A stretch of 64,000 nucleotides of DNA from an uncultured Gemmatimonadaceae bacterium (GTDB lineage Bacteria; Gemmatimonadota; Gemmatimonadetes; Gemmatimonadales; Gemmatimonadaceae): contig CAWBOC010000001.1 in assembly GCA_963790305.1 (NCBI GenBank), forward strand, positions 105,904-169,903, in the 5' to 3' direction. Of the stretch, positions 1 to 64,000 are shown piece after piece. The notes below the pieces were generated by a model, which did not search any database, had not been told where the DNA came from, and was given only the letters and a program-made list of their open reading frames with translations. How positions within the stretch are numbered: the stretch's first letter is position 1; each line of letters opens with the position of its first letter. Position numbers and translations under genes: made by a program.

Positions 1-481
1 TGCGACCACACCGAGCGCGAATGCGATATCGGTCGCCATTGGTATTCCCCAGCCTGGTGCCCCGGGGCCGCCCACGTTCAGCGCTGCATAGATGCCAGCC
101 GGCACGAGCATCCCACCAAGCGCACCGGCAATGGGAAGGGCGGCCTGCCGCGGAGACGCAAGCTCGCCGACCAACATCTCACGCTTGATCTCGAGCCCCA
201 CCAGAAAGAAGAAGACAGCCATTAAGCCGTCGTTGATCCAATGGTGCAGGCTGAGAGTGAGTCCGTACCCAGGGAATCCAATGGTTAGCGGCACCTCCCA
301 CAGAATGATGGTAGCTCTCCGCCCATGGCGAGTTCGCCCAGCCGAGCGCGAGAGCGGTACACGCCAACAGTACAATTCCACCCGAGGATTCCGTTCGGGC
401 GAACCGCTGGAACGGATGGAGCACGCGATCAATGAGTCGCGTGGAAGCGCTAGGCGTTTCAGCGACCGGATTGCTGGTCAT
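1..481 (-). CDS. nhaA: Na+/H+ antiporter NhaA, N-terminal part (runs off window; indel near 300)
   Basis: Stitched translation gives [31 protein letters not shown] and [15 protein letters not shown], which are NhaA signature motifs. Confidence 0.92.
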
Positions 482-870
482 GAAATGAGGTGCCGGGAAT
501 GCCGAGTCTGGTCGGAAAGTAGGCTGGTACAATGATGAATGCTCACGCGAGGATTCGCTCAACGTAGCAAGCTGTGAGCGCGGCGAGGTGCCAGGCAGGG
601 TCAAAGGGCTGCCGGATCCGGCAGCAGCGAGAGAAGCCGTGCCCCCATGCCGGCAGGACCCTTGTCTTCAACAGCCCTCTCAGTTGTTCCGCTGGGTACG
701 TAGCGATCACTCGTTATGCGGCAGATCGCTCGCCGGTGTGCCGCTAGTGTGCCAACCTATCCAGAACTCACGCAAACTGCATGAATCTCTGCGAAACAAA
801 CCGCAAGGTAAGTCTCACCGAAGAGCGGACATAGGCGCACTCAACGCAACGCAGAAAAACAACTCGGGCA

Positions 871-914
871 GACTGTTAATCAGAGGGTCGTGGGTTCGAG
901 GCCCACCCCGGGAG
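871..914 (+). mobile_element. 3' half of tRNA-Asn(GTT); probable attachment-site remnant of an integrated element
   Basis: GACTGTTAATCAGAGGGTCGTGGGTTCGAGGCCCACCCCGGGAG contains the anticodon loop, an intact T-arm (GTGGG/CCCAC) and the acceptor 3' strand. No D-arm or 5' acceptor strand lies upstream. GTGTGCC direct repeats occur at 736 and 747. Confidence 0.75.
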
Positions 915-938
915 TTGTTGAAACACAATGTTATGCGA

Positions 939-971
939 AAGGGCCGCCCACTGAGGGCGGCCCTTCTTTTT
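939..971 (+). terminator. Rho-independent terminator (possibly bidirectional)
   Basis: AAGGGCCGCCC-ACTGA-GGGCGGCCCTT followed by a T-run. Confidence 0.8.
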
Positions 972-1022
972 GGGGCGATTGGTCTGCGGATAGCCTGCCA
1001 CTCGGCGACCTTGAAGCCCGCA

Positions 1023-2361
1023 TCACCGCTCGACCGCGAAGTGCCCCATCATCCCCTGCTCGTGATGCTCGAGGATGTGGCAGTGGTACATCCACTCCCC
1101 GGGCCGGTCGTCCGCAACCCACGCGATCCGCACGCGACCTTTGGGCGGCACGTTGATCGTGTCCTCCCATGAGCGGAACGCCGGCGGCTCGCCGTTCACC
1201 TCGAGCACCTGGAAAAAGAAGCCGTGCAGGTGAAATGGATGGTCCATCATCGTGTCGTTGATGACGTCCCACACCTGCAGCTCGCCGACCTTCACCGGCT
1301 TGTCGCGGTGGTGCGGCTCCTTGTTGACGACGAACGTTACGCCGTGCCGCAGACTGGGCTTGAATCCCAGGTGAACCTCGCGCGTGGGTGAAACCGGTCC
1401 CGACACCAGCGGCTCGATACGCCGAAGGGTCGACGGGATCACCGCCTGCGACGGCGCAGCCGGCCCCACGCGCACCGTCGCGAACAGCTCGTTCTTCGCG
1501 CGGGCAACCGTCATTCGGTTGTACTTCAGTGCCTCGACGCGCGATCGTCTCTCCCTCGGTGAACGGTCCCACCGCGATGTCCACGCGGTCGGCCGGCGTG
1601 AGAAGCACCTCGTTTACGGTCACCGGCGCTTCGATCAGTCCGCCGTCGGTGCCGAGGATCGTGAAGGGCCGCCCGCCGATCGAGAGGCGGACGTAGCGCG
1701 CGCTCGATGCGTTGACGATCCGCCAGCGCTCGATCTGGCCGGCTGCCATGGTGAGCTCCGGCTCGGCCTTGCCATTGACCAGCCGAGTGCCGCCCTGACG
1801 ACCATCGTGTCCCTCGATCAGGCCGCCGAGCTTCTTGATCTGTCCCTTGCGGTCGAGCTTCACGTCGTCGAATACCAGCACCCGCTCGGCATCCAGTGTC
1901 GGCTCGTTAGGTCCGCGCACGATGAGCGCCCCGTAGAGCCCACGCTCGAGCTGCACCGTCTCGTTCATGTGCGGGTGATACCAGAACGTGCCGGCGTCAC
2001 GGAGCGTGAAGCGATACGTGAACGTGTCGCCAGGCTTGATTGGGCGCTGGACCATGTCGGTGCCGTCCATCGCGGCCGGCAGGCGGAGCCCATGCCAGTG
2101 GATGACGGTCGGCTCGGGAAGGTGGTTGGTGAGTCGCAGCTCCAGGACATCGCCGACACGCGCTTCGATGACCGGTCCCGGGATCTGACCGTTGAAGCCC
2201 CACGCCCTGGTCATAATGCCAGGGACGAACTCCCAGTCGGTCTCTCGAGCTTCAAGGTCCACCTCGACAACCGACCCATCGGCGTGTGGTACTGCGGCGT
2301 CGTACGCTTGCGTGTAGGCAGCAAGCGCGTCACCTGCTAGCTCCATGGACGGCAGGTCCAT
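1023..2361 (-). CDS. Multicopper oxidase (indel near 1530)
   Basis: Copper motifs HWHG, WYHPH, HPFHLHG and YHCHILEH across ORFs 931..2514 and 1023..1514. Confidence 0.9.
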
Positions 2362-2574
2362 GCCCGTGTGTGTGCTCTCCCTTTCCGTGGTCGTGATGAT
2401 GTGATCCCGACATAGGAGTGTCCGCGCAAAGGTTGTGGATGGAAGCAGCGACGTCATCAAGCCGGGCCGGCGGGCGCGTACCAGTCGCGTGGGGCATCGG
2501 CAGGACACGCGCAATATGTTGTTAGGTCGGCCATGGGTAAAGATCGGAGCGCGCTCAACGGACCGGCCCCTTCC

Positions 2575-3529
2575 TCACAGTTTCACCTGGACTCCCGAAA
2601 TCAGCGACCGCAGCGCGCGTTTGACGGGAGGCGGCATGCTGCTGTCGTACTGCTCCCTGAACGCAATCGAGAGCCCGAAGTTCGTCGTCATCATTCCAAC
2701 AAGCCGCGCGTTGAATTCCGCTTGCCGGTATGGTGTGGTGGCACGCAGGCTCCAGAAGTAATGCATGTCCTGTTGGAAGCTGATCATGGGCGTCAGTTGC
2801 AGGGATAGGACATTGTGCACACCGGTAATTGGTCCCTCGACACCGGCCGGGACGTTCGCCGCAAATGAGAGCACTCGCCCGTACTCGGTCTGTTCATTCT
2901 TTCCGTACCCAAGCCCCGGCGCGAGCAGCAGCGACACTCGGGCTGACTTCACGACGAAGTACCCCAGGCCAGCGATCGTCGTAGAACGGTACTTCAAGTA
3001 TTGCACATGGTTGACCTCGAACTGGCTTCGACCCATCAACACCACGCGCGGCGTGAGCATCCGGCGCCCACCAAGCGTCAGCCCCCACTGATCCACGTCG
3101 GCGGAGTCTGGTTCCCGGCGCCAGTAACTCAAATTCCCGTCGAGCGTGAGCGCACCTCGCGCACCGCTCCGCGCAACTCCGAGGGTCATCTGTGCGCCCA
3201 GCGTCGAGCCCGCGATGCCGGGCGCAATCGTCGATATGTGCGTCATGGAGGCGGTCAGCTGTACCGGACCACGGGGAGGGAGGAGGAGGCGGCGGCGGTA
3301 CGGGCGACCGCGATGCGACGGCGGCCGAATCGATCACCACCTCGCCCAGTCCATCCACGGAGATGTGAATCTTGCCGTCTCCGGCCGCCGTCACGCGTCC
3401 CACCAGGCTACTGCCGCCGACCAGCTGGATGACCTCCAGCGATGCGGGCGTGGGTGTCTGAGCCGCCACACGGTGGGTGGGGGCGCACACCAGCAGAATG
3501 AAAGCGGGAAGAAGGTGCGATGGCCGCAT
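2575..3529 (-). CDS. DUF481-like outer-membrane beta-barrel protein (indel near 3260)
   Basis: Signal peptide, Pro-rich linker ending in SPWSG, then amphipathic beta strands ending GVQVKL. Confidence 0.65.
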
Positions 3530-3531
3530 GG

Positions 3532-4881
3532 TTAGTGTCTCGCCAGAGGTTTGGAGGTTCGGACGGCGACGACGACTTCACGAATCGCCTGGCTGGAGAA
3601 TGCCGCTTCCGTCTTGTTGACAGTCAACGAGCCATGAGTGGCCGTTGGAAGCAACCAGTGACTGCTGTTGGTGGACAGTTTCGGAAGATCATCCTGCAGC
3701 GCCGCCCAGCCTTCCTGTGCGTCTGTCAACGCGGTAACGACCATCAGCGGGCGATCGCCTAACGTGACGAGAGCGCCCGCTTGCTCCATGGCTCGCGGTG
3801 CTGACGCCCATTCGTCACGTTGGCTGCGAGCCATGCGGGCCGTGGACCAGAACAAGTGCTCTTCGGCGGCCGATTCACTGGGCAAGCTGTCAAACGAGTG
3901 TCGGTACGCGACCCGCCCCACTCCGAATCGGGCGAGGGACGGAAACAGCGCCGAGATGCGACGAAATCCATCGTAGAATCGCGGATAGGCTGGCAGCGTG
4001 AATTGGCGTGGGTCTGTCGAGTCGAGCAGCACGATGCCGGCTGTCTGATTCGGGTACCGCGCCGCGAACGCGCGCACATAGAGGCCACCGAAAGAATGAC
4101 CTGCCAGCACATACGGGGGTGTCTCGCGCGCGCTCGTCAGCAACGCATTGAGGTCGGTGGCGACGGCGATGCCGTCCTGCTGGCCTGGAGCAGGGTCACT
4201 CCACCCGCGTCCCGCGCGATCGTACACACACACTCTGGTGTCGCGCGCAACGTCGGGAGCAATCCATCCCCATACCGCCGAGGTAGAACCATACCCTGGC
4301 ACCAGCACGACCGTCGGCCTACCTGACCCCGCGCAGTGCAGATACATGCGACGCCCGTCACCCACATCGACGAGCTGACCGCGCATGCGGTGCGCGCGGA
4401 GATCGAGGGACTCCCGCACCGTCTCATAACCTCCGGCTATGGCCGCAAACGCCATGACCGCGAACAATGGATAGATCAGCCAGGAGCGAATGCGACTGTG
4501 GAGCTCACGACGCACGCGCAGCGTCATCCAAACGACCAACGCGAGCAGCAGGACCGGTGCTACCCACGCGATCGCGGCAGTCGACACGACGCCCGGCCAG
4601 AGGAGGAGAACGGTGCCTGCCAGCGCAAGCCACCCGGCCGCTATCATCGCCCATCGCTGCGGTTGATCACTCCGTCGAGCCGACAGCGCGGCGAGCAGCA
4701 CAGCCCCGGCAGCGAACGCAAAAAGGACCGCCGCACTGATCACGTTCTCACGAGCGCCGGCGACGACAACGATGACCAGGACGATGGAAAGAAGGACCGC
4801 GGCCAATAAGGACACGATCACGATCCAGGCGATATTGCGCGTCGAGGGAAGCGGAGGCGATGGGTCAGGAATCGGCATCAC
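3532..4881 (-). CDS. Membrane-anchored alpha/beta hydrolase
   Basis: N-terminal TM helices; YDRAGRG and GHSFGG nucleophile motif. Confidence 0.85.
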   Translation of the reverse strand: MMPIPDPSPPLPSTRNIAWIVIVSLLAAVLLSIVLVIVVVAGARENVISAAVLFAFAAGAVLLAALSARRSDQPQRWAMIAAGWLALAGTVLLLWPGVVSTAAIAWVAPVLLLALVVWMTLRVRRELHSRIRSWLIYPLFAVMAFAAIAGGYETVRESLDLRAHRMRGQLVDVGDGRRMYLHCAGSGRPTVVLVPGYGSTSAVWGWIAPDVARDTRVCVYDRAGRGWSDPAPGQQDGIAVATDLNALLTSARETPPYVLAGHSFGGLYVRAFAARYPNQTAGIVLLDSTDPRQFTLPAYPRFYDGFRRISALFPSLARFGVGRVAYRHSFDSLPSESAAEEHLFWSTARMARSQRDEWASAPRAMEQAGALVTLGDRPLMVVTALTDAQEGWAALQDDLPKLSTNSSHWLLPTATHGSLTVNKTEAAFSSQAIREVVVAVRTSKPLARH

Positions 4882-5077
4882 CGGACCTCTCTTGGAAGGG
4901 GACGCCGCGAGAACGTGCGACGCCGGTCTGCATACCTGGTAGAATTCCCCAAATGTGGCGCGGTATCAGCCAAGCCGGAACGATGCGCAAAGGGTAAAGA
5001 CGGCCGCGTGCCAATACGGGTCCGGGAATGGATGCTTCTCAGGCGCAACGTCGGCGAAATCACTTGAGGAGGTACGC

Positions 5078-5491
5078 ATGGAATACGCGATCGGAACCGT
5101 TGTCGCTCTGCTCACTGCCCTCTTCGCGAGACTGACGCGGTTCGACCAGGATCGTGCATTCTATCCGACGGTGCTCGTCGTGATCGCCTTGTATTACATC
5201 TTGTTCGCGGCCATGGGAGGATCGGCTCACGCGCTCCGACTGGAATCCATTCAACTCGCCATTTTCGCGGGTATCGCAGTCGTCGGATTCAGGTCGAGCC
5301 TGTGGTGGGTCGTTGCAGGTTTGGCCGGTCACGGAGTATTCGATCTCGCTCACGGGCATCTAGTACAGAATCCGGGTGTGCCCGCTTGGTGGCCAGGCTT
5401 CTGTTCGGCCGCCGATGTGTTCCTTGCAGCGAGCCTGGGGTGGCTTCTGTATCGCGGAGTCGTACTCGCACGAGCTGTTCGCCTCTCGTAG
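5078..5491 (+). CDS. Small membrane protein, hypothetical
   Basis: GAGGAGG RBS; hydrophobic helices; HGVFD and PAWWPGFC motifs. Confidence 0.7.
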   Translation: MEYAIGTVVALLTALFARLTRFDQDRAFYPTVLVVIALYYILFAAMGGSAHALRLESIQLAIFAGIAVVGFRSSLWWVVAGLAGHGVFDLAHGHLVQNPGVPAWWPGFCSAADVFLAASLGWLLYRGVVLARAVRLS

Positions 5492-5563
5492 CTCGTTTCT
5501 CGCCGCGCCGAGGTCCGACGCTCGTGGATTTTGTTGTGGTCGACCGCTGTCGCGGCGCTGATT

Positions 5564-5977
5564 ATGCGAAACGGGGATGACCATGGTTCACCAGCCCCTT
5601 CCTCGCCCTTTCATCCCCGCCGGGGATCCAGCAACGCTGTGAAGGGGGACGCGCGGGACGAAGCGATTCTGGAAACGCTCACCGGCCTGTACAACACCGG
5701 TGAGCTGCAATGCGCCGAAGGGCGACTGCGCATCTCGCCGCTTTTCGATACCGACGAAATACGTCTCCGGGGGCCGAGCGCCTGGGACTACAGTGTCCGC
5801 TTCGGCGAGGACCGCTTGAGGGACCTCATCAACGAAAGCCGAGTCCCTGTGTCCGAAGAGCTCGTGAGGATGTTGCTCTGCCTCATCTATCATCACCCAG
5901 ACCGACACGCGTGGGTGACCAAGGAGCGCGCCGAGCGCTACCGCGCGGACGCGAGCGAGCGGACCCGGCCGGGGTGA
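5564..5977 (+). CDS. Hypothetical protein
   Basis: ORF with protein-like composition; start uncertain. Confidence 0.45.
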   Translation: MRNGDDHGSPAPSSPFHPRRGSSNAVKGDARDEAILETLTGLYNTGELQCAEGRLRISPLFDTDEIRLRGPSAWDYSVRFGEDRLRDLINESRVPVSEELVRMLLCLIYHHPDRHAWVTKERAERYRADASERTRPG

Positions 5978-6004
5978 TGGCCTAACCGCCAGGAACCCCT
6001 GTCG

Positions 6005-6298
6005 TCATTGGATCGGCTGGATGCAGGACGCGACCATCTCATCGACAGTCCCGTCGACCAGCACGCCCGCCGTCGCCATGTCCCCGGAGGATCGAAGATC
6101 GCCGACTCGCTGCCGAATCGCGTTCGCGATTTCGAAGTCAGCAACGCCTCGATCGCGAAGATCCTCGACGTACTCGCAGATCGCGTCGCGCAGGACTTCG
6201 AGCGAAGCGCGATGTTGAGCGTCGGCCGACAGGAGAGCCTGACGCAATGCGGGCGAGAAGGGATGCTCCTTCCCATTTCTACTGGATGCAGGTGACAC
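6005..6298 (-). CDS. Small helical hypothetical protein
   Basis: GGAGG RBS before GTG; LRDAICEYVEDLRDRG resembles the neighbouring ORF. Confidence 0.55.
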   Translation of the reverse strand: MSPASSRNGKEHPFSPALRQALLSADAQHRASLEVLRDAICEYVEDLRDRGVADFEIANAIRQRVGDLRSSGDMATAGVLVDGTVDEMVASCIQPIQ

Positions 6299-6421
6299 GG
6301 GACGCCTCCAAATGAGGCGTCGCCAGAAGCGCCTGTAGATTGTGCGACGTGCCACTCGGGAGCGTAGCGGGCTGGTGAGCGAACCGCGAATCAACCGCTC
6401 CCGATGCGAGGTCGATCGGCG

Positions 6422-6787
6422 CTAGGTGCCGTCCCCCGGCCGGCCGCGTCGTGCTGAAGCGGGCAGTATGGTCGCGGGGTAGTATGCCAGGATGGACCAG
6501 CGAATGATCTCGTCCATGAAAAGGTCCGCCGCGCGCGCGGCCACCGGATGCTCGAGGGACGGGTGCGACACCGTATGCTGCATGAAGGCACGCATGGTGA
6601 CGACCATCGCCTCGGGCAGCATTCCCTGCTGCTGAAGCTCCTCGACGCAGGCCCCAATGGCCGCGCGAAGCTCTGTTACCGCGGCGGCGTGCCTGCGAAA
6701 GGCGCTCTCGAGCGCGAGCTCGACGCGGGCGGAAACACGAGGCGTGAGCGCGAAAGGCGGTTCGCGAACGGCGATGGTGTTGGGCAA
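6422..6787 (-). CDS. Small helical hypothetical protein
   Basis: LRAAIGACVEELQQQGMLPEAMVV...W.ILAYY; start uncertain. Confidence 0.55.
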   Translation of the reverse strand: MPNTIAVREPPFALTPRVSARVELALESAFRRHAAAVTELRAAIGACVEELQQQGMLPEAMVVTMRAFMQHTVSHPSLEHPVAARAADLFMDEIIRWSILAYYPATILPASARRGRPGDGT

Positions 6788-7061
6788 CGGTCGGCTCCCG
6801 CCTTCGGAGGCGCCGCCAGAAGCGCCGTAATCATGCTCACGAGCGGGACGCGCGGAGCTGGTGACGACCCCCGCACCTATGGACCATAACGTCGGCGACT
6901 GAGCGGTACAAGAGCCGCGGCCGATGAGCTGCACTTCGCCGCACCTTCCTTGACGCATGTATCCGCCTGTCTATGTTGGACAGGTAGCCGGCCAAAGCCC
7001 GCCGCGTGCGTGCGACGTCCGTCGCATAAGCGCTTCGCGGTGAGCGAGATGGAGGTGGAGG

Positions 7062-7960
7062 ATGGAGAGACCGCGCGCATCCATCGCGATCGCCGCGACG
7101 ATCCTCAGTGTCCTGCTCGCGGGGGTGTTCCTCGCCGCCGGCGTTCCCAAGCTCATCGGCGCCGAGCCGCTGATTCTCCAGGCCGCCGCGATGCGCGGAT
7201 TCCCCGAGTGGATCCGCATCGTCGTCGCGATCGTCGAGGTCATCGGGGCAATCGGGCTTCTCATTCCGGCGACGTCCGCCGTTTCCGCAACGCTGCTCGC
7301 CTTGCTGATGGTTCCGGCGGCGATCACGCAGCGGGTCAGCGGAGAGCCAGGCATTCTCGTCCCGGCTGCGCTCTTCATCCTGCTCCTCATCCTCGCGGCG
7401 CTTCGCCAACCCGATGCCTTGCGCAGGATCTGGCGCGAAGCGCGCCACGCACCACACCCGGTATTTCGCGAAGGTGTGATCGCGGGTGTCCTCGGTGCCA
7501 CCGCGATCGCCGTGTGGTTCTTCATCGTCGATCTGGTCGCCGGCCAGACGCTGTTCACACCGACGACGCTTGGACGAGCGGTGTTCAGCGTGCTCGGGGC
7601 AGTGCCCGACAGCGAGAGCCCGATCATCCACGTGCTCGCGTACACCCTCTTTCACTACGCCGCGTTCATCACGCTCGGAATCGTCGCGGCGGCGATGGTG
7701 CGTCTCGCCGGTGACGAGCCGTCGGTGCTGCTCGGGTTCGTGATCCTGTTCGTCGCGTTCGAGGTGGGGTTCTACGCCTTCGTCGCGGTGCTGTCACAGG
7801 TGAGCCCGCTCGGCGAGCTGGCCTGGTGGCAGGTGATGGTTGGGAACCTGATCGCGGCCGCGGCAATGGGGATCTATCTTGCTGCGGAAACACCCCGTGC
7901 TGCGAGAGCAGTTCAGGCACTCGATGGACGCGCAGCCGTGGAGGACGACGAGGCTGAGGT
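7062..7960 (+). CDS. DoxX-family membrane protein with extra TM domain (3' end uncertain)
   Basis: FLAAGVPKL...EVIGAIGLLIP DoxX pattern; many TM helices; ORF runs into the repeat region. Confidence 0.7.
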
Positions 7961-8047
7961 GATCGAGGTGCGTCGAGGGGTCGAGGTGATCAAGGTCAGA
8001 CAGCAGCCTTGACTCCTCGATCATCCTCGACGCACCTCGACAACCTG
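7941..8047. repeat. Inverted array of ~9-nt units (GAGGTGATC / GATCATCCTC-like), hairpin between convergent genes
   Basis: Units visible in direct then inverted orientation. Confidence 0.65.
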
Positions 8048-8619
8048 CTTCTCTCCAGCCTTTCCCGTACCACCGGCCACTCGCGATCCAGAATGCTGTA
8101 CATGGCGGAGTCGCGAATTCGTCCCGACGCCGTGATCAGGTGTGCGCGCAGGATTCCCTCCTCCACCGCCCCGATCCTGAGAATCGCCGCGCGCGACTGC
8201 TGATTGAGTGCATCCGTCTTGAGCTCGACGCGGATGCAGCCGAGCACGTCGAACGCGTGGCGGAGCATCAGATACTTCGCCTCGGTGTTGCACGCCGTGC
8301 GCTGACGGTCGCGGCGTAGCCAGGTCCACCCGATTTCCACACGGCGGTTCGACATATCGATGTTGCCGAACCGCGTGCTGCCAATGATCTCTCCGGTCGA
8401 GGCATCCAGCGTCGCGAACGGCAGCGCGGTGCCGGCGCGCTGCGCCTCGAGCGCCGCGTCGACGTAGACTCGCATGTCCTCCAACGACGCGATCTGCGTC
8501 AGCGTCCACCGCCACAGCTCCTGATCGGCGGCTGCCGCGAACATCGCCTCCGTGTGCGCGAGCGTGAGCGGCTCGAGCCGAACATGACGGCCCGACAGCG
8601 TGACGGGACTGACCTTCAC
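7996..8619 (-). CDS. GNAT N-acetyltransferase (RimJ/RimL-like)
   Basis: VEIGWTW, NTEAKYLMLRHAF, RVELKTD.LN.QS.AAI.RIGA..EG. Confidence 0.88.
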   Translation of the reverse strand: MKVSPVTLSGRHVRLEPLTLAHTEAMFAAAADQELWRWTLTQIASLEDMRVYVDAALEAQRAGTALPFATLDASTGEIIGSTRFGNIDMSNRRVEIGWTWLRRDRQRTACNTEAKYLMLRHAFDVLGCIRVELKTDALNQQSRAAILRIGAVEEGILRAHLITASGRIRDSAMYSILDREWPVVRERLERSRLSRCVEDDRGVKAAV

Positions 8620-8647
8620 GGAATGTTCGGGTGGGGGTGGGCAAGGA

Positions 8648-8693
8648 AGGTAGACCAGGGTGCCGACGCGCGATCGACACCCCTGGTCTACCT
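8648..8693. promoter_or_regulatory. Near-perfect inverted repeat in the divergent promoter region upstream of the biosynthetic operon
   Basis: AGGTAGACCAGGGTGCCGA...TCGACACCCCTGGTCTACCT. Confidence 0.55.
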
Positions 8694-8797
8694 CTTGGTT
8701 CCTACGTCATCCCCGAAGCCCGACTACGTAGGTCGGCGGATGGGTGCGCCGGATTGACCAGGTCGCACATTGCTCCCATGCGGACCTGGAGTGGGCC

Positions 8798-9765
8798 ATG
8801 ACGTCGATCGGTGCGATCCGGTACGAGTTCCCCGCTGGAACGCGGTCTGTCCGCGAGCTGGCGGCGGCCGGTCTGCTCGAGTCGACCGCGGATACGCTCG
8901 AGTCGCTCGGCTTCGAGCAGGTGCGCGTTGCATGCGAGGAGTCGTCGTACTCCCTCGCCCTGCGCCGCGAGCAGCCGTCTCATCGAAGAATACGGCATCG
9001 ACCGCGACAGCATCGGGCTGCTGGTGTACGGCGGCGCGCCCGGGCGGGCTCGCGTTCTCCGCCGGCACGAACACTCGCCGGCGCGGCCGGCGACGTCGTC
9101 TCCGACCGCACGCTTCCGCTATCCCTCCACGCGACTTCAGTACGACCTCGGTCTCGAGCGCGCGGCGGTGCTCGCGGTCGACCAGCTCGCGTGCACCACG
9201 CTCTTCGGCGCCGTGCGCGTCGCTCGCGCCCTTTGCATCGCCGAAGGAATCGAGCGCGCGCTCTGCGTCTCCGCCGACATGTACCCGCCACTCGCCGGTC
9301 GTGAGGCGCTCTTCAACTGCACCGCCGACGCCGGCTGCGCGGTGCTCGTCGAGCGCGAAAGTCGCCACGCAACCGCATCGTCGCCGCGCGCACCGTCACC
9401 AAGGGCTACTACTGGGATGCCGACGCCATGCGCGACGAGATCGTCGCGTCGTACTTCCCGACCGCACGCCACGTCATCGCCGAAACGGTGCGCGATGCGG
9501 GATGGACGCTTGCCGACGTCGACTGGGTAATTCCGCATAACGTCAGCCGGCGCAGTTGGGAGATCCTGATGGGACTCGTCGGCGCTTCCCTCGCGCGCGC
9601 CTGTGGGCAGACAACATCGCGCGCGACGGACACACGCTCGCCGGCGACAACTTCATCAATCTGCACGATGCGCTGGCCTGCGGCGCGATCACCCCCGGCG
9701 ACCGGTTGCTGCTCTTCTCGTACGGCTACGGCGCGCACTGGACCGCTCTCGCGGTGGAGGCCTGA
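8798..9765 (+). CDS. 3-oxoacyl-ACP synthase III (FabH-like) family enzyme (several indels)
   Basis: Stitched motifs DQLACTT (Cys), ALCVSAD, VIPHNV, GHTLAGDN and LLLFSYGYGAHW. Confidence 0.85.
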
Positions 9766-9766
9766 C

Positions 9767-10869
9767 GTGAGCATCCCTCGCTCGATTCTGGTTACGGGCG
9801 CCACCGGGCCTCATCGGCCGCCGCGTGGTCGCCTCGCTTCTGCGCCGCACCAATGCGCCCAATCGTCGTTCTGGTCCGCGATCCGGCACGGTGGCAGGCG
9901 ACGGCGACGCACCTCGGCGCAGGCGCCGCTCGAGTGACGGCCGTGCGCGCCGACATCACGCTTCCCGCCCTCGGGCTGGACCTGCGGACAATGACGCGCT
10001 GTCTCGGCGCGCCATTCCTGCTCGTCCACAGTGCCGGTGACATCGTCTTCTCGCGATCGCTGGCTGACTCGCGCCGCGTGAACGTCGAAGGCACCCGCAA
10101 CGTCATCGAGCTCGCCTATTCATTCTCCGATGCACGGCTCGTTCACGTGAGTACGGCGTTCGCCGTTGGGCCGGCGCACCGGGTTCATCCCGCGAAGGCG
10201 CGGACGCTGCCGGTGAAGGCTGGGTGAACGCGTACGAGCAGTCGAAGCACGAGGCGGAGCGTGATCGTGCGCGAAAGCGGCCTCGAGTACGCGATCGCGC
10301 GGCCGAGCACGGTCGTCTGCGACGATGTCGCGCGGCGCGGTGACGCAGGTGAATGCCGTGCACCGCGCGCTGCGTCTCTATCACGCCGGGCTGGCGTCGA
10401 TGATGCCGGGTTCGGAGGACACGCCGGTCGACGTCATCCCCGCCGACTGGGTGGCGGATGCCATCGCGCGTCTGTCGCTCGCCGCGACTGCGTCGGGCCG
10501 CACGGTACATCTCTGTGCCGGCGACGGCGCGCTTCCCCTCGGCGCGCTGCTCGATCGCACGTACGCGGTCTGGTCGCGGCGATACGAGCTGGCGGCGCCG
10601 AGCGTGGCCCGCCCGCCCTGTCCGAATCTTGGCACATACCAGCTGTTCGAGCGGTCCGTGGACCTCGTGGGTGACGCGCGGCTCAAGCGCATCACGCGGT
10701 CGCTGTCGCACTTCGTGCCGCAGCTCGCGCTCGCCGAAGCGGTTCGACACGTCGCTCTCGCGCGAGCTGCTCGGCGAGACTGCGCCGCCGGTGAGCGCGT
10801 ATTGGGAGCGCATGCTCGAATGGCTTCTCGCTCTCGAACTGGAGCGCCGCGCTCCCGGAGGCTGCGTGA
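9767..10869 (+). CDS. Extended SDR / thioester or fatty-acyl reductase (NAD_binding_4 type; several indels)
   Basis: ILVTGATG, VHSAG, VNVEGTRNV, HVSTAF, NAYEQSK (YxxxK), ARPSTV, VDVIPADWVA. Confidence 0.85.
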
Positions 10870-10897
10870 GCGCGCGGAGCTCGGTTCGCAGGGTGCC

Positions 10898-11131
10898 ATG
10901 GTCGCGTGGCTGAACACTCGGTTCGCGTCCAAGGGCTTCGTCATCACTGCCGACACGCCACTCTTCGCGCGCGGGGTGATCGACTCGCTCGGCATTCTCG
11001 AGCTCATCGCCTGGACGGAAGTGAACACCGGGCGGATCGTGCCCGACGAGAGCATTCGCATGGACAACTTCGGCACCGTCGCGCGCATCGCGCAGACGTT
11101 CGTCGGGGAGGAAGCGCATGCGAACGGCTGA
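10898..11131 (+). CDS. Acyl/aminoacyl carrier protein (true start may be GTG 10866)
   Basis: DTPLFARGVIDSLGILELIAW contains the phosphopantetheine Ser; NFGTVARIA tail; ~77 aa. Confidence 0.88.
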   Translation: MVAWLNTRFASKGFVITADTPLFARGVIDSLGILELIAWTEVNTGRIVPDESIRMDNFGTVARIAQTFVGEEAHANG

Positions 11132-12038
11132 AGGCGTCGTGTCCGCGCTCCGGGCTCGCGGCGAGCTCTGGGATGTCGCCCCCGGGGATCGTCGGCCTGC
11201 GAGGGCGACGCGCTGGCGTTGCTGCGCTCGCTCGAGCACGAAATCATGCCTCGCTCGCGCAACGGGAGACGTCCGAAGACTGGGCGGCGCCGCCGGCGCT
11301 CGCGATGCGCACGCTGGAGCACGCCGAGTATTTCGCGTCGTTCCCGTTCTGGCTCACCGCGGCGTCGCATCTGCCTGACGACGAGTCGCGCGCTGGAGCG
11401 TATTGCGACCGACGATCGAGCCGATGCTCGGCGGCGCGGAGCGCGGCGCGCTGCACCGACGTGGCCCTGCCCCCGGCGCTCTGCTATCACGTCTTCGAGC
11501 GGCTCGCCGGGCGGCGCCTGACGACGACGGAGCTCGTGACACTCGCCGGCACCTGCTGGCGTCATGAGGGGTCGAGACTGGCTGCACTCGAGCGCCAATG
11601 GGCGTTCACAATGCGCGAGATCGTGTGCGTGGGAGTCTCGTCCGAAGAGTGGAGGACGTTTCGGCAGCGTGCGATGCGTCGCGCCGGCGCGCTGGCGTCG
11701 CGCCTCGATCTCGACGCCGGATTTCTCGTCGCAACCGATCCGTTCTTCGCGCCCACCGCGCGTGGGAAGGCAATCGTCCAGCGCGTGAAGGCGCTGAAGC
11801 ATGAGCTCGCGCTTCCCATTGGCGATGAGCGAAGCACCGCGGCCGCGTCGTTCAACAATCACGAGCAGTTCTTTGGCGAGGCCTTCGGCATCACGCTCGT
11901 CGACGGGTGAGGCGGCCTCGAGCGGGTGTGTCGCGTTCGGACTGGAGCGGTGGCTCCTCGCGTTTCTCGTTGCCCACGGCGTGGATCGCGCTGCCTGGCC
12001 GGTACGTCGATGCGACGTACGCGGAGGCCGAATCATGA
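11118..12038 (+). CDS. Seryl-tRNA-synthetase-like amino acid:[carrier protein] ligase (several indels)
   Basis: PALCYHVF, CWRHEG, LERQWAFTMREIV, ATDPFF, KHEL, ASFNNHEQFFG and SGCVAFGLERW; no tRNA-binding coiled coil. Confidence 0.85.
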
Positions 12039-12783
12039 GCACGTCCGCGCTCATTCGCCCGCACCTCTACGCGCGCTTCGCGTCCGCCGCCGAGCGCGGC
12101 GCGTGGTCCATCGACCGGGACATCGCCTGGCATGCCGTCGATCGCGACCGCGCGCTCGCTCAACCCGACATTCTGGTTGCGCTGCGCGACGCGGCCCTCA
12201 TCGAGTCGTTCCACCCGGTCAATCTCGCGCGATTTCTCCGCGTGCTGTGGGACGACGTCGACGGGTGCGCCGCGGTTGGGACTCGAAATGTACGAGGGGT
12301 TCAAGCACTTCCATGCCCTTCGGATGTACCTCGACATCGTCCGGTTCGAGCCCGCGATCACCGACGAGGAGCTGGTCGATCTGCGCCGCGCTGCGTTGAT
12401 CGTGATTTCGCACCGAGCGAGGTCATCGAGCACCTCGTCGAGTTCATGCTCAGCGAGCATCTCGCCGCGTACTTCTTTCGCCGGCTGAGCCGAGCGCGCG
12501 GAGGAGCCGGTGCTCGCCGATTTGCTGCGCTTCATCGCCGCCGACGAAGTGCGACACGCACAGAGCGCCTCCGACCTGATCGCAAAGCGAATCGCACGGG
12601 AACCGGCGCTCACGGATCGCGTCCTCGACCGCGGCGGTCTGCTTCCATCACTACGGCGAGGAGGCGGTGGGCGAGGTCCCCGTCGCCATGCCCGGCGATC
12701 CCATCGCCATCCGCACGTTCGCCGAGCGCATCGAGCGTCTCTGCGGGCGTCGTCTCGTCGATCATCTCAAGACCACGTTGTAA
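12035..12783 (+). CDS. Ferritin-like diiron protein 1 (desaturase/oxygenase-like; indels)
   Basis: WSIDRDIAW N-terminus; LIES, EGFKH, LSEH and ADEVRH helices. Confidence 0.75.
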
Positions 12784-12797
12784 CCGGGAGCCGACAC

Positions 12798-13343
12798 ATG
12801 CTCGACACCACCCGCGAGCTGGACCTCCTCAACTTCTATCGCGCCTCGGAGCTGCACGGGGGCCTCATCCTCGGCCAGATCGCGCGGCGCGTGCGCGACC
12901 CGCAACTCGTGCTCGCCCTTACCCGTCACGCGGCGGAGGAGGTCGTGCATGCGCAATGCTGGACGGAGACGATGATCGCGCTGGGCGGCGAATCCGCGCC
13001 CGGTGCGCGACACCTATCAAGCTCGGTACGCGCGCGCGCTTCGCGCCCCTGTATCGCTCTTTCACGTGCTGGCCCTCACCCAGGTCTTCGAGCGGCGCGT
13101 CTTCCGGCACTTCACGCTGCACTTCAGGCGTCCGGGGACGCATCCCGGCGATTTGCGCGACGCCTCAGACGCCTGCTCGATGAGGAGCGCGAGCACCTCT
13201 CCTGGGTGAAGACCTGGCTCGAGGAGCAGGAGAAGGTTCGTGGGCGCGAGCTCGTCGTGCGCACCATGCGGGAGTTCGCCGAAGCAGACGAGACCATCTA
13301 CGCGGAGCTGTGCGACGAGTACGGCTTCGCACGCGCGGCATGA
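12798..13343 (+). CDS. Ferritin-like diiron protein 2 (indels)
   Basis: YRASELHG, EEVVH, QVFERR and EEREH give the full E/ExxH/E/ExxH ligand set. Confidence 0.8.
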   Translation: MLDTTRELDLLNFYRASELHGGLILGQIARRVRDPQLVLALTRHAAEEVVHAQCWTETMIALGGESAPGARHLSSSVRARASRPCIALSRAGPHPGLRAARLPALHAALQASGDASRRFARRLRRLLDEEREHLSWVKTWLEEQEKVRGRELVVRTMREFAEADETIYAELCDEYGFARAA

Positions 13344-14530
13344 CCACCGCGACCATGGCAGTCGCCGTCTCGCGCGCGGAGCCCGACGTCGCGCGCCCGC
13401 TCGAGCGAGTACGCTCGCGGATGCGAGCGATGGCCCTCTCATGTTCGCCCAGGTCCGCGAGGATCCCTGCATCGAGATGCAGGCGCTCGCGCCCGCTTTG
13501 GGCGGTACGATCGTGGTCGTGAGCTCCGCCGGGTGTACCGCGCTGTCGTTGCTCGCCGCTGGTGCCCGTCACGTCGTCGGCGTGGACCTGTCACGCGCCC
13601 AAAACCATCTCGTCGAGCTCAAATGCGCGGCCATCCGTGCGCTCGCACGCCTGGACGCGATCGCATTCCTCGGCGGCTCAGCCCATGGCCGGCCTGTGCG
13701 CCGGCGTCGATTGTACGGCGTCCTCTCCCCCCTGCTCACCAACCACGCCCGCGCGTACTGGGACGCCAACCGCGATGCGATCGAGCGTGGCGCCTTGCGA
13801 GCGGGCAAAAGCGAACGGTTCATCTCGCTCGTTGCATCCGTCGTGGCACGGGCCGTCGTTCGCTCCGATGGCGTGGCGGCGTTGCTCAACGCTGACAGCG
13901 TTGAGGCACAACGGGACATCTTCGCGCACTCATGGGCTGGATGGCGGTGGCGCGCACTGTTCGCGGTGCTCCTCAATCGCTGGACGTTCTCGCGCGCCTA
14001 TCACCCTTCGTTCTTCGATCACGTCGAGAACCCGAGCTTTGCGCGACACTTTCGGCGCCTCGCCGAGCGAACGCTCACTGAGATTCCCGCACGCGACAAC
14101 TACTTTCTCCACGAGATGCTCACGGGCCGGTACCCCATGCACGAGCCCTTGGGTGTGCCACCCTATCTCACAGCCGCGAGGTGTGGCGCGGGGCGCCGAC
14201 GGCGCACGGACGCTGTCGCCTCGTCGACGGATCGCATGACCGAGTACCTCCGCTCCTGCCCGCCGCGGTCGATCAATGGTTTCGCCCTCTCCAACATTGG
14301 CGAGTGGCTCGATCGAAAGCGGACTCGACGCGCTCTTCAGCGAAGTGGCTCGCACCGCCCGCCCCGGAGCGCGCGTCGTCTTCAGGAATTTCGTTGGGTG
14401 GACCGAGGTTCCAGAGCGGTGGCGCAAGGTCATCGTCGAGCGGCCAGGCTATGGCGAGCGCTTGATACGCCGGGACCGTAGCCTGGTGCAGCATCGCGCC
14501 GTCGTGTGCAATGTGTGGAGCGCGGCGTGA
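13340..14530 (+). CDS. DUF3419 / BtaA-like SAM-dependent 3-amino-3-carboxypropyl transferase (indels)
   Basis: FAQVREDP, SSAGCTALSLL, VDLSRAQNHLVELK..AI, NYFL, LSNIGEW. Confidence 0.8.
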
Positions 14531-15660
14531 GCGCGACCGCCGTCGTGCCCGCGACACGGCTCGTGAGGCTCGCGACCGAGAGCGACAACGCGGCGCTCAT
14601 CGAGCTCGCGGCGTCGTGCCCCATGGAGGGCGACCTGTCGCTCCGCATCGATCGTGCGCCCGACTTCTTCGCGCTGAATCGTCTCGAGGGCGATCGGTGG
14701 AAGGTCGCGGTCGTCGACGGTCCACTCGGAGATCCCGTGGCGTGCGTCGCAACCGCCGAACGGCGCGTGTGGGTACACGGTCGCGCCAGAAACAATGGTC
14801 TACGCCGGCGACCTCAAGGTACACCCTGACTTTCGCGACACGCGCACCGCGGACGCGCTCGAGCGATTCGTCGCCGAGACGGCGCGCGAAGCGGGTGGAG
14901 ATCTCACGCCCGTTGTCTTGACCGTCCTCGCCGGAAACGCGGCAATGGAGCGGCGCGCCGCTGGCCCTCGCGGACTTCCGCGACTTCATCGCTTTGCCAC
15001 GCTGCACTCGTTTGCGATTCCGCTGCTGTGGCGGCGGGTTGTCGATGGCGCTCCCGATCTCCGAGTGCAGCGCGCGACGACGCGCGATCTGGAGGAAATG
15101 GCGGATCTATGGGCGGCGATCGCCCCGACGCGTCAGTTCTCGCATGTTCTGGACGCCGACGCGCTCGCCCGTTGGATTGCCGCCGCGCCCGGGCTCGAGA
15201 TCGACGACTACCTTCTCGCGCGCGACCTGCGCGGAAAGCTGCTGGGCTTCGTCGGCTATGGGATCAGCGCGCGCTCAAGACCCTTCGCGTGCTGCGCTAC
15301 TCGCCCGACGCTGTCGATTCTTCGCGGTCTCGTGACGTCGTAGCGCCCCTCGTCGGCGCAGCCGCCCCGCCGGAGATCGGCGCGCCGCTCCACTACGCCA
15401 ACGCCGTTCACCTCTGTGTTCCGGTGGACCGCGCGGACGTGCTGCGCACCCTCGTCCTCGGTGCCTACGACCGTCTGCGCGGCTCTGATCGCGTCTTCAT
15501 GAACGTCGCCCTCGATGCGCGCGAGCCGATCGTCGCTGCCCTTCGCGGATTGCTCGCCACGCCGACCGCCATTCACGCGTACGCCACCATGCCGCGCGGT
15601 GCGTGGGAGGGTCCGGCGCTCGATGACCGCCCACTGCATTTCGAAACCGCACTCGTCTGA
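14527..15660 (+). CDS. GNAT-fold acyltransferase (indels)
   Basis: VRLATESDNAAL...CPMEGDLSLRIDRAPDFFAL and YAGDLKVHPDFR; GTGA overlap with the upstream gene. Confidence 0.7.
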
Positions 15661-15667
15661 GGCGCAC

Positions 15668-16671
15668 ATGACCGCGAAGATGACCAGACTGGGCTATCAG
15701 AATGCGCTTCTATCGAGCGTTGCGTGCGGCGAACCGCCGCTACTCGCCAAAGCACGACATGGCGGCGCAGCCGTTTCCCGCCCTGATCCAGCTCCAGACG
15801 ATCAACGCCTGCAACGCGTCGTGCATCATGTGTCCCTATCCGCTGTACAAGAAGGAGTTCCCGCGCGGGACGGATGGAGGACGCGCTCTTCGAGAAGATC
15901 ATCGCCGAGATCGCGGAGCGGCCGGAGGTGCACACGTTCGTGCCAATGCTCCAGAACGAGCCCTTCCTCGACAGAAAGCTCTTCGACCGCATTGCGCGCT
16001 TCAAGCAGATCACGCACGGCCGCGTGGAGGTGGAGCTCGTCACGAACGGCGCGTTTCTTACCGCCGAAGCGATCGAACGCATTCGCGACGTCGAGCTCGA
16101 CGTCCTCGACATCAGTCTGGACGCCGTCAGCAGGCAGACATATGAGCGCATCCGCATCGGGCTCGACTTCGACGAGGTCATCGCCGGCGTCGAGCGTGTG
16201 ATCGATGCGCAGCTTCCGCATACCAGCGTGTTCGTGCGCCTGGTGAAGCTCCGCGACAACGCGCACGAGGTCCGCATGTTCGCGGCGCGGTGGCGGGCAC
16301 GAGGGATTCCCGTCTTCGTGTACACCGCGAACAATCGCGTCGGCGCACTTCCCGAGTTCGACGACAAGCTCCGGCTCACGCGCGAGCAGGTACCGCCGCT
16401 CCACCGCATCGGACGCCGGGCGGCGCGCGCCTGGCTCGGCCACTGCCCCGCCCCATTCGCGACGACGGACATCCTTCACGACGGCAGCGTGCTCCTCTGC
16501 ACGCACGATTGGGCGAGAAAGGAGATACTCGGCAACGTCCGCGACCAGACGATCGCCGAGATCTGGAATGGGGAGCGAATGCGCGAGATTCGTGCTGCCG
16601 TATATCGCCGCGAATACGACACCCTACCGGCCTGCCGCGGCTGTTCACTGTGGAAAGATGGCTGGGTTTGA
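15668..16671 (+). CDS. Radical SAM enzyme with SPASM/Twitch domain (indels)
   Basis: CNASCIMC (CxxxCxxC), NEPFL, TNG, ISLD; C-terminal CPAPF..DGSVLLC..GNV..IWNG..CRGC. Confidence 0.9.
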
Positions 16672-18900
16672 GCGTCTCGCGGCCGGGGTCGTGCACCGGC
16701 GTTGGCTCGTGGTGGCCGCCTGGTTGCTCGCCGTCGGAGCGCTCCTTCCTTTCGCCCGGACGATCGAAGACCGCCTAACCGTTGCTGCGCGGGTAGCGGG
16801 AAGTGAGTCTGCGGCGGTCGAGGAGGCTCTCGCCTCGCGATTCGGGTCGCCTTTCGCGCGCTGGGTCGTGCTCGTGGTTGCCGGCGTTCCGGGGCCCGAC
16901 ACGCCCGACGGTCGCGTTCTGTTGGAAAGCGCTGTGCGCACGCTCAACGATCATCCGCACGTGACACGTACCTTTTCGTATCTCGATGACGCCGATTCGT
17001 TGTTCGTCGGCGCGGCGGGAAGCGGGACGTTTCTCGTCGTCGGATTGGACCGGGGGAACGCGCGCGCCGAGCGAATGCTGCCGGGGCTGCGCACGGCGTC
17101 CAACCAGCTGGAGCGCGAGATCCGACGCTCACATCCCGAGGCGACCGTCCGATGGACCGGGGAAATCGCCCTCAACGCCGACCTGCGCGCCGCGAGTGCC
17201 GCAGCGGCAGAAGGCGCTGAGCGGCGTGCCCTTCCGCTGACGCTGGCGGTGCTGCTCCTTGCCTTTGGTGCGCTGGCGGCGGCAATGGTGCCCCTGTTCG
17301 CGGCAGCGGTCGCGGTGGGAGTCACGTTAGGCCTCGCTGCGGTCGCGTCGGCATGGTGGCCGCTGTCGATCGTACTCCAGAACGTGGTGTCGATGCTTGG
17401 CATCGGGCTCGGCATCGACTACGCCCTGCTCATGGTCAGCCGCTTTCGTGCGGCGCGGGCCGGTGGTTCCTCCGTTCATCATGCGGCCGTGGTCTGTGGC
17501 ACACGGGCCGGGCCCACGGTGGTGCTGTCGGCAGGAACGGTCGCGATCGGTTTTGCCGCGTTGCTTCTGGTCCCCCTGGATGAGATTCGCGCGATCGCCG
17601 TCGGCGGCGCTGCTCGTCACATCGATATCGGCGCTGGTCGCCGTAACGCTCGTTCCGGCCGCCCTCGCGATCTGGGGATCGCGGCTGGAGCTCGGGCGGG
17701 TGACGCGAGTCCGCGCGTCACGCGGCGAGGCGCGATGGGCGGGTTGGGCGCGCTTCGCGGTCACACGGCCGCGTGCCGTTCTCGCTGCCGGCGCACTTCC
17801 CATCTGCGCGCTGGCATGGCAGGCGACGCGACTCGACACGCATCTACCTCGCGGGGACTGGCTCCCGCGCGATATGGAGTCCGCTCGCGCCGTTCGCGAT
17901 CTCCAGGCGATGGAGCGTGGCAACGTGGTGCAGAGCATTCGCATCGTGCTCGAGCTGCCAACAGGCGTGACGGTGCTCGACCACGCCGGCTGGCGAGCGA
18001 TGTCGCGAATGACGGCGGCCCTTCTGCGCGAGCCGGAGGTTGCGCGCGTGCGCGCGCTTCCCATCATCGCGCCCGGCGCGCTTCCGGGGTCCATGCTGGA
18101 GTCGCTGCTGCCCACGGAGGTGAAAGCCACCTTCGTCTCGCGCGACGGCAGCTCGACGGTCCTCGAGGTCGTCCCCGCGAACGCCGCGTCGCCTAACGCA
18201 CTCGTCGACCTCGTCCTGCGGCTGCGCGAGTCGGGCGCGGCCGAGCTCAGCGGAGTGAAGGGTGCCCGAATGCTCGTGGGAGGCATTCCCGCCTTCAACG
18301 CCGATTATCGTGCCGCGCTCACGGGCCGCTTCTCCATGCTGGCGGCGGTCGTGATCGTCGCGACCCTGATCGTGCTCGAGCGTCGCCCTGCGCTCGATTC
18401 TGATCCCGCTCAAGGCCGTGCTGCTCAATCTCCTGTCGGTAGGCGCGGCATTCGGCGCAATGGTGCTGGTGTTCGGCGATGGCGTGGGCATTCAGCTCCT
18501 CGGCCATGATTCTCCGCCGGGCGGTACGTTCCCGATGATCCCGGTGCTCGTCTTCTGCATCGTCTTCGGTCTCAGCATGGACTACGAGCTCTTTCTCGTC
18601 TCGCGCATCATGGAGGCCCGACGCTCCGGCGCGAGCGATACCGACGCCATCGTCGAAGGCGTGTCGCGCACCGGTGGCGTCATCACCAGCGCGGCCGCCA
18701 TCATGATCGTCGTGTTTGGCGCCTTCACGCTCGGCGACGTGCTGCTCATACAAATGCTCGGCTTTGCGCTCGCCGTCGCGGTGCTCATCGATGCGACCGT
18801 CGTTCGCATGGCGATTGGACCGGCGCTCTTGCAGCTCGCCGGACGATGGAACTGGTGGCCAGGCTGTGACAGGCCCTTGGGGCCCAAACGGCTAGCTCGC
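16658..18900 (+). CDS. MMPL/RND family lipid exporter (indels; 3' end uncertain)
   Basis: [41 protein letters not shown] and LAGRWNWWP. Confidence 0.9.
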
Positions 18901-21900
18901 CCGCCGCGCCTCGCGGTCGTTCATACGCGCTTCTTCCCGTGGGTGGCGAGCGCTCTCGGTCACCGGCGCCCGGAGCGGTAACGTCACCGTGAACCGGGTG
19001 CCTTCGCCGGGCGTACTCTCCAGAGCGAGGTCGCCCCCGAGTAACCGCGCGAGCCGGCGAGCGACGCTGAGTCCGAGGCCGGTACCCCCAACCTGACGAG
19101 TCGCCGACTGCTGCACTTGCCAGAATGCCTCGAACACCTTGTCGGCGTTCTCCTTCGAGATGCCGATGCCGGTGTCCTCGACGACCACGACAATGCCGCC
19201 GTCGCGCTCCGCGAGCGTCAGCGTCGACGTGTCCGCGCTCGGTGAACTTCACCGCGTTCGAGAGCAAATTGAGGAGAATCTGGCGCACTTTGCCGGCGTC
19301 GGTTTCCATCGCAATCGCATGGTTCGGCACGCGCGTGACGAAGTCGAGCCCCTTCTCCCGCGCCATGGGCTCGATGAGCACGATGGTATCGCGGACGAGC
19401 GCGACCGCATCCGCCGGAGCCCGGACGACCGCCTCGCGACCCGCTTCCATTCGGGAGAAGGTGAGAATCTCCTCGACGATCTCGAGCAAGTGGCGAGACG
19501 CGGTCCGGATCCGCTGCACGTGACCATTCGTCTGCGACGGAATGGCCGTCGGCACGCCCATGAGCAGCAGCTCGGCGTATCCGATGATCGCGTTCAACGG
19601 CGTGCGCAGCTCGTGCGACATGACGGCGAGGAAGTCGCTCTTGGCACGGCTGGCAATGAGCGCCGTCTCGTACAGACGGGCGTTGTCCACCGCCATCGCC
19701 GCGCGCCGCGCAATCTCCTGAGCGAGCGCGAGCTCCTCATCGCCGTACCGCCGTCTCGACTCGGCGCTGACGAGAGTGAGGACGCCGAGCATGCGATCGC
19801 GTCCTTCGATGGGAACGGAGACGTACGAAACCGGTGTGATTCCCTCCATGGTGCTCGCGCGGTGATCATCGGGCGCTTCGAGATCGTGCCTCTGCGGTGA
19901 TACGACCGGGACGAGCTCCGCGTCCCCGGTGCGTGCCACGTGTCCAGGCCCCGACGGCGCGTCGAGCGATATCGGATTGCGAGTGCTGAGCTGCCTGACG
20001 CGCTCCGCCTTGGCGCGGTCGGCGTGCGCCACCGCCACGCGGTGCAATGTGTCCGGATTGGATTCGTCGATGACGTCGACGACACACCAGTCGGCCAGCG
20101 TCGGTACCACCAGCCGCGTAAGCTCCGTGAGCGCCTGGTCGCCATCGAGCGTCGAGGCCAGCACGCGGCTCGCCTCCATGAGAAACCGCTGCATCTCCTC
20201 GGCGCGCTTGCGGTCGGAGATGTCGCGCCAGTATCCGGTGAAGCAGGGCGCTCCCGCGGCGGGCACGCGCGTAATCGTCAGCTCGACGGGAAACTCGGTT
20301 CCGTCCGATCGGAGGCCACGAAGCTCGATGCGTCGGCCAAGGAATCGGGTTTCGCCGGTCTCGAGGTGCGCGTGCAGCGCCGCGCGGAAGACCTCCCGAG
20401 GCGACGGCGGAAGGATCAGCTCCCCCATTTCCCTTCCCACGGCCTGCGACGGCGGCCACCCAAAGGTTCGCTCGGCGGCCGGGTTCCAGTCGGTAATGCG
20501 TCCCGACGCGTCGAAAGAGATGACGCAGTCGATCGCACTGTCAATGACGGCGCGCGTGCGCGCCTCGCTCTCGCGCACCGCGAGCTCCGCCCGGCGGCGC
20601 TCGAGGAACTGACCGGCCTGACTGCCGATGCTCTGCGCCATTTGCAGCAGCTCGTCGTCCGGGTACCGGATCTCGGTACTGAAGAATTCCATCACGCCCA
20701 CGACGCGTCCGGCATCGATGAGCGGGAACGACAGCGCGGCATGCAGGTCACGGTCCGCGAATAGCGCGGCGCGGGTGAATCCCGTCTCGCGCGCGATGTC
20801 GGGAATCCAGAGCGGCGCGGCCGCGGCCCAGGTTTGCCCGGGAATGCCGACCCCGCACTCGAACGCGATGGCGCGATTCGCCTCCGCGAACGCTTCGTCG
20901 TGCTCGTGGTCGAAATGAATGTCCGCGCACCGCAGGACCTGTCGCTGCGCATCGAGCGCCCAGTGGAGCCCCACGTCCCAGCCAAGACTATCGCAGATGC
21001 CGCGCAATATGCGCGGCGCCGCTTCGGACATGCCGCTCGATTCGGCGAGCGTCTGCGTGACGACGAACTGGGCCGCGAGCCGGCGTTCCGCTCGCTTGCG
21101 CATCCCAATGTCGATGAGCACTCCCCGCAGCTGACACGGATGACCGTGTTCGTCGCGCGCTCCATAGACCATCTCGCGCATCCACGTCACGCGACCATCC
21201 GCGCTCAGCAGGCGATACTCGCTCTCACTGTGATCGCACGATTCGGCGACGTCGGCGAGGTGCTCGCGCACGTGCTCCCGATCGTCGGGGTGCACGATCC
21301 GCTCGACGTACGCCCCGGGCTCGAGCCAGACGTCGGCGGGCCATCCCAGCATCGATTCGGCTCGGCGATTCACGAACGTGAAATCCTGGGTGCGTGCGTC
21401 GGCTTCCCAGACGATGGCATCAATGCCTTCGACCAGATCGCGATAGCGGTGCTGCGCATCGACCGCGGCCGTCCGCGCGCCGCGCTCGGCATCCAGCAGC
21501 CGGGCCTGGGCGATCGCCGTCGCCACACGGTCGGCGACGAGCTGTAGGAGACGAATGTCATCCTCGGTGAAGTGCCGAGACGCGTCCGTGCCGATCTCGA
21601 GAACGCCTAACACACGCCCTTCGACGAGCAAGGGTGCCGCCGCCAACGAGCTGAACCGTCGGAGTGCTTGACGCACGCCAGGCATCGCCGCGACATCATC
21701 GACCGCGGCGGCCTCGCGGCTGAGCGCAACCTGGCCCGAGAGTCCCTCGCCCACCGACATCCGCACGTGCTTCGTTACCTCCTCCTCGAGGCCATTGGAG
21801 GCACATGCCACGAGCGTCTTGCCCGTCCTCCGCAATTTCGAGCACCGTCGCGTAGTCCGCTGCCAGGTGCTTGCGAATGCGCGAGAGGAGCTCGCGCAGC

Positions 21901-22383
21901 AGTGCGTCGAAGGAGAGCGTCGCGAGCGCCGGATCGGTGACGGCTCGGAGGGCGCGGATGCGCGCAGTCGCCGCGTCGGCACGATCGCTGGCGTCCCACC
22001 ACTCGCGGCGCAGCCACGCGGCTCGACGATGCGTCACGGCCCCCGCCATCATCGCCACCAGCAATGCCCCGAGCTCAGCGACGACCGTTAGGCGATCGTT
22101 GGCGGCATACTGAAGCACCGAGCCGGGAACGCTGCGCGCGAGCACGACCCACGCGCCCACCACCAGCCCGCCAAGCAACCCCACGCGGAGGCCACCGAGC
22201 GCGGACGCGAGCGCGAGAATCGCGATGAGCCCCGCCGAGGTCGCGGGGAGCTCCATGCCGCGCATGCGCAACCAGGCGGCGAGTGTGACCGCCGTCACCA
22301 CGAGCCCGAGAGCCGCCGCACGCACACTCAGCCGCGTTGCCGGCGTTGCGATGACGGGAGCGTCGGAGAAAGAGTCCTGCGTA
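18892..22383 (-). CDS. Membrane-anchored GAF/PAS/GAF/PAS/GAF sensor histidine kinase (indels)
   Basis: [13 protein letters not shown]-box, [16 protein letters not shown] and GGTGLGL. After an AGGAGG RBS the apparent start reads ACG (possible base error). Confidence 0.88.
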
Positions 22384-22428
22384 CGCTCCTCCTGGAGAGA
22401 GGTCCGGTTTTGGCCGCGCTAGGCGCGC

Positions 22429-25400
22429 TCAACCAGTAAACAGCTCTCTCTCTCGCACAAAATCTGCCAACTCACCGCGGGAACCCACGCCAAGCTTCGT
22501 AAACACGTTGGTCAAATGCGTGCTCACCGTGCGCGGTGAGATGTTGAGCGCTCGTCCGATCTCCTTGTTCGACTTGCGAGCGGTGACCAGGCGCACGATT
22601 TCGAGCTCGCGCGCGGTGAGTCCCTCGGTCCCGGCCAGCGCCGCGCGTGCCGGAGGCCGCGCACCGAGATCGCGGAGCTGCTGGCGCGCCAGCGCGAGCT
22701 CGCGGTCGGCGCCAAGCCTAACGAACACATCGTGCACGCGTCGGAGCTCGCGCGTGGCCCCCTCGCGATCGCCCGACTCGGCCAGCACGCGCGCCAGCTG
22801 CCGTCGCACCCGCGCGGCATCGGCGACCACCGGCACCGCCTCGAGCGCGGCCGCCGCGTTCCCGAGAAGCACGATGGCGCGATCCGTTTCGCCGCGCAGC
22901 ATTGCGACCAGTGCCTCGCACGCGTCGGCCCACGCCAGACCCGCGCGTTGACCGAGTCGTTCAGAATCACGCCGCAGCCGCTGACCGATCTTCTCCGCGC
23001 GCCGCAGATCACGCGCCTCGAGGGCGGACTCGGCGAGAATGGGCAACAGTCGATGCACCGCCCACACCACCGCGCCCGCCTTATCGGCGACGGCGAGCCC
23101 TGCCTCGCCAACGCGGATCGCCTCGCCGAAATTGCCGGTGAAGAGATGGTACGCCGCGAGGCCGATGTGGGCCGGCACGACCGAGTGGACGTCGCTCGGA
23201 CGCTCCGCGCCGCGTGATGCGCCCGACAGCTCCCATGCCTCGTCGATATATGCCTTCGCCCGCTCCATCTCGCCGCGACCGAGGTGCATGATCGCGCTCC
23301 ACACCAGGAGGCGCGGGAAGGGCGCACGAAGGCCGACACTACGTCCAAGGGCGATGGTGCGCTCCGCGAGCGCGAGGCCCGTCTCCCATTCCCCCGTCGC
23401 CGACGCGAGCTCGATGGCGATCTCCGCCGTCCACGCGCGGAACACTGGGGAGTCGAGCTCCTCGGCAAGCCGTTCCGCTTCCGCGAGATGGCGCGCGCAC
23501 GCCTCCGACGCTCCGGTGAGGCCTTCGAGAGTCGCCAGCGCCCACTGCGCGAGCCATTCCAGGACGCGTTGTCCCGACGCGGCAGCCAGCTCACGCGCGC
23601 TCTCGGCATGCTTGTACGCGAGCTCGGTACGACCCGTCCAGAGATAAAAGAGGAGCTGCGTGCGATGCGCGCGCGCGAGCAGCGACGCGTCGCCTAACCG
23701 CTCGGCGATTGCAATCGCTTCCGCCATCTCGCGCTCGGCATCCGCGGCGCGCCCCAGCTCCTGGAGGCACATTCCCTTGGCGAGACGTACCCGCGCCGTC
23801 ACACTCTCGGCTCCCGCCGACGTCGCGGCGTTCAGCGCGGCGTCATAGCGCTCGAGCGCCTCGTCGTGGCGTCCGCGCCAGAAGGAGGCGAGCCCGAGGC
23901 GGCGCTCGATGTCCGCCAGGCGCGCGAGGTCGTTCGAGCGTTGCGCGTGATCACGCGCCCGCTCCCAAAGCGCCACCGCCGCGTCGTACTCTCCGAGACG
24001 CTGTCGCGCGCGCGCGAGACCCTCGATAATCGCCATCTCCGCCGCGCCGTCGACAGCGCCATTTCGCGTGAGCTCGAGCGCAGCGGTGAGGTAGCTGGCC
24101 GCCTCACGATTGGCGTGCTTCGCCAGCGCCTTGCGACCGGCAAGAGAGAGATAGCGCGTCGCCTTGGGCGCGACGTCGCGCGCATCGGCGCGGGCGAAAT
24201 GGTAGGCGAGCTCATCGGCGTGCTCGTCGCCGGCGCTGCCGTAATGACGCTCGAGCGCGTCGGCGACGGTCGCGTGCAGCAGGCGCGCGCGGGCGAGCCC
24301 CATCTCCTGGTAGATCACGTCGCGGAGAATGGGGTGGGAGAAGTCGTAGACGATCTGATCGTTCTCCCGCCGCTCATCGAGGATGTGCTGCGCACGAAGC
24401 TCATCGATTGCCTCGACGAGGCCCGCGCGTGGCATTCCGACCACCGCGTCGAGCGCGTCGTAGGGGGCGCGCGTCCCGATCACCGCCGCCATCGCGGCGA
24501 CGCGTTGTGCGTTCGCGGAGAGCCGCTCGAGCCGCGTCACGACCGCTTCGCGTATCGTTCGTGGGAGATCGAGGTCGGCGATTTCCCATCCATGCCAGCT
24601 TCCATCGCGCTCGTAGAGACGGCCGGATCCTACGAGCGCCTTGAGCGTCTCTTCGACGAAGAAGGGGTTGCCGCGCGTCCACCCGTAGAGCAACGCGGCG
24701 AATTCGCGTGCGACTGCATCCGCCACGCCGAAGACCGCGTGCACGAGCTCGTCGGTGGCCGCGCGCGAGAGCGGGCCGAGGTGATGCTCGCGGGCGGCTC
24801 CAAGACCTACCAGCGACTGCCGAAGCGAGATGAGCGACGCTGATCGCTCCGGGGCTGACAAGTTGTACGTTCCGACGACCAGCACGCGCGACGTGCCGAG
24901 CTGGCGAGCGGTGAAGTGCAGCATCTCGAGCGAGGACTCATCCGCCCAGTGCAGATTCTCGAGGATGAGCAACAGCGGACGCTTCTGCGCGAGCCGCGAC
25001 AGGAGCTGGGCGAAGTTCCAGAGCAGACGTGTCTTGACCTCGCTCCCCTGATCGCTCGCACCTCGAATCGGCGCCTCGCCGGTGGCGAGCAACGGAAAGA
25101 GATGTGAGAGCTCCGAAACGGCGCCTCGCGTCAACACCGAGAGGGCTGCGGGGTCGAGCGTGCGTAGCAGAGGAAGCAGCGCGTCTGTAAAGAGGGCATA
25201 GGGAACGCCGACCTCCACGGGATAGGCGCGACCGATCGCGACGAGCCAGCCCCGCTTGGTGGCACGCTCGGCGGTCGCGAGGGCGAGTCGCGTCTTGCCC
25301 TGCCCGCCGTCTCCCTCGAGGAGCAGCGTCGTCCCCCGCCCCTTCTCGGCCGCGTCGAGGAGGCTGGCGAGCATGGACAGCTCGGTCGAGCGCCCGACGA

Positions 25401-25479
25401 GGGGGAGCGAAGGGAGTGCGCTCCCCGCTCCAGTTGGGGGTCTCAAGTGCGAATGGGGCGAGCCGGTGGTCGGGTCCAT
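22429..25479 (-). CDS. AAA-ATPase/TPR/LuxR-HTH transcriptional regulator (MalT/LAL-like)
   Basis: LVGR, GDGGQGKT, ENLHWAD, GNPFF and a C-terminal LTARELEIV..SNKEIG..ISPRTVSTHL HTH. Confidence 0.92.
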   Translation of the reverse strand: MDPTTGSPHSHLRPPTGAGSALPSLPLVGRSTELSMLASLLDAAEKGRGTTLLLEGDGGQGKTRLALATAERATKRGWLVAIGRAYPVEVGVPYALFTDALLPLLRTLDPAALSVLTRGAVSELSHLFPLLATGEAPIRGASDQGSEVKTRLLWNFAQLLSRLAQKRPLLLILENLHWADESSLEMLHFTARQLGTSRVLVVGTYNLSAPERSASLISLRQSLVGLGAAREHHLGPLSRAATDELVHAVFGVADAVAREFAALLYGWTRGNPFFVEETLKALVGSGRLYERDGSWHGWEIADLDLPRTIREAVVTRLERLSANAQRVAAMAAVIGTRAPYDALDAVVGMPRAGLVEAIDELRAQHILDERRENDQIVYDFSHPILRDVIYQEMGLARARLLHATVADALERHYGSAGDEHADELAYHFARADARDVAPKATRYLSLAGRKALAKHANREAASYLTAALELTRNGAVDGAAEMAIIEGLARARQRLGEYDAAVALWERARDHAQRSNDLARLADIERRLGLASFWRGRHDEALERYDAALNAATSAGAESVTARVRLAKGMCLQELGRAADAEREMAEAIAIAERLGDASLLARAHRTQLLFYLWTGRTELAYKHAESARELAAASGQRVLEWLAQWALATLEGLTGASEACARHLAEAERLAEELDSPVFRAWTAEIAIELASATGEWETGLALAERTIALGRSVGLRAPFPRLLVWSAIMHLGRGEMERAKAYIDEAWELSGASRGAERPSDVHSVVPAHIGLAAYHLFTGNFGEAIRVGEAGLAVADKAGAVVWAVHRLLPILAESALEARDLRRAEKIGQRLRRDSERLGQRAGLAWADACEALVAMLRGETDRAIVLLGNAAAALEAVPVVADAARVRRQLARVLAESGDREGATRELRRVHDVFVRLGADRELALARQQLRDLGARPPARAALAGTEGLTARELEIVRLVTARKSNKEIGRALNISPRTVSTHLTNVFTKLGVGSRGELADFVRERELFTG

Positions 25480-25610
25480 CGTCGGATTCCCGAGAGGTGG
25501 GCGTGACGATCATAGCCGGCCCACGCCCTAGCCGCCAGACGTTTCGAGGAAGCGCTGCGCCGGGAGTGCCATCGCGGCGATGTACTCCCGGCACCACGTG
25601 TCCCCGCTGC

Positions 25611-26268
25611 CTAACGCGCCTCCGGCGCCGTGCGCACGCTGACCGTGGGTGACGTCGACGGCGGGTCGCTGGCCGGGAACGACGCCTCGCCCATCTCGTC
25701 CAGCGTCGCCTGCTGAAGGGCGCGGCCGAAGACCTGAAGCGATTTCTCGCTGAAGGCCGGAAGGTCGGGCACGTTCCGGCTCGTCACGAGCTGCTGATCG
25801 ACCTGCACCATCTGATCGACCCAGGTGCCGCCGGCATTCTTGATGTCCGTGCGCAAGCTGGGGTACGAGGTGACCGTCCGTCCGCGGAGCACGTCCGCCT
25901 CGACGAGGAGCCACAGCGCGTGACAGATGGCTGCCACTGGCTTGTCGGCGAAGAAGAAGTCCCGAACGAAGCGCACGGCGCCCTCGTTCATCCGGAGCTT
26001 GTCGGGGTTGGCGACTCCGCCCGGGAGAACCAGACCGACGTAGTCACTCGACGACGCATTCTCGACAAGCCGGTCGACGCGGAAGGTCTTCCCCTTGTCC
26101 ATGCCGTTCATCGATTGAATTTCCCCTTCCTTGATGGAGAGGAGATGCACCTCGGCCCCCGCACGCTCGAACGCCTCGCGCGGTTGCGGTCAGCTCCGCT
26201 TCGTTGACGCCGTCGGTGGCGAGGAAGGCAACTTTTTTTCCCTGGAGAGATCCCTGCATGGCGTCCAT
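25611..26268 (-). CDS. PfpI/DJ-1 family glutamine amidotransferase-like protein (indel near 26185)
   Basis: KKVAFLATDG, LPGGVANPDKLR, AAICHA, LVTSR. Confidence 0.88.
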
Positions 26269-26365
26269 CCTGTCGGCTTGGAGAGGCAGCCTATTGGTTC
26301 ACGTTTTGGGCCAGTGGCGACGGCAGCATCACTACTAGCACTCCAGGTTCACCCACAGCGAACCG

Positions 26366-27518
26366 TCACTCCCGGGGAGGCGAAATCCCATACTTCGCGA
26401 GCACTCGCCTCACCTCGTCCAGCGAAATTGCCTCGACCTTCGCCCCATTCCCTTCAACCGTCGTCGCCGTAAAGAGCGAGTTGTAGATGGCTTCCTCGGT
26501 CGCCTCGATCACCGCCTGAAAGAGCGCCGACGCCTGTTCATTCGCGAGCTCGGTCGTCGCGAGACGCTCGGCGTCCCACGCCCGGCGGACGGCGCGCGAC
26601 GTAGAAAATGCGATTGCGTAGTCGCCGGATCCGCTCGAGGCCGAGCGCGCCCGTGCGACCGAGCCCCATCATCGTCCGGGCGGCGAGACGCCGAAGGTTC
26701 CTATCCGAGAGCGGCGCGTCAGTGGCAACCACGATCATGATCGAGCCATCGCCGCGCTCCACGGCGTCCTTGAACGCATACCGCCCCAACTCTCGGCCCA
26801 CCGGAGCGCCCAGCACCTGAAGAACGCCGCCGAAGTTCGATTGTACCAGCACACCCACCGTCCAGCCACCCAGCGATGTCGGGAGCACACGGGACGACGT
26901 CCCGACGCCGCCTTTCCATCCAAAGGCGATGGTTCCGGTTCCCGCGCCGACGCTGCCCTCCGCCACCGGCCCGGTTCGCGCGCTCTCGAGGGCGCGACGA
27001 ACCGCCGCGACGTCGACGGGCCGCGCTCGGATCGCATTCAGCCGCCCATCGTTCGTTTCGCCGACGACCGGGTTGATCGATCGCACGCGCTCCATACCCG
27101 GGCGCGCCAGCATCCACTCGACGAGGCCGTCAGCGGCGCGCCATACGCATAACGTGCAGGTCAACAGAATTGGAGTCTCGAGCTCTCCGAGCTCCTCGAC
27201 TTGCGTCACGCCGAGCAGCTTGCCGAATCCGTTGCCGACGTAGATCGCGGCGGGTACGCGCTCGAGAAACGCGTTGCCCTCGTGCGGGAGAATCGCGGTG
27301 ACGCCGGTTCGCACCGAATCGCCGACGATCAGAGTTGCATGGCCGACGCGAACTCCCGCAACGTCGGTAATGGCGTTCGCGGGACCGGCAGGAAAGATGC
27401 CGGGCGCGATGCCCAACGCTCTCGCGCGTGCGCGTCCCTGAGCTACCGTCGCTTCCTGCGCGGCCAAGGTGTTAACCGCCAGCAATACCGCGAGAATGCC
27501 TGTCGTGAAAGCGCGCAT
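26366..27518 (-). CDS. DmpA/P1 (S58) aminopeptidase, secreted (indel near 26645)
   Basis: NAITDVAGVRVG, NGFGKL.G, GETNDG, GWKGGVGTSSR, GSIM autoproteolysis site, GSGD, EEAIYNSL. Confidence 0.9.
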
Positions 27519-27750
27519 ACACCGTCCCATTGCATAGGAACATGAAGCATTTCAACTCCGAGTACAGAAGCGCAGCGCCGCCGTCTTGTCACTTTCCCTA
27601 CATCCGCGAAACGCTTACCCTAACCACGACTCGACCGTACTTCTGTTGACAAGTTGTTCCCCCCCGTCGCATATAAGCCACACTATCACCCGCATCTATC
27701 CCCGCGTCGCCCTAGTCGTCGCGGGCCCCCACCCTTTCGCGGGAGGTCCT

Positions 27751-30684
27751 GTGCGAAAACCTGCTTTGTGGGCCGTTGCGACAGCGCTCTTCATCCTGCT
27801 TCCATCTGTAGCTGACGCGCAACGCCGGATTACCGGCCGCGTGACGGCCGAAGGCGGTGAGCCATTGCTGGGCGCCAGCGTGCAAGTGGTGGGGACACCA
27901 CTCGGTGCGCATACGAACGAGCGCGGCGAGTTCGCGCTCAATGCGCCCGCGGGCGCGCTCTCACTACGATTCCGGCGGCTCGGCTACAAGGGCAACGTCG
28001 TCCCGGTGGCGCCCGACCGCAACGAGGTGAACGTCACACTCGAGCGTGACGTGCTTCAGCTCGAGGAGCAAGTGATCACCGGTGAAGCCACCTCGGTGGC
28101 ACGCCAGAATCTGGCCAACGATGTGGCCACCGTCAGCGTGGAGGACCTGACTCGCGCGCCGGCCCCAACGATCGACAATGCGCTACAGGGGAAGATCGCC
28201 GGCGCAACGATCTCCTCGAACTCCGGCGCGCCCGGCGGCGGAATCCAGGTGCAGCTGCGCGGCGTCACGACGATCAAGGCGTCGATCGACCCGCTGTATG
28301 TCATCGACGGCGTCGTTATCTCGAACGATGCGATCCCCTCGGGCGCCAACGCCATCACCGCGGCGGCCGCGGGGGGCAACGCATCGCCTCAGGACAACGC
28401 GGTCAACCGCGTCGCCGACATCAATCCGAACGACATCGAGCGCATCGAGGTGCTGAAGGGCGCCTCCGCCTCAGCCCTCTACGGAGCGAAAGCGGCGAAT
28501 GGCGTCATCATCCTCACGACCAAGCGGGGCTCGAGCGGTCGCACACAGTTCAGCGTCCTCCAGCGCGTCGGCGTGTTCGACCTGTCGAACAAGCTCGGTT
28601 CGCGCGACTGGACCCTCTCGGACGCCCTCGACGCATTCGGTGGAACTCCGTCGCGCGACGCGGAGATCACGCGGCAGTTCAACAATGGCAAGATGGACAT
28701 CGAGGAGGAGCTCTACGGAGCGAACGATCTCTCGCACGAGACCATCGTCAGCGCGCGCGGCGGTTCCGGGCAGACGAGCTTCTTCGTCTCCGGTCTGCTG
28801 AAGCGGGACGCCGGCATCCTGAACGGAACCGGGTATACCAAGCGTTCGATGCGCGCGAATCTGACCCAGGGCATTGGGAACCGCATCACCCTCGATGTCA
28901 CGACCAACATCATGGGGGCGCTCACACAACGTGCGCTGAGCAACAATGACAACAGCGGCACGAGCTTCTACATGGTGCTGCCGTTCACGCCAAGCTTCGC
29001 CGACCTCAAGCCCGAGAACGGCATCTATCCGGACAACCAGTTCGAGCGCAGCAATCCATTCGAGACGCGCGACAAGCTCACCAACGAGGAGAACGTCTAC
29101 CGCTTCATCGGCTCGGCGAACATGCGCTGGTCCGTTCTCGCGAACGAGCGGCAGAGTCTGACCATCAGCGGGATCGGCGGGGCCGATCAGTTCAGTCAGA
29201 AGAACGACATCGTATCGCCGCGCGAGCTTCAGTTCGAGCCGCAAGACGGATTGCCGGGAACGACCGTGCGCGGCAACGCGACGAACGTCAACTCGAACTT
29301 CGCGCTGACGGCCGTGCACCAGTTCTTCCCGTCGTCGCGCGCCTTTTCGACCACGACGTCGGCCGGCGTGCAGCAGAGCCGGGCGTATCAATCGATCGGC
29401 GTAGTCACCGTGCGCGATGTCCTGTCGGGCCAGGGCAACATCGACCGTGGCTCCAGCGCCGACGTCTTCGAGGACCAGAAGCTCACGAAGGACTTTGCGG
29501 TTTTCGGCCAGGAAGAGGTCCTCGCGCTCGACGAGAGACTCCTCCTCACGGTCGGTGGCCGGGCCGAGCGGAACAGCAACAACGGGGATGACGAAAAGTT
29601 CTTCTTTTTCCCGAAGGCGTCCGCGTCGTTCCGTCTCCTCGAGCTCGGCAACCTGCTGAACGAAGTCAAGCTGCGCGCGGCGTGGGGCCAGTCGGGGAAT
29701 CAGCCCGTGTACGGCATGAAGTTCACGAGCTACCTGTCCGGCGCGTACGATGCGCGAAATGCGCTGCAAACGAATCTTGTCGCCGGCGACCCGGACATTC
29801 AGCCGGAGCGCCAGACGGAGCTCGAAGGTGGGTTTGATGCGACACTGTGGGGTGGCCGTTCCTCGCTGACCCTCACGGTATATCAGAAGACCATCGACGA
29901 CCTGATTCTCGAGCGCACGGCGGCGCCGTCGAGCGGATTTCAGACACAGCTCTTCAACGGCGGGCAGCTGCGAAACCGCGGACTCGAGGCGGAGCTGGCC
30001 GTGACGCCGCTCCAACGCGGTAACCTCACGTGGATCTCGCGCGCCATCTTCTCGCGCAATCGCAGCGAGATCACCGAACTGCCCGTGCCCACGTTCCAGA
30101 CGGGCGGGTTCGGCACCTCGCTCGGCGCCATGCAAATCGAACAGGGCAAGTCGGCGACGCAGATCGTCGGTAACGACACGGTCGGCGGCGCGCTGGTCAC
30201 CGTACAGTTAGGCGATGTCATGCCGGACTTCCAGATGGGCTTCTCGAACGAGCTCACGGTGGGCCCGTTCCGCGCTTTCGGTCTCCTCGATTGGAAAAAG
30301 GGCGGTGACATCATCAACCTCACCGAGCTCCTGTACGACGCGGGCAGCAACAGTGAGGACTATGAGGAGGGCGCCCGTCGCATCACCGACTGGGCCGTGC
30401 GCGGATTGACGCGACCGTTCATTCAGGACGGCTCGTACGTGAAGCTGCGCGAGGTGACGCTGAGCTACACGCTCTCGGAAAACCTCGTGGGCACGCTGTT
30501 CCGAGGGCAGGCACGTGGCGCGAGGATCGAGCTGAGCGGCCGCAACCTGTACACCTGGACTGACTACCGCGGCCTCGATCCCGAAGTCTCGAACTTCGGC
30601 AACCAGGCAATCGCGCGAAACATCGACGTCGCTCCGTATCCGCCGAGTCGCAGCTTCTTCTTCAGCCTCGGCGTGGACTTCTGA
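27751..30684 (+). CDS. SusC/RagA-type TonB-dependent outer membrane transporter
   Basis: Carboxypeptidase-like N-domain, PLYVIDGV, INPNDIERIEVLKGASASALYG..AANGVI.TTKRG, C-terminal F. Confidence 0.95.
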   Translation: MRKPALWAVATALFILLPSVADAQRRITGRVTAEGGEPLLGASVQVVGTPLGAHTNERGEFALNAPAGALSLRFRRLGYKGNVVPVAPDRNEVNVTLERDVLQLEEQVITGEATSVARQNLANDVATVSVEDLTRAPAPTIDNALQGKIAGATISSNSGAPGGGIQVQLRGVTTIKASIDPLYVIDGVVISNDAIPSGANAITAAAAGGNASPQDNAVNRVADINPNDIERIEVLKGASASALYGAKAANGVIILTTKRGSSGRTQFSVLQRVGVFDLSNKLGSRDWTLSDALDAFGGTPSRDAEITRQFNNGKMDIEEELYGANDLSHETIVSARGGSGQTSFFVSGLLKRDAGILNGTGYTKRSMRANLTQGIGNRITLDVTTNIMGALTQRALSNNDNSGTSFYMVLPFTPSFADLKPENGIYPDNQFERSNPFETRDKLTNEENVYRFIGSANMRWSVLANERQSLTISGIGGADQFSQKNDIVSPRELQFEPQDGLPGTTVRGNATNVNSNFALTAVHQFFPSSRAFSTTTSAGVQQSRAYQSIGVVTVRDVLSGQGNIDRGSSADVFEDQKLTKDFAVFGQEEVLALDERLLLTVGGRAERNSNNGDDEKFFFFPKASASFRLLELGNLLNEVKLRAAWGQSGNQPVYGMKFTSYLSGAYDARNALQTNLVAGDPDIQPERQTELEGGFDATLWGGRSSLTLTVYQKTIDDLILERTAAPSSGFQTQLFNGGQLRNRGLEAELAVTPLQRGNLTWISRAIFSRNRSEITELPVPTFQTGGFGTSLGAMQIEQGKSATQIVGNDTVGGALVTVQLGDVMPDFQMGFSNELTVGPFRAFGLLDWKKGGDIINLTELLYDAGSNSEDYEEGARRITDWAVRGLTRPFIQDGSYVKLREVTLSYTLSENLVGTLFRGQARGARIELSGRNLYTWTDYRGLDPEVSNFGNQAIARNIDVAPYPPSRSFFFSLGVDF

Positions 30685-30686
30685 CC

Positions 30687-32081
30687 ATGAAAATACACAT
30701 TGACCACGCGAACCTCGCGACAGGAGCAAGACGCGTTATGCGCCGTTCCCTGCTCGTGCTGATCGTGGGTGTCTCGGTGACGACCGCGTGTCAGGACACG
30801 ACCGTCCCGAACCTCAACGATCCTATCATCGACGACTTCATCTCCAACCCGACGCCGGCGCAGGTGCAGGCAATGGCGTACGGACTCCTGTTTGGCTCGC
30901 GCGCCGATATCGGACCGGTCATCCGGGACTCGGAAATCATCGGCCGCGATGCCTACAACCTCGACCCTGCCGACCCACGCTGGGTCGATCAGCTCCTCGG
31001 CCCGAATCTCGACGACGCCGACTTTGGTGCGAACCATTGGCTATTGAGATATCGCAACATCAAGGCGGCGAACATCCTCCTCGAATCCGTCGAGACGTCG
31101 GCCGAATTCAGTGCGCAGGAGAAGGCCGCAACGCGAGGATTCGCGAGAACCATCAAGGGGCTCGACCTGCTCTATCTGGCGGAGACGCGCGGCGCACTCG
31201 GCATCGCGTCCGATGCCGGCCGTACAGTGGATGACCTCGCGCCCATCATTTGCGCCCCCGCGGCACTGACCCGGATCGCAGCCGTGCTCGACAGCGCATA
31301 TGCCGATCTGCTGGCGGGCGGTTCTGCGTTCCCGTTCGTTGACACGCCGATCGAAGGGCTCGAGTCGTTCAGCACGCCCGCGACCTTCGCGCGCGTCAAT
31401 CGTGCCCTGAAGGCGAAGGTGGAGAACTATCGCGGACAGTATGCGTCTGCGCTGACCGCCCTGGGACAGTCGTTCGTCTCGACGACCGAGTCGCTCGATC
31501 TGGGCGCGTACTTCGCCTTCAGCCTCGGCGCGGGCGACATTCAGAATCCGCTCTATCAGGACACCGCATCGACGAACTTTCGCGTGCACCGCTCGGTCGT
31601 CACGCAGGCCGAGGCAGGCGATCGGCGCCGCGCGGAGAAGGTCGCGACGAGCGAGCTGCGAACCTGGCCCAGCGAGCCAAACGTGGTGTCGGAATACGTC
31701 TTTACCGTGTACGATGGCCCGACGGCGCCAGTTCCGATCATCCAGAACGAGGAGCTGATCCTGCTGCGCGCGGAGGCACGATGGTTTGGCGGCGACAAGC
31801 TGGGAGCCGTCGGTGACATCAACTTCATCCGCCAGACCGCCGGCGGGCTCGGACCAAGCACGGTAACGATCGCGAGCACCAATGCGCAATTCGTGGACGA
31901 GCTGCTGCGACAAAAGCGCTACTCGCTGCTGTGGGAGAGCACCTCGCACTGGGTCGATGCACGGCGCTTCAGCCGGTTGGGGACCCTTCCGCGTGATGGT
32001 GCCGCGCACGTCGTGCATGCAGCCTTCCCGATTCCAGAGGACGAGGCACTGGCGCGTGGCGGGACCGCGACCTGTCAATAG
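30687..32081 (+). CDS. SusD/RagB-type outer membrane lipoprotein
   Basis: Lipobox VTTAC, EELILLRAEA, HWVDARRF, FPIP.DE; directly follows susC. Confidence 0.9.
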   Translation: MKIHIDHANLATGARRVMRRSLLVLIVGVSVTTACQDTTVPNLNDPIIDDFISNPTPAQVQAMAYGLLFGSRADIGPVIRDSEIIGRDAYNLDPADPRWVDQLLGPNLDDADFGANHWLLRYRNIKAANILLESVETSAEFSAQEKAATRGFARTIKGLDLLYLAETRGALGIASDAGRTVDDLAPIICAPAALTRIAAVLDSAYADLLAGGSAFPFVDTPIEGLESFSTPATFARVNRALKAKVENYRGQYASALTALGQSFVSTTESLDLGAYFAFSLGAGDIQNPLYQDTASTNFRVHRSVVTQAEAGDRRRAEKVATSELRTWPSEPNVVSEYVFTVYDGPTAPVPIIQNEELILLRAEARWFGGDKLGAVGDINFIRQTAGGLGPSTVTIASTNAQFVDELLRQKRYSLLWESTSHWVDARRFSRLGTLPRDGAAHVVHAAFPIPEDEALARGGTATCQ

Positions 32082-32107
32082 CGCAGGCGACCGCCGTTAG
32101 GCTGGCA

Positions 32108-32144
32108 GAAGCCTCCGGGATTCAGTAAATCCCGGGGGCTTTTT
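32108..32144 (+). terminator. Rho-independent terminator after susD
   Basis: AAGCCTCCGGGA...TCCCGGGGGCTTTTT. Confidence 0.7.
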
Positions 32145-32166
32145 CCGGCCCCTCACTCGTGCACCG

Positions 32167-34161
32167 TTGCCCCAGGCCCATTTCCTTCAGGACCTCCTTC
32201 TCATCTTCGGCCTCGGCGTCTTCGTCGTGGTCGCGTTTCACCGTGCCCGGCTTCCGCCCATTGTCGGCTTTCTCGTCACCGGGCTGGTATGCGGGCCGTT
32301 CGGCTTCGGCCTCGTCGACGGCGTCGAGCACGTCGAAGCAATGGCAGAGATCGGCGTCATCCTGCTCCTGTTCACCGTCGGCATCGAGTTCTCCGTCGAG
32401 GAGCTTTCCCGCGTCCGCACCTTCCTCCTCACCGGTGGAGCGCTCCAGGTCTCACTGACCCTCGGCGCAACCACCGCGGCCGGCATGGCGTTCGGGCTCC
32501 GACTGCCGGTCGCGATCTTTCTCGGAATGCTCGTCGCGCTCAGCAGCACCGCGATCGTCATTCGGATGCTGGCCGACCATAACGAGCTCGACGCTCCACA
32601 CGGCCGAGCGGCGATCGGGATCCTCATTTTCCAGGATCTGGTCGTCGTTCCCATGGTGCTGGTGACGCCCTTCCTCGGCGGCGCGGGGGGCGACATGTCC
32701 GACCTCCTCCTCGTGATCGGCAAGGCGGCGGTGTTCATCGGACTCGCGGTCGTCGCCGCGCGCTGGGTGGTCCCATGGCTGCTCCAGATTGTCGTCAATA
32801 CCCGAAAGCGGGAGGTGTTTCTTCTCACCATCGTGCTCCTCTGCATCGGGATGGCGGTCGCCTCCGCGCAGGCCGGTCTGTCAATGGCGCTCGGCGCGTT
32901 CATCGCCGGACTCATCCTGTCGGAGTCGGAGTACGCCCATCAGGCGCTCGGTGAAGTGCTCCCGCTGCGCGAGGTGTTCAACTCACTGTTCTTCGTGTCG
33001 ATCGGGATGCTGTTCAACATCCGCATCGTGCTCGAGCATCCCGCGCTCATCATCGGTGCGCTGCTGGCCGTCGTCGCGGCGAAGACCCTGATTACGTCGG
33101 GGCTCGTGATGGCGCTCGGCCATCCGCTGCGCATCGCGCTGATGACCGGCGTTCTCACGTCGCAGATCGGGGAGTTCTCGTTCGTGCTCTCGAAGGTGGG
33201 CTCGCAGGCCGGGCTGCTCGGCGGCGAGCTCACTCAGGGGTTCATTGCCGTGGCTGTCGGGTCAATGATGCTCACGCCGCTTCTGGCACGGCTCGCCCCG
33301 CGCGCCTCGGCTCGAATCGAGCGCTGGGTGCCCGGGACGTACGTGCGAGGACGAGCGGTGACCGTGACCGTCCGCGGCGAGCTTCCGCCGCTGGATGACC
33401 ATGTGATCATCGTCGGGTATGGCGTGAACGGAAGGAATCTCGCGCGGATGCTGGGACGTGTCGGCATTCCCTTCATCGTGCTCGAGATGAATCCGGATGC
33501 CGTGCGCGCCGAGCGGAAGCGGGGCAGGCCCATCATGTACGGGGATGCCACGCGGCCCGAGATTCTGAAGCTGGCAAGGATCGAACGTGCCCGTGTGCTG
33601 GTGCTCGCCATTTCGGATGCTGGCGCAACCCGAAGCGCCGTCGATGTCGCTCGACGGCTCAATCGCGAGCTGCATATCGTGGTGCGCAGTCGGTACGTGC
33701 AGGAGATGGCGGCGCTCCTCGCCGTCGGGACCGATGAAGTGGTGCCGGAGGAGTTCGAGACCTCGATCGAGATCTCATCGCGCGTGCTGCGGCGCTACCT
33801 CGTACCGCGGGACGTCATTGAGCGGCTCATTCGGGAGGTGCGCAGCGACTCGTACGAAATGCTCCGTACGATGTCCGACACCCATTCACCGGCCGCGGGG
33901 TTCGACCGCTTTCTGGCCGACCTCTCGCTCGAGGTGTATCGTGTGGAGCGCAACTGCGCGATCGCGGGGATGACGCTCGCCACCTGCGGACTGCGGGAAC
34001 GGAGTGTCTCCGTCGTTGCGATTCAGCGACACGACGCGACAATGCGCTCGACGCCAACCGGCGACGACAAGCTGGAGGAGGGCGACGCCGTCCTGCTCCT
34101 TGGCCCGCCGGAGCGACTGACTGAGGTCGCTGGACTCTTTCGCGCGGGCGACGCGACGTGA
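32167..34161 (+). CDS. CPA2 cation:proton antiporter (Kef-type) with TrkA-N/TrkA-C domains
   Basis: LSSTAIV, LIFQDL, FFVSIGM, SQIGEFSFVL, IVGYGVNG, YGDAT. Confidence 0.92.
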   Translation: MPQAHFLQDLLLIFGLGVFVVVAFHRARLPPIVGFLVTGLVCGPFGFGLVDGVEHVEAMAEIGVILLLFTVGIEFSVEELSRVRTFLLTGGALQVSLTLGATTAAGMAFGLRLPVAIFLGMLVALSSTAIVIRMLADHNELDAPHGRAAIGILIFQDLVVVPMVLVTPFLGGAGGDMSDLLLVIGKAAVFIGLAVVAARWVVPWLLQIVVNTRKREVFLLTIVLLCIGMAVASAQAGLSMALGAFIAGLILSESEYAHQALGEVLPLREVFNSLFFVSIGMLFNIRIVLEHPALIIGALLAVVAAKTLITSGLVMALGHPLRIALMTGVLTSQIGEFSFVLSKVGSQAGLLGGELTQGFIAVAVGSMMLTPLLARLAPRASARIERWVPGTYVRGRAVTVTVRGELPPLDDHVIIVGYGVNGRNLARMLGRVGIPFIVLEMNPDAVRAERKRGRPIMYGDATRPEILKLARIERARVLVLAISDAGATRSAVDVARRLNRELHIVVRSRYVQEMAALLAVGTDEVVPEEFETSIEISSRVLRRYLVPRDVIERLIREVRSDSYEMLRTMSDTHSPAAGFDRFLADLSLEVYRVERNCAIAGMTLATCGLRERSVSVVAIQRHDATMRSTPTGDDKLEEGDAVLLLGPPERLTEVAGLFRAGDAT

Positions 34162-34179
34162 CCCCTCGCCTGCCACTTC

Positions 34180-35802
34180 ATGCCTCGACTCGCGCTGATT
34201 CTCTCCGGCGCCGCCTCGCTCGGATCGTTCGAGGCGGGCGTCCTCACTGAGCTGCTCTGGACTCTCGAGCACGAGTCGCGACACGCTGACCCGGCGCGAC
34301 GGTGGACGCTCGACATCATTACCGGCGCGTCCGCCGGCGCGATGACGGCGGCGCTCGTCGCGCGCGCGGTCATGGCCGACCATCGCAGCGCGCGCGCCCT
34401 GCACTCCGCGTGGGTGGAGGAGATCGACATTCGCGAGCTGCTGCGCGAGCCACCTGCCACGGCGCTTCTCTCCAAGGAGCCGATTCGAGCGATCGCTGGG
34501 CGACATCTCTCCCCACCCGCGGTGGATGCGAGACCAGCAGGGCATGCGCCCGAACGTCTCCGACTGCGGTTCACGCTGGCGAACATGAATGGCGTCGACT
34601 GGCGATACCCGCTGGCGCGGCCCGGCGATCAAGCATTCGTCGCCACGTTCTTCGCCAATGGTGTCCGCTTCAATGTGGATCTGGCCAACGTGCGCGATCC
34701 GGCGTTGTGGGAGCGCATTCGTACCGCGGCCATCGCGTCCGGGAATTTCCCGCTCGCCTTCGTTCCGGAGATGCTCGCGCGCGACGAGCGCGACTTTCGC
34801 GATCACGCGCTCGCGTCGTTTCCCGGCACGTTCACGTACTGCGATGGCGGCCTGTTCGACAACGAGCCGGTGGGTGATGCCATCGATCTCGCCCTCGAGC
34901 AGGATGGCGGTACGATCGCGCCCGACCGTGCGTTCGTGCTCGTGGACGCCAACCTCAACCGCTCCCGCCACGCAGCCACCTTCACCGAGCAGGAGCCGCT
35001 GCTCGCCAACGCGACACGCCTGAGCGCCATGGTTCGCGGCGAGGCGACGGTGCGCGACTGGCTCAAATCGCAGCGCGTCAACAACGAGGTCGCGTGGCGC
35101 GATCGCGTGCTCACCGACCTCGTCGCCATGGTGCGCGATAATCGCCTCGACGACGCAGCGGCCTTCTCGGCGAGCCTGCATCGCACCGCGTCCGACATCG
35201 TCGGCACCAAGCGCGCGATCTTCCCGGACAGATACCCGGAGAACTATCTGGACCGGGCGCTCGAGCGCACCCGTCGCTCGCACGCCGAGCGGCTGGTCGG
35301 CCTCACATCTTTGCAGCAGGAGATCCTCGTGCGCGTCATCTTCCTGCTCAACAGCGTGGCGGGACTCGACAAGAAGCAGCAGCTGAAGATCGGAATCATC
35401 TACACCGAGCCGCGGCTCACCGCTGGCGACACGTTAGGCGCGTTCGGAGGGTTCTTTCACCGCGACTGGCGCGAACACGATTATCGGCTGGGCCGGCGCG
35501 CCGCGCGCGAACGCCTCGCTGCGCTACTCTCCCTCGACGGCCCTCCTCCCCTCGAGCCGGGCTTCGAGCGCGAATACGAGATCCCGAAGGAATGGGAGGG
35601 CTTCAAGGACGCCACGCTGCGCGATGCGGACATGGCACCGCGACTCGCGTTGCGAGACATGCTCGTCGCACGCGCGCGTGGGCTTGTCGAGGAGCAAGCC
35701 ATTGGCCCGCGCTGGCTGCGCTGGCTCACTCGCCCCGCCGCGAAGGCGGCCGTGGCCGGGGCGGTGAAGGCGAAGCTGGACAGGATTCTGGGGCTGGACT
35801 AG
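34180..35802 (+). CDS. Patatin-like phospholipase
   Basis: SGAASLGSFEAG, GASAG (Ser) and DGG (Asp). Confidence 0.85.
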   Translation: MPRLALILSGAASLGSFEAGVLTELLWTLEHESRHADPARRWTLDIITGASAGAMTAALVARAVMADHRSARALHSAWVEEIDIRELLREPPATALLSKEPIRAIAGRHLSPPAVDARPAGHAPERLRLRFTLANMNGVDWRYPLARPGDQAFVATFFANGVRFNVDLANVRDPALWERIRTAAIASGNFPLAFVPEMLARDERDFRDHALASFPGTFTYCDGGLFDNEPVGDAIDLALEQDGGTIAPDRAFVLVDANLNRSRHAATFTEQEPLLANATRLSAMVRGEATVRDWLKSQRVNNEVAWRDRVLTDLVAMVRDNRLDDAAAFSASLHRTASDIVGTKRAIFPDRYPENYLDRALERTRRSHAERLVGLTSLQQEILVRVIFLLNSVAGLDKKQQLKIGIIYTEPRLTAGDTLGAFGGFFHRDWREHDYRLGRRAARERLAALLSLDGPPPLEPGFEREYEIPKEWEGFKDATLRDADMAPRLALRDMLVARARGLVEEQAIGPRWLRWLTRPAAKAAVAGAVKAKLDRILGLD

Positions 35803-35891
35803 AGGTGAGGGAGGTGGTCCAGGACGTCGAGGCGGTCGAGGCACCTGCCGCCCCTCGACGACCTCGACAACCTCGATCACCTTGACGACCT
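35803..35891. repeat. Inverted array of 9-nt units (GAGGTGGTC / CCTCGACGA-like)
   Basis: Tandem CCTCGAC(G/A)A units with their complement upstream. Confidence 0.6.
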
Positions 35892-36398
35892 ATGATCCAA
35901 ATCCTCCACGCCGACATCACCACGCTTCCGGTCGACGCCATCGTCAACGCGGCGAACAGCTCGCTCGCCGGCGGCGGTGGCGTCGATGGCGCCATTCATG
36001 CCGCCGCGGGGCCGGAGATGGCTATCGAGCTCCGCCGTTACACCGGATGTCCAACGGGCAGCGCCGTCATCACGCGGGGATACCGCTTGCGCGCGCGGTT
36101 CGTGATCCACGCTGTCGGACCGATCTGGCGCAACGGCGATCATGGCGAAGCCAGGCTGCTCGCCAGCGCGTACGAAAGCTCCTTCAGGGTCGCGCGAGAG
36201 GAAGGGTCCATTCGCACGATAGCGTTCCCCGCGATCTCTACCGGCATTTATGGGTTTCCCAAAGGGCCTGCCGCCGAGATCGCTCTGGGTGTGATGCGGG
36301 TGCACGACAAAGAGTTCGAGCGCATCACCGCCTGCCTGTTCGACGAGAAGAGTGCCGAGCTGTACCGTGAGACGCTTCGCCGTCTCGGCGAGTCCTGA
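35892..36398 (+). CDS. Macrodomain O-acetyl-ADP-ribose deacetylase (YmdB/MacroD-like)
   Basis: DAIVNAANSSLAGGGGVDGAIH, IHAVGP, FPAISTGIYGFP. Confidence 0.92.
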   Translation: MIQILHADITTLPVDAIVNAANSSLAGGGGVDGAIHAAAGPEMAIELRRYTGCPTGSAVITRGYRLRARFVIHAVGPIWRNGDHGEARLLASAYESSFRVAREEGSIRTIAFPAISTGIYGFPKGPAAEIALGVMRVHDKEFERITACLFDEKSAELYRETLRRLGES

Positions 36399-37751
36399 GT
36401 GCGCAATTTCGACCGCTGGCTGATCGTAGGCGCCGGCCCGTCCGGCCTGGCCGCCGCGCGCGCGCTCGCCGCGGCGCAGCTGCCGTTCGACGTCCTCGAG
36501 CGCCACCGCAATGTCGGTGGAATTTGGGATCTCGAGAACGCGGGCACACCGATGTACGAGAGTGCGCATTTCATCTCGTCGAAGACGCTCTCTGGGTTTG
36601 ACGGCTTTCCCATGCCGGAGAACTATCCAGACTATCCCACGCGTGCGCTGGTTCTGGACTACATCCGCGCGTTCGCGAGCGAGCACGATCTCCGGCGGCA
36701 CGTGGAGTTCGGCGTCGACGTGCGGCGAGCGGCGCCGGACAATGATGCGACGTGGCATGTCGAGCTCGGCAGCGGCGATCGCCGGCGCTACCGCGGCGTG
36801 ATCGCAGCCGTCGGGCACAATTGGGATCCGGTTGTCCCCGAGTATCCGGGTCATTTTTCGGGGGAAGCGTACCACTCTGTGCGCTATCGCTTCCCCACCG
36901 AGTTCGACGGCAAGCGTGTCCTCATCGTCGGCGGCGGAAACTCGGCGTGCGACATCGCGTGCGATGCCGCCACGCGGGCGACGCGAACCGCAATCTCCAT
37001 GCGGCGTGGGTATCACTTCCTGCCGAAGCATGTCTTCGGAAAGCCAACCGACGCGTTCTTTCGGAGCGGGCCACACCTGTCGCCGAGGATCGCGCAGCCG
37101 CTGTTGACGGGGCTGTTGAAGCTTCTGGTCGGCGATCTGCGCCGGTTCGGGCTCCCGGCGCCGGATCATCGGGTGCTCGAGTCGCACCCGATCATGAATA
37201 CGCAGATCTTGCACTTTCTGGCGCACGGCGACGCCGCTGCGAAGCCGGACATCGTTAGGCTCGACGGGCGGCGCGTGCATTTTCGCGATGGCACCAGCGA
37301 GGAGTTCGACCTGATCGTCTGGGCGACTGGGTATCGGCCGACGATCCCGTTCCTCGAGGCTGCCCTTCCGTCGCGGGATGGCAGTGGCCCGCCGCTGTTC
37401 GGCGCGCTCCTTCCGGGTGTGGCCAACCTGTACGTGCTCGGCCACTTCGAATCCGACGGCGGCGCCTACCCACTCGTCTGTAAACAGGCCGAGCTCGCTG
37501 CGCTCCTGGCCGAAGCCAATGCGATCGCGCCCGACGCCACGCGGCAATGGGTCGCCCGGCTCACCTCCGGCCGTCGTCCCGATCTCAGTGGGGGCGTGCG
37601 CTACGTCAAGTCGATCAGACACGCCAACTATGCGCAGTTCGAGACGTACGAGGCGTTTCTCTCTCGTCTCATCCGGCGTGTCGAGCGTGAGTTGTTGAAG
37701 GGGCAACGCCTGCGCACTCTCCCGCCCCCAGGGGCGACCCGCCATCATTGA
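36399..37751 (+). CDS. Flavin-containing monooxygenase
   Basis: GAGPSG, FSGEAYHSVRY (FMO motif), GGGNSA, WATGY. Confidence 0.9.
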   Translation: MRNFDRWLIVGAGPSGLAAARALAAAQLPFDVLERHRNVGGIWDLENAGTPMYESAHFISSKTLSGFDGFPMPENYPDYPTRALVLDYIRAFASEHDLRRHVEFGVDVRRAAPDNDATWHVELGSGDRRRYRGVIAAVGHNWDPVVPEYPGHFSGEAYHSVRYRFPTEFDGKRVLIVGGGNSACDIACDAATRATRTAISMRRGYHFLPKHVFGKPTDAFFRSGPHLSPRIAQPLLTGLLKLLVGDLRRFGLPAPDHRVLESHPIMNTQILHFLAHGDAAAKPDIVRLDGRRVHFRDGTSEEFDLIVWATGYRPTIPFLEAALPSRDGSGPPLFGALLPGVANLYVLGHFESDGGAYPLVCKQAELAALLAEANAIAPDATRQWVARLTSGRRPDLSGGVRYVKSIRHANYAQFETYEAFLSRLIRRVERELLKGQRLRTLPPPGATRHH

Positions 37752-37753
37752 GC

Positions 37754-38831
37754 ATGCCCATCGTCGATCTCTACGGTCACGATTCCCTGCGCGCGCGGCT
37801 CCGTGCCTCGTTCAGTCGAGGCACGCTCCCGACGAGCCTTTTGATCCACGGCCCCCGCGGTGTCGGGAAACAGCGGCTCGCGCTCTGGCTCGGCCAGCTG
37901 CTGCTGTGCGAGTCGCCTGCCGCCAACGGCCCCTGCGGCTCGTGTCGCTCCTGTCGCTATTCAAGGGAGCTCGGCCATCCCGACCTGCATTGGTATTTTC
38001 CGCGCCCTCGCCCGAAAGACACCGATCCGTCACTGGACGAGGTGAAGGACGACTTCATCGACGCGATCCGGGAACGTCTCGATGACAAGGGTATCTATCC
38101 GCCGCCCTCGGGACTGGAAGGCATCTTCATCCGCACCGTCCATCTCGATCGTGCAGCAAGCCGGGATGACGCCGACGCTCGGCAGCCGTAAGGTCTTCAT
38201 CGTTGGCGATGCCGACCGAATGGTCGCCCAGGAGGGGTCGGACCAGGCGGCCAACGCGTTCCTCAAGCTGCTCGAGGAGCCGCTCCCCGACACGACCGTC
38301 GTGCTGACCACGAGCGAGCCAGCCTCGCTACTTCCAACCATCCGCTCGCGCGTCATTGGGCTGAGAGCGAGCCCGCTCGGGGACTCCGACGTCCGCGAAT
38401 TCCTCAAGGACCCCGTGGTGACCGCCGCGTTGCAGTCCTACCGCCTCCCGAAAAACGTCGAGGAGCGCGTGCGTCTCGCGAACGGTGCGCCGGGCGCCCT
38501 TCTCGACTCCGCTTCCGCCGCCGACGCGCACGCCTTCGCGAACCAAATGCTGAGCGCAGTAGAGGCCGGCGACGCCGAGCGATTCCAGTTGGGGTTGGCG
38601 TTCGGAAGCTCGAAGGCTCGCGGGTTTTTCAGCGACGTGCTCGATGCCCTGACCGCTGCCCTCCATGACCGGGCGCGCGAGCGCGCCACACGCGGCGACG
38701 ACGAGGGTGCCCGACGGGCGGCGATGGCGGTCCATGTCGTCGAGGAGGCCAAGTTTCGTGCGAGCGGCAACGTGAATCCTCAGCTCATTGGGTCGGCGAT
38801 CCTCCGGGAATTCGCGGAGCTGCGCCCATGA
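37754..38831 (+). CDS. holB: DNA polymerase III delta' subunit (indel near 38140)
   Basis: GPRGVGK, C..PCGSCRSC zinc site, HPDL, AANAFLKLLEEP, LLPTIRSR. Confidence 0.9.
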
Positions 38832-39304
38832 GCGACCTCAGTCACGTCGACCGATCCGGACAGGCCCGAATGGTCGACGTGTCCGCGAAGGAGAGCACTG
38901 AGCGGTTCGCTCGGGCGACAGGGGTTATTTCGATGTCGTCAGAAGCGCTCGAGGCGGTGCGAAAAAATGGTGTCGAAAAGGGCGATGTTTTGGCCGTTGC
39001 GCGGATTGCTGGCGTGATGGCGGCGAAGCGCACAGCCGAGCTCATTCCCCTGTGCCACCCGCTGATGCTGACAGACGTCCAAGTCGTTGCAGAGGTTGAT
39101 GATACAGTCCCGGGAATTCGAGTCGAATCGACGGTCCGTACAGCCGGAAAGACAGGAGTGGAAATGGAGGCAATCGTTGCGGTGGCTGTGACGCTCGTCA
39201 CCGTCTACGACATGTGCAAATCACTAGATAAGAGCATGGTCATTTCCCGCATCTGTTTGGCGGAAAAGACCGGTGGACGATCAGGAACGTGGAAACGGCC
39301 GTAG
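38828..39304 (+). CDS. moaC: Cyclic pyranopterin monophosphate synthase
   Basis: MVDVSAK, KGDVL, LIPLCHP, TGVEMEA, YDMCK, KTGGRSG. Confidence 0.96.
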   Translation: MSDLSHVDRSGQARMVDVSAKESTERFARATGVISMSSEALEAVRKNGVEKGDVLAVARIAGVMAAKRTAELIPLCHPLMLTDVQVVAEVDDTVPGIRVESTVRTAGKTGVEMEAIVAVAVTLVTVYDMCKSLDKSMVISRICLAEKTGGRSGTWKRP

Positions 39305-39394
39305 GCGACGGGAGGCACAACCGTTGCCCTTGTTAGCGGCTGCGGGTGGGGTCTTCCTGGATCCTCTCCGTCCAACCCTTGTGAAAGGGGCTCT

Positions 39395-40090
39395 ATGCGA
39401 AAGGAAACTCGCTACGTACACCGAGGCGATCTCGAGCGCCGCCAGGCGAAGGTTCGCCGTTGGCGGGTCTTGTTGATCTCGGGCGCCGTCGGCGCGGTAG
39501 TGCTGCTGCTGGGCGCACAGATCATTCAGGAACGCTCTGCCACAGCCAGCACGTATTCGTTCGGCCTTCCTGGCGAGTCCCGCCGGCTCCGCGAGGAGCT
39601 GGACGCCGCCCGGGGCGAGCTGCAGCTCGCGCAGGCCCAGCTCGACCGCGCCAACCAAATCCTCTCCTATTCGTCGCGCTATCGCATTTCGGCGGACATT
39701 GCCGCGTCGATCTACGACATCGCCCTTGCCGAGGGGTTGGAGCCGGATCTGGCCTTCCGGCTGGTGCGCGTGGAGAGCCAGTTCAATGAAAAGGCGACGA
39801 GCCCCGTGGGCGCCATTGGCCTCACGCAGCTCATGCCCGCGACCGCCAGCTTCTTCCAGAAGGGAATCACGAAGAAGCAGCTGTTCGATCGCGAGACCAA
39901 CCTTCGCATAGGGTTCCGCTATCTTCGCACGCTGATCAACGAGCACGACGGCAACCTCAAGCTCGCCCTGCTGGTCTACAATCGCGGCCCCGCGGCAGTG
40001 AACCGCGCCCGGGCCGCCGGTCTGGATCCCGCCAACGGGTACGACCGAATGGTGGCTGGAGGGTATAGAGGGAGTGGAGTGGTAGACTGA
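39395..40090 (+). CDS. SLT-domain lytic transglycosylase with TM anchor and coiled coil
   Basis: VESQF, GAIGLTQLMPAT, NLRIGFRYL, YNRGP. Confidence 0.88.
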   Translation: MRKETRYVHRGDLERRQAKVRRWRVLLISGAVGAVVLLLGAQIIQERSATASTYSFGLPGESRRLREELDAARGELQLAQAQLDRANQILSYSSRYRISADIAASIYDIALAEGLEPDLAFRLVRVESQFNEKATSPVGAIGLTQLMPATASFFQKGITKKQLFDRETNLRIGFRYLRTLINEHDGNLKLALLVYNRGPAAVNRARAAGLDPANGYDRMVAGGYRGSGVVD

Positions 40091-40210
40091 GTGGGGAGTG
40101 GTGGAGTGCGGGGAGTGGAACGGCCCCGAGGTGAGATCTCACCTCGGGGCCGTTCCACTCCCCACTCCCCACTCCTCCACTCCCCACTCTCCACTTTCCA
40201 CTCCTCACTA
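40070..40210. repeat. Perfect 54-bp palindrome (40110-40163) flanked by GAGTGGG/CCACTCC heptamer arrays
   Basis: GGGGAGTGGAACGGCCCCGAGGTGAGA|TCTCACCTCGGGGCCGTTCCACTCCCC between convergent genes. Confidence 0.8.
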
Positions 40211-40215
40211 AGCAA

Positions 40216-41685
40216 CTATCGCCGCCCTCTCACGACGATCACCTGCCCCGGATAAATCACGCTCTTCCTCAGCCCATTGAGCCGCATGAGCGTGTTCACC
40301 GACGTCTTGTAGCGCTTGGCGATCAGGCCCAGCGATTCGCCCTTCCGTACAATGTGCGTGCGGCCCCGGCTGGAGCCGTAGCGCTCGATCGCGGGATCCG
40401 GGATATCGTAGGCCGCCGCGACGACGGCCGGTGACGGGAGCAGGACAACCCGTCCAACGGGCAGCACCCCACTCTTCGTCGCCTTGAGCTTTGGATTGTA
40501 CCACTTGAGCTGCTTGCTCGTGATGCCGCCGCGCCGCGCGGTCGACACCATGGTGGCCCCCTTCTTCGTCGTCACTCGCGTGAACGCCTTACGATCTTCT
40601 TCGGGGAGCGCGGCGTACGCCGAGTCGAAGCCCGCTGACTTCCCCGCCGGCAAACGAAGGGTGAGCGATCCCGTGGGCGGAGTCACGCCGCGCAGCACCT
40701 GCGGATTCAGCTCGCGAACCTGCTCCAGGCTGACCCCAGCCGCGCTCGCGATCGCCGCCAGTGGAGTCTCCGGCCCAACGCGGACCGTGTCGTACTCCAG
40801 CAACGGCCGCGACTCGACCGGAATGCCGTATCGCTGCGGATCCTTCGCCACCAGCGCCGCCGCGATCATCTTCGGCACATAGTCCTTCGTCTCCGCACGC
40901 AGGTAGTTCTGCTCGGCCAACGCGAAGAAGACGTCCTCGCCGCTCGATCCCTCGAGCTGATCAGCGTAACGCGACAAGCCACGCGCGATGCGGCCGGGAC
41001 CACCGTTGTATGCGGCAGCAGCCAGATAGAGCGATCCGAACTGCTCGTGCAGATAGTTGAGGAAACGAATCGCGGCGTCAGTCGACCGAACGGGGTCGCG
41101 ACGCTCGTCGACCCACCAGTCCACGCGGAGACCCACGCCTTTTGCGGTGGCCGTCATCATCTGCCACATGCCGACGGCGGCGGCCCGTGAGTACGCGTGC
41201 GGATTGTAGCCGCTCTCGATCAGCGCGAGATACGTGAGATCGCCCGGCAGCCCCGCCGCCTGAAGCTTGGCGCGGATCATCGGCTCATAGCGCGTTCCAC
41301 GGCTCAGCCACTCGGAGAAGGTCACCCGTACGGGACCCTGGAACCGCTGCAAGTAGTACTCGACGCGCTTGTGCGTTTCGTACGAGCGGACGTCAATGTC
41401 CCAGGTGGGCTCGGGCGAGATATCCCCGCCCCCCTCAGGCTCGCCGACGTCGGCCGTAGAGTCGCCGAAGATCCGTACCGCTTCGGCAGCCACGTCAGTG
41501 GGAGATACGGCCGCGTTCTCGTCAGGCGAGGCCGCGACGTTTCCGCGCCCGCCGTCGCGTGCATCGGCTGTTGAGCTGGCTTCGGTGGTTGGAGACGGAG
41601 CGGTGCGTGCGGGAGTGGATCGGTGACAGGCGGCAAGCGCCACGAGCGCGACGGCGAGGACACGTCGCGTGGGGCGAGCCGTCAC
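40216..41685 (-). CDS. MltD-like lytic transglycosylase lipoprotein with LysM domains
   Basis: Lipobox LAAC, LIESGY, AVGMWQ, AAYNGG, ETKDYVP, C-terminal LysM. Confidence 0.9.
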   Translation of the reverse strand: MTARPTRRVLAVALVALAACHRSTPARTAPSPTTEASSTADARDGGRGNVAASPDENAAVSPTDVAAEAVRIFGDSTADVGEPEGGGDISPEPTWDIDVRSYETHKRVEYYLQRFQGPVRVTFSEWLSRGTRYEPMIRAKLQAAGLPGDLTYLALIESGYNPHAYSRAAAVGMWQMMTATAKGVGLRVDWWVDERRDPVRSTDAAIRFLNYLHEQFGSLYLAAAAYNGGPGRIARGLSRYADQLEGSSGEDVFFALAEQNYLRAETKDYVPKMIAAALVAKDPQRYGIPVESRPLLEYDTVRVGPETPLAAIASAAGVSLEQVRELNPQVLRGVTPPTGSLTLRLPAGKSAGFDSAYAALPEEDRKAFTRVTTKKGATMVSTARRGGITSKQLKWYNPKLKATKSGVLPVGRVVLLPSPAVVAAAYDIPDPAIERYGSSRGRTHIVRKGESLGLIAKRYKTSVNTLMRLNGLRKSVIYPGQVIVVRGRR

Positions 41686-41758
41686 GCGTGCGCTCCGGGA
41701 GCCCGGCGGAGAATCGACAGCATTGCGTTCACTCTGGTAATGCCAGGCACCGCGGTGC

Positions 41759-42223
41759 TTAGCGAGTTGCGATGAAGTTCCCGAGCACTCGGTTCGTGGC
41801 GTTCAAGACGGCCACGGCGGCGCCGCGAACGGGGTCATCTTCGGCGAGGCAGGCACCCAGCAGCTTGCGAGGCCCGTCGCCCTTGCGAACGTTGACGGAC
41901 ACGATGACGACGGTGGCGTCGAATGCCCGCACGGATTTGACACCGACGAGCTCGAACTCGAGCGAGTTGTCGGAGAAGGTCTCGATCGCGCGGAGGGCGG
42001 CATCGGCGGCGACGCGGAGGTCAACGGTCGCGCTCGACTGGCCTGCGGAGGTCCCACGCACGCGGATCCCATCGATCCACTCCAGCTCGACCTCGGCGCT
42101 GCACTTTCCGCCTGGTGTGCGGCGAAACTTGAAGTCGGTGAACTTCAGCCGTTCGCGCTTGAGATCGCCGGGAGTGATGATGCGCGGGTCGGGAGTCGCG
42201 CCCGGCTGCGACGAGGAATACAT
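41759..42223 (-). CDS. Conserved-looking hypothetical protein
   Basis: Two beta-beta-alpha repeats ending A..A.L.A (AADAALRA; AVAVLNATNR). Confidence 0.65.
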   Translation of the reverse strand: MYSSSQPGATPDPRIITPGDLKRERLKFTDFKFRRTPGGKCSAEVELEWIDGIRVRGTSAGQSSATVDLRVAADAALRAIETFSDNSLEFELVGVKSVRAFDATVVIVSVNVRKGDGPRKLLGACLAEDDPVRGAAVAVLNATNRVLGNFIATR

Positions 42224-42557
42224 AGGCGGTGGCCCGCTCCGAATAGGTGTTCCCGTGGAGGACTATCCTTCAGAGACACGATCGAACGAAGTGAAGGCAA
42301 CGCCGGGTGTTAAGGGCATCCCAATCTTCCCAATGGTGCCTCCGCGCGTCGCAGAGTGCAAGCATTTTTCGGTGAGCCGAGCCACCGCGAAGTGCGCTTG
42401 TCGCATCGGCGTGTTTCGAGGGTCTCCAGCGAGGAATGGGCCGTAAGGAAAGTGTAAACCACTCGCCTTTCACGAATCTGGCAAACTCTTTTCAGTGTCG
42501 CTGCATCCAACGGGATGTCCTGTCGTCCCGTCATCTCCTGCTGACCGGCCTCCTTTC

Positions 42558-45262
42558 ATGTCGCCATTTTCTCGAGTGCGCATCTTCTCGCTGCACGCGG
42601 GCGCGCTGTGCTGCGCGCTCCCTGCCCTCCTCGCTGGCGCAGAACTGCCGACACCGCCCACATCACGCGTCCGCGAATGGTCGCGGCCGAGCGGTCGAGT
42701 CAGATCACGCTCGACGGCCGTCTCGACGAGCCGGCGTGGGCGGCCTCCACCCCCGCCACGGGCTTTCGGCAGTCGGAGCCTAACGAAGGCCAACCGGCGA
42801 CGCAGCCGACTGAGATGCGGATCCTGTACGACGACGTCGCACTCTACATCGGTGCACGGATGTTCGATTCCCTCGGCGCGCGGGGCGTGCGCGCCTACCT
42901 CACGAGGCGGGACCAGCAGAACGACGGAGACTATCTCGAGATCATCTTCGACACGTTCCACGACCACACCGGGCGGACCATCTTCCAGATCAACCCGGCG
43001 GGCGTCAAGACCGACGCCGGGCAAGCCGCCTCCAACGCGGATCCCTCGTGGGACCCGATCTGGGAGGCCGCGGCGGCGATCGACTCGCTCGGATGGACCG
43101 CCGAACTCCGGATTCCCTTCGCGCAGCTTCGCTTCTCGCGCGACACCGCGCAGACGTGGGGATTGCAGGTGTGGCGCTACGTCGATCGCCTCAACGAGAC
43201 ATCAATGTGGTCGTTCTGGGGGAGAAACGCATCCGGTGGCCCACCGCACTTCGGGCACATCGAGGGTCTTCGCGTTCGCGAGCGGCCGCGCGGCCTCGAG
43301 ATCCTCCCCTACGTCGTGTCGCGCGCCTCCTACATTCCCATCCGCGAAGGCGATGAGGGGGATCCATTCCGCGACGCGAGCGAGTACACCACGCGCGTCG
43401 GCGGCGATTTGAAGGCATTACTGACGTCGAACCTCACGCTCGACCTCACCGTGAACCCCGACTTCGGCCAGGTCGAGGTCGATCCCGCGGTCGTGAACCT
43501 CAGCGCATTCGAGACGTCGTTTCAGGAAAAGCGGCCGTTCTTCGTCGAGGGAAGCGGACTGTTCGGGTATGGGGGGCTGAGCTGCTTTTTCTGCAGCAAT
43601 GTCTCGAGCCTGTCGCTCTATTACTCGCGGCGGATCGGCCGACAACCGCGTGGCTCGCCGCCCGACGGATACGCGTACCTCGATCGGCCGGAGAACGCGA
43701 CGATTCTCGGCGCCGCGAAAATCACCGGTCGCACTCGCGGCGGCTACCAGGTGGGATTTCTCAATGCGGTGACCAAGGCGGAGCAGGCAGACATTGCGTT
43801 CGATGACGGCCGGCCCAGCATCGAGCGCGAGGTCGAGCCGCTCAGCAACTACTTCGTCGGCCGCGTGCGGCGCAACTACACGGGGGGCCGCGGTTACCTC
43901 GGCGCGATCGCGACGTCGGTCATTCGTCGCTTCGGCTACGACTCCCTGAGACTCGCCATGCCCGAACATGCCGAGGCAATTGGCGTGGACGGGGAGCGCT
44001 GGTGGAGGAATCGCACGTACCGGATCGCGACCAACTTCGCCGTCTCCAGTGTCACGGGTGATCCCAATGTGATTCTCGACTTGCAGGAGTCATCGGCGCG
44101 CTACTTCAATCGCCCGGACCGCGAGCACGGATCGAACGGCACATTCTCGGATCGGTACGATCCGTCGCTGACGGCACTGCGCGGGTTCGCCGGGTATGTG
44201 CGCGGCTCCAAGGAGTCGGGCGACTGGCTGTTCGAGACGGCGCTCAACGTGCGCAGCCCTGGCTTCGAGGTGAACGACATCGCATTCCTCACGCGGGCGG
44301 ACTACGCGTGGATGAACGCCAACGCCTTCCGGCAATGGACCAAGCCGACGAAGCGGTTTCGGCAGGCGTATTGGATTTTCGGCGGACAGCAGCAGTACAA
44401 CTTCGACGGCGATCGGACGGACCTCCAGTTCCAGAACTTTTTCGAGGTGCAGCTGCCGAACTATTGGTGGCTGAACGCGTGGGTGATGCGCCGACCCGAG
44501 GTGTTCGAGGATCGGTTGACGCGAGGCGGGCCGGTGGTGAAGCGATCGGCGGCATGGTATGCGTCGTTCAACGTCAACACCGACAGCCGCAAGCGGGTCA
44601 GCTTCTCAGTGAATCCCGAGGTCGGACGTATCGACAATGGCGGGCGGAGTATCGGTATCTTCACCAGCATCCGCGCCAAGCCGGCGTCGAACGTCGTGAT
44701 CTCAATGGAACCCTATTACAGCTACAGCAAGGGGAAATCCCAGTACGTGGACTCGTTCAGCGATACCACCGCCAATCATTTCTACGATCGCCGCGTGGTC
44801 TTCTCCGATCTCGTACAGCACTCGCTGGAGCTCGGCACCAGGCTGAATCTGACCTTTACGCCGACGCTGACGCTGGAGTTGTTCGCGCAGCCGCTCATCG
44901 CCAGCGGCGACTACGAGAACTTCAAGGAGTTCGTGGCGCCGCGCACGGTCGAGAAGCGCTCATTCGACGCGACGCAGCTGACGTTTCAGGGCGACGAGTA
45001 TGTCCTCGACCCCGACCGCAACCCGCTGACGGCGTCGTTCACCTTCTCGAATCCCGACTTCAACTTCCGCTCGCTGCGCGGGAACGCGGTGCTGCGGTGG
45101 GAATATCGCCCCGGATCGACGGTGTTCCTGGTCTGGACGCAGAGCCGTGAGTCGCAGGATCCGGTTGGCGATTTCCAGCTCCGGCGCGACCGGTCAGCGC
45201 TGTTTGACGCACGCCCGGACAATGTGTTCCTCGTGAAGGTCAACTATTGGATTGGGCTGTGA
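42558..45262 (+). CDS. DUF5916 / CBM9-like domain outer membrane protein (indel near 42640)
   Basis: TLDGRLDEPAW, GWTAELRIPF, TVNPDFGQVEVD, EKRPFFVEG, YSRRIG, NAVLRWEYRPGST. Confidence 0.85.
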
Positions 45263-45268
45263 GCTAAC

Positions 45269-45356
45269 GGTGCTCAAGGTGGTCACTGTGCTCGAGGTGC
45301 TCGAGGGGAACCGCGTCTCCTTGAGCACCTCGAGCACAGTGAGCACCTCGAGCACC
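45269..45356. repeat. Hairpin built from GGTGCTCGA nonamers
   Basis: Left arm matches the reverse complement of the right arm; lies between a convergent gene and tRNA-Lys. Confidence 0.75.
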
Positions 45357-45365
45357 TTGGGACAA

Positions 45366-45438
<73 letters not shown>

Positions 45439-45584
45439 TCGATTTCCGTAATGACTGGAAAATAAATCCGCGACCGAGCCACAGAAAGCAGCATCGGCAC
45501 GGTATTGCTCGAATCCACCCGGCCTCGAACTCGCTGACAGGTCGCGCATGAATGCGCGCACTTTCCCGCTATCCGCGCACGCCC

Positions 45585-45830
45585 TCAGCGGGGATGTACA
45601 CGCTTGATTTTCAAAGCCAGATCGACGATCTCGTACTCGTTCTCGCCGACCACGTTGACGCGCATTCCGTCGTGCGTGGTGAGCTCATGCAGCCCCTCCA
45701 CGTCGCGCGCGTTCGGAGTGGTCCTCGTCCGAACGTCCTGCATGTGCGCATACTCGATAATGCGGTACACAGTTCCGTCCTCGGCACGCGCCGAGAAGCG
45801 GCCTACCTCACGTACTCGTCTGACTGCCAT
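45585..45830 (-). CDS. Small hypothetical protein
   Basis: AGGGGG RBS; protein-like 81 aa ORF. Confidence 0.55.
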   Translation of the reverse strand: MAVRRVREVGRFSARAEDGTVYRIIEYAHMQDVRTRTTPNARDVEGLHELTTHDGMRVNVVGENEYEIVDLALKIKRVHPR

Positions 45831-45958
45831 CGTTCCCCCTCGCTGCACGCTCAGGACGCACGAACACTCCGCCTCTTCCCCTACTAAGCGTACCGTATTG
45901 GGGGGCGCAAAGCCAGCGTTTCAATGCCCACGGACTCTCCTCTGGAGCACAACACACC

Positions 45959-46423
45959 ATGATCGATACGCCCCGCATCACTCGCACCGAGCCGGAGTCC
46001 ACCGCCGTTATTCACCTAACGATCCCACGGTCGGAGATCCGCACGGCAATGGGGCCGGGTATCAAGGAGCTCATGGCCACGGTCTCCGCGCAGGGCATCA
46101 CGCCCGCCGGTCCGTGGTTCACGCACCACCTTCGGATGGATCCCGCGACCTTCGATGTGGAGATCGGCGTGCCGGTGAGCTCTCCCGTCGCGCATTCGGG
46201 ACGTGTGAGCCCCGGACAATTGCCCGCAGCCACTGTCGCCAGGACCGTATTCCACGGCGGCTACGAGGGACTGTCCGCCGCCTGGCGTGAATTCGATGCG
46301 TGGATCACGGCCCAGGGCCGAACACCCGTGGGTGATCTCGTTGAGCGCTACCTCGTCGGCCCCGAGTCGGGGCCCGACCCATCGTCGTGGCGCACCGAGC
46401 TCACCAGACCGTTGGCCGACTGA
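45959..46423 (+). CDS. GyrI-like small-molecule-binding protein
   Basis: GITPAGPWF, FDVEIGVPV, HGGYEGL..AW, WRTEL. Confidence 0.85.
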   Translation: MIDTPRITRTEPESTAVIHLTIPRSEIRTAMGPGIKELMATVSAQGITPAGPWFTHHLRMDPATFDVEIGVPVSSPVAHSGRVSPGQLPAATVARTVFHGGYEGLSAAWREFDAWITAQGRTPVGDLVERYLVGPESGPDPSSWRTELTRPLAD

Positions 46424-46429
46424 CGCGGC

Positions 46430-46855
46430 CTATTCGGAGAGTCCCCACAACGTCGGCGAGGCGATCTCGACGCTGTTCCCGGCGGGATCGCGCACGTAGA
46501 GTGATCGGCCCCCTCGCGGCCACGTGACCTCGCTCTCGATGGCAATGCCCTTTGTCTCGAGGTAGGTTCGCCAGTCGGGAAGATTGGCGTCGGCGACGGC
46601 GAACGCAATGTGCCCCGGCCCGCGGGCGCCGTGCAGCGGAACCGACGCTCCGTTCACGGTCGTTGGCTGATTCGCCGTGTTGCGCGGATCGAAGATGAGG
46701 AGGACGCCCGCACCGCATCGAAAGAAGGCGTGGCGTCCCTCGACGAAGGCGATCCGCTCGAGCCCGAGGATGGCTCCGTAGAATTCCTCCGCGGACCGGA
46801 GATCCTCCGCGTACAGCGAAGTCTCCAGCACCCGTGCGATCGTCGTGGGCGGCAT
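46430..46855 (-). CDS. VOC/glyoxalase family protein
   Basis: VLETSLY..DL..AEEFY, GHIAF, SLYVRDPAGNSVE. Confidence 0.88.
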   Translation of the reverse strand: MPPTTIARVLETSLYAEDLRSAEEFYGAILGLERIAFVEGRHAFFRCGAGVLLIFDPRNTANQPTTVNGASVPLHGARGPGHIAFAVADANLPDWRTYLETKGIAIESEVTWPRGGRSLYVRDPAGNSVEIASPTLWGLSE

Positions 46856-46917
46856 GACGTCGAGTCTAGCGCGCCCGTGCGGCGTGCGCGACCTTCGCGA
46901 CACTCCTACTCTCGCCT

Positions 46918-48465
46918 ATGACTCGACTCAGCCGGCTGCTCCTGCTGCTCGTCCTTGGATCCTCGCCATTGCCGGCGCAGGCACCGCAACACGTCGAGAG
47001 AGTTCGCAGCGCCGTACGCGAATGGCGGACACGGAACGAGCCGGCGGTACTTCGGGAGCTGTCGATGCTGCTCGCCGTCCCGAATCTCGCCAGCGACAGC
47101 GTGTCCATTCGCCGGAACGCCGACACACTCGTGGCGATGCTGACGCGACGCGGTATCAGTGCCCGCAGGCTGGAGACACCTGGATCGCCACCGGCGGTGT
47201 ACGGCGAGCTGCGGACGGCGGGAGCCACACGCACGATCGTCATGTACGCGCATTACGACGGCCAGCCGGTCGATCCCGCCCGCTGGGCAACGCCTCCATG
47301 GACACCGACACTCCGCGATGCTCCGCTCGATCGGAACGGGCGAATCATTCCGCTCCCCGACCGCGGCGGCCTCATCGATGACGATGCACGCCTCTACGCC
47401 CGCTCATCGAGCGACGACAAAGCGCCGATCATCGCCATGCTTGCCGCGATCAATGCGCTGCGCGCCGCCCGAATTCCGCTCTCGGTGAACCTCAAGTTCT
47501 TCCTCGAGGGCGAGGAGGAGGCGGGGTCGGATCATCTGGAGGCAATGCTCCGGCGACACGCCTCGCTCCTCGCGTCCGATGGCTGGATCTTCGGCGACGG
47601 GCCCGTTCATCAGTCGCGGCGCCCGCAGGTCGTCTTCGGCGTCCGGGGCGTCATGGGCGCCGACCTCACGGTGTACGGACCCGCCCGGCCGCTCCACAGC
47701 GGGCATTATGGCAATTGGGCTCCCAACCCCTCGGGGCTCCTCGCCCACCTTCTTGCGTCAATGCGCGATACGGAAGGCCGAATCACCATCGCTGGCTTCC
47801 TCGACGACGTGCGCCCTCCAGGCAGGCTCGAGCAGGCGGCGATCCGCCTCGCCCCCGCGGTCGACACGCTCCTTCGGCGAGAGCTGGCGTTAGGCGATAC
47901 CGAGGGGGACGGCGTTCCGCTCCTCGAGCGCATCATGCTGCCGGCGGTGAACGTGCGGGGACTGGACGGAGGCCCGGTCGGCGAGCGAGCGGCCAACGTC
48001 ATCCCGACCCAGGCGACGGCGTCGCTCGACTTTCGATTGGTGCCCGACCAGACACCCGCGCGCGTTCGGGAGCTCGTCGAGGCACACGTGCGCAGCCAGG
48101 GCTATCACGTCGTCCACGACGAGCCGACGCTCGAAGCGCGAGCGAAGCATGCGCGAGTCGCGCGCATCCAGTGGGAGCAGGGCTACCCTGGAATACGGAC
48201 CGACATGGACGCGCCGCTGTCCGTCGCGGTGATGCGCGTTCTAGGCACGGCCACCGGAGGCCGCGTCGTCGCAATCCCGATGCTCGGCGGGAGCCTCCCG
48301 ATGTACCTCTTCGCCGAGATCCTGAACGCTCCACTCGTGATCGTGCCGATCGTCAATCACGACAACAACCAGCATGCGGCAAACGAGAATCTGCGGATCG
48401 GGAATCTCCGAGAAGGGATCGAGCTGTACGCGCAGCTGTTCGCGCGGCTCGGGTCGGACTGGTAG
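46918..48465 (+). CDS. Secreted M20/M25/M40 metallopeptidase
   Basis: YAHYDGQP, ARSSSDDK, EGEEEAGS, HSGHYG, NQHAANEN. Confidence 0.9.
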   Translation: MTRLSRLLLLLVLGSSPLPAQAPQHVERVRSAVREWRTRNEPAVLRELSMLLAVPNLASDSVSIRRNADTLVAMLTRRGISARRLETPGSPPAVYGELRTAGATRTIVMYAHYDGQPVDPARWATPPWTPTLRDAPLDRNGRIIPLPDRGGLIDDDARLYARSSSDDKAPIIAMLAAINALRAARIPLSVNLKFFLEGEEEAGSDHLEAMLRRHASLLASDGWIFGDGPVHQSRRPQVVFGVRGVMGADLTVYGPARPLHSGHYGNWAPNPSGLLAHLLASMRDTEGRITIAGFLDDVRPPGRLEQAAIRLAPAVDTLLRRELALGDTEGDGVPLLERIMLPAVNVRGLDGGPVGERAANVIPTQATASLDFRLVPDQTPARVRELVEAHVRSQGYHVVHDEPTLEARAKHARVARIQWEQGYPGIRTDMDAPLSVAVMRVLGTATGGRVVAIPMLGGSLPMYLFAEILNAPLVIVPIVNHDNNQHAANENLRIGNLREGIELYAQLFARLGSDW

Positions 48466-48612
48466 GGGTCAGGAGTCAGGGGTCGGAGTCAGGGGTCAGG
48501 GGTGGAAAGGCGCGGCAGCGAAGCTGCCGCGCTCATCTGATGAGGGCCGCCCGCGCGAAGCGCGGCGGCCCCTTTCCACCCCTGACCCCTGACTCCTGAC
48601 CCCTGACCCCCA
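48464..48612. repeat. Hairpin element with GGGGTCA/GGAGTCA heptamer arms (same family as 59959-60087)
   Basis: GGGGTCAGGAGTCAGGGG...GGAAAGG / CCTTTCC...CCCCTGACTCCTGACCCC. Confidence 0.8.
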
Positions 48613-48642
48613 AAAAAAACGGGGAGCCCTGAGGGCCCCCCG
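48612..48642 (-). terminator. Rho-independent terminator of ompA-like gene
   Basis: ACGGGG...CCCCGT hairpin next to an A8 run (T8 on the minus strand). Confidence 0.7.
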
Positions 48643-48667
48643 TCGCGATGATCCCACTACCGGATGC

Positions 48668-49309
48668 TTATTGAAGCGTATTCGCCTCGGCCATCGTCGG
48701 CTCGCCGCGGCTCTCGACCACGAACACGACACGACGATTCTTCTCGGCGCCGGGATCATCACGCTCGGCACCAACTACGACCTGACGCGTCTCGCCGTAA
48801 CCGATCGCGTCGATGAGCTCGGGGCTCAGGCCGGCCGTCGTCAGGTGCGCGCGAACTGCTTCAGCGCGACGCATCGACAGCGAGCGGTTGTACGTCGTGG
48901 TGCCCGCGGGATCCGCGAAACCCTCGACGGTGATCTTCGAGCCCTGGTAATAGTTCTGCACGACCTTGGCGAAGCGATCGAGCGCCGGAACGTCCTCGGG
49001 ACGAACGGTCGCGTCGTCAAACGCGAAGTTCACCGGGAACGCGAACTTCAGGCCCTCTTCCATGGCCGTGATCTTCGCGCCGAACTCGGTACGGAGGTTC
49101 TGCAGCTCGGTGCGGAGGTTCTGAACGTCGGTGCGAAGCGTCTGCACGTCGGCCTGAATGGCTTCGTCAGCGCTCATGCGGGCCGTTCTCTCGGTCTCAT
49201 TGGCGGTGTTCTGCTCCGCAATGGCCCGATTGAACTTTCCATTCGAAACGCAGGCGGCAAACAGCGGAACCGTCAGCGCCAGGACCGCGAAATTTCTCAG
49301 GTTCTTCAT
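48668..49309 (-). CDS. OmpA-family peptidoglycan-binding lipoprotein with heptad coiled coil
   Basis: Lipobox FAAC; DVQTLRT/DVQNLRT/ELQNLRT; FAFDD, VEGFAD, YNRSLS.RRA, NRRV. Confidence 0.9.
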   Translation of the reverse strand: MKNLRNFAVLALTVPLFAACVSNGKFNRAIAEQNTANETERTARMSADEAIQADVQTLRTDVQNLRTELQNLRTEFGAKITAMEEGLKFAFPVNFAFDDATVRPEDVPALDRFAKVVQNYYQGSKITVEGFADPAGTTTYNRSLSMRRAEAVRAHLTTAGLSPELIDAIGYGETRQVVVGAERDDPGAEKNRRVVFVVESRGEPTMAEANTLQ

Positions 49310-49408
49310 ATTCGTACTCTCCGGGGTGGGGGATCTCGCCAGTCTGACAACGCTCAAATTAAAGAGCGAGAAGTGTGCCCGCAAGTCGCGTAAGTTGTTG
49401 TAAATCAA

Positions 49409-49424
49409 TGTGATGTGAATCACA
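49409..49424. promoter_or_regulatory. CRP/FNR-family binding site
   Basis: TGTGA-TGTGAA-TCACA with AT-rich flanks, 100 bp upstream of the ompA start. Confidence 0.65.
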
Positions 49425-49626
49425 ATAGCGCATGCTCGCGGCGCACTTCGCTAAGCATTCGGTCTTCGCCAAGACACAATAATAACAGTCAGAATCGCGC
49501 CAGAACGGTGCCTACGCGCCAGTTATTTGGGGGGCCCCAGCGTCCGTTGCGCTGCAGTCCACGGCCGCTACAGACACGTGCGTGGGGGCAAATGTGGATT
49601 CTGTCGCGACGCCCGGGACAATGATC

Positions 49627-50295
49627 TCACCCGCATCCTCGAACAATGCTCCCGCGCGAAGGCGCGCCTCGCACCGCGGCGACGAACAGTCGACAATGGT
49701 GAACCGTCGGGCCACGACGCGTCAGTCCACGTACGTGGTCAGCGGTCCCATAGCCACAGTTCGACGCCCAGGCAAAGTCGGGATAACGCACCGCCAGTCG
49801 CGCCATGAGGCGATCGCGCGTGACCTTCGCGACGATCGATGCGCACGCGATGTTGAAGCACTTCGCATCACCATCGATCACGCCCGTATGATCGAAGCCG
49901 AGCGAGCGGAGCCGCCGACCGTCCACGAGCACATGATCGGGGTGGATGCCGAGCCGCGCGAGAGCGCGACGCATCGCGAGCACGCTGGCGTTGAAGATGT
50001 TGATGGTGTCGATCTCTCGCACGGACGCCGCTCCGACTGCGAACGCGAGCGCACGCTCTCGTATGCGGACGCAGAGCTTCTCGCGCTCCTTGCGGCTGAG
50101 GCGCTTCGAGTCGTCCACGCCGCGAATCGCCGGGACGCCCGGGGGCATGACGACGGCAGATGCGACGACGGGGCCCGCGAGGGGGCCCCGTCCGACCTCA
50201 TCGACACCGGCGATCAGCAGTACGCCAGACCGGCGCAGCTCGCGTTCGATTCCGCTCCAGCGAGCGTACCGAGGCTCGCGGCGACCGCCCTTCAC
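49627..50295 (-). CDS. rnhB: Ribonuclease HII
   Basis: GVDEVGRGPLAGPV, DSKRLS, DGDAK..IA.ASIVAKV.RD. Confidence 0.95.
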   Translation of the reverse strand: MKGGRREPRYARWSGIERELRRSGVLLIAGVDEVGRGPLAGPVVASAVVMPPGVPAIRGVDDSKRLSRKEREKLCVRIRERALAFAVGAASVREIDTINIFNASVLAMRRALARLGIHPDHVLVDGRRLRSLGFDHTGVIDGDAKCFNIACASIVAKVTRDRLMARLAVRYPDFAWASNCGYGTADHVRGLTRRGPTVHHCRLFVAAVRGAPSRGSIVRGCG

Positions 50296-50298
50296 GCG

Positions 50299-50667
50299 TT
50301 ACTCCTCGGTGGTGTCCTGCGTGCGGGACTTCTTGGCGCGAATACGGGTCGCCTTGCCGCTCAGCTCGCGCAGGTAGTACAGCTTCGCGCGCCGCACCTG
50401 GCCTCGCCGGACCACGGCAATGTCGCCGATCATGGGGCTGTGCACGGGGAAGATGCGCTCGACGCCGACGCCGTTCGACACTTTGCGGACCGTGAACGTC
50501 TCGCTCACGCCGCTCCCACGACGTGCAATGCACACGCCCTCGAACGCCTGGAGGCGTTCCTTCTCACCTTCCTTGACGCGCACGTTCACTCGGAGCGTGT
50601 CGCCAGGGCGAAAGGGGGGAATGTCGGCGCGAATGAACTCTTTTTGGGTTTCGATGAAGGGGTGCAT
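50299..50667 (-). CDS. rplS: 50S ribosomal protein L19
   Basis: [40 protein letters not shown]. Confidence 0.97.
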
Positions 50668-50798
50668 AAGGCGCTCTCAGGGCTGAAGGGGGCCGCCCAA
50701 GATTGGAAAATTGTCAGATGGAGACAGGCAAGCTACACCCGGCGAAGCGTTTATGCCAGCCGTGCGATACCCGGGCGCGCGCCGGTCGTCCTTGGCTC

Positions 50799-51467
50799 GT
50801 GAAGGCCCTCATTGCCGACGATGACACCCTGATGCGCACGTTGACCACGCACGCGGTACGCGAGCGCGGTCACGAAGTGCTGGAAGCGAATGACGGCGAG
50901 CAGGCGCTGCACATCTTCGAGGCCGACCATCCGCAGCTCGTCATCATCGACTGGAATATGCCGAGCCTCACCGGAGTGGACGTCACTCGTCGCATTCGTG
51001 AGTCGGAGTGGTCGCGCGAGACCTTCGTCGTGATGCTGACGGCGCGCGACGCCGGCGAGGACCTCCTGGCCGCGCTCGATGCCGGCGTCGACGACTACGT
51101 GACGAAGCCCGTGATGCTCAGTCACCTTCGCGCGCGTATCGCGATTGCCGAGCGGCGCGTGGAGCAGAACGCCGCGCGCTGGCGAGTCGAGGCTGAGCTG
51201 GCGCAGAGCCGATGGCTGGCGGGGGTTGGTGAGTTGGCGATCGCCCTCCAGCACGAGATCAACAACCCTCTCGCCTCTCTCATCTCGCACGCGTCGCTCC
51301 TCTCAGCGTCCGAGACGCTGGCGCCGGATGACGCCAGCACGGTACAGATTCTCCTGACCGAGGCGCGCCGCATTGCCAGTGTCGTGAAGCGGCTGACGAG
51401 CATCCAGGAGCCCCGGTCGGTGGAGTATGCCGGGAGCATGCGGATGGTGGATCTGAACGAGGAGTAG
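50799..51467 (+). CDS. Receiver domain plus HisKA dimerisation domain, no ATPase domain
   Basis: IADDD, DWNMP, MLTA, DDYVTKP; then LQHEINNPL. Confidence 0.8.
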   Translation: MKALIADDDTLMRTLTTHAVRERGHEVLEANDGEQALHIFEADHPQLVIIDWNMPSLTGVDVTRRIRESEWSRETFVVMLTARDAGEDLLAALDAGVDDYVTKPVMLSHLRARIAIAERRVEQNAARWRVEAELAQSRWLAGVGELAIALQHEINNPLASLISHASLLSASETLAPDDASTVQILLTEARRIASVVKRLTSIQEPRSVEYAGSMRMVDLNEE

Positions 51468-51509
51468 GTGCTCGAGCACCCTGTATTCTGACCGCCGTTC
51501 TCTTCGTCA

Positions 51510-52898
51510 CTATTCCGTGTGCGGCGTGCTCCGCTCGCCCACGCGAACCGTCTTCACGTTGACGAACGCGCGAATGCCCTCTTCGCCAAGCTCACGCCCG
51601 TAGCCTGAGCGCTTGATCCCGCCAAAGGGTAGTCGCGCATCGCTGGCGACCATCCCGTTGATCGCGATCGTTCCCGCTTCGAGCTCGCTGCCGAAGCGCT
51701 GCTGCTCCTGCTTGTCGGCCGTCCAGGCAGCGGCGCCGAGTCCGAAGGTGGTGGAGTTCGCGAGGCGGATGGCGTCGGCGAGGTCGCGGGCGCGGAAGAC
51801 GGGCGCGACCGGTCCAAAGAGCTCTTCGCGCGCGGCGGGTGAGTCTTCCGACACGTCGACCAGAACGGTGGGCTCGTAGAAATTCCCCGCGCGGTCAAGT
51901 CGTCGTCCGCCGGTGAGGACTCGCGCTCCGTTCGCGACGCTTCGCTGCACCTGGTCCTCGAGATCGGCAAGAATCTGAGGCGTGGCGAGCGGCCCGATCT
52001 CCGTCTTCTCATCGAGGGGGTCGCCCACCCGCAGCGATCTCATTCGCTCCACAAATCGCGCGGTGAACCGGTCGAAGATCTCGTCGTGCACGATGAATCG
52101 CTTGGCGGCGATACACGACTGACCGTTGTTGACGGTCCGTGCGCGCACCGCCGTCTCCACGGCGTCGTCCAGGGACGCCGTGGGCATGACGATGAACGGA
52201 TCACTCCCGCCGAGCTCGAGGACGCTTGGCTTGATCTCACGACCGGCCCGCGCACCGACGTCCCGCCCGGCAGCTTCGCTGCCGGTGAGCGTCACTGCCG
52301 CGATGCGCGCATCGGCGATCAGTGGGCCCACCGCCTCGGAACCGATCAGCAACGTCTGAAAGACGCCCTCGGGAAGACCCGCACGACGGAGTACGTCCTC
52401 GATAGCGAGCGCGCACTGCGGCACGTTCGAGGCGTGCTTGAGCAAGGCGACGTTCCCCGCCATGATCGCGGGCGCCGCGAATCGGAAGACCTGCCAGAAG
52501 GGGAAGTTCCATGGCATGACCGCAAGCACGACGCCGAGTGGCTGAAAGAGCACGAAGCTCTCTCCACTCTCGGTGTGAACATCACGTCGCGAGAGATGCC
52601 GCTCGGCGTTCTCGGCGTAATAACGACACCCCGTCGCGCACTTCGCGGCCTCTTCCATGGCGGCGCGAATGGGTTTCCCCATCTCTCGCGTCATCAGGCG
52701 CCCGAGCTCGGCTCGCTCGCGTTCCAGAAGCTCCGCCGCCCTCATCATGATCCGGGCACGCGAGGCGAACGTGGTGCCGCGCCATTCGCGCCAGGCGTCC
52801 TGCGCCTTCGTCGCCCGGGCATCGACCTGCGTGGCGGAGTGAGGCTCGAAGGTCGCCAGCACGTCACCGCTCGCGGGGTCGATCGACTTCAGGCTCAC
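51510..52898 (-). CDS. NAD(P)-dependent succinate-semialdehyde dehydrogenase-like aldehyde dehydrogenase
   Basis: [50 protein letters not shown]. Confidence 0.92.
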
Positions 52899-53557
52899 AG
52901 ATCACTCCGGCGCTGGTCAGTGAGACGCGCCGCCTCCGCCCGCCTCCACGCCGCAATTCGGGCGTGATCACCCGACAGAAGAACATCGGGCACGGCCAAG
53001 CCGCGGAATACCGGAGGGCGCGTATAGCTGGGCGCGCTGAGCCCGTCCTCCCAATGCGAGTCGGTATACGCGCTCTCGTGGTCGGACATCGCACCCGCGA
53101 GCAGTCGAACGGTGGCGTCGACGATGGCGAGGGCGGCAGGCTCGCCGCCGCTGAGGACGAACGGGCCTAACGACACCTCTTCGGTCGCCAGATGGTCCGC
53201 AACCCGCTGGTCCACATCCTTGTAATGCCCACACAGGATGGTCAGCTCCGAACCCTCGGCGTACCGGCGGGCATCGGCCTGCGTGAACGGCGCCCCGCGC
53301 GCGGAGACGAGAACGATCGGCGTGGTGGCGCCGAGCGACTCCACCGCCTCGAAGAAGGGCTCGGGCTTCATGACCATGCCTGGTCCGCCGCCGTACGGAT
53401 AGTCATCGACGGTGCGGTGGCGGTCATGCGTGAACTCGCGGAGGTCGACGACGCGATATTCCACCGAGCCGGCCTGCGCCGCCCGCGCCGGGATGCTCAA
53501 CGAGAGCGGCGCCTGGAAGAACTCCGGAAAGATCGTGACGATCGTGACGCGCAGCAT
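52895..53557 (-). CDS. trmD: tRNA (guanine-N1)-methyltransferase
   Basis: TIFPE, VDDYPYGGGPGM, CGHYKDVD.R, VLSGGE, YTRP, LLSGDH. Confidence 0.95.
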   Translation of the reverse strand: MLRVTIVTIFPEFFQAPLSLSIPARAAQAGSVEYRVVDLREFTHDRHRTVDDYPYGGGPGMVMKPEPFFEAVESLGATTPIVLVSARGAPFTQADARRYAEGSELTILCGHYKDVDQRVADHLATEEVSLGPFVLSGGEPAALAIVDATVRLLAGAMSDHESAYTDSHWEDGLSAPSYTRPPVFRGLAVPDVLLSGDHARIAAWRRAEAARLTDQRRSDL

Positions 53558-54090
53558 TACTCGAGCAGCCCCGCCGGTGGATCAATCCGCACCACTCGGC
53601 GCTGGCGGTCGACACCGACGATGATGTCTCCGGAGAAGGGGACGAGAACCGTCCCACGCTCGCGCACCACGTCGAGCAGCAGCCCCTGTGGAACCTCGAA
53701 GACGTCGGTGACGGTTCCCACGACCTCGCCTGACGAGAGCTCGACGGTCATCCCCTTGAGCTCGTGCTGGTAGACCTCCCCTTCCCCGAGTGGAGTCAGC
53801 TCCTCCTCGGGCACGAGGAGAAGGCGGCCGTTCCACAGCTCGGCCGCCGTTCGATCGCCGATCTCCTCAAAGCGGATCAGGAGCCCGTCCTTGAAGGGGC
53901 GTGTCTCGATGACGGTGAGCGTCGGCGCCTCGTCGTCCGTGGGTCCGTCGACCGTACCCCCGAAAACGCGACGGCCGGATGCGTAGACCGCATCCGGCTC
54001 GTCCGTCAACGGCTCGATCAGCACCTCACCGCGCACACCGTGCGGCCGACGAATACGGCCGACGATGACCAGATCTTCGCGCGTGGCCAC
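53557..54090 (-). CDS. rimM: Ribosome maturation factor RimM
   Basis: VGRI.RPHGVRGE, PRC barrel, C-terminal PPAGLL; between rpsP and trmD. Confidence 0.93.
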   Translation of the reverse strand: MATREDLVIVGRIRRPHGVRGEVLIEPLTDEPDAVYASGRRVFGGTVDGPTDDEAPTLTVIETRPFKDGLLIRFEEIGDRTAAELWNGRLLLVPEEELTPLGEGEVYQHELKGMTVELSSGEVVGTVTDVFEVPQGLLLDVVRERGTVLVPFSGDIIVGVDRQRRVVRIDPPAGLLE

Positions 54091-54115
54091 GCCGCGGTGA
54101 AGCGCGCGGGTCGCG

Positions 54116-54421
54116 CTACTCGGCGACCGGAACTGCCTTCGACTGCAGCTTGCGCGCGAGGCGAGCCTCGTGGCGCTGCTTGAGGATTCCGGCCCGCCGA
54201 AGGAGCGAACGCACGGTATCCGACGGCTGCGCACCGTGCTCGAGCCAATGGTTGGCGCGGGCGCTGTCGATCTTCAGCGCATCGGCTGACAAACGAGGCG
54301 CATACTGTCCAATGATCTCGATGAACTTGCCATCGCGCGGGCTGGTGCTTTCGGCGACGACGATGCGGTACAACGGGGTCTTTTTCCGGCCGACGCGCCG
54401 GAGACGGATTTTCACTGCCAT
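54116..54421 (-). CDS. rpsP: 30S ribosomal protein S16
   Basis: MAVKIRLRRVGRKK.P.YRIVV...PRDGKFIE, GAQPSDTV. Confidence 0.97.
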   Translation of the reverse strand: MAVKIRLRRVGRKKTPLYRIVVAESTSPRDGKFIEIIGQYAPRLSADALKIDSARANHWLEHGAQPSDTVRSLLRRAGILKQRHEARLARKLQSKAVPVAE

Positions 54422-54534
54422 GGAACCGTGCTCCTCGTTAGGAAGATCGTTCTGCGCTGCGCCAGGCTCCTCGCGACGCCCGGACGGTCCGGGGCGCACC
54501 TGGGATCGCTCAATCTAGCTGGGCGAGCGCTAGC

Positions 54535-54646
54535 GGCCAACTGCATCACCACAGAGGCACAGAGGACACGAGAACGGCGACTGCAAAGGCTGTTGCAGTC
54601 GCCGTTCTCCGTGTCCTCTGTGCCTCTGTGGTGATGCAGTTTGGCC
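54535..54646. repeat. REP-like long hairpin (CACCACAGAGGCACAGAG type)
   Basis: AACTGCATCACCACAGAGGCACAGAGG...CCTCTGTGCCTCTGTGGTGATGCAGTT near-perfect inverted repeat. Confidence 0.8.
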
Positions 54647-54658
54647 CTTGCGGTACCT

Positions 54659-55987
54659 CTACCTCATCCCGAACATGGACGGGGGCGTCCTCATTCCCCC
54701 CTTCGCCATTTTCTTCATCATCTTCTGCATGTCGCGGAACTGGTCGAGCAGCTTGTTCACTTCGCTGATCGGCCGGCCGGCGCCCTTGGCGATGCGCGCC
54801 CGCCGGGAGCCGTTGATGATGCTCGGCTGCTGGCGCTCCTCGGGCGTCATCGAGAGCACGATCGCCTCGAGGTGGCGCATGCGCTTCGGGTCCACCTTGG
54901 CCTGCTTCAGCGCCTTCATGTTGACGCCCGGCAACAGACCGAGAAGGCCCTCGAGCGGGCCCATCTTCTGGATCTGCTTCATCGCCGTCAGGAAGTCCTG
55001 GAGGTCCATCCCCTCCTTGCGGACCTTCTTCTCCAGGCGCTTCGCCTCGTCGGCATCGAACGCGCCCTGCGCCTTCTCCACCAGCGAGACGATGTCGCCC
55101 ATCTGGAGAATGCGCCCGGCCATGCGCTCGGGGTGAAACTCGTCGAGCGCGTCGAGCTTCTCACCGACACCAACGTACTTGATCGGCTTCTTCGTCACGC
55201 CGTAGATCGAAAGCGCAGCGCCGCCACGCGCGTCGCCGTCCATCTTGGTCAGGATGACACCGGTCACGCCAAGGCGGTCGTCGAAGCCCTTGGCGATTTT
55301 CACCGCATCCTGACCGGTCATGCCGTCGGCGACCAGCAGGATCTCGTCGGGATGGACGGTTTCCTTCAGCCGCTCGAGCTCGGCCATCATCTCCTCATCG
55401 ATCTGGAGACGGCCGGCGGTATCCACGATCACGACGCGGTCGCGAGCGCGGCGGGCCTCGTCGATTCCGTGGCGGGCAATCCGCACGACGTCCTGCGTGT
55501 CGCGCTCGGCGTACACCGGAATCTCGAGCTGTTTGCCTAGTGTTTCGAGCTGGTCGATGGCGGCGGGACGGTAGACGTCGGCGGCGATCAGGCGTACGGT
55601 GCGCCCTTCATTCTTCAGGCGACGCGCAAGCTTCGCCGCCGTCGTCGTCTTGCCGGATCCCTGCAGGCCGACCATGAGGACGATCGTGGGGGGAACCGTG
55701 CTGAGACGCAGCCCCTCGCGCCGCTCGCCGAGCATCGCCGCGAGCTCGTCGTGCACGATCTTGACGAGCTGTTGGCCTGGCGAGACCGTCTTGAGCGCGG
55801 CGACGCCGACGGCCTTCTTCTCCACGCGCTCGAGGAACTCGCGCGTGAGCTGGAAGTTGACGTCGGCTTCGAGGAGGACGCGACGGACCTCGCGCAGCCC
55901 TTCCTTGATGTCGCTTTCGGTGAGAACCCCGCGGCCGCGCAGCCGCGCGAAGACCGCGTCGAGTTTTTCGGAGAGTTCGTCAAACAT
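54659..55987 (-). CDS. ffh: Signal recognition particle protein
   Basis: LLEADV, GLQGSGKTT, DTAGR, TKMDGDARGG, Met-rich M domain. Confidence 0.97.
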   Translation of the reverse strand: MFDELSEKLDAVFARLRGRGVLTESDIKEGLREVRRVLLEADVNFQLTREFLERVEKKAVGVAALKTVSPGQQLVKIVHDELAAMLGERREGLRLSTVPPTIVLMVGLQGSGKTTTAAKLARRLKNEGRTVRLIAADVYRPAAIDQLETLGKQLEIPVYAERDTQDVVRIARHGIDEARRARDRVVIVDTAGRLQIDEEMMAELERLKETVHPDEILLVADGMTGQDAVKIAKGFDDRLGVTGVILTKMDGDARGGAALSIYGVTKKPIKYVGVGEKLDALDEFHPERMAGRILQMGDIVSLVEKAQGAFDADEAKRLEKKVRKEGMDLQDFLTAMKQIQKMGPLEGLLGLLPGVNMKALKQAKVDPKRMRHLEAIVLSMTPEERQQPSIINGSRRARIAKGAGRPISEVNKLLDQFRDMQKMMKKMAKGGMRTPPSMFGMR

Positions 55988-56140
55988 CGAGGGAAAGCTA
56001 TTGACGGCACAGGCCAGGGGCCAAGGGGAGGCACGGGAGATCTACGGTGACCCTTCGCCCTCCCTGACCGTCGGCCTTGGGCCCCGCCCGCCATCCAGGC
56101 GGATGACGCGTTACTTTTGTAGACCCTTCTCCTGGCTCCG

Positions 56141-58628
<2,488 letters not shown>

Positions 58629-58650
58629 CGGCTCATAGGGCGGCGCGCGC

Positions 58651-59955
58651 ATGACGCTGGCGCCCGTTTCGGGATTCTCGCTCCGCGAGCCGCCGCCGAT
58701 GCGCCCGGAAGACGAGGCGCTGAAGCAGGCACAGCTGCGGCACATGAAACGGCTCGCGACGGGCATGCTGCTCCTCGCGACCGCCATCTTCATCATAGCG
58801 CGCCTTTTCGAGCCGCAGTTCCCCTGGCTGGGCTTCGTGCGCGCGACCGCCGAAGCGGCAATGATCGGTGGTCTCGCAGACTGGTTCGCCGTCACGGCGC
58901 TCTTCCGTCATCCCCTCGGCATCCCGATCCCGCATACCGCCATCGTTGCGGCGCGCAAGGATCAGGTCGGTCGCAGCCTCGGCAACTTCGTGCAGCGAAA
59001 CTTCGTTTCGCGCGAAGTCATTGCCTTTCGCCTCAGTGAGTGGCGCGTCGGGGAGCATCTGGCCCAGTGGCTGGCCGAAGCGGACAACAGTCGCCGCATC
59101 GCGCGGGCGGCGGCGCGCGGGCTGGCCACGGGCTCGCGGATGCTGCGCGATGAAGACGTGCAGCACCTCATCGGGACCGCGATCGACCGAAAGGTTCGCG
59201 ATACGCGAGTGGCTCCCATCATCGGAAAGGGGCTTTCGCTCCTCACGATCTCGAACCGCCACCAGGAAATCTTCGATGAGCTGATCTCGTTGCTCTCGCG
59301 CGCAGTCGAGCGCAACGAGGAGATCATCCGGCAGCGCATCGCGCGCGAGAGTCCGTGGTGGATCCCGGAAGCGGTCGACGACAAGATCCATGCGCGCATC
59401 GTCGCCGCCATCGAGCATACGCTTGCCGAGGTGCGCGACAACCCCGAGCATCGAATGCGGGCGCGTTTCGACGCCGGGCTGCGCGAGTTCATCGACAAGC
59501 TGCAGCACGATCCGGAGGTCATCGAGCGCGCCGAGGCGCTCAAGCTGGAGCTGCTGAACGCCGAGGTCGTTCGGCGGTTCTCGTCATCGCTCTGGAGCGA
59601 CATGCAGGAGTCGCTCGAGCGATACGCCACGGAGCGCGCCGACCCCGAGGTGGGCGACGAGGCCGGCCCCGTCGAGCGAGGCCTAACGGCGTTCGGTCAG
59701 GCGCTGCTGGCCGATCCTGCTCTCCTGGACAAGGTCGATCGGTGGATCGCCGACGTCGCGCTTCACGTGGTGGAGCGGTACCAGTCGGAGGTCTCGAACC
59801 TCATCTCGCAGACGGTGAGCAACTGGGACCCGAACGCGACGTCGCGGCGGATCGAGCTCGCGATTGGCCGAGACCTCCAGTACATCCGAATCAATGGAAC
59901 GCTGGTCGGCGGGTTGGCGGGGCTGCTGATCTACATCGTGACTCGGTTCTTCTGA
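58651..59955 (+). CDS. DUF445 membrane protein
   Basis: [45 protein letters not shown]. Confidence 0.9.
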
Positions 59956-59958
59956 ACT

Positions 59959-60087
59959 TAGGGGTCAGGAGTCAGGGATCAGGGATCAGGGGGTGTCAGG
60001 GATGAGGTTTCAGGAGACGCGCGAAGCCTTCTTCTCACACCTTTGCCCGACACCCCCTGATCCCTGACTCCTGACTCCTGACCCCTC
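59959..60087. repeat. Hairpin element with GGGGTCA/GGAGTCA/GGGATCA heptamer arms
   Basis: Shares TAGGGGTCAGGAGTCAGGG with the 48464 element; lies between convergent genes. Confidence 0.8.
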
Positions 60088-60088
60088 G

Positions 60089-61339
60089 TTATTGCAGCTG
60101 CACCTTGCCGGGAGCGATGAGCTCTCCCGTGCCCGACGGCGCGTCGGTGTAAATGACCGTAGCTCGTCCGCCCACGTCCCCGCCCCACCACGAGACCTCG
60201 CGGTCATTGACCTCGTAGCGCTTGCCGCCACCGACCTCGCGCATCATTTCGCCGTCGAAGCGACGACCAATCGCGCGGTCGAGCACCTCGGTGAACTCGG
60301 CAGCGTCGACCGGGGTGTCCCACACCGTGACCCACACCAGCGCTTCGCCACGAGGCGTCTCGACGACCATGTAGCGGTCGCCGTCCCATCCCGACGCGCC
60401 GCGAACGGCGGACGACTGCTCGCGCACGTGCTCGTAGAGGAAGATGCGCGTCTCGAACTCGCCGAGGTTGTTCTGATACCGGTCGCGGCCAATGCGCGGA
60501 GCGGGAAGCGTCACGCGCGTCGCCGCATCTCGCTCGTTGAAGTACGCGCGCGCATGAATGATCTGCTCCGTCGAGCGCGGCAGGTCGCCATACGGCGCCT
60601 CGCCCGGCCGGAGCTGCTGGAAGGTTCGCATGAACTCCGCGCCACTGAGGTACGGAAAGATCAGCGTTTCCTGAATGATGCGCGGCGCCGTCGCAAACAC
60701 CGGCATCTGGCTCGAGGATTCGCGGATCATGTCGCGCACGCGGTCCCATCCGCCCGGAAGCGCCGTCGCGATGTCCGCGCCGCCGAGCATCGACTGGATC
60801 TGGACGATCGTCGCCTGCCCTTCAATGACAGCGTGCGCCGCGATCTGTCGGTCGTTGTCGCCGCGAAGGAGTTGGAGCGAGTCGAGGCTCATGTACTGAT
60901 CCTGCAGCGCGTGCACGAGCTCATGCGCGATGATGATGCCCGCCTGCTCCGGTGGCGCCTCCTCGACCACGTAGAGGACTTTCGTCTCCGGATCGTAGTA
61001 GCCGACCACCTGCTCGGTCAGCAGATCGAGCATGAACGCCCGGAGATCGAGGGTGTCGGGGATGAGCCCTAGCCGGCGGTAGGCGGCGCGCGTGCCGGCG
61101 ATCTCCTCGTCAGGCAGATCTTCCCGGAAGCGCTTCTCGAGAAAGGCCCGCACATCGTCGCGTGAGCGGGCCTCGATCTTCGGATCGGTCTTGAACTTGA
61201 GACCGGAGACCTCCTCGATGCGCGGGATCGCCTCTCCCGCCACCTTCGCGTACGGGCCGTCCAGGCGTCGCTCTTGGCCGCCGCAGGCCGCGACGAGAAG
61301 GGCCGTGCTCGCTGCCACGGTTGCTGCCGTCCGCCTCAC
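60089..61339 (-). CDS. Lipoprotein with zincin-like HExxH metallopeptidase motif
   Basis: Lipobox VAAC; VVGYYDP, AHELVHALQDQ, EGQAT, FPYL.G, P.STEQ. Confidence 0.75.
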   Translation of the reverse strand: MRRTAATVAASTALLVAACGGQERRLDGPYAKVAGEAIPRIEEVSGLKFKTDPKIEARSRDDVRAFLEKRFREDLPDEEIAGTRAAYRRLGLIPDTLDLRAFMLDLLTEQVVGYYDPETKVLYVVEEAPPEQAGIIIAHELVHALQDQYMSLDSLQLLRGDNDRQIAAHAVIEGQATIVQIQSMLGGADIATALPGGWDRVRDMIRESSSQMPVFATAPRIIQETLIFPYLSGAEFMRTFQQLRPGEAPYGDLPRSTEQIIHARAYFNERDAATRVTLPAPRIGRDRYQNNLGEFETRIFLYEHVREQSSAVRGASGWDGDRYMVVETPRGEALVWVTVWDTPVDAAEFTEVLDRAIGRRFDGEMMREVGGGKRYEVNDREVSWWGGDVGGRATVIYTDAPSGTGELIAPGKVQLQ

Positions 61340-62583
61340 GACTCCGTCCATTGCACGCTCCGTCCGGTAGCGACCGAGACCACGCGGGCCACATCGTGTC
61401 CGCGCACGACGATGCCTTCTTCCATGAACCGACGCTGCAGCTCCGTTTCCATCTGAGCCAGCCTCGCCGCCACGGGCGCCTCGCGAGCGGCCGGGGCTGG
61501 AGGCGGGCTGGTATCCGTCTGCGCGCTCGTGCGTGTCGCATCGGCCGGCGCAGCCGCAGGAACGCGCCCCCCTGAGAACGCCGCTTCGAGCTCGGCGCCG
61601 AACCGCTCCAGCGCGGCCATCCCATCGCGCGCGAGCTGGTCGAGCGGATCGGCGAGCTCTCCATTCTCACCAACTGCCCCCTCATGTTCGCCAGTCGCGG
61701 CCTCCGCACGGCGCGATTCCGCGCGTGCGTGGCGCGCCGACTTCTCATGCTCCACCTCGCGAACCAGCTTCCGTCGCTCGAGAATGAGTCGCGCGGTCTC
61801 CGGCGAATACGTCGCGGTCGCCTGCGCGTGCGCGCACGCTTCATCGAGCGCGTCGATCGCGCGATCGGGACGCGCCCGGTCTGTGACGAAGAGATCGGTG
61901 AGCCGCACCGACGCGAGCAGTGCATCTTCGGCAATGGCGGCGTTGTGGTGCCGCTCGAGGCGCTCGAGGCGCGCGCGGAGGATTTCGAGGGTCTGCTCGG
62001 CACTGAGCTCGCGAACGGCGACCTTCTGAAAGCGGCGCTCGAGCGCCGGATCGCCACGCACCCACCGCTCGTATTCGTCATCCGTCGTCGCGCCGATGAC
62101 CCGAAACTCCCCACGCACCAGCGCGGGCTTCAGCATGTTCGCCGCATCCATCGCCGTGCCGAGCGCAGTACCCTGGCCGATGAGGTTGTGCAGCTCGTCA
62201 ATGAAGAGGATCACGTCTGGATCCGAGCTGGCTTCGGCGATGAGCGCGCGAATGCGCTCCTCGAACTGGCCGCGGTACATCGTCCCAGCCATCATGCCCA
62301 CGTGATCCACGGCGAGCACCCGAGAGCTGCGCAGCACGAGAGGGACCTCGCCCGCCGCGACACGCTGCGCCAGCCCTTCGGCGATCGCGGTCTTGCCGAC
62401 GCCTGCCGGACCCACGAGCGCCGGGTTGTTCTTGCCATGGCGCAGCAGGATGTCGATCACGCGGGCAATCTCATCGTCGCGACACCGCACGGGCTCGAGC
62501 CGCCCGGCGCGCGCGTCGGCGGTGAGATCCCGCGCGAAGCGCTCGAGCGTGGCATCGGACGAACGAAGAATGTCACCCAGCAT
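61336..62583 (-). CDS. Clp/Hsp100-type AAA+ ATPase containing only NBD1
   Basis: KNNPALVGPAGVGKT, YRGQFEER, LFIDELH, GATT..EY, ALERRFQ, PDRAID; ends at the NBD1-NBD2 linker. Confidence 0.85.
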   Translation of the reverse strand: MLGDILRSSDATLERFARDLTADARAGRLEPVRCRDDEIARVIDILLRHGKNNPALVGPAGVGKTAIAEGLAQRVAAGEVPLVLRSSRVLAVDHVGMMAGTMYRGQFEERIRALIAEASSDPDVILFIDELHNLIGQGTALGTAMDAANMLKPALVRGEFRVIGATTDDEYERWVRGDPALERRFQKVAVRELSAEQTLEILRARLERLERHHNAAIAEDALLASVRLTDLFVTDRARPDRAIDALDEACAHAQATATYSPETARLILERRKLVREVEHEKSARHARAESRRAEAATGEHEGAVGENGELADPLDQLARDGMAALERFGAELEAAFSGGRVPAAAPADATRTSAQTDTSPPPAPAAREAPVAARLAQMETELQRRFMEEGIVVRGHDVARVVSVATGRSVQWTES

Positions 62584-62589
62584 GCTGCC

Positions 62590-63416
62590 TCACAGGCCCA
62601 TGATGTCCTGACGATACCAGTCGATCATCGCCTGTCCAAAGAACAGCGCGATCATCGCGGCGGGCGCAAGGAACACGCCGAATGGCACGAGCGGGAGGTC
62701 GACTGCTTCTCCCTTGCGTCGGCTCTGAATCCACGCGATCGGATACACGAGCAGGAGGAAAGATACAGCGCCGAGCGCCGCGCCGAGAAACACGGTGAGG
62801 AGCGACCGTTGAGGGCCGAGCGCGGCACCCACCACCGCCATCAAGGTGACGTCCCCGAACCCCATCGCTTCCTTCTTCAGCGCCACCTCGCCCAGCCACC
62901 CGGCGATCGCGATCGCGCCGGCGCCCACACACGCTCCTATCAGTGAGTCATACAGTCCCGCGAACGGCAGAGTTTCATTCAGCGCCGCGCCAATGAACGC
63001 GGCCGCGATTCCCCAATGAATCCGAACACCGTGAATCCATCGGGAATGACGTAGTGCATCGCGTCGGTGAGCGCGATGCCGAGGAGAACCGTGGCGATGA
63101 TCGCCACGCGCAACGCGGTGAACGTGGCCCCATAGTGCAACACCGCCGCCAGCCAAATGAGCCCTACGACGAGCTCCACCAGCGGATACATGGCCGAGAT
63201 CGGCTGACGACACCCGGCGCATCGCCCGCTGAGCCGGAGCCAGCCCAGGATGGGGACGTTCTCGTGCCATCGGATGGGGCGTGCGCAGCCGGGGCAGCGC
63301 GATGGCGGCGAGATGACGGATTGGTCCTGCGGCCATCGCGACACGCACACGTTCAGGAAGGAGCCGACGACGGCGCCTAACACGAACGCGAAGATCCGGG
63401 CAGTTGTCTCGGTCAC
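62590..63416 (-). CDS. pilD: Type IV prepilin peptidase (indel near 63010)
   Basis: GSFLNV, SRCPGC, ENVPILGW...GRCAGC, YPLVEL, AMGFGD, PFGVFL. Confidence 0.9.
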
Positions 63417-64000
63417 GGGCGGAAATAGTGAAGAAGAATGCCAGCGGCGACGGCGACGTTGAGCGACTCGACCGTCGGCACGGTCGGAATCGAGACCATG
63501 TGCGACGCGCGAGACCGCGCGTCGCCCGTGAGCCCACTCCCTTCGTTGCCGACGGCGATTGCCAACTTCGGAGGTGCGCCACGATCACCGAGCCGCGCGC
63601 CCGCGGCATCGGCCCCCCACAGCACCACGCCGTTCTGCGCCAGAAACTCGTCCAGCTGGGTCCAGCTGGCATGGAGAGCGTGATGATGGAAGAGCGCGCC
63701 CATCGCGCTACGGACGACCTTCGCGTTCCACAGGTCAACTGTGCCCGGCATGGCGACGGTTGCGGCGACGTCGAAGGCCGCCGCGGTGCGCAGCACTGTC
63801 CCCACGTTCCCCGGGTCCTGGATGGCGTCGAGCACGAGCACTCGGGCGCGGTCACGGAGCGCGAGCGAGCCGAGGGACCGGTCAGGAATCTCCGCCACGG
63901 CGAGGATCCCCTGGGGCGCGTCGGTGTCAGATGCGGAGAGGAAGTCGCGCTCGGAGACCTCGACGACCTCGATTCGACGTTCATCGATCGCCCCTCGCAG
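63413..64000 (-). CDS. TrmH/SpoU family RNA methyltransferase (5' end outside window)
   Basis: DAIQDPGNVGTVLRTA, GNEGSG, ESLNVAVA. Confidence 0.9.
   Translation of the reverse strand: MRGAIDERRIEVVEVSERDFLSASDTDAPQGILAVAEIPDRSLGSLALRDRARVLVLDAIQDPGNVGTVLRTAAAFDVAATVAMPGTVDLWNAKVVRSAMGALFHHHALHASWTQLDEFLAQNGVVLWGADAAGARLGDRGAPPKLAIAVGNEGSGLTGDARSRASHMVSIPTVPTVESLNVAVAAGILLHYFRP

Follow-up and report, generated by a model that had tools for sequence, protein, structure and literature searches.

The window analysed here, a 64,000-nucleotide stretch of the genome of an uncultured Gemmatimonadaceae bacterium, carries what is, by comparison of sequences across relatives, a real, widely conserved and uncharacterised ten-gene operon of soil Gemmatimonadota. 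Its probable function is the synthesis, beginning with a tRNA-synthetase-like enzyme, and the export of a lipid derived from an amino acid. With modest confidence we favor the composite reading in which it is a functional, conserved Gemmatimonadota system that makes and exports such a lipid, with the broken frames of the window being consensus errors of a noisy assembly. Literature searches recovered no characterised counterpart, in agreement with the preliminary description of this DNA, which knew of no cluster with this combination of genes. That description had also proposed a carrier-protein system operating without NRPS or PKS modules and centered on a Bll0957-type SerRS-like ligase adjoining its own ACP. 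This proposal is supported, and no adenylation, condensation or KS-AT domains were detected in the region with Pfam in the window or with Pfam and NCBIfam in the intact orthologous locus.

Gene content and conservation of the operon

The ten genes lie on the forward strand and extend from the KSIII start codon (ATG 8798) to the end of the MMPL gene at 18981. These coordinates were mapped from the orthologues in G004, a same-genus relative with all operon genes intact. Relative to these orthologues more than one frame is needed for each of the ten genes in the window; therefore, the ten co-oriented genes described earlier hold with respect to order, coordinates and homology but not as intact open reading frames. 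Pfam searches with the window's own open frames recovered only fragments, namely a C-terminal piece of the KSIII (9541-9765), a NAD_binding_4 piece (9766-10227), and DUF3419 (13210-14481) and rSAM/SPASM (15787-16671) matches, along with an MMPL match distributed across three frames. The window sequence itself displays the junction overlaps GTGA at 10866, ATGA at 12035, ATGA at 13340 and GTGA at 14527, the last three of which had been pointed out previously. On the intact G004 locus we found all the families that had been named (KSIII, SDR, ACP, SerRS-like ligase, two ferritin-like proteins, DUF3419, rSAM-SPASM and MMPL), with the GNAT requiring the separate treatment given below.

The first gene (8798..9765, four frame segments) codes for a FabH-like KSIII of the thiolase fold, whose G004 orthologue matches ACP_syn_III_C (Pfam, E 2e-17). 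Its Cys-His-His triad (C131, H245, H276) is invariant in an alignment of 48 sequences, and against FabH from the PDB it reads GHT where FabH has GNT. We know of no characterised precedent for a Cys-His-His KSIII, and it is therefore possible that it transfers an acyl group to an amine instead of forming a C-C bond. The following SDR (9767..10869, at least five frame changes in the window) is of the thioester reductase type, with matches to NAD_binding_4 (Pfam, E 2.8e-38) and, below its cutoff, to the thioester reductase domain model TIGR01746 (E 1.3e-29). It is the sole release enzyme that Pfam and NCBIfam detect in the operon, and the same searches found no thioesterase in the orthologous locus of G004. 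Overlapping it by GTGA is the gene for a stand-alone ACP (10866..11131) with a DSL phosphopantetheine site (PP-binding, E 9e-4 in the G004 orthologue); two insertions, at 10881 and 10889, lie in the first 30 bases of this gene. The SerRS-like amino acid:[carrier protein] ligase (11115..12038, three frame segments) matches NF005479 with E 8.2e-55 and 186 bits, short of the NCBIfam equivalog cutoff of 357, and Bll0957 (PDB 3mey) with E 2.8e-38 as a single sequence and 1.6e-47 as a profile. In this alignment the Cys, Glu and Cys residues and motifs 2 and 3 of the class II core correspond, and there is no tRNA-binding domain.

Two predicted diiron proteins follow. Fer1 (12035..12783, frameshifted), which overlaps the ligase gene by ATGA, resembles acyl-ACP desaturases and R2lox: its profile matches DesA2 (PDB 1za0, E 3.4e-9) with the DEVRH motif aligned. 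The best Foldseek matches of its AlphaFold model (pLDDT 88) are an R2-like ligand-binding oxidase and stearoyl-ACP desaturase, at weak values (E ~1e-3, TM 0.5-0.6). Fer2 (12798..13343, three frame pieces) is a ferritin-like four-helix protein of 180 aa with E..EExxH..E..ExxH motifs, in which E19, E48/E49, H52, E99, E130 and H133 are invariant across 37 sequences. It yielded only weak matches to bacterioferritin, COQ7, rubrerythrin and AurF, and no informative relative among these.

The DUF3419 protein (13340..14530, three frame segments), whose gene has an ATGA overlap with that of Fer2, is a SAM-dependent transferase of the BtaA family (PF11899, E 2.7e-57, 195 bits against a cutoff of 28 in the G004 orthologue), and its homologues are automatically named BtaA or SAM:DAG 3-amino-3-carboxypropyl transferase. 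In the pertinent passages of PMC6642084, BtaA strongly matches DUF3419, and DUF3419 tracks DGTS synthesis in algae. Since the SAM fold is methyltransferase-like and some homologues additionally match PF08241, plain methylation by this enzyme is also possible. The GNAT assignment of the next gene (14527..15660, GTGA overlap with DUF3419, three frame segments) finds no match in Pfam or NCBIfam with the G004 orthologue, and stands instead on a language-model atlas, where the protein falls in GNAT clusters, and on its fold. The AlphaFold model (pLDDT 91) suggests a tandem-GNAT acyltransferase resembling N-myristoyltransferases, which make up all of the best 40+ Foldseek matches (E ~1e-12, TM ~0.6). 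The operon closes with an optional radical SAM enzyme with Radical_SAM and SPASM domains (15668..16671) and an RND exporter of the MMPL family (16658..18981, start ATG 16658, three frames in the window), the orthologue of which matches Pfam MMPL with E 1e-68 and shows weaker likeness to the MmpL3 and HpnN models.

We found 58 loci bearing the ligase, all in MAGs and nearly all from Gemmatimonadota, the conserved order being KSIII, thioester reductase, ACP, Bll0957-like ligase, two diiron proteins, BtaA-like DUF3419, tandem GNAT, optional radical SAM and MMPL. The co-occurrence in other genomes on which the preliminary description had made its case depend is thus seen in many of them, 55 of the 58 loci being colinear on one strand. 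All nine genes other than the radical SAM gene are present at 26 loci and the core six at 41. The radical SAM gene, listed among the ten in the preliminary description, occurs in just 8 of the 29 loci in which GNAT and MMPL are both present and is therefore not part of the core. Two Longimicrobiales loci (L061 and L062) have the six genes from KSIII to Fer2 alone, without GNAT, DUF3419 or MMPL, and in L061 a PPTase gene lies upstream of them. These six genes may accordingly be viewed as a self-sufficient core, with the remainder predicted to function in tailoring and export. A PPTase-like ORF lies upstream of the KSIII at 21 loci, and a LuxR/AAA/TPR regulator near the operon at 12.

Relationship to known systems

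Ligases of the Bll0957 type have been shown biochemically to load an amino acid as a thioester on a carrier protein. The biological role of the family is stated to be unknown in the relevant part of a 2022 review (PMC9437257). The Bll0957/Atu2573-type cassettes of Alpha- and Betaproteobacteria share with the present operon the SerRS-like class II core lacking the tRNA-binding domain (about 31-34% identity between the ligases) and a dedicated small carrier protein encoded beside it. However, their canonical form in Azospirillum, Rhizobium and Burkholderia comprises an ACP, an acyl-CoA dehydrogenase (ACAD), the ligase and DUF1839, whereas our operon has neither the ACAD nor DUF1839 and instead has the KSIII, thioester reductase, two diiron proteins, BtaA-like protein, tandem GNAT and MMPL. 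Given these differing partners, the operon places a ligase of this family in another architecture.

PKS/NRPS clusters of the zwittermicin type carry a cassette for an aminomalonyl-ACP extender unit. A possible variant of it is found on a plasmid of Streptomyces sp. NBC_00984, which contains the best plasmid match of our ligase (37.9% identity, E 2e-40) within a PKS/NRPS cluster, in the order 3-hydroxyacyl-CoA DH, CP, ACAD, ligase homologue and acyltransferase; the gene names suggest that it makes aminomalonyl-ACP. Such cassettes (for the zwittermicin pathway see PMC4207774) resemble the operon in having an amino acid on a stand-alone carrier, two oxidative enzymes and then a condensing enzyme. 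Unlike in them, oxidation here would fall to two ferritin-like diiron proteins rather than flavin/NAD dehydrogenases, and the condensing enzyme is a free-standing Cys-His-His KSIII rather than a modular PKS. In Tistrella a ligase homologue is preceded by a diiron oxygenase and a small ORF and followed by a nitronate monooxygenase. Judging from these two neighborhoods, oxidation of carrier-bound amino acids recurs around the SerRS-like ligase family.

The DUF3419 protein clearly belongs to the BtaA family, known from betaine-lipid (DGTS) synthesis, but Pfam and NCBIfam detect no BtaB-type methyltransferase in the operon. Diacylglycerol is an unlikely acceptor, given that the pathway encoded around the gene would make an acceptor of its own. 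The same overall logic as that proposed below, in which an amino acid and a fatty acyl chain are joined at C-alpha and reduction, GNAT-type N-acylation, headgroup addition and outer-membrane export follow, is seen in bacterial sphingolipid synthesis (Spt, bacterial ceramide synthase, ceramide reductase and a dedicated ACP), as in Caulobacter, and in PKS-AOS sphinganine synthesis (SgaAB). The routes described in the pertinent passages of PMC12134224 all use a PLP-dependent alpha-oxoamine synthase. Neither Pfam nor NCBIfam detects such an enzyme in the operon, where a thiolase-fold enzyme, the aaRS-like ligase and the thioester reductase would do its job, and the GNAT also differs in having no NCBIfam match. 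Finally, PvfC/PvfB-type clusters likewise combine a loading enzyme, a carrier, a thioester reductase and a diiron oxygenase, but they load by an adenylation domain, which is absent here. Moreover, Fer1 resembles desaturases and not AurF, the AurF match of Fer2 is only weak, and the KSIII, GNAT, BtaA-like protein and MMPL are additional.

Proposed pathway and competing chemistries

Four of the proteins resemble lipid-handling ones: Fer1 (acyl-ACP desaturase), the GNAT (N-myristoyltransferase fold), DUF3419 (BtaA) and MMPL. The likeliest product, as far as chemistry can be read from protein families, would be an amino-alcohol lipid that is N-acylated, bears a homoserine-type headgroup and is exported; of the two products suggested earlier, the aminolipid is better supported than the N-oxidised metabolite. 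The succession of steps put forward in the preliminary description is conjectural. In the proposed pathway the ligase would charge the dedicated ACP with a small amino acid, Ser or Gly, in thioester linkage, and the KSIII would join a fatty acyl chain to the ACP-bound residue, most likely by a Claisen-type C-C condensation at C-alpha giving 2-amino-3-oxoacyl-ACP. Fer1 and Fer2 are predicted to oxidise the ACP-bound intermediate, either converting seryl-ACP to an aminomalonyl-type extender before condensation, or desaturating or hydroxylating the chain thereafter. As the sole release enzyme, the thioester reductase would liberate an amino aldehyde or amino alcohol, the free amine of which could be N-acylated with a second fatty acyl chain by the NMT-like tandem GNAT. 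The BtaA-like enzyme would then place a 3-amino-3-carboxypropyl (homoserine) headgroup on the hydroxyl, the radical SAM enzyme, where present, might modify the product further, and the MMPL pump would export the lipid.

A Pvf-like logic, in which a loading enzyme, carrier, reductase and diiron N-oxygenase act together, offers one alternative, namely that the core produces a small signal molecule of the pyrazine or N-oxide type from an amino aldehyde that is N-oxygenated or condenses with itself, with the GNAT and DUF3419 as tailoring enzymes and MMPL as a non-lipid exporter. MMPL pumps do export non-lipids such as siderophores, the ligase, ACP and thioester reductase together look like an A-T-R NRPS, and the Longimicrobiales core dispenses with the GNAT, DUF3419 and MMPL. 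The weak AurF (E 8.6e-4) and COQ7 matches of the Fer2 orthologue of L061 and the neighborhood of the Tistrella homologue point the same way. We nevertheless regard this as improbable: hhalign detects no relationship of Fer1 (probability 0.4%) or Fer2 (4.6%) to the diiron oxygenase of Tistrella, relatives of Fer1 bind long acyl chains, the GNAT is likened to a fatty-acyl transferase, BtaA-family enzymes and MmpL3/HpnN-like pumps work on lipids, and the KSIII is left without a role.

An enzyme of the FabH type usually takes its primer from a dedicated acyl donor and elongates it with malonyl-ACP, and a second, similarly unlikely possibility is that aminoacyl-ACP is a starter. The KSIII cysteine would take the aminoacyl group and condense it with malonyl-ACP of fatty-acid synthesis to give omega- or (omega-1)-amino fatty acids, which a FAR-like reductase would turn into amino fatty alcohols prior to N-acylation and headgroup addition. 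The retention of both oxyanion and decarboxylation residues (His245 and His276) and the fact that NAD_binding_4 is also the fatty acyl reductase family are consistent with this. However, the reductase and diiron enzymes would have to act on the housekeeping ACP rather than the operon's own, the operon has no malonyl transferase or second ACP, and the models that the reductase matches best are those of NRPS-type thioester reductases. The amino-acid-derived lipid assembled on the dedicated ACP remains our preferred reading.

Origin of the broken reading frames

Comparison with G004 reveals 51 single-base insertions in 8740-18400, of which 46 are also seen against G005, while 45 of 48 recur against G008. 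Binned along the window, insertions number 54 in the 8-16 kb bins, where mismatches occur at a normal rate, versus roughly one per 2 kb in the remainder. These one-base insertions are accompanied by almost no deletions, and by no larger deletions. Soil short-read contigs 90-99% alike, from other samples or of unknown relation to that of the window, lack the extra base at every listed site that they span (8752/8754, 12276, 12488, 12628, 12989, 14174, 14219, 14234 and 14314), and this includes contigs 98-99% alike. The operon has no in-frame nonsense codons: only 3 stops occur in 3871 aligned residues, all of them where the reading is out of frame or ahead of a start codon. The orthologues are single-frame in G004, G005, G008 and G020. 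Outside the operon 11 of 27 G004 ORFs are also multi-frame in the window, one with 6 changes.

As the insertions are absent in relatives and near-identical soil contigs, in-frame nonsense is lacking and other genes of the window are frameshifted too, the frame breaks are, on this sequence evidence, almost certainly sequencing or assembly errors, and not the gene decay that the preliminary description had considered. A genuine, recently inactivated pseudogene array that is gathering frameshifts while its relatives stay intact might account for the disruption of all ten genes, the peak of insertions over the operon and a patchy distribution fitting frequent loss (of 401 genomes sampled from the phylum 8 have the Fer2 marker, and of 41 relatives 9 have DUF3419), but it is very unlikely in view of the insertion bias and stop survey above, the normal substitution divergence, the 66-94% in-frame identity of the operon proteins to G004, the source being a 13-contig MAG, which would be typical of long-read assembly, and a similar second patch at 56.1-58.6 kb, where the gene affected is unrelated.

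Gene layout and reading frames of the locus

The genome from which the window derives is a 4.3 Mb assembly of 13 contigs with 66% GC. A Pfam search of the open frames that the window itself offers from 8.7 to 19 kb recovers only gene fragments. These are a KSIII C-terminal fragment (9541-9765), fragments of NAD_binding_4 (9766-10227), DUF3419 (13210-14481) and radical SAM/SPASM (15787-16671) domains, and an MMPL protein distributed over three different frames (16247-18981). The counterpart in G004, a relative from the same genus whose sequence runs colinear with that of the window (nucleotide identity about 82%), lies on contig DATFFP010000028.1 and consists of ten clean ORFs, all co-oriented. 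Transfer of these ORFs to the window through the blastn alignment, with the MMPL start placed separately, gives the following forward-strand genes: KSIII (8798-9765), a thioester-reductase-type SDR (9767-10869), an ACP (10866-11131), the amino acid:ACP ligase (11115-12038), the ferritin-like diiron proteins Fer1 (12035-12783) and Fer2 (12798-13343), DUF3419 (13340-14530), a tandem GNAT (14527-15660), a radical SAM-SPASM protein (15668-16671) and MMPL (16658-18981). The genes, order and coordinates in the preliminary description were thus right, though by homology only, since none of the ten can be read within a single frame of the window. The overlapping junctions it reported are present in the sequence, namely ATGA at 12035 and 13340 and GTGA at 14527, and there is an additional GTGA overlap at 10866.

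Relative to G004, the window carries 51 single-base insertions between 8740 and 18400. The successive 2-kb bins from 8 to 16 kb contain 15, 18, 12 and 9 one-base insertions, against 0-2 in most other bins, and the mismatch rate in these bins is an ordinary 15-18%. The same insertions are seen in comparisons with two further relatives, G005 (46 of 51) and G008 (45 of 48), and are therefore peculiar to the window. We also compared window positions 7000-20000 with contigs, 90-99% alike, from four public soil metagenome runs, which contained small shares of the stretch (0.05-0.11 of its words) and left some parts with no or thin cover in single runs, a gap from which we conclude nothing. Wherever the listed contigs span the insertion sites at 8752/8754, 12276, 12488, 12628, 12989, 14174, 14219, 14234 and 14314, the extra base is absent, and soil contigs carry a base that is missing from the window after 12394; the gap-free soil contigs cover stretches without insertion sites. 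Among 3871 aligned residues there are no in-frame nonsense codons, the 3 stops encountered all lying in out-of-frame stretches between two indels or 5' of a start codon. The region has no larger deletions, and in frame the window's proteins are 66-94% identical to those of G004.

An excess of one-base insertions that is accompanied by no excess of substitutions, nonsense codons or deletions is unlike gene decay. On these grounds we strongly infer, short of proof, that the frame breaks are errors in the consensus of a noisy assembly, presumably one of long reads, in which some patches were poorly polished. True decay of the operon in this one strain, for which the preliminary description had named confirmed stop codons as the sign, is highly improbable, as the insertions stand without any of the changes expected beside them and are absent from the relatives and from the soil contigs. 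Read-level support is hence needed before any frame break in this genome, including those of all ten operon genes, is taken as the mark of a pseudogene.

The breaks extend beyond the operon: of the 27 G004 ORFs that map to the rest of the window, 11 need more than one frame. ORF length, tried as a stand-in for the frameshift load, was not informative in a genome of such high GC content. A second insertion patch lies at 56138-58625 on the forward strand, where six frame changes are needed to read the orthologue of an 836-aa ORF of G004; 8 one-base insertions fall in the 56-58 kb bin. The gene of a large sensor histidine kinase with GAF/PAS domains (18895-22409, reverse strand), which runs convergently towards that of MMPL, is spread over three frames by two frame changes and is intact in G004 and G005. 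Separately, window positions 34130-35889 are missing from the syntenic region of G004; the 540-aa ORF that they contain (34180-35802) combines patatin-like phospholipase and DUF3376 domains.

Conservation and distribution of the operon

A scan of the aligned four ligase orthologues against one genome per prokaryotic species yielded 58 loci, all from MAGs and nearly all from Gemmatimonadaceae, Gemmatimonadales or Longimicrobiales, with one locus each labelled Bdellovibrionota, Myxococcaceae and Bryobacteraceae. Gene content was determined by tblastn with the G004 proteins, many of the loci being cut by contig ends. The detected genes follow the same order on a single strand in 55 of the 58 loci, which bears out the conserved co-occurrence in other genomes on which the preliminary description had made its proposal depend. 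The ACP was detected in 54 loci, the first six genes (KSIII to Fer2) are present in 41, and the complete set of nine, with the radical SAM gene left aside, in 26; the radical SAM gene occurs in 8 of the 29 loci that have both its neighbors. In two Longimicrobiales loci the operon stops after Fer2 despite further downstream sequence. A PPTase gene precedes KSIII in one of these two loci (L061), and an ORF resembling it lies directly upstream of KSIII in 21 loci, while a large LuxR/AAA/TPR regulator is encoded nearby in 12. Upstream, the window also encodes DoxX and a small GNAT; these genes are common to the genus only, and we therefore place them outside the cluster.

Of 401 genomes sampled evenly across the phylum, 8 carry the Fer2 marker, and these all belong to the window's family; DUF3419 was detected in 9 of 41 close relatives. 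Judged from these counts, the cluster is conserved where present, yet patchy in its distribution. It looks like an accessory biosynthetic gene cluster, in which a six-gene core is joined by tailoring and export genes.

The only rearranged version is on a contig of a Myxococcaceae-labelled MAG (L065), where the KSIII, reductase, ACP, ligase and Fer1 genes are preceded, at a distance of about 4 kb, by those for the GNAT and radical SAM proteins; DUF3419 and MMPL were not detected at this locus and an Omp85-family gene follows. The locus from the Bdellovibrionota MAG (L042) and those on S. clavuligerus and B. thuringiensis plasmids were rejected as instances of this cluster, being ligase homologues in other contexts.

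Operon enzymes and the proposed lipid product

The ligase orthologue has 303 aa, of which residues 40-293 are matched by the Bll0957 chains (profile E 1.6e-47; 2.8e-38 with the single sequence). Methanogen-type SerRS matches it in the catalytic half only; the protein is a SerRS-like class II catalytic core without the N-terminal tRNA-binding domain, in which class II motifs 2 and 3 are conserved. Residues C121, R147/E149, E166, C268 and R275 do not vary among 4 orthologues and have identical counterparts in the alignment with Bll0957, and we take the Cys/Glu/Cys positions to be zinc ligands. Homology to Bll0957, an amino acid:[ACP] ligase of solved structure, is clear from sequence comparison. 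The protein belongs to a subfamily that we regard as divergent because its score against NCBIfam NF005479 (186 bits) is below the equivalog cutoff of 357. Directly upstream, and overlapping the ligase start, is the gene for an 87-aa ACP with a DSL phosphopantetheine site. SerRS-like carrier-protein ligases were reportedly described in 2010. A 2022 review still gives the biological role of the family as unknown (PMC9437257). The occurrence of a ligase subfamily in a tightly conserved operon of mostly lipid-handling-like parts makes the function of this family directly testable.

KSIII comprises thiolase-fold domains (ACP_syn_III_C, E 2.2e-17) and matches FabH structures at E-values down to 4.9e-12. 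It keeps Cys131 and His245 of FabH, and the FabH Asn position is taken by His276 (GHT for GNT), all three residues being invariant in 48 orthologues. Instead of the Cys-His-Asn triad of FabH, KSIII thus has Cys-His-His, the triad of elongating ketosynthases, which would favor carbanion (Claisen) chemistry over simple acyl transfer. The reductase scores 132 bits against NAD_binding_4 (cutoff 20) and 103.6 bits against TIGR01746, under the cutoff of 213. Since Pfam and NCBIfam searches of the G004 operon proteins found no thioesterase among them, it is the only plausible release enzyme of the operon.

Fer1 matches Pfam FA_desaturase_2 at E 0.001, under the cutoff, and its profile matches DesA2, a mycobacterial acyl-ACP desaturase homologue, at E 3.4e-9 with the DEVRH motif aligned. 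Its ExxH motifs (E57/H60 and E171/H174) are invariant, and the best structural matches of its model (pLDDT 88), weak ones at TM 0.5-0.6, are R2-like ligand-binding oxidases and stearoyl-ACP desaturases. Fer2 is a four-helix protein of 180 residues in which the motifs E..EExxH..E..ExxH are invariant; among solved structures, searched with the single sequence and the profile, nothing better than bacterioferritin (E 0.0028) was retrieved, and hence no informative relative. The DUF3419 protein is a solid member of the BtaA family, scoring 195 bits against PF11899 (gathering 28.2) in the G004 orthologue and 178.7 bits in the window fragment. BtaA is a strong match to DUF3419, a domain whose occurrence in algae follows that of betaine-lipid synthesis (PMC6642084). 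Among the G004 operon proteins, Pfam and NCBIfam detected no methyltransferase that could be a BtaB partner. The tandem GNAT of G004 has no Pfam or NCBIfam match and no solved relative found by sequence; it groups with GNAT clusters in the protein atlas, and in structural searches with its model (pLDDT 91) N-myristoyltransferases, which move a C14 acyl chain onto an amine, fill the top ranks (E about 1e-12, TM about 0.6, 12-14% identity). The model is that of two fused GNAT domains in N-myristoyltransferase topology, a likeness of fold only. The MMPL protein matches PF03176 in two stretches (E 1e-68) and resembles the lipid exporters MmpL3 and HpnN.

We rate the operon, on its gene content, as a carrier-protein-based biosynthetic cluster. 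Its enzyme families are all known and their combination is new as far as found: as the preliminary description had claimed, no characterized cluster with this combination was found in the searched literature, and a characterized match outside that literature is possible. The product is most likely a lipid, because Fer1, the tandem GNAT, the BtaA-like enzyme and MMPL all point in this direction. An amino acid would be tethered to the ACP by its carboxyl group; KSIII and the diiron enzymes would modify it in this state, and reduction of the thioester would release it. In our preferred reading, KSIII would join a fatty acyl chain to the C-alpha of the tethered residue, upon which the reductase would yield a 2-amino-alcohol, the GNAT would N-acylate it, the BtaA-like enzyme would add a homoserine-type headgroup, and MMPL would export the product.

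A tentative possibility is that the core of six genes provides sphingoid-like long-chain bases by a route independent of PLP. Here the aaRS-derived ligase would load Ser or Gly on the ACP, and the thiolase-fold enzyme with its Cys-His-His triad would make the C2-C3 bond to the fatty acyl chain, either from an aminomalonyl-type unit, into which the diiron enzymes would have oxidized seryl-ACP, or from glycyl-ACP directly through enolate chemistry. The thioester reductase would turn the amino-acid carboxyl into the C1 alcohol, and the tailoring genes could lead on to a ceramide-like, homoserine-headed, phosphorus-free outer-membrane lipid. A PLP-dependent alpha-oxoamine synthase is common to all described sphingoid-base routes, among them a recent one that depends on a PKS (PMC12134224), whereas the Gemmatimonadota operon has none, there being no aminotransferase-class domain among the G004 operon proteins. 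If the C-C bond-forming reading is true, amino-alcohol lipids would be made without the PLP enzyme of all described routes, and this in an abundant, almost uncultured soil phylum; a sphingoid-like product would also provide the first physiological role for the amino acid:carrier-protein ligase family. Alternatively, fatty-acid synthesis could be primed with an aminoacyl unit by the same ligase and KSIII and so end in terminal-amino lipids, which we consider unlikely.

A link to the OlsHI ornithine-lipid pathway, to which the ACP has a weak match (NF052616, E 1.8e-4), was rejected because OlsH and OlsI, described in PMC12971839 as a GH3-like ATP-dependent enzyme and an alpha/beta hydrolase respectively, are absent from the operon.

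Other genomic contexts of the ligase family

The canonical proteobacterial cassette of ACP, acyl-CoA dehydrogenase, ligase and DUF1839 was found in Azospirillum (L081), Rhizobium (L084) and Burkholderia gladioli (L086). It has only the ligase and the carrier in common with the Gemmatimonadota operon, as acyl-CoA dehydrogenase and DUF1839 are absent from the latter in G004. The best-matching homologue on plasmids is that of Streptomyces sp. NBC_00984 (L080, 6362-11231), where 3-hydroxyacyl-CoA dehydrogenase, carrier protein, acyl-CoA dehydrogenase, ligase and acyltransferase genes follow one another inside a PKS/NRPS cluster. This set resembles what we take to be the known aminomalonyl-ACP cassette with its adenylation enzyme replaced, and thus looks like an aminomalonyl/hydroxymalonyl-ACP extender cassette with the ligase homologue in that enzyme's stead. 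On Tistrella mobilis pTM2 (L083, 6727-11037) the order is diiron oxygenase, an 84-aa ORF that is likely the carrier, an aaRS-related ligase, nitronate monooxygenase and SAM methyltransferase, which suggests N-oxygenation of a carrier-bound amino acid. By analogy, the Streptomyces and Tistrella gene orders support the idea that clusters of this ligase family oxidize carrier-bound amino acids. It is rather improbable that the Gemmatimonadota operon itself makes a small N-oxygenated or self-condensing amino aldehyde signal by a Pvf-like logic. Kinship of Fer1 and Fer2 to the Tistrella diiron oxygenase was discarded, with hhalign probabilities of 0.4% and 4.6%, respectively, amounting to no usable relation.

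On the symbiotic plasmid of Rhizobium gallicum the canonical cassette (L084, 5482-8802) lies directly 3' of nifKENX-fdxB and 5' of an ACC deaminase gene. In the Bdellovibrionota MAG (L042, 7707-10885), genes for a JmjC-like protein and for a hexapeptide-repeat transferase fused to a carrier domain precede a ligase homologue of 48% identity, a three-gene context that looks like another use of aminoacyl-carrier chemistry.

Follow-up and report, generated by a model that had tools for sequence, protein, structure and literature searches.

A carrier-linked amino acid:[carrier protein] ligase of a separate subfamily, with glycine as its predicted substrate, in a ten-gene operon of an uncultured Gemmatimonadaceae bacterium

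The window, a stretch of 64,000 nucleotides (C1:105904-169903), belongs to a 4.3 Mb genome assembled in 13 contigs, with a GC content of 66%. It contains an operon that encodes, in this order, a KAS III-like enzyme, a reductase, a carrier protein, a ligase, two diiron proteins (FER1 and FER2), a DUF3419 protein, a GNAT protein, a radical SAM protein and an MMPL protein (Table 1). The closest named homologues come from Gemmatimonadaceae. No sigma-70-like promoter or terminator was found within positions 8400-9000, a tRNA was the sole match of an Rfam scan, and no RNA data set was listed with the operon in it. There is no PPTase gene beside the operon; the genome has two ACPS-family genes. Neither the surrounding operon nor the frameshifts described below were part of the initial annotation of this DNA.

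Table 1. Predicted genes and sites of the ligase operon (positions are those of the window)
Feature	Position	Strand	Remarks
KAS III-like enzyme	8798..9765	+	frameshifted here; Cys131, His276 and Asp281 invariant
NAD_binding_4 thioester/fatty-acyl reductase	9768..10869	+	YEQSK 10233; frameshifted here
Stand-alone carrier protein (ACP/PCP type)	10866..11131	+	phosphopantetheine Ser 10985-10987; body in frame from ATG 10898
Amino acid:[carrier protein] ligase	11118..12038	+	class II core derived from type-2 SerRS; relatives have 302 aa; ten insertions here
Putative Zn ligands of the ligase; motif-3 Ala	Cys 11482, Glu 11617, Cys 11927; Ala 11933	+	
Insertions in the ligase (relative to L030)	11187, 11205, 11251(2), 11388, 11416, 11431, 11648(2), 11657, 11909, 12006	+	
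Diiron protein 1 (FER1)	12035..12783	+	acyl-ACP-desaturase/R2lox-like predicted fold; ligase-fused in some genomes
Diiron protein 2 (FER2)	12798..13343	+	small ferritin-like; conserved E18/E48/H51/E98/E129/H132
DUF3419 (BtaA-family) SAM-dependent enzyme	13340..14530	+	Pfam E 2.5e-52
Tandem GNAT resembling glycylpeptide N-myristoyltransferase	14516..15660	+	
Radical SAM/SPASM protein	15668..16671	+	accessory; 15/41 loci
MMPL-family lipid transporter	16655..18981	+	family match

The ligase motifs ALCYH (11476), WRHEG (11557), MREIV (11611) and SGCVAFGLERW (11921), as well as the carrier motif IDSLG (10979), are all present on the + strand, as the initial annotation had them. That annotation treated the ligase as a single gene; the motifs are, however, spread over different reading frames, and the ligase in the window is not an intact ORF. 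The frame opened by ATG 11118 stays open for 86 codons and stops at 11378; the core, read in the frame of ORF 10906-11910, terminates at TGA 11908-11910, and motif 3 sits in the third reading frame. The gene is listed in the protein collection as a 245-aa product (P0001). Indels were called against the intact relative locus L030; the ligase has ten insertion events of 12 nt in total, and its 921 nt minus these 12 nt equal the 909 nt of the relative. The earlier description of a protein of ~300 aa with no tRNA-binding arm holds for the gene in relatives (~302 aa, intact), but not for the sequence as written. The start of the carrier gene contains two further insertions (10881 and 10889, again compared with L030), which is why GTG 10866 is out of frame; the in-frame carrier body begins at its own ATG and comprises 77 aa. 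The overlap of the two genes was described correctly, ATG 11118 of the ligase and the carrier stop codon at 11129-11131 giving a 14 nt overlap.

The 212-aa in-frame core of the ligase matches Bll0957 (PDB 3MEY) with an E-value of 1e-24, far beyond chance. Homologues of the ligase number 1092 among 4204 candidates; the closest are 302 aa long and 80-88% identical. A profile built from 40 homologues also has Bll0957 (3MEY) as its best PDB match (E 5e-54), with the type-2 seryl-tRNA synthetases (SerRS) 2CIM and 3W3S at E 3e-20 and 2e-9. Residues C120, E165 and C267 of the ligase align with C151, E196 and C299 of the 3MEY chain, which we take to be the zinc ligands C131, E176 and C279 of the native protein. 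The Cys-Glu-Cys site and motifs 2 and 3 are identical between the ligase and Bll0957. Across 119 close homologues, 22 probed positions show essentially no variation; R146, E148, R157, F161 and R274 are conserved in 118-119/119, and the Cys-Glu-Cys site is conserved as well. Most of these 119 listed homologues have a length of about 300 aa (a few are shorter or partial), their alignment begins at the core, and the tRNA-binding domain is missing from the N-terminus of the ligase. The zinc dependence of amino acid:[carrier protein] ligases is described in part of PMC9437257. The best PDB match, the identical zinc ligands and motifs, and the missing domain support the type of enzyme named in the initial annotation.

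Pfam gave no family for the ligase fragments of the window at E 0.01, nor for the intact L030 ligase, and the identification therefore rests on the PDB and NCBIfam comparisons. The L030 ligase scores 186 bits against PRK07080 (NF005479), below the cut-off of 357; three other ligases in related genomes (L027-L029) reach 398-460 bits. Against the NCBIfam model of type-2 SerRS (NF002120), it scores 76 bits with a cut-off of 611, and its 302 aa compare with ~500-530 aa. A quick tree was built from 81 rows, Bll0957, Atu2573 and type-2 SerRS sequences not among them. It joins the ligase of the window with a Gemmatimonadota group and a group rich in actinomycetes (SH-aLRT 98) and sets the three PRK07080 members apart. 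The genome's own canonical SerRS stands outside on a branch 3.8 long, whose placement is unsure at that length; a grouping of the ligase with canonical SerRS, which would have spoken against this type of enzyme, was not seen. By the tree and the score below the NCBIfam cut-off, these proteins represent a separate subfamily of amino acid:[carrier protein] ligases, and the sequence comparisons support a function like that of such ligases.

The carrier protein has a Pfam PP-binding match just under the Pfam cut-off (E 0.0014), and the predicted phosphopantetheine serine is invariant in 37/37 aligned carriers. Sixty-one close loci (L030-L090) were compared, 60 of which have room upstream for a carrier. 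By tblastn, the carrier lies directly upstream of the ligase in 59/60; at the remaining locus, it forms the C-terminal domain of the upstream gene, so the carrier is adjacent in 60/60. The overlap between the two genes is exactly 14 nt in 48/58 close loci. Homologues longer than 371 aa (26 proteins) include 4 carrier-ligase and 6 ligase-FER1 fusions; a single fusion cluster brings together 13 members drawn from JGI, ENA and Logan, and carrier-ligase ORFs occur at two further genome loci (L025 and L026). The recurrence of the fusions argues against one-base errors at overlaps mimicking them. The loci are kin and not independent, and all such counts describe conservation and do not amount to a statistical test. 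Adjacency and natural fusions support the view, already expressed in the initial annotation, that carrier and ligase are cognate partners. With high probability, the ligase charges the adjoining carrier with a small amino acid, for which glycine is the best candidate.

The putative catalytic residues of the KAS III-like enzyme are invariant in 37/37 sequences; His276 aligns with the Asn of FabH, and the first His of FabH is replaced with Gln in 12/37. FabH proteins score above ChlB3 or CerJ. A Cys-His-Asp triad in place of Cys-His-Asn is presumably typical of acyl-transferring KAS III enzymes of the CerJ/ChlB type and, by analogy, the KAS III-like enzyme is probably a non-decarboxylating acyltransferase. 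The closest matches of the reductase are fatty-acyl and thioester reductases (PRK07201, E 1.6e-37; Thioester-redct, E 1e-29), although both scores fall short of the cut-off. For the predicted fold of FER1 (pLDDT 91), stearoyl-ACP desaturase ranks first (Z 18.6, rmsd 3.6, 239 aligned), followed by R2lox (17.0) and AurF (13.0). Its first metal motif, E-G-x-x-H, is atypical, FER1 has no Pfam AurF (PF11583) match, and the ESM Atlas returned both AurF-like clusters (28% of members) and desaturase clusters. An assignment of FER1 as an AurF orthologue was rejected, as the profiles of FER1 and AurF fail to align (prob 0.1). For the predicted fold of FER2 (pLDDT 93), the top matches are tied at about Z 17-18, aldehyde-deformylating oxygenases included, and indicate no function. 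The DUF3419 profile found no meaningful relative in the PDB. The GNAT profile matched human NMT1 weakly (E 1.6e-4), and the protein falls into GNAT clusters of the ESM Atlas.

Most of the operon is conserved in the close loci. Where the contig leaves room, KAS is present in 56/58, the reductase in 57/59, FER1 in 55/57, FER2 in 46/54, DUF3419 in 43/49, GNAT in 40/45, MMPL in 33/37 and radical SAM in 15/41; a PPTase occurs in 28/61 close loci. A further 19 more distant loci come mostly from actinomycetes and also from Gammaproteobacteria and Acidobacteriota. These actinomycete-type loci combine an AurF-family protein with carrier and ligase in 19/19 and nearly always have KAS, reductase and FER2; they often carry FAAL (16/19), PPTase, an ICMT/PEMT-type methyltransferase and MMPL. 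Three slots of the cluster are filled by alternatives that never co-occur. The diiron slot is occupied by FER1 at 62 and by AurF at 19 of 91 loci; GNAT is found at 43 and FAAL at 16 of the same 91, never together; and the SAM enzyme of the 82 core loci is DUF3419 (46), PEMT/ICMT (17), Methyltransf_20 (3) or none (16). Most of the 16 loci without a SAM enzyme are cut by contig ends; one of them, L097, has a weaker DUF3419 match. The distribution of the cluster is patchy, with 5/8 genomes of the same genus carrying it; in a sample of the phylum, the close subfamily is found in 5/301 genomes and any relative in 21/301. A related cluster is present in cultured Streptantibioticus, Streptomyces, Micromonospora, Kineosporia and Gandjariella.

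The sequence gives the family, predicted catalytic residues, carrier linkage and gene set of the ligase operon, and from these a pathway can be proposed. In its first step, which is very likely, the ligase would adenylate a small amino acid, presumably glycine, at the zinc site and transfer it, free of tRNA, to the phosphopantetheine thiol of the adjoining carrier; the two proteins would thereby replace the A-T didomain of an NRPS. The KAS III-like enzyme may then act as the condensation step by N-acylating the tethered glycine, and the reductase may free an N-acyl amino-aldehyde or an amino alcohol of the N-acylethanolamine type. Taken jointly, these three steps give the favoured reading, an NRPS-free line of loading, acylation and reduction to an N-acyl amino-alcohol type lipid from glycine, which is conceivable, though somewhat short of probable. 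The two diiron enzymes could oxidise carrier-bound or released intermediates, and the SAM enzyme could cap the product. In Gemmatimonadota, an aminocarboxypropyl group and a further acyl chain may be attached by DUF3419 together with the NMT-like GNAT, and MMPL would move the lipid. Lipid signals in the clusters comprise MMPL, FAAL (in the actinomycete-type loci), ICMT/PEMT and BtaA families. The direction of the KAS transfer is not fixed by the sequence, and the acyl donor is assumed, because none of the 61 Gemmatimonadota-type loci has a FAAL or a second carrier.

A different order of events, which is rather unlikely on present evidence, has FER1 or AurF N-oxidising the glycyl-carrier first, to an oxime or nitronate that the SAM enzyme O-methylates; the reductase would supply a fatty alcohol or aldehyde, to which the KAS-like enzyme would then pass this unit, and the product would be an N-oxidised lipid of the enteromycin/althiomycin type. 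The ligase-FER1 fusions and the position of AurF beside the carrier (and the ligase) in all actinomycete-type loci fit N-oxidation of a free glycyl-carrier at least as well as acylation first. That each cluster (apart from the loci with none) has exactly one SAM enzyme, drawn from one of three unrelated families that never occur together, points the same way. There is also a precedent of glycyl-PCP, a diiron oxygenase and an O-methyltransferase in part of PMC9967187, and ferritin-like N-oxygenase chemistry is known from part of PMC12154687. Against early N-oxidation stand the nearest fold of FER1, which is acyl-ACP desaturase with AurF lower, and the failure of the FER1 and AurF profiles to align. 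Furthermore, BtaA is an aminocarboxypropyl transferase and no methyltransferase (PMC10685587, in part), and the NMT-like enzyme suggests a free amine as acceptor.

The acylation-first line, like the early N-oxidation, presupposes glycine as the amino acid. The initial annotation had left the specificity open; a prediction is now possible. Bll0957 carries Ala two residues past the third zinc ligand (CVAFG), where type-2 SerRS (3W3S) has Gly (CAGLG). Bll0957 is reportedly glycine-specific, and its A281G mutant is said to accept Ala and Ser. In the subfamily studied here, this motif-3 Ala is found in 118/118 close homologues that have a residue there (119 scanned), in 56/57 close loci, in 19/19 actinomycete-type loci and in 6/6 carrier-fused forms. 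Elsewhere, the position is Gly in 3/3 PRK07080 members, with 41 Ala versus 48 Gly among 91 longer forms. Because the motif-3 Ala of Bll0957 is kept in 118/118, glycine is predicted; on the strength of this one position and the reported A281G mutant, it is the likely substrate. An assembly line of the same design, the ligase of which loads Ala, Ser or another small amino acid to give acyl-alaninol or acyl-serinol type lipids, is unlikely. The clade of the ligase is separate from that of Bll0957, and near the site the strand reads AASFN in the ligase versus CMSFN in Bll0957, with position 240 being smaller (Ala versus Met), which would favour such loading; in essentially all members, however, the Met of FxMRE, like the motif-3 Ala, agrees with Bll0957. 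Gly, Ala or Ser are the substrates of known amino acid:[carrier protein] ligases, according to parts of PMC9437257 and PMC5370406, and that range, too, leaves room for a substrate other than glycine.

The broken frames are, with high likelihood, errors of the assembly. In a 12.9-kb syntenic block, one-base insertions outnumber one-base deletions 64 to 15. Over 246 codons away from indels, the ligase has a dN/dS of 0.054 and 0 in-frame stops; for the ten operon genes (codons away from indels), dN/dS is 0.02-0.20, again with no in-frame stop. Decay of the operon in this strain through real frameshifts is improbable. It draws on the insertion density of the operon block, which at 5.6 per kb is the highest of 26 compared blocks (most have about 1, one other 2.9), and on the fact that no short-read run represents the source sample: the runs contain relatives and not the source DNA (word share <=0.12). 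Bacterial gene decay is deletion-biased. The strong insertion bias found here (72 vs 20), the lack of nonsense codons and the low dN/dS in all ten genes therefore speak against decay, as do indels that reach upstream to 6070-7000, beyond the operon, and become sparser in its last gene. Short-read contigs of related strains, from four soil runs and three samples, are likewise without the inserted letters at the same places. One of 798 nt, spanning 10834-11630, has 9 gaps, equal to the number of inserted letters called there relative to L030. None of the 12 short-read indel rows listed out of 69 falls inside the ligase, and the one contig that crosses the 11909 insertion ungapped does so 8 letters from its end and is uninformative.

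That the ligase is a tRNA-charging SerRS paralogue, either a resistance copy or a supplier of seryl-tRNA like VlmL, is scarcely credible and was rejected: its class II SerRS-type core and the label 'seryl-tRNA synthetase' that JGI gives to many homologues would agree with it, but the protein has no tRNA-binding domain and stays far under the type-2 SerRS cut-off, a separate canonical SerRS of 424 aa is encoded elsewhere in the genome, and the carrier is an invariant neighbour and, in places, a fusion partner.

We take the characterised relatives to be Bll0957 and Bll6282 of Bradyrhizobium (Gly) and Atu2573 of Agrobacterium (Ala), with structures 3MEY and 4H2S-4H2Y. The ligase has in common with this group a truncated type-2 SerRS core, the Cys-Glu-Cys zinc site, motifs 2 and 3, CVAFG, an adjoining carrier gene and, where the hybrid 4H2W has its swap, a DPFF-helix-KxE segment. 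The subfamily described here differs from the Bll0957 type in its score (186 bits, <357) and its separate clade. Type-2 (methanogen) SerRS (2CIM, 3W3S) have a similar zinc-dependent class II core, but the ligase is without their N-terminal tRNA-binding domain and has Ala, not Gly, after the third zinc ligand. NRPS C-A-T-R lines of the columbamide type make N-acyl amino alcohols. They and, as predicted, the clusters described here have in common acyl supply by FAAL/ACP, the loading of an amino acid, its acylation, reductive release, tailoring by diiron enzymes and methylation; here, however, each function is a stand-alone protein of a different family, with no NRPS domain. The enteromycin carboxamide, althiomycin and akazaoxime cassettes resemble the operon in carrier-bound glycine (predicted here), an adjoining ferritin-like oxygenase together with a SAM methyltransferase (PMC9967187, in part), but they use NRPS A domains and PKS/NRPS modules, in contrast to the aaRS-like ligase, KAS III, reductase and second diiron protein here. 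BtaA puts SAM-derived homoserine on diacylglycerol (part of PMC10685587). A DUF3419 member is common to BtaA/BtaB betaine-lipid synthesis and the operon, but none of the ten operon genes is BtaB-like, and DUF3419 alternates with methyltransferases of two other families. The neighbourhood of KAS III, reductase, diiron, SAM enzyme and MMPL genes also differs from that of the Atu2573 type, where a redox enzyme, an uncharacterised ORF and glycan genes are found and a surface-sugar role has been proposed (part of PMC2922099).

Taken by itself, a pair of ligase and carrier is a system of a known kind; what is new is the subfamily, and the interest lies in the operon and in the testable glycine prediction. 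The role that amino acid:[carrier protein] ligases play in biology 'remains unknown', as part of PMC9437257 puts it, and no characterised cluster or product of this operon type was found in the literature searched, a scope that most subscription journals fall outside. Loading by the ligase very probably opens a ten-gene pathway, conserved in soil bacteria, that leads to a lipid-like product. As a tentative proposal, an aaRS-derived ligase (in the role of A-T), a KAS III-like acyltransferase (C) and a stand-alone reductase (R) would form an NRPS-free line that acts on glycine and yields undescribed phosphorus-free or N-oxidised glycine-derived lipids in Gemmatimonadota, in actinomycetes and in further soil phyla; the diiron enzyme, the SAM enzyme and acyl supply would be its three interchangeable slots. 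The compact and complete gene set, the glycine prediction and the cultured carriers of the related cluster make the question of the role directly testable. Cultured strains of the Streptomyces group allow the proposal to be tested; if true, it would provide the first defined product and biological role of any amino acid:[carrier protein] ligase.

The ligase, an amino acid:[carrier protein] ligase, occurs in other genomes in gene settings that differ from the operon of the window (Table). Two loci, L060 and L133, possess a ligase of the same type as that of the window and lack the KAS/reductase operon; in L060, the next gene after the ligase is rho. A third locus, L050, contains a minimal trio, and the ligase of L132 is more distant; the match of the GNAT protein encoded beside the latter to NMT is weak.

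Table. Loci with ligase relatives and other genes of the window
Location	Strand	Feature
L060:8852-10882		immediately 5′ of the ligase, a left-handed beta-helix (LbH) acyltransferase with a fused carrier domain
L133:8638-10406		as in L060
L132:8743-11834		distant ligase with LbH acyltransferase, GNAT and sugar epimerase as neighbours
L050:9028-10918		PPTase-carrier-ligase, without the remaining operon genes
window 18785-25479	-	large GAF/PAS histidine kinase and LuxR-AAA-TPR regulator
window 27586-37748	+	SusC-like TonB receptor, then lipoprotein-like ORF; K+/H+ antiporter, patatin, macro domain and FMO-like genes
window 45366-45438	-	tRNA-Lys(TTT)

Insertions are dense in the window from 6000 to 15900, a patch that reaches upstream beyond the operon; false frameshifts are to be expected in any other finding within it. 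The genes from 18785 on are mostly intact. The histidine kinase and the LuxR-AAA-TPR regulator are convergent toward the end of the operon; the content of the region that begins with the SusC-like receptor is ordinary.

Proteins P0121-P0126 (553-602 aa) are natural fusions of the ligase with the diiron protein FER1, encoded after the ligase in the window; one cluster of such fusions comprises 13 members, drawn from three sources. Ligases that belong to the PRK07080 type proper are encoded in related genomes (loci L027, L028 and L029), and their residue at the motif-3 specificity position is Gly; thus the order of the source bacterium contains both ligase subfamilies, the PRK07080 type and the type found in the window.

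A large group of ligase relatives (91 counted; P0127-P0146 and P0153-P0295; 370-425 aa) has an N-terminal extension of about 90 residues. Carrier fusions are few in this group, with PP-binding found in 3 of 50, and the specificity position is occupied by a mixture of Ala and Gly. Since the group's profile matches Methanosarcina-type SerRS in an alignment that starts at residue 139, the sequences suggest that the extended relatives have kept a portion of the type-2 SerRS N-terminal region. These proteins are possibly evolutionary intermediates.
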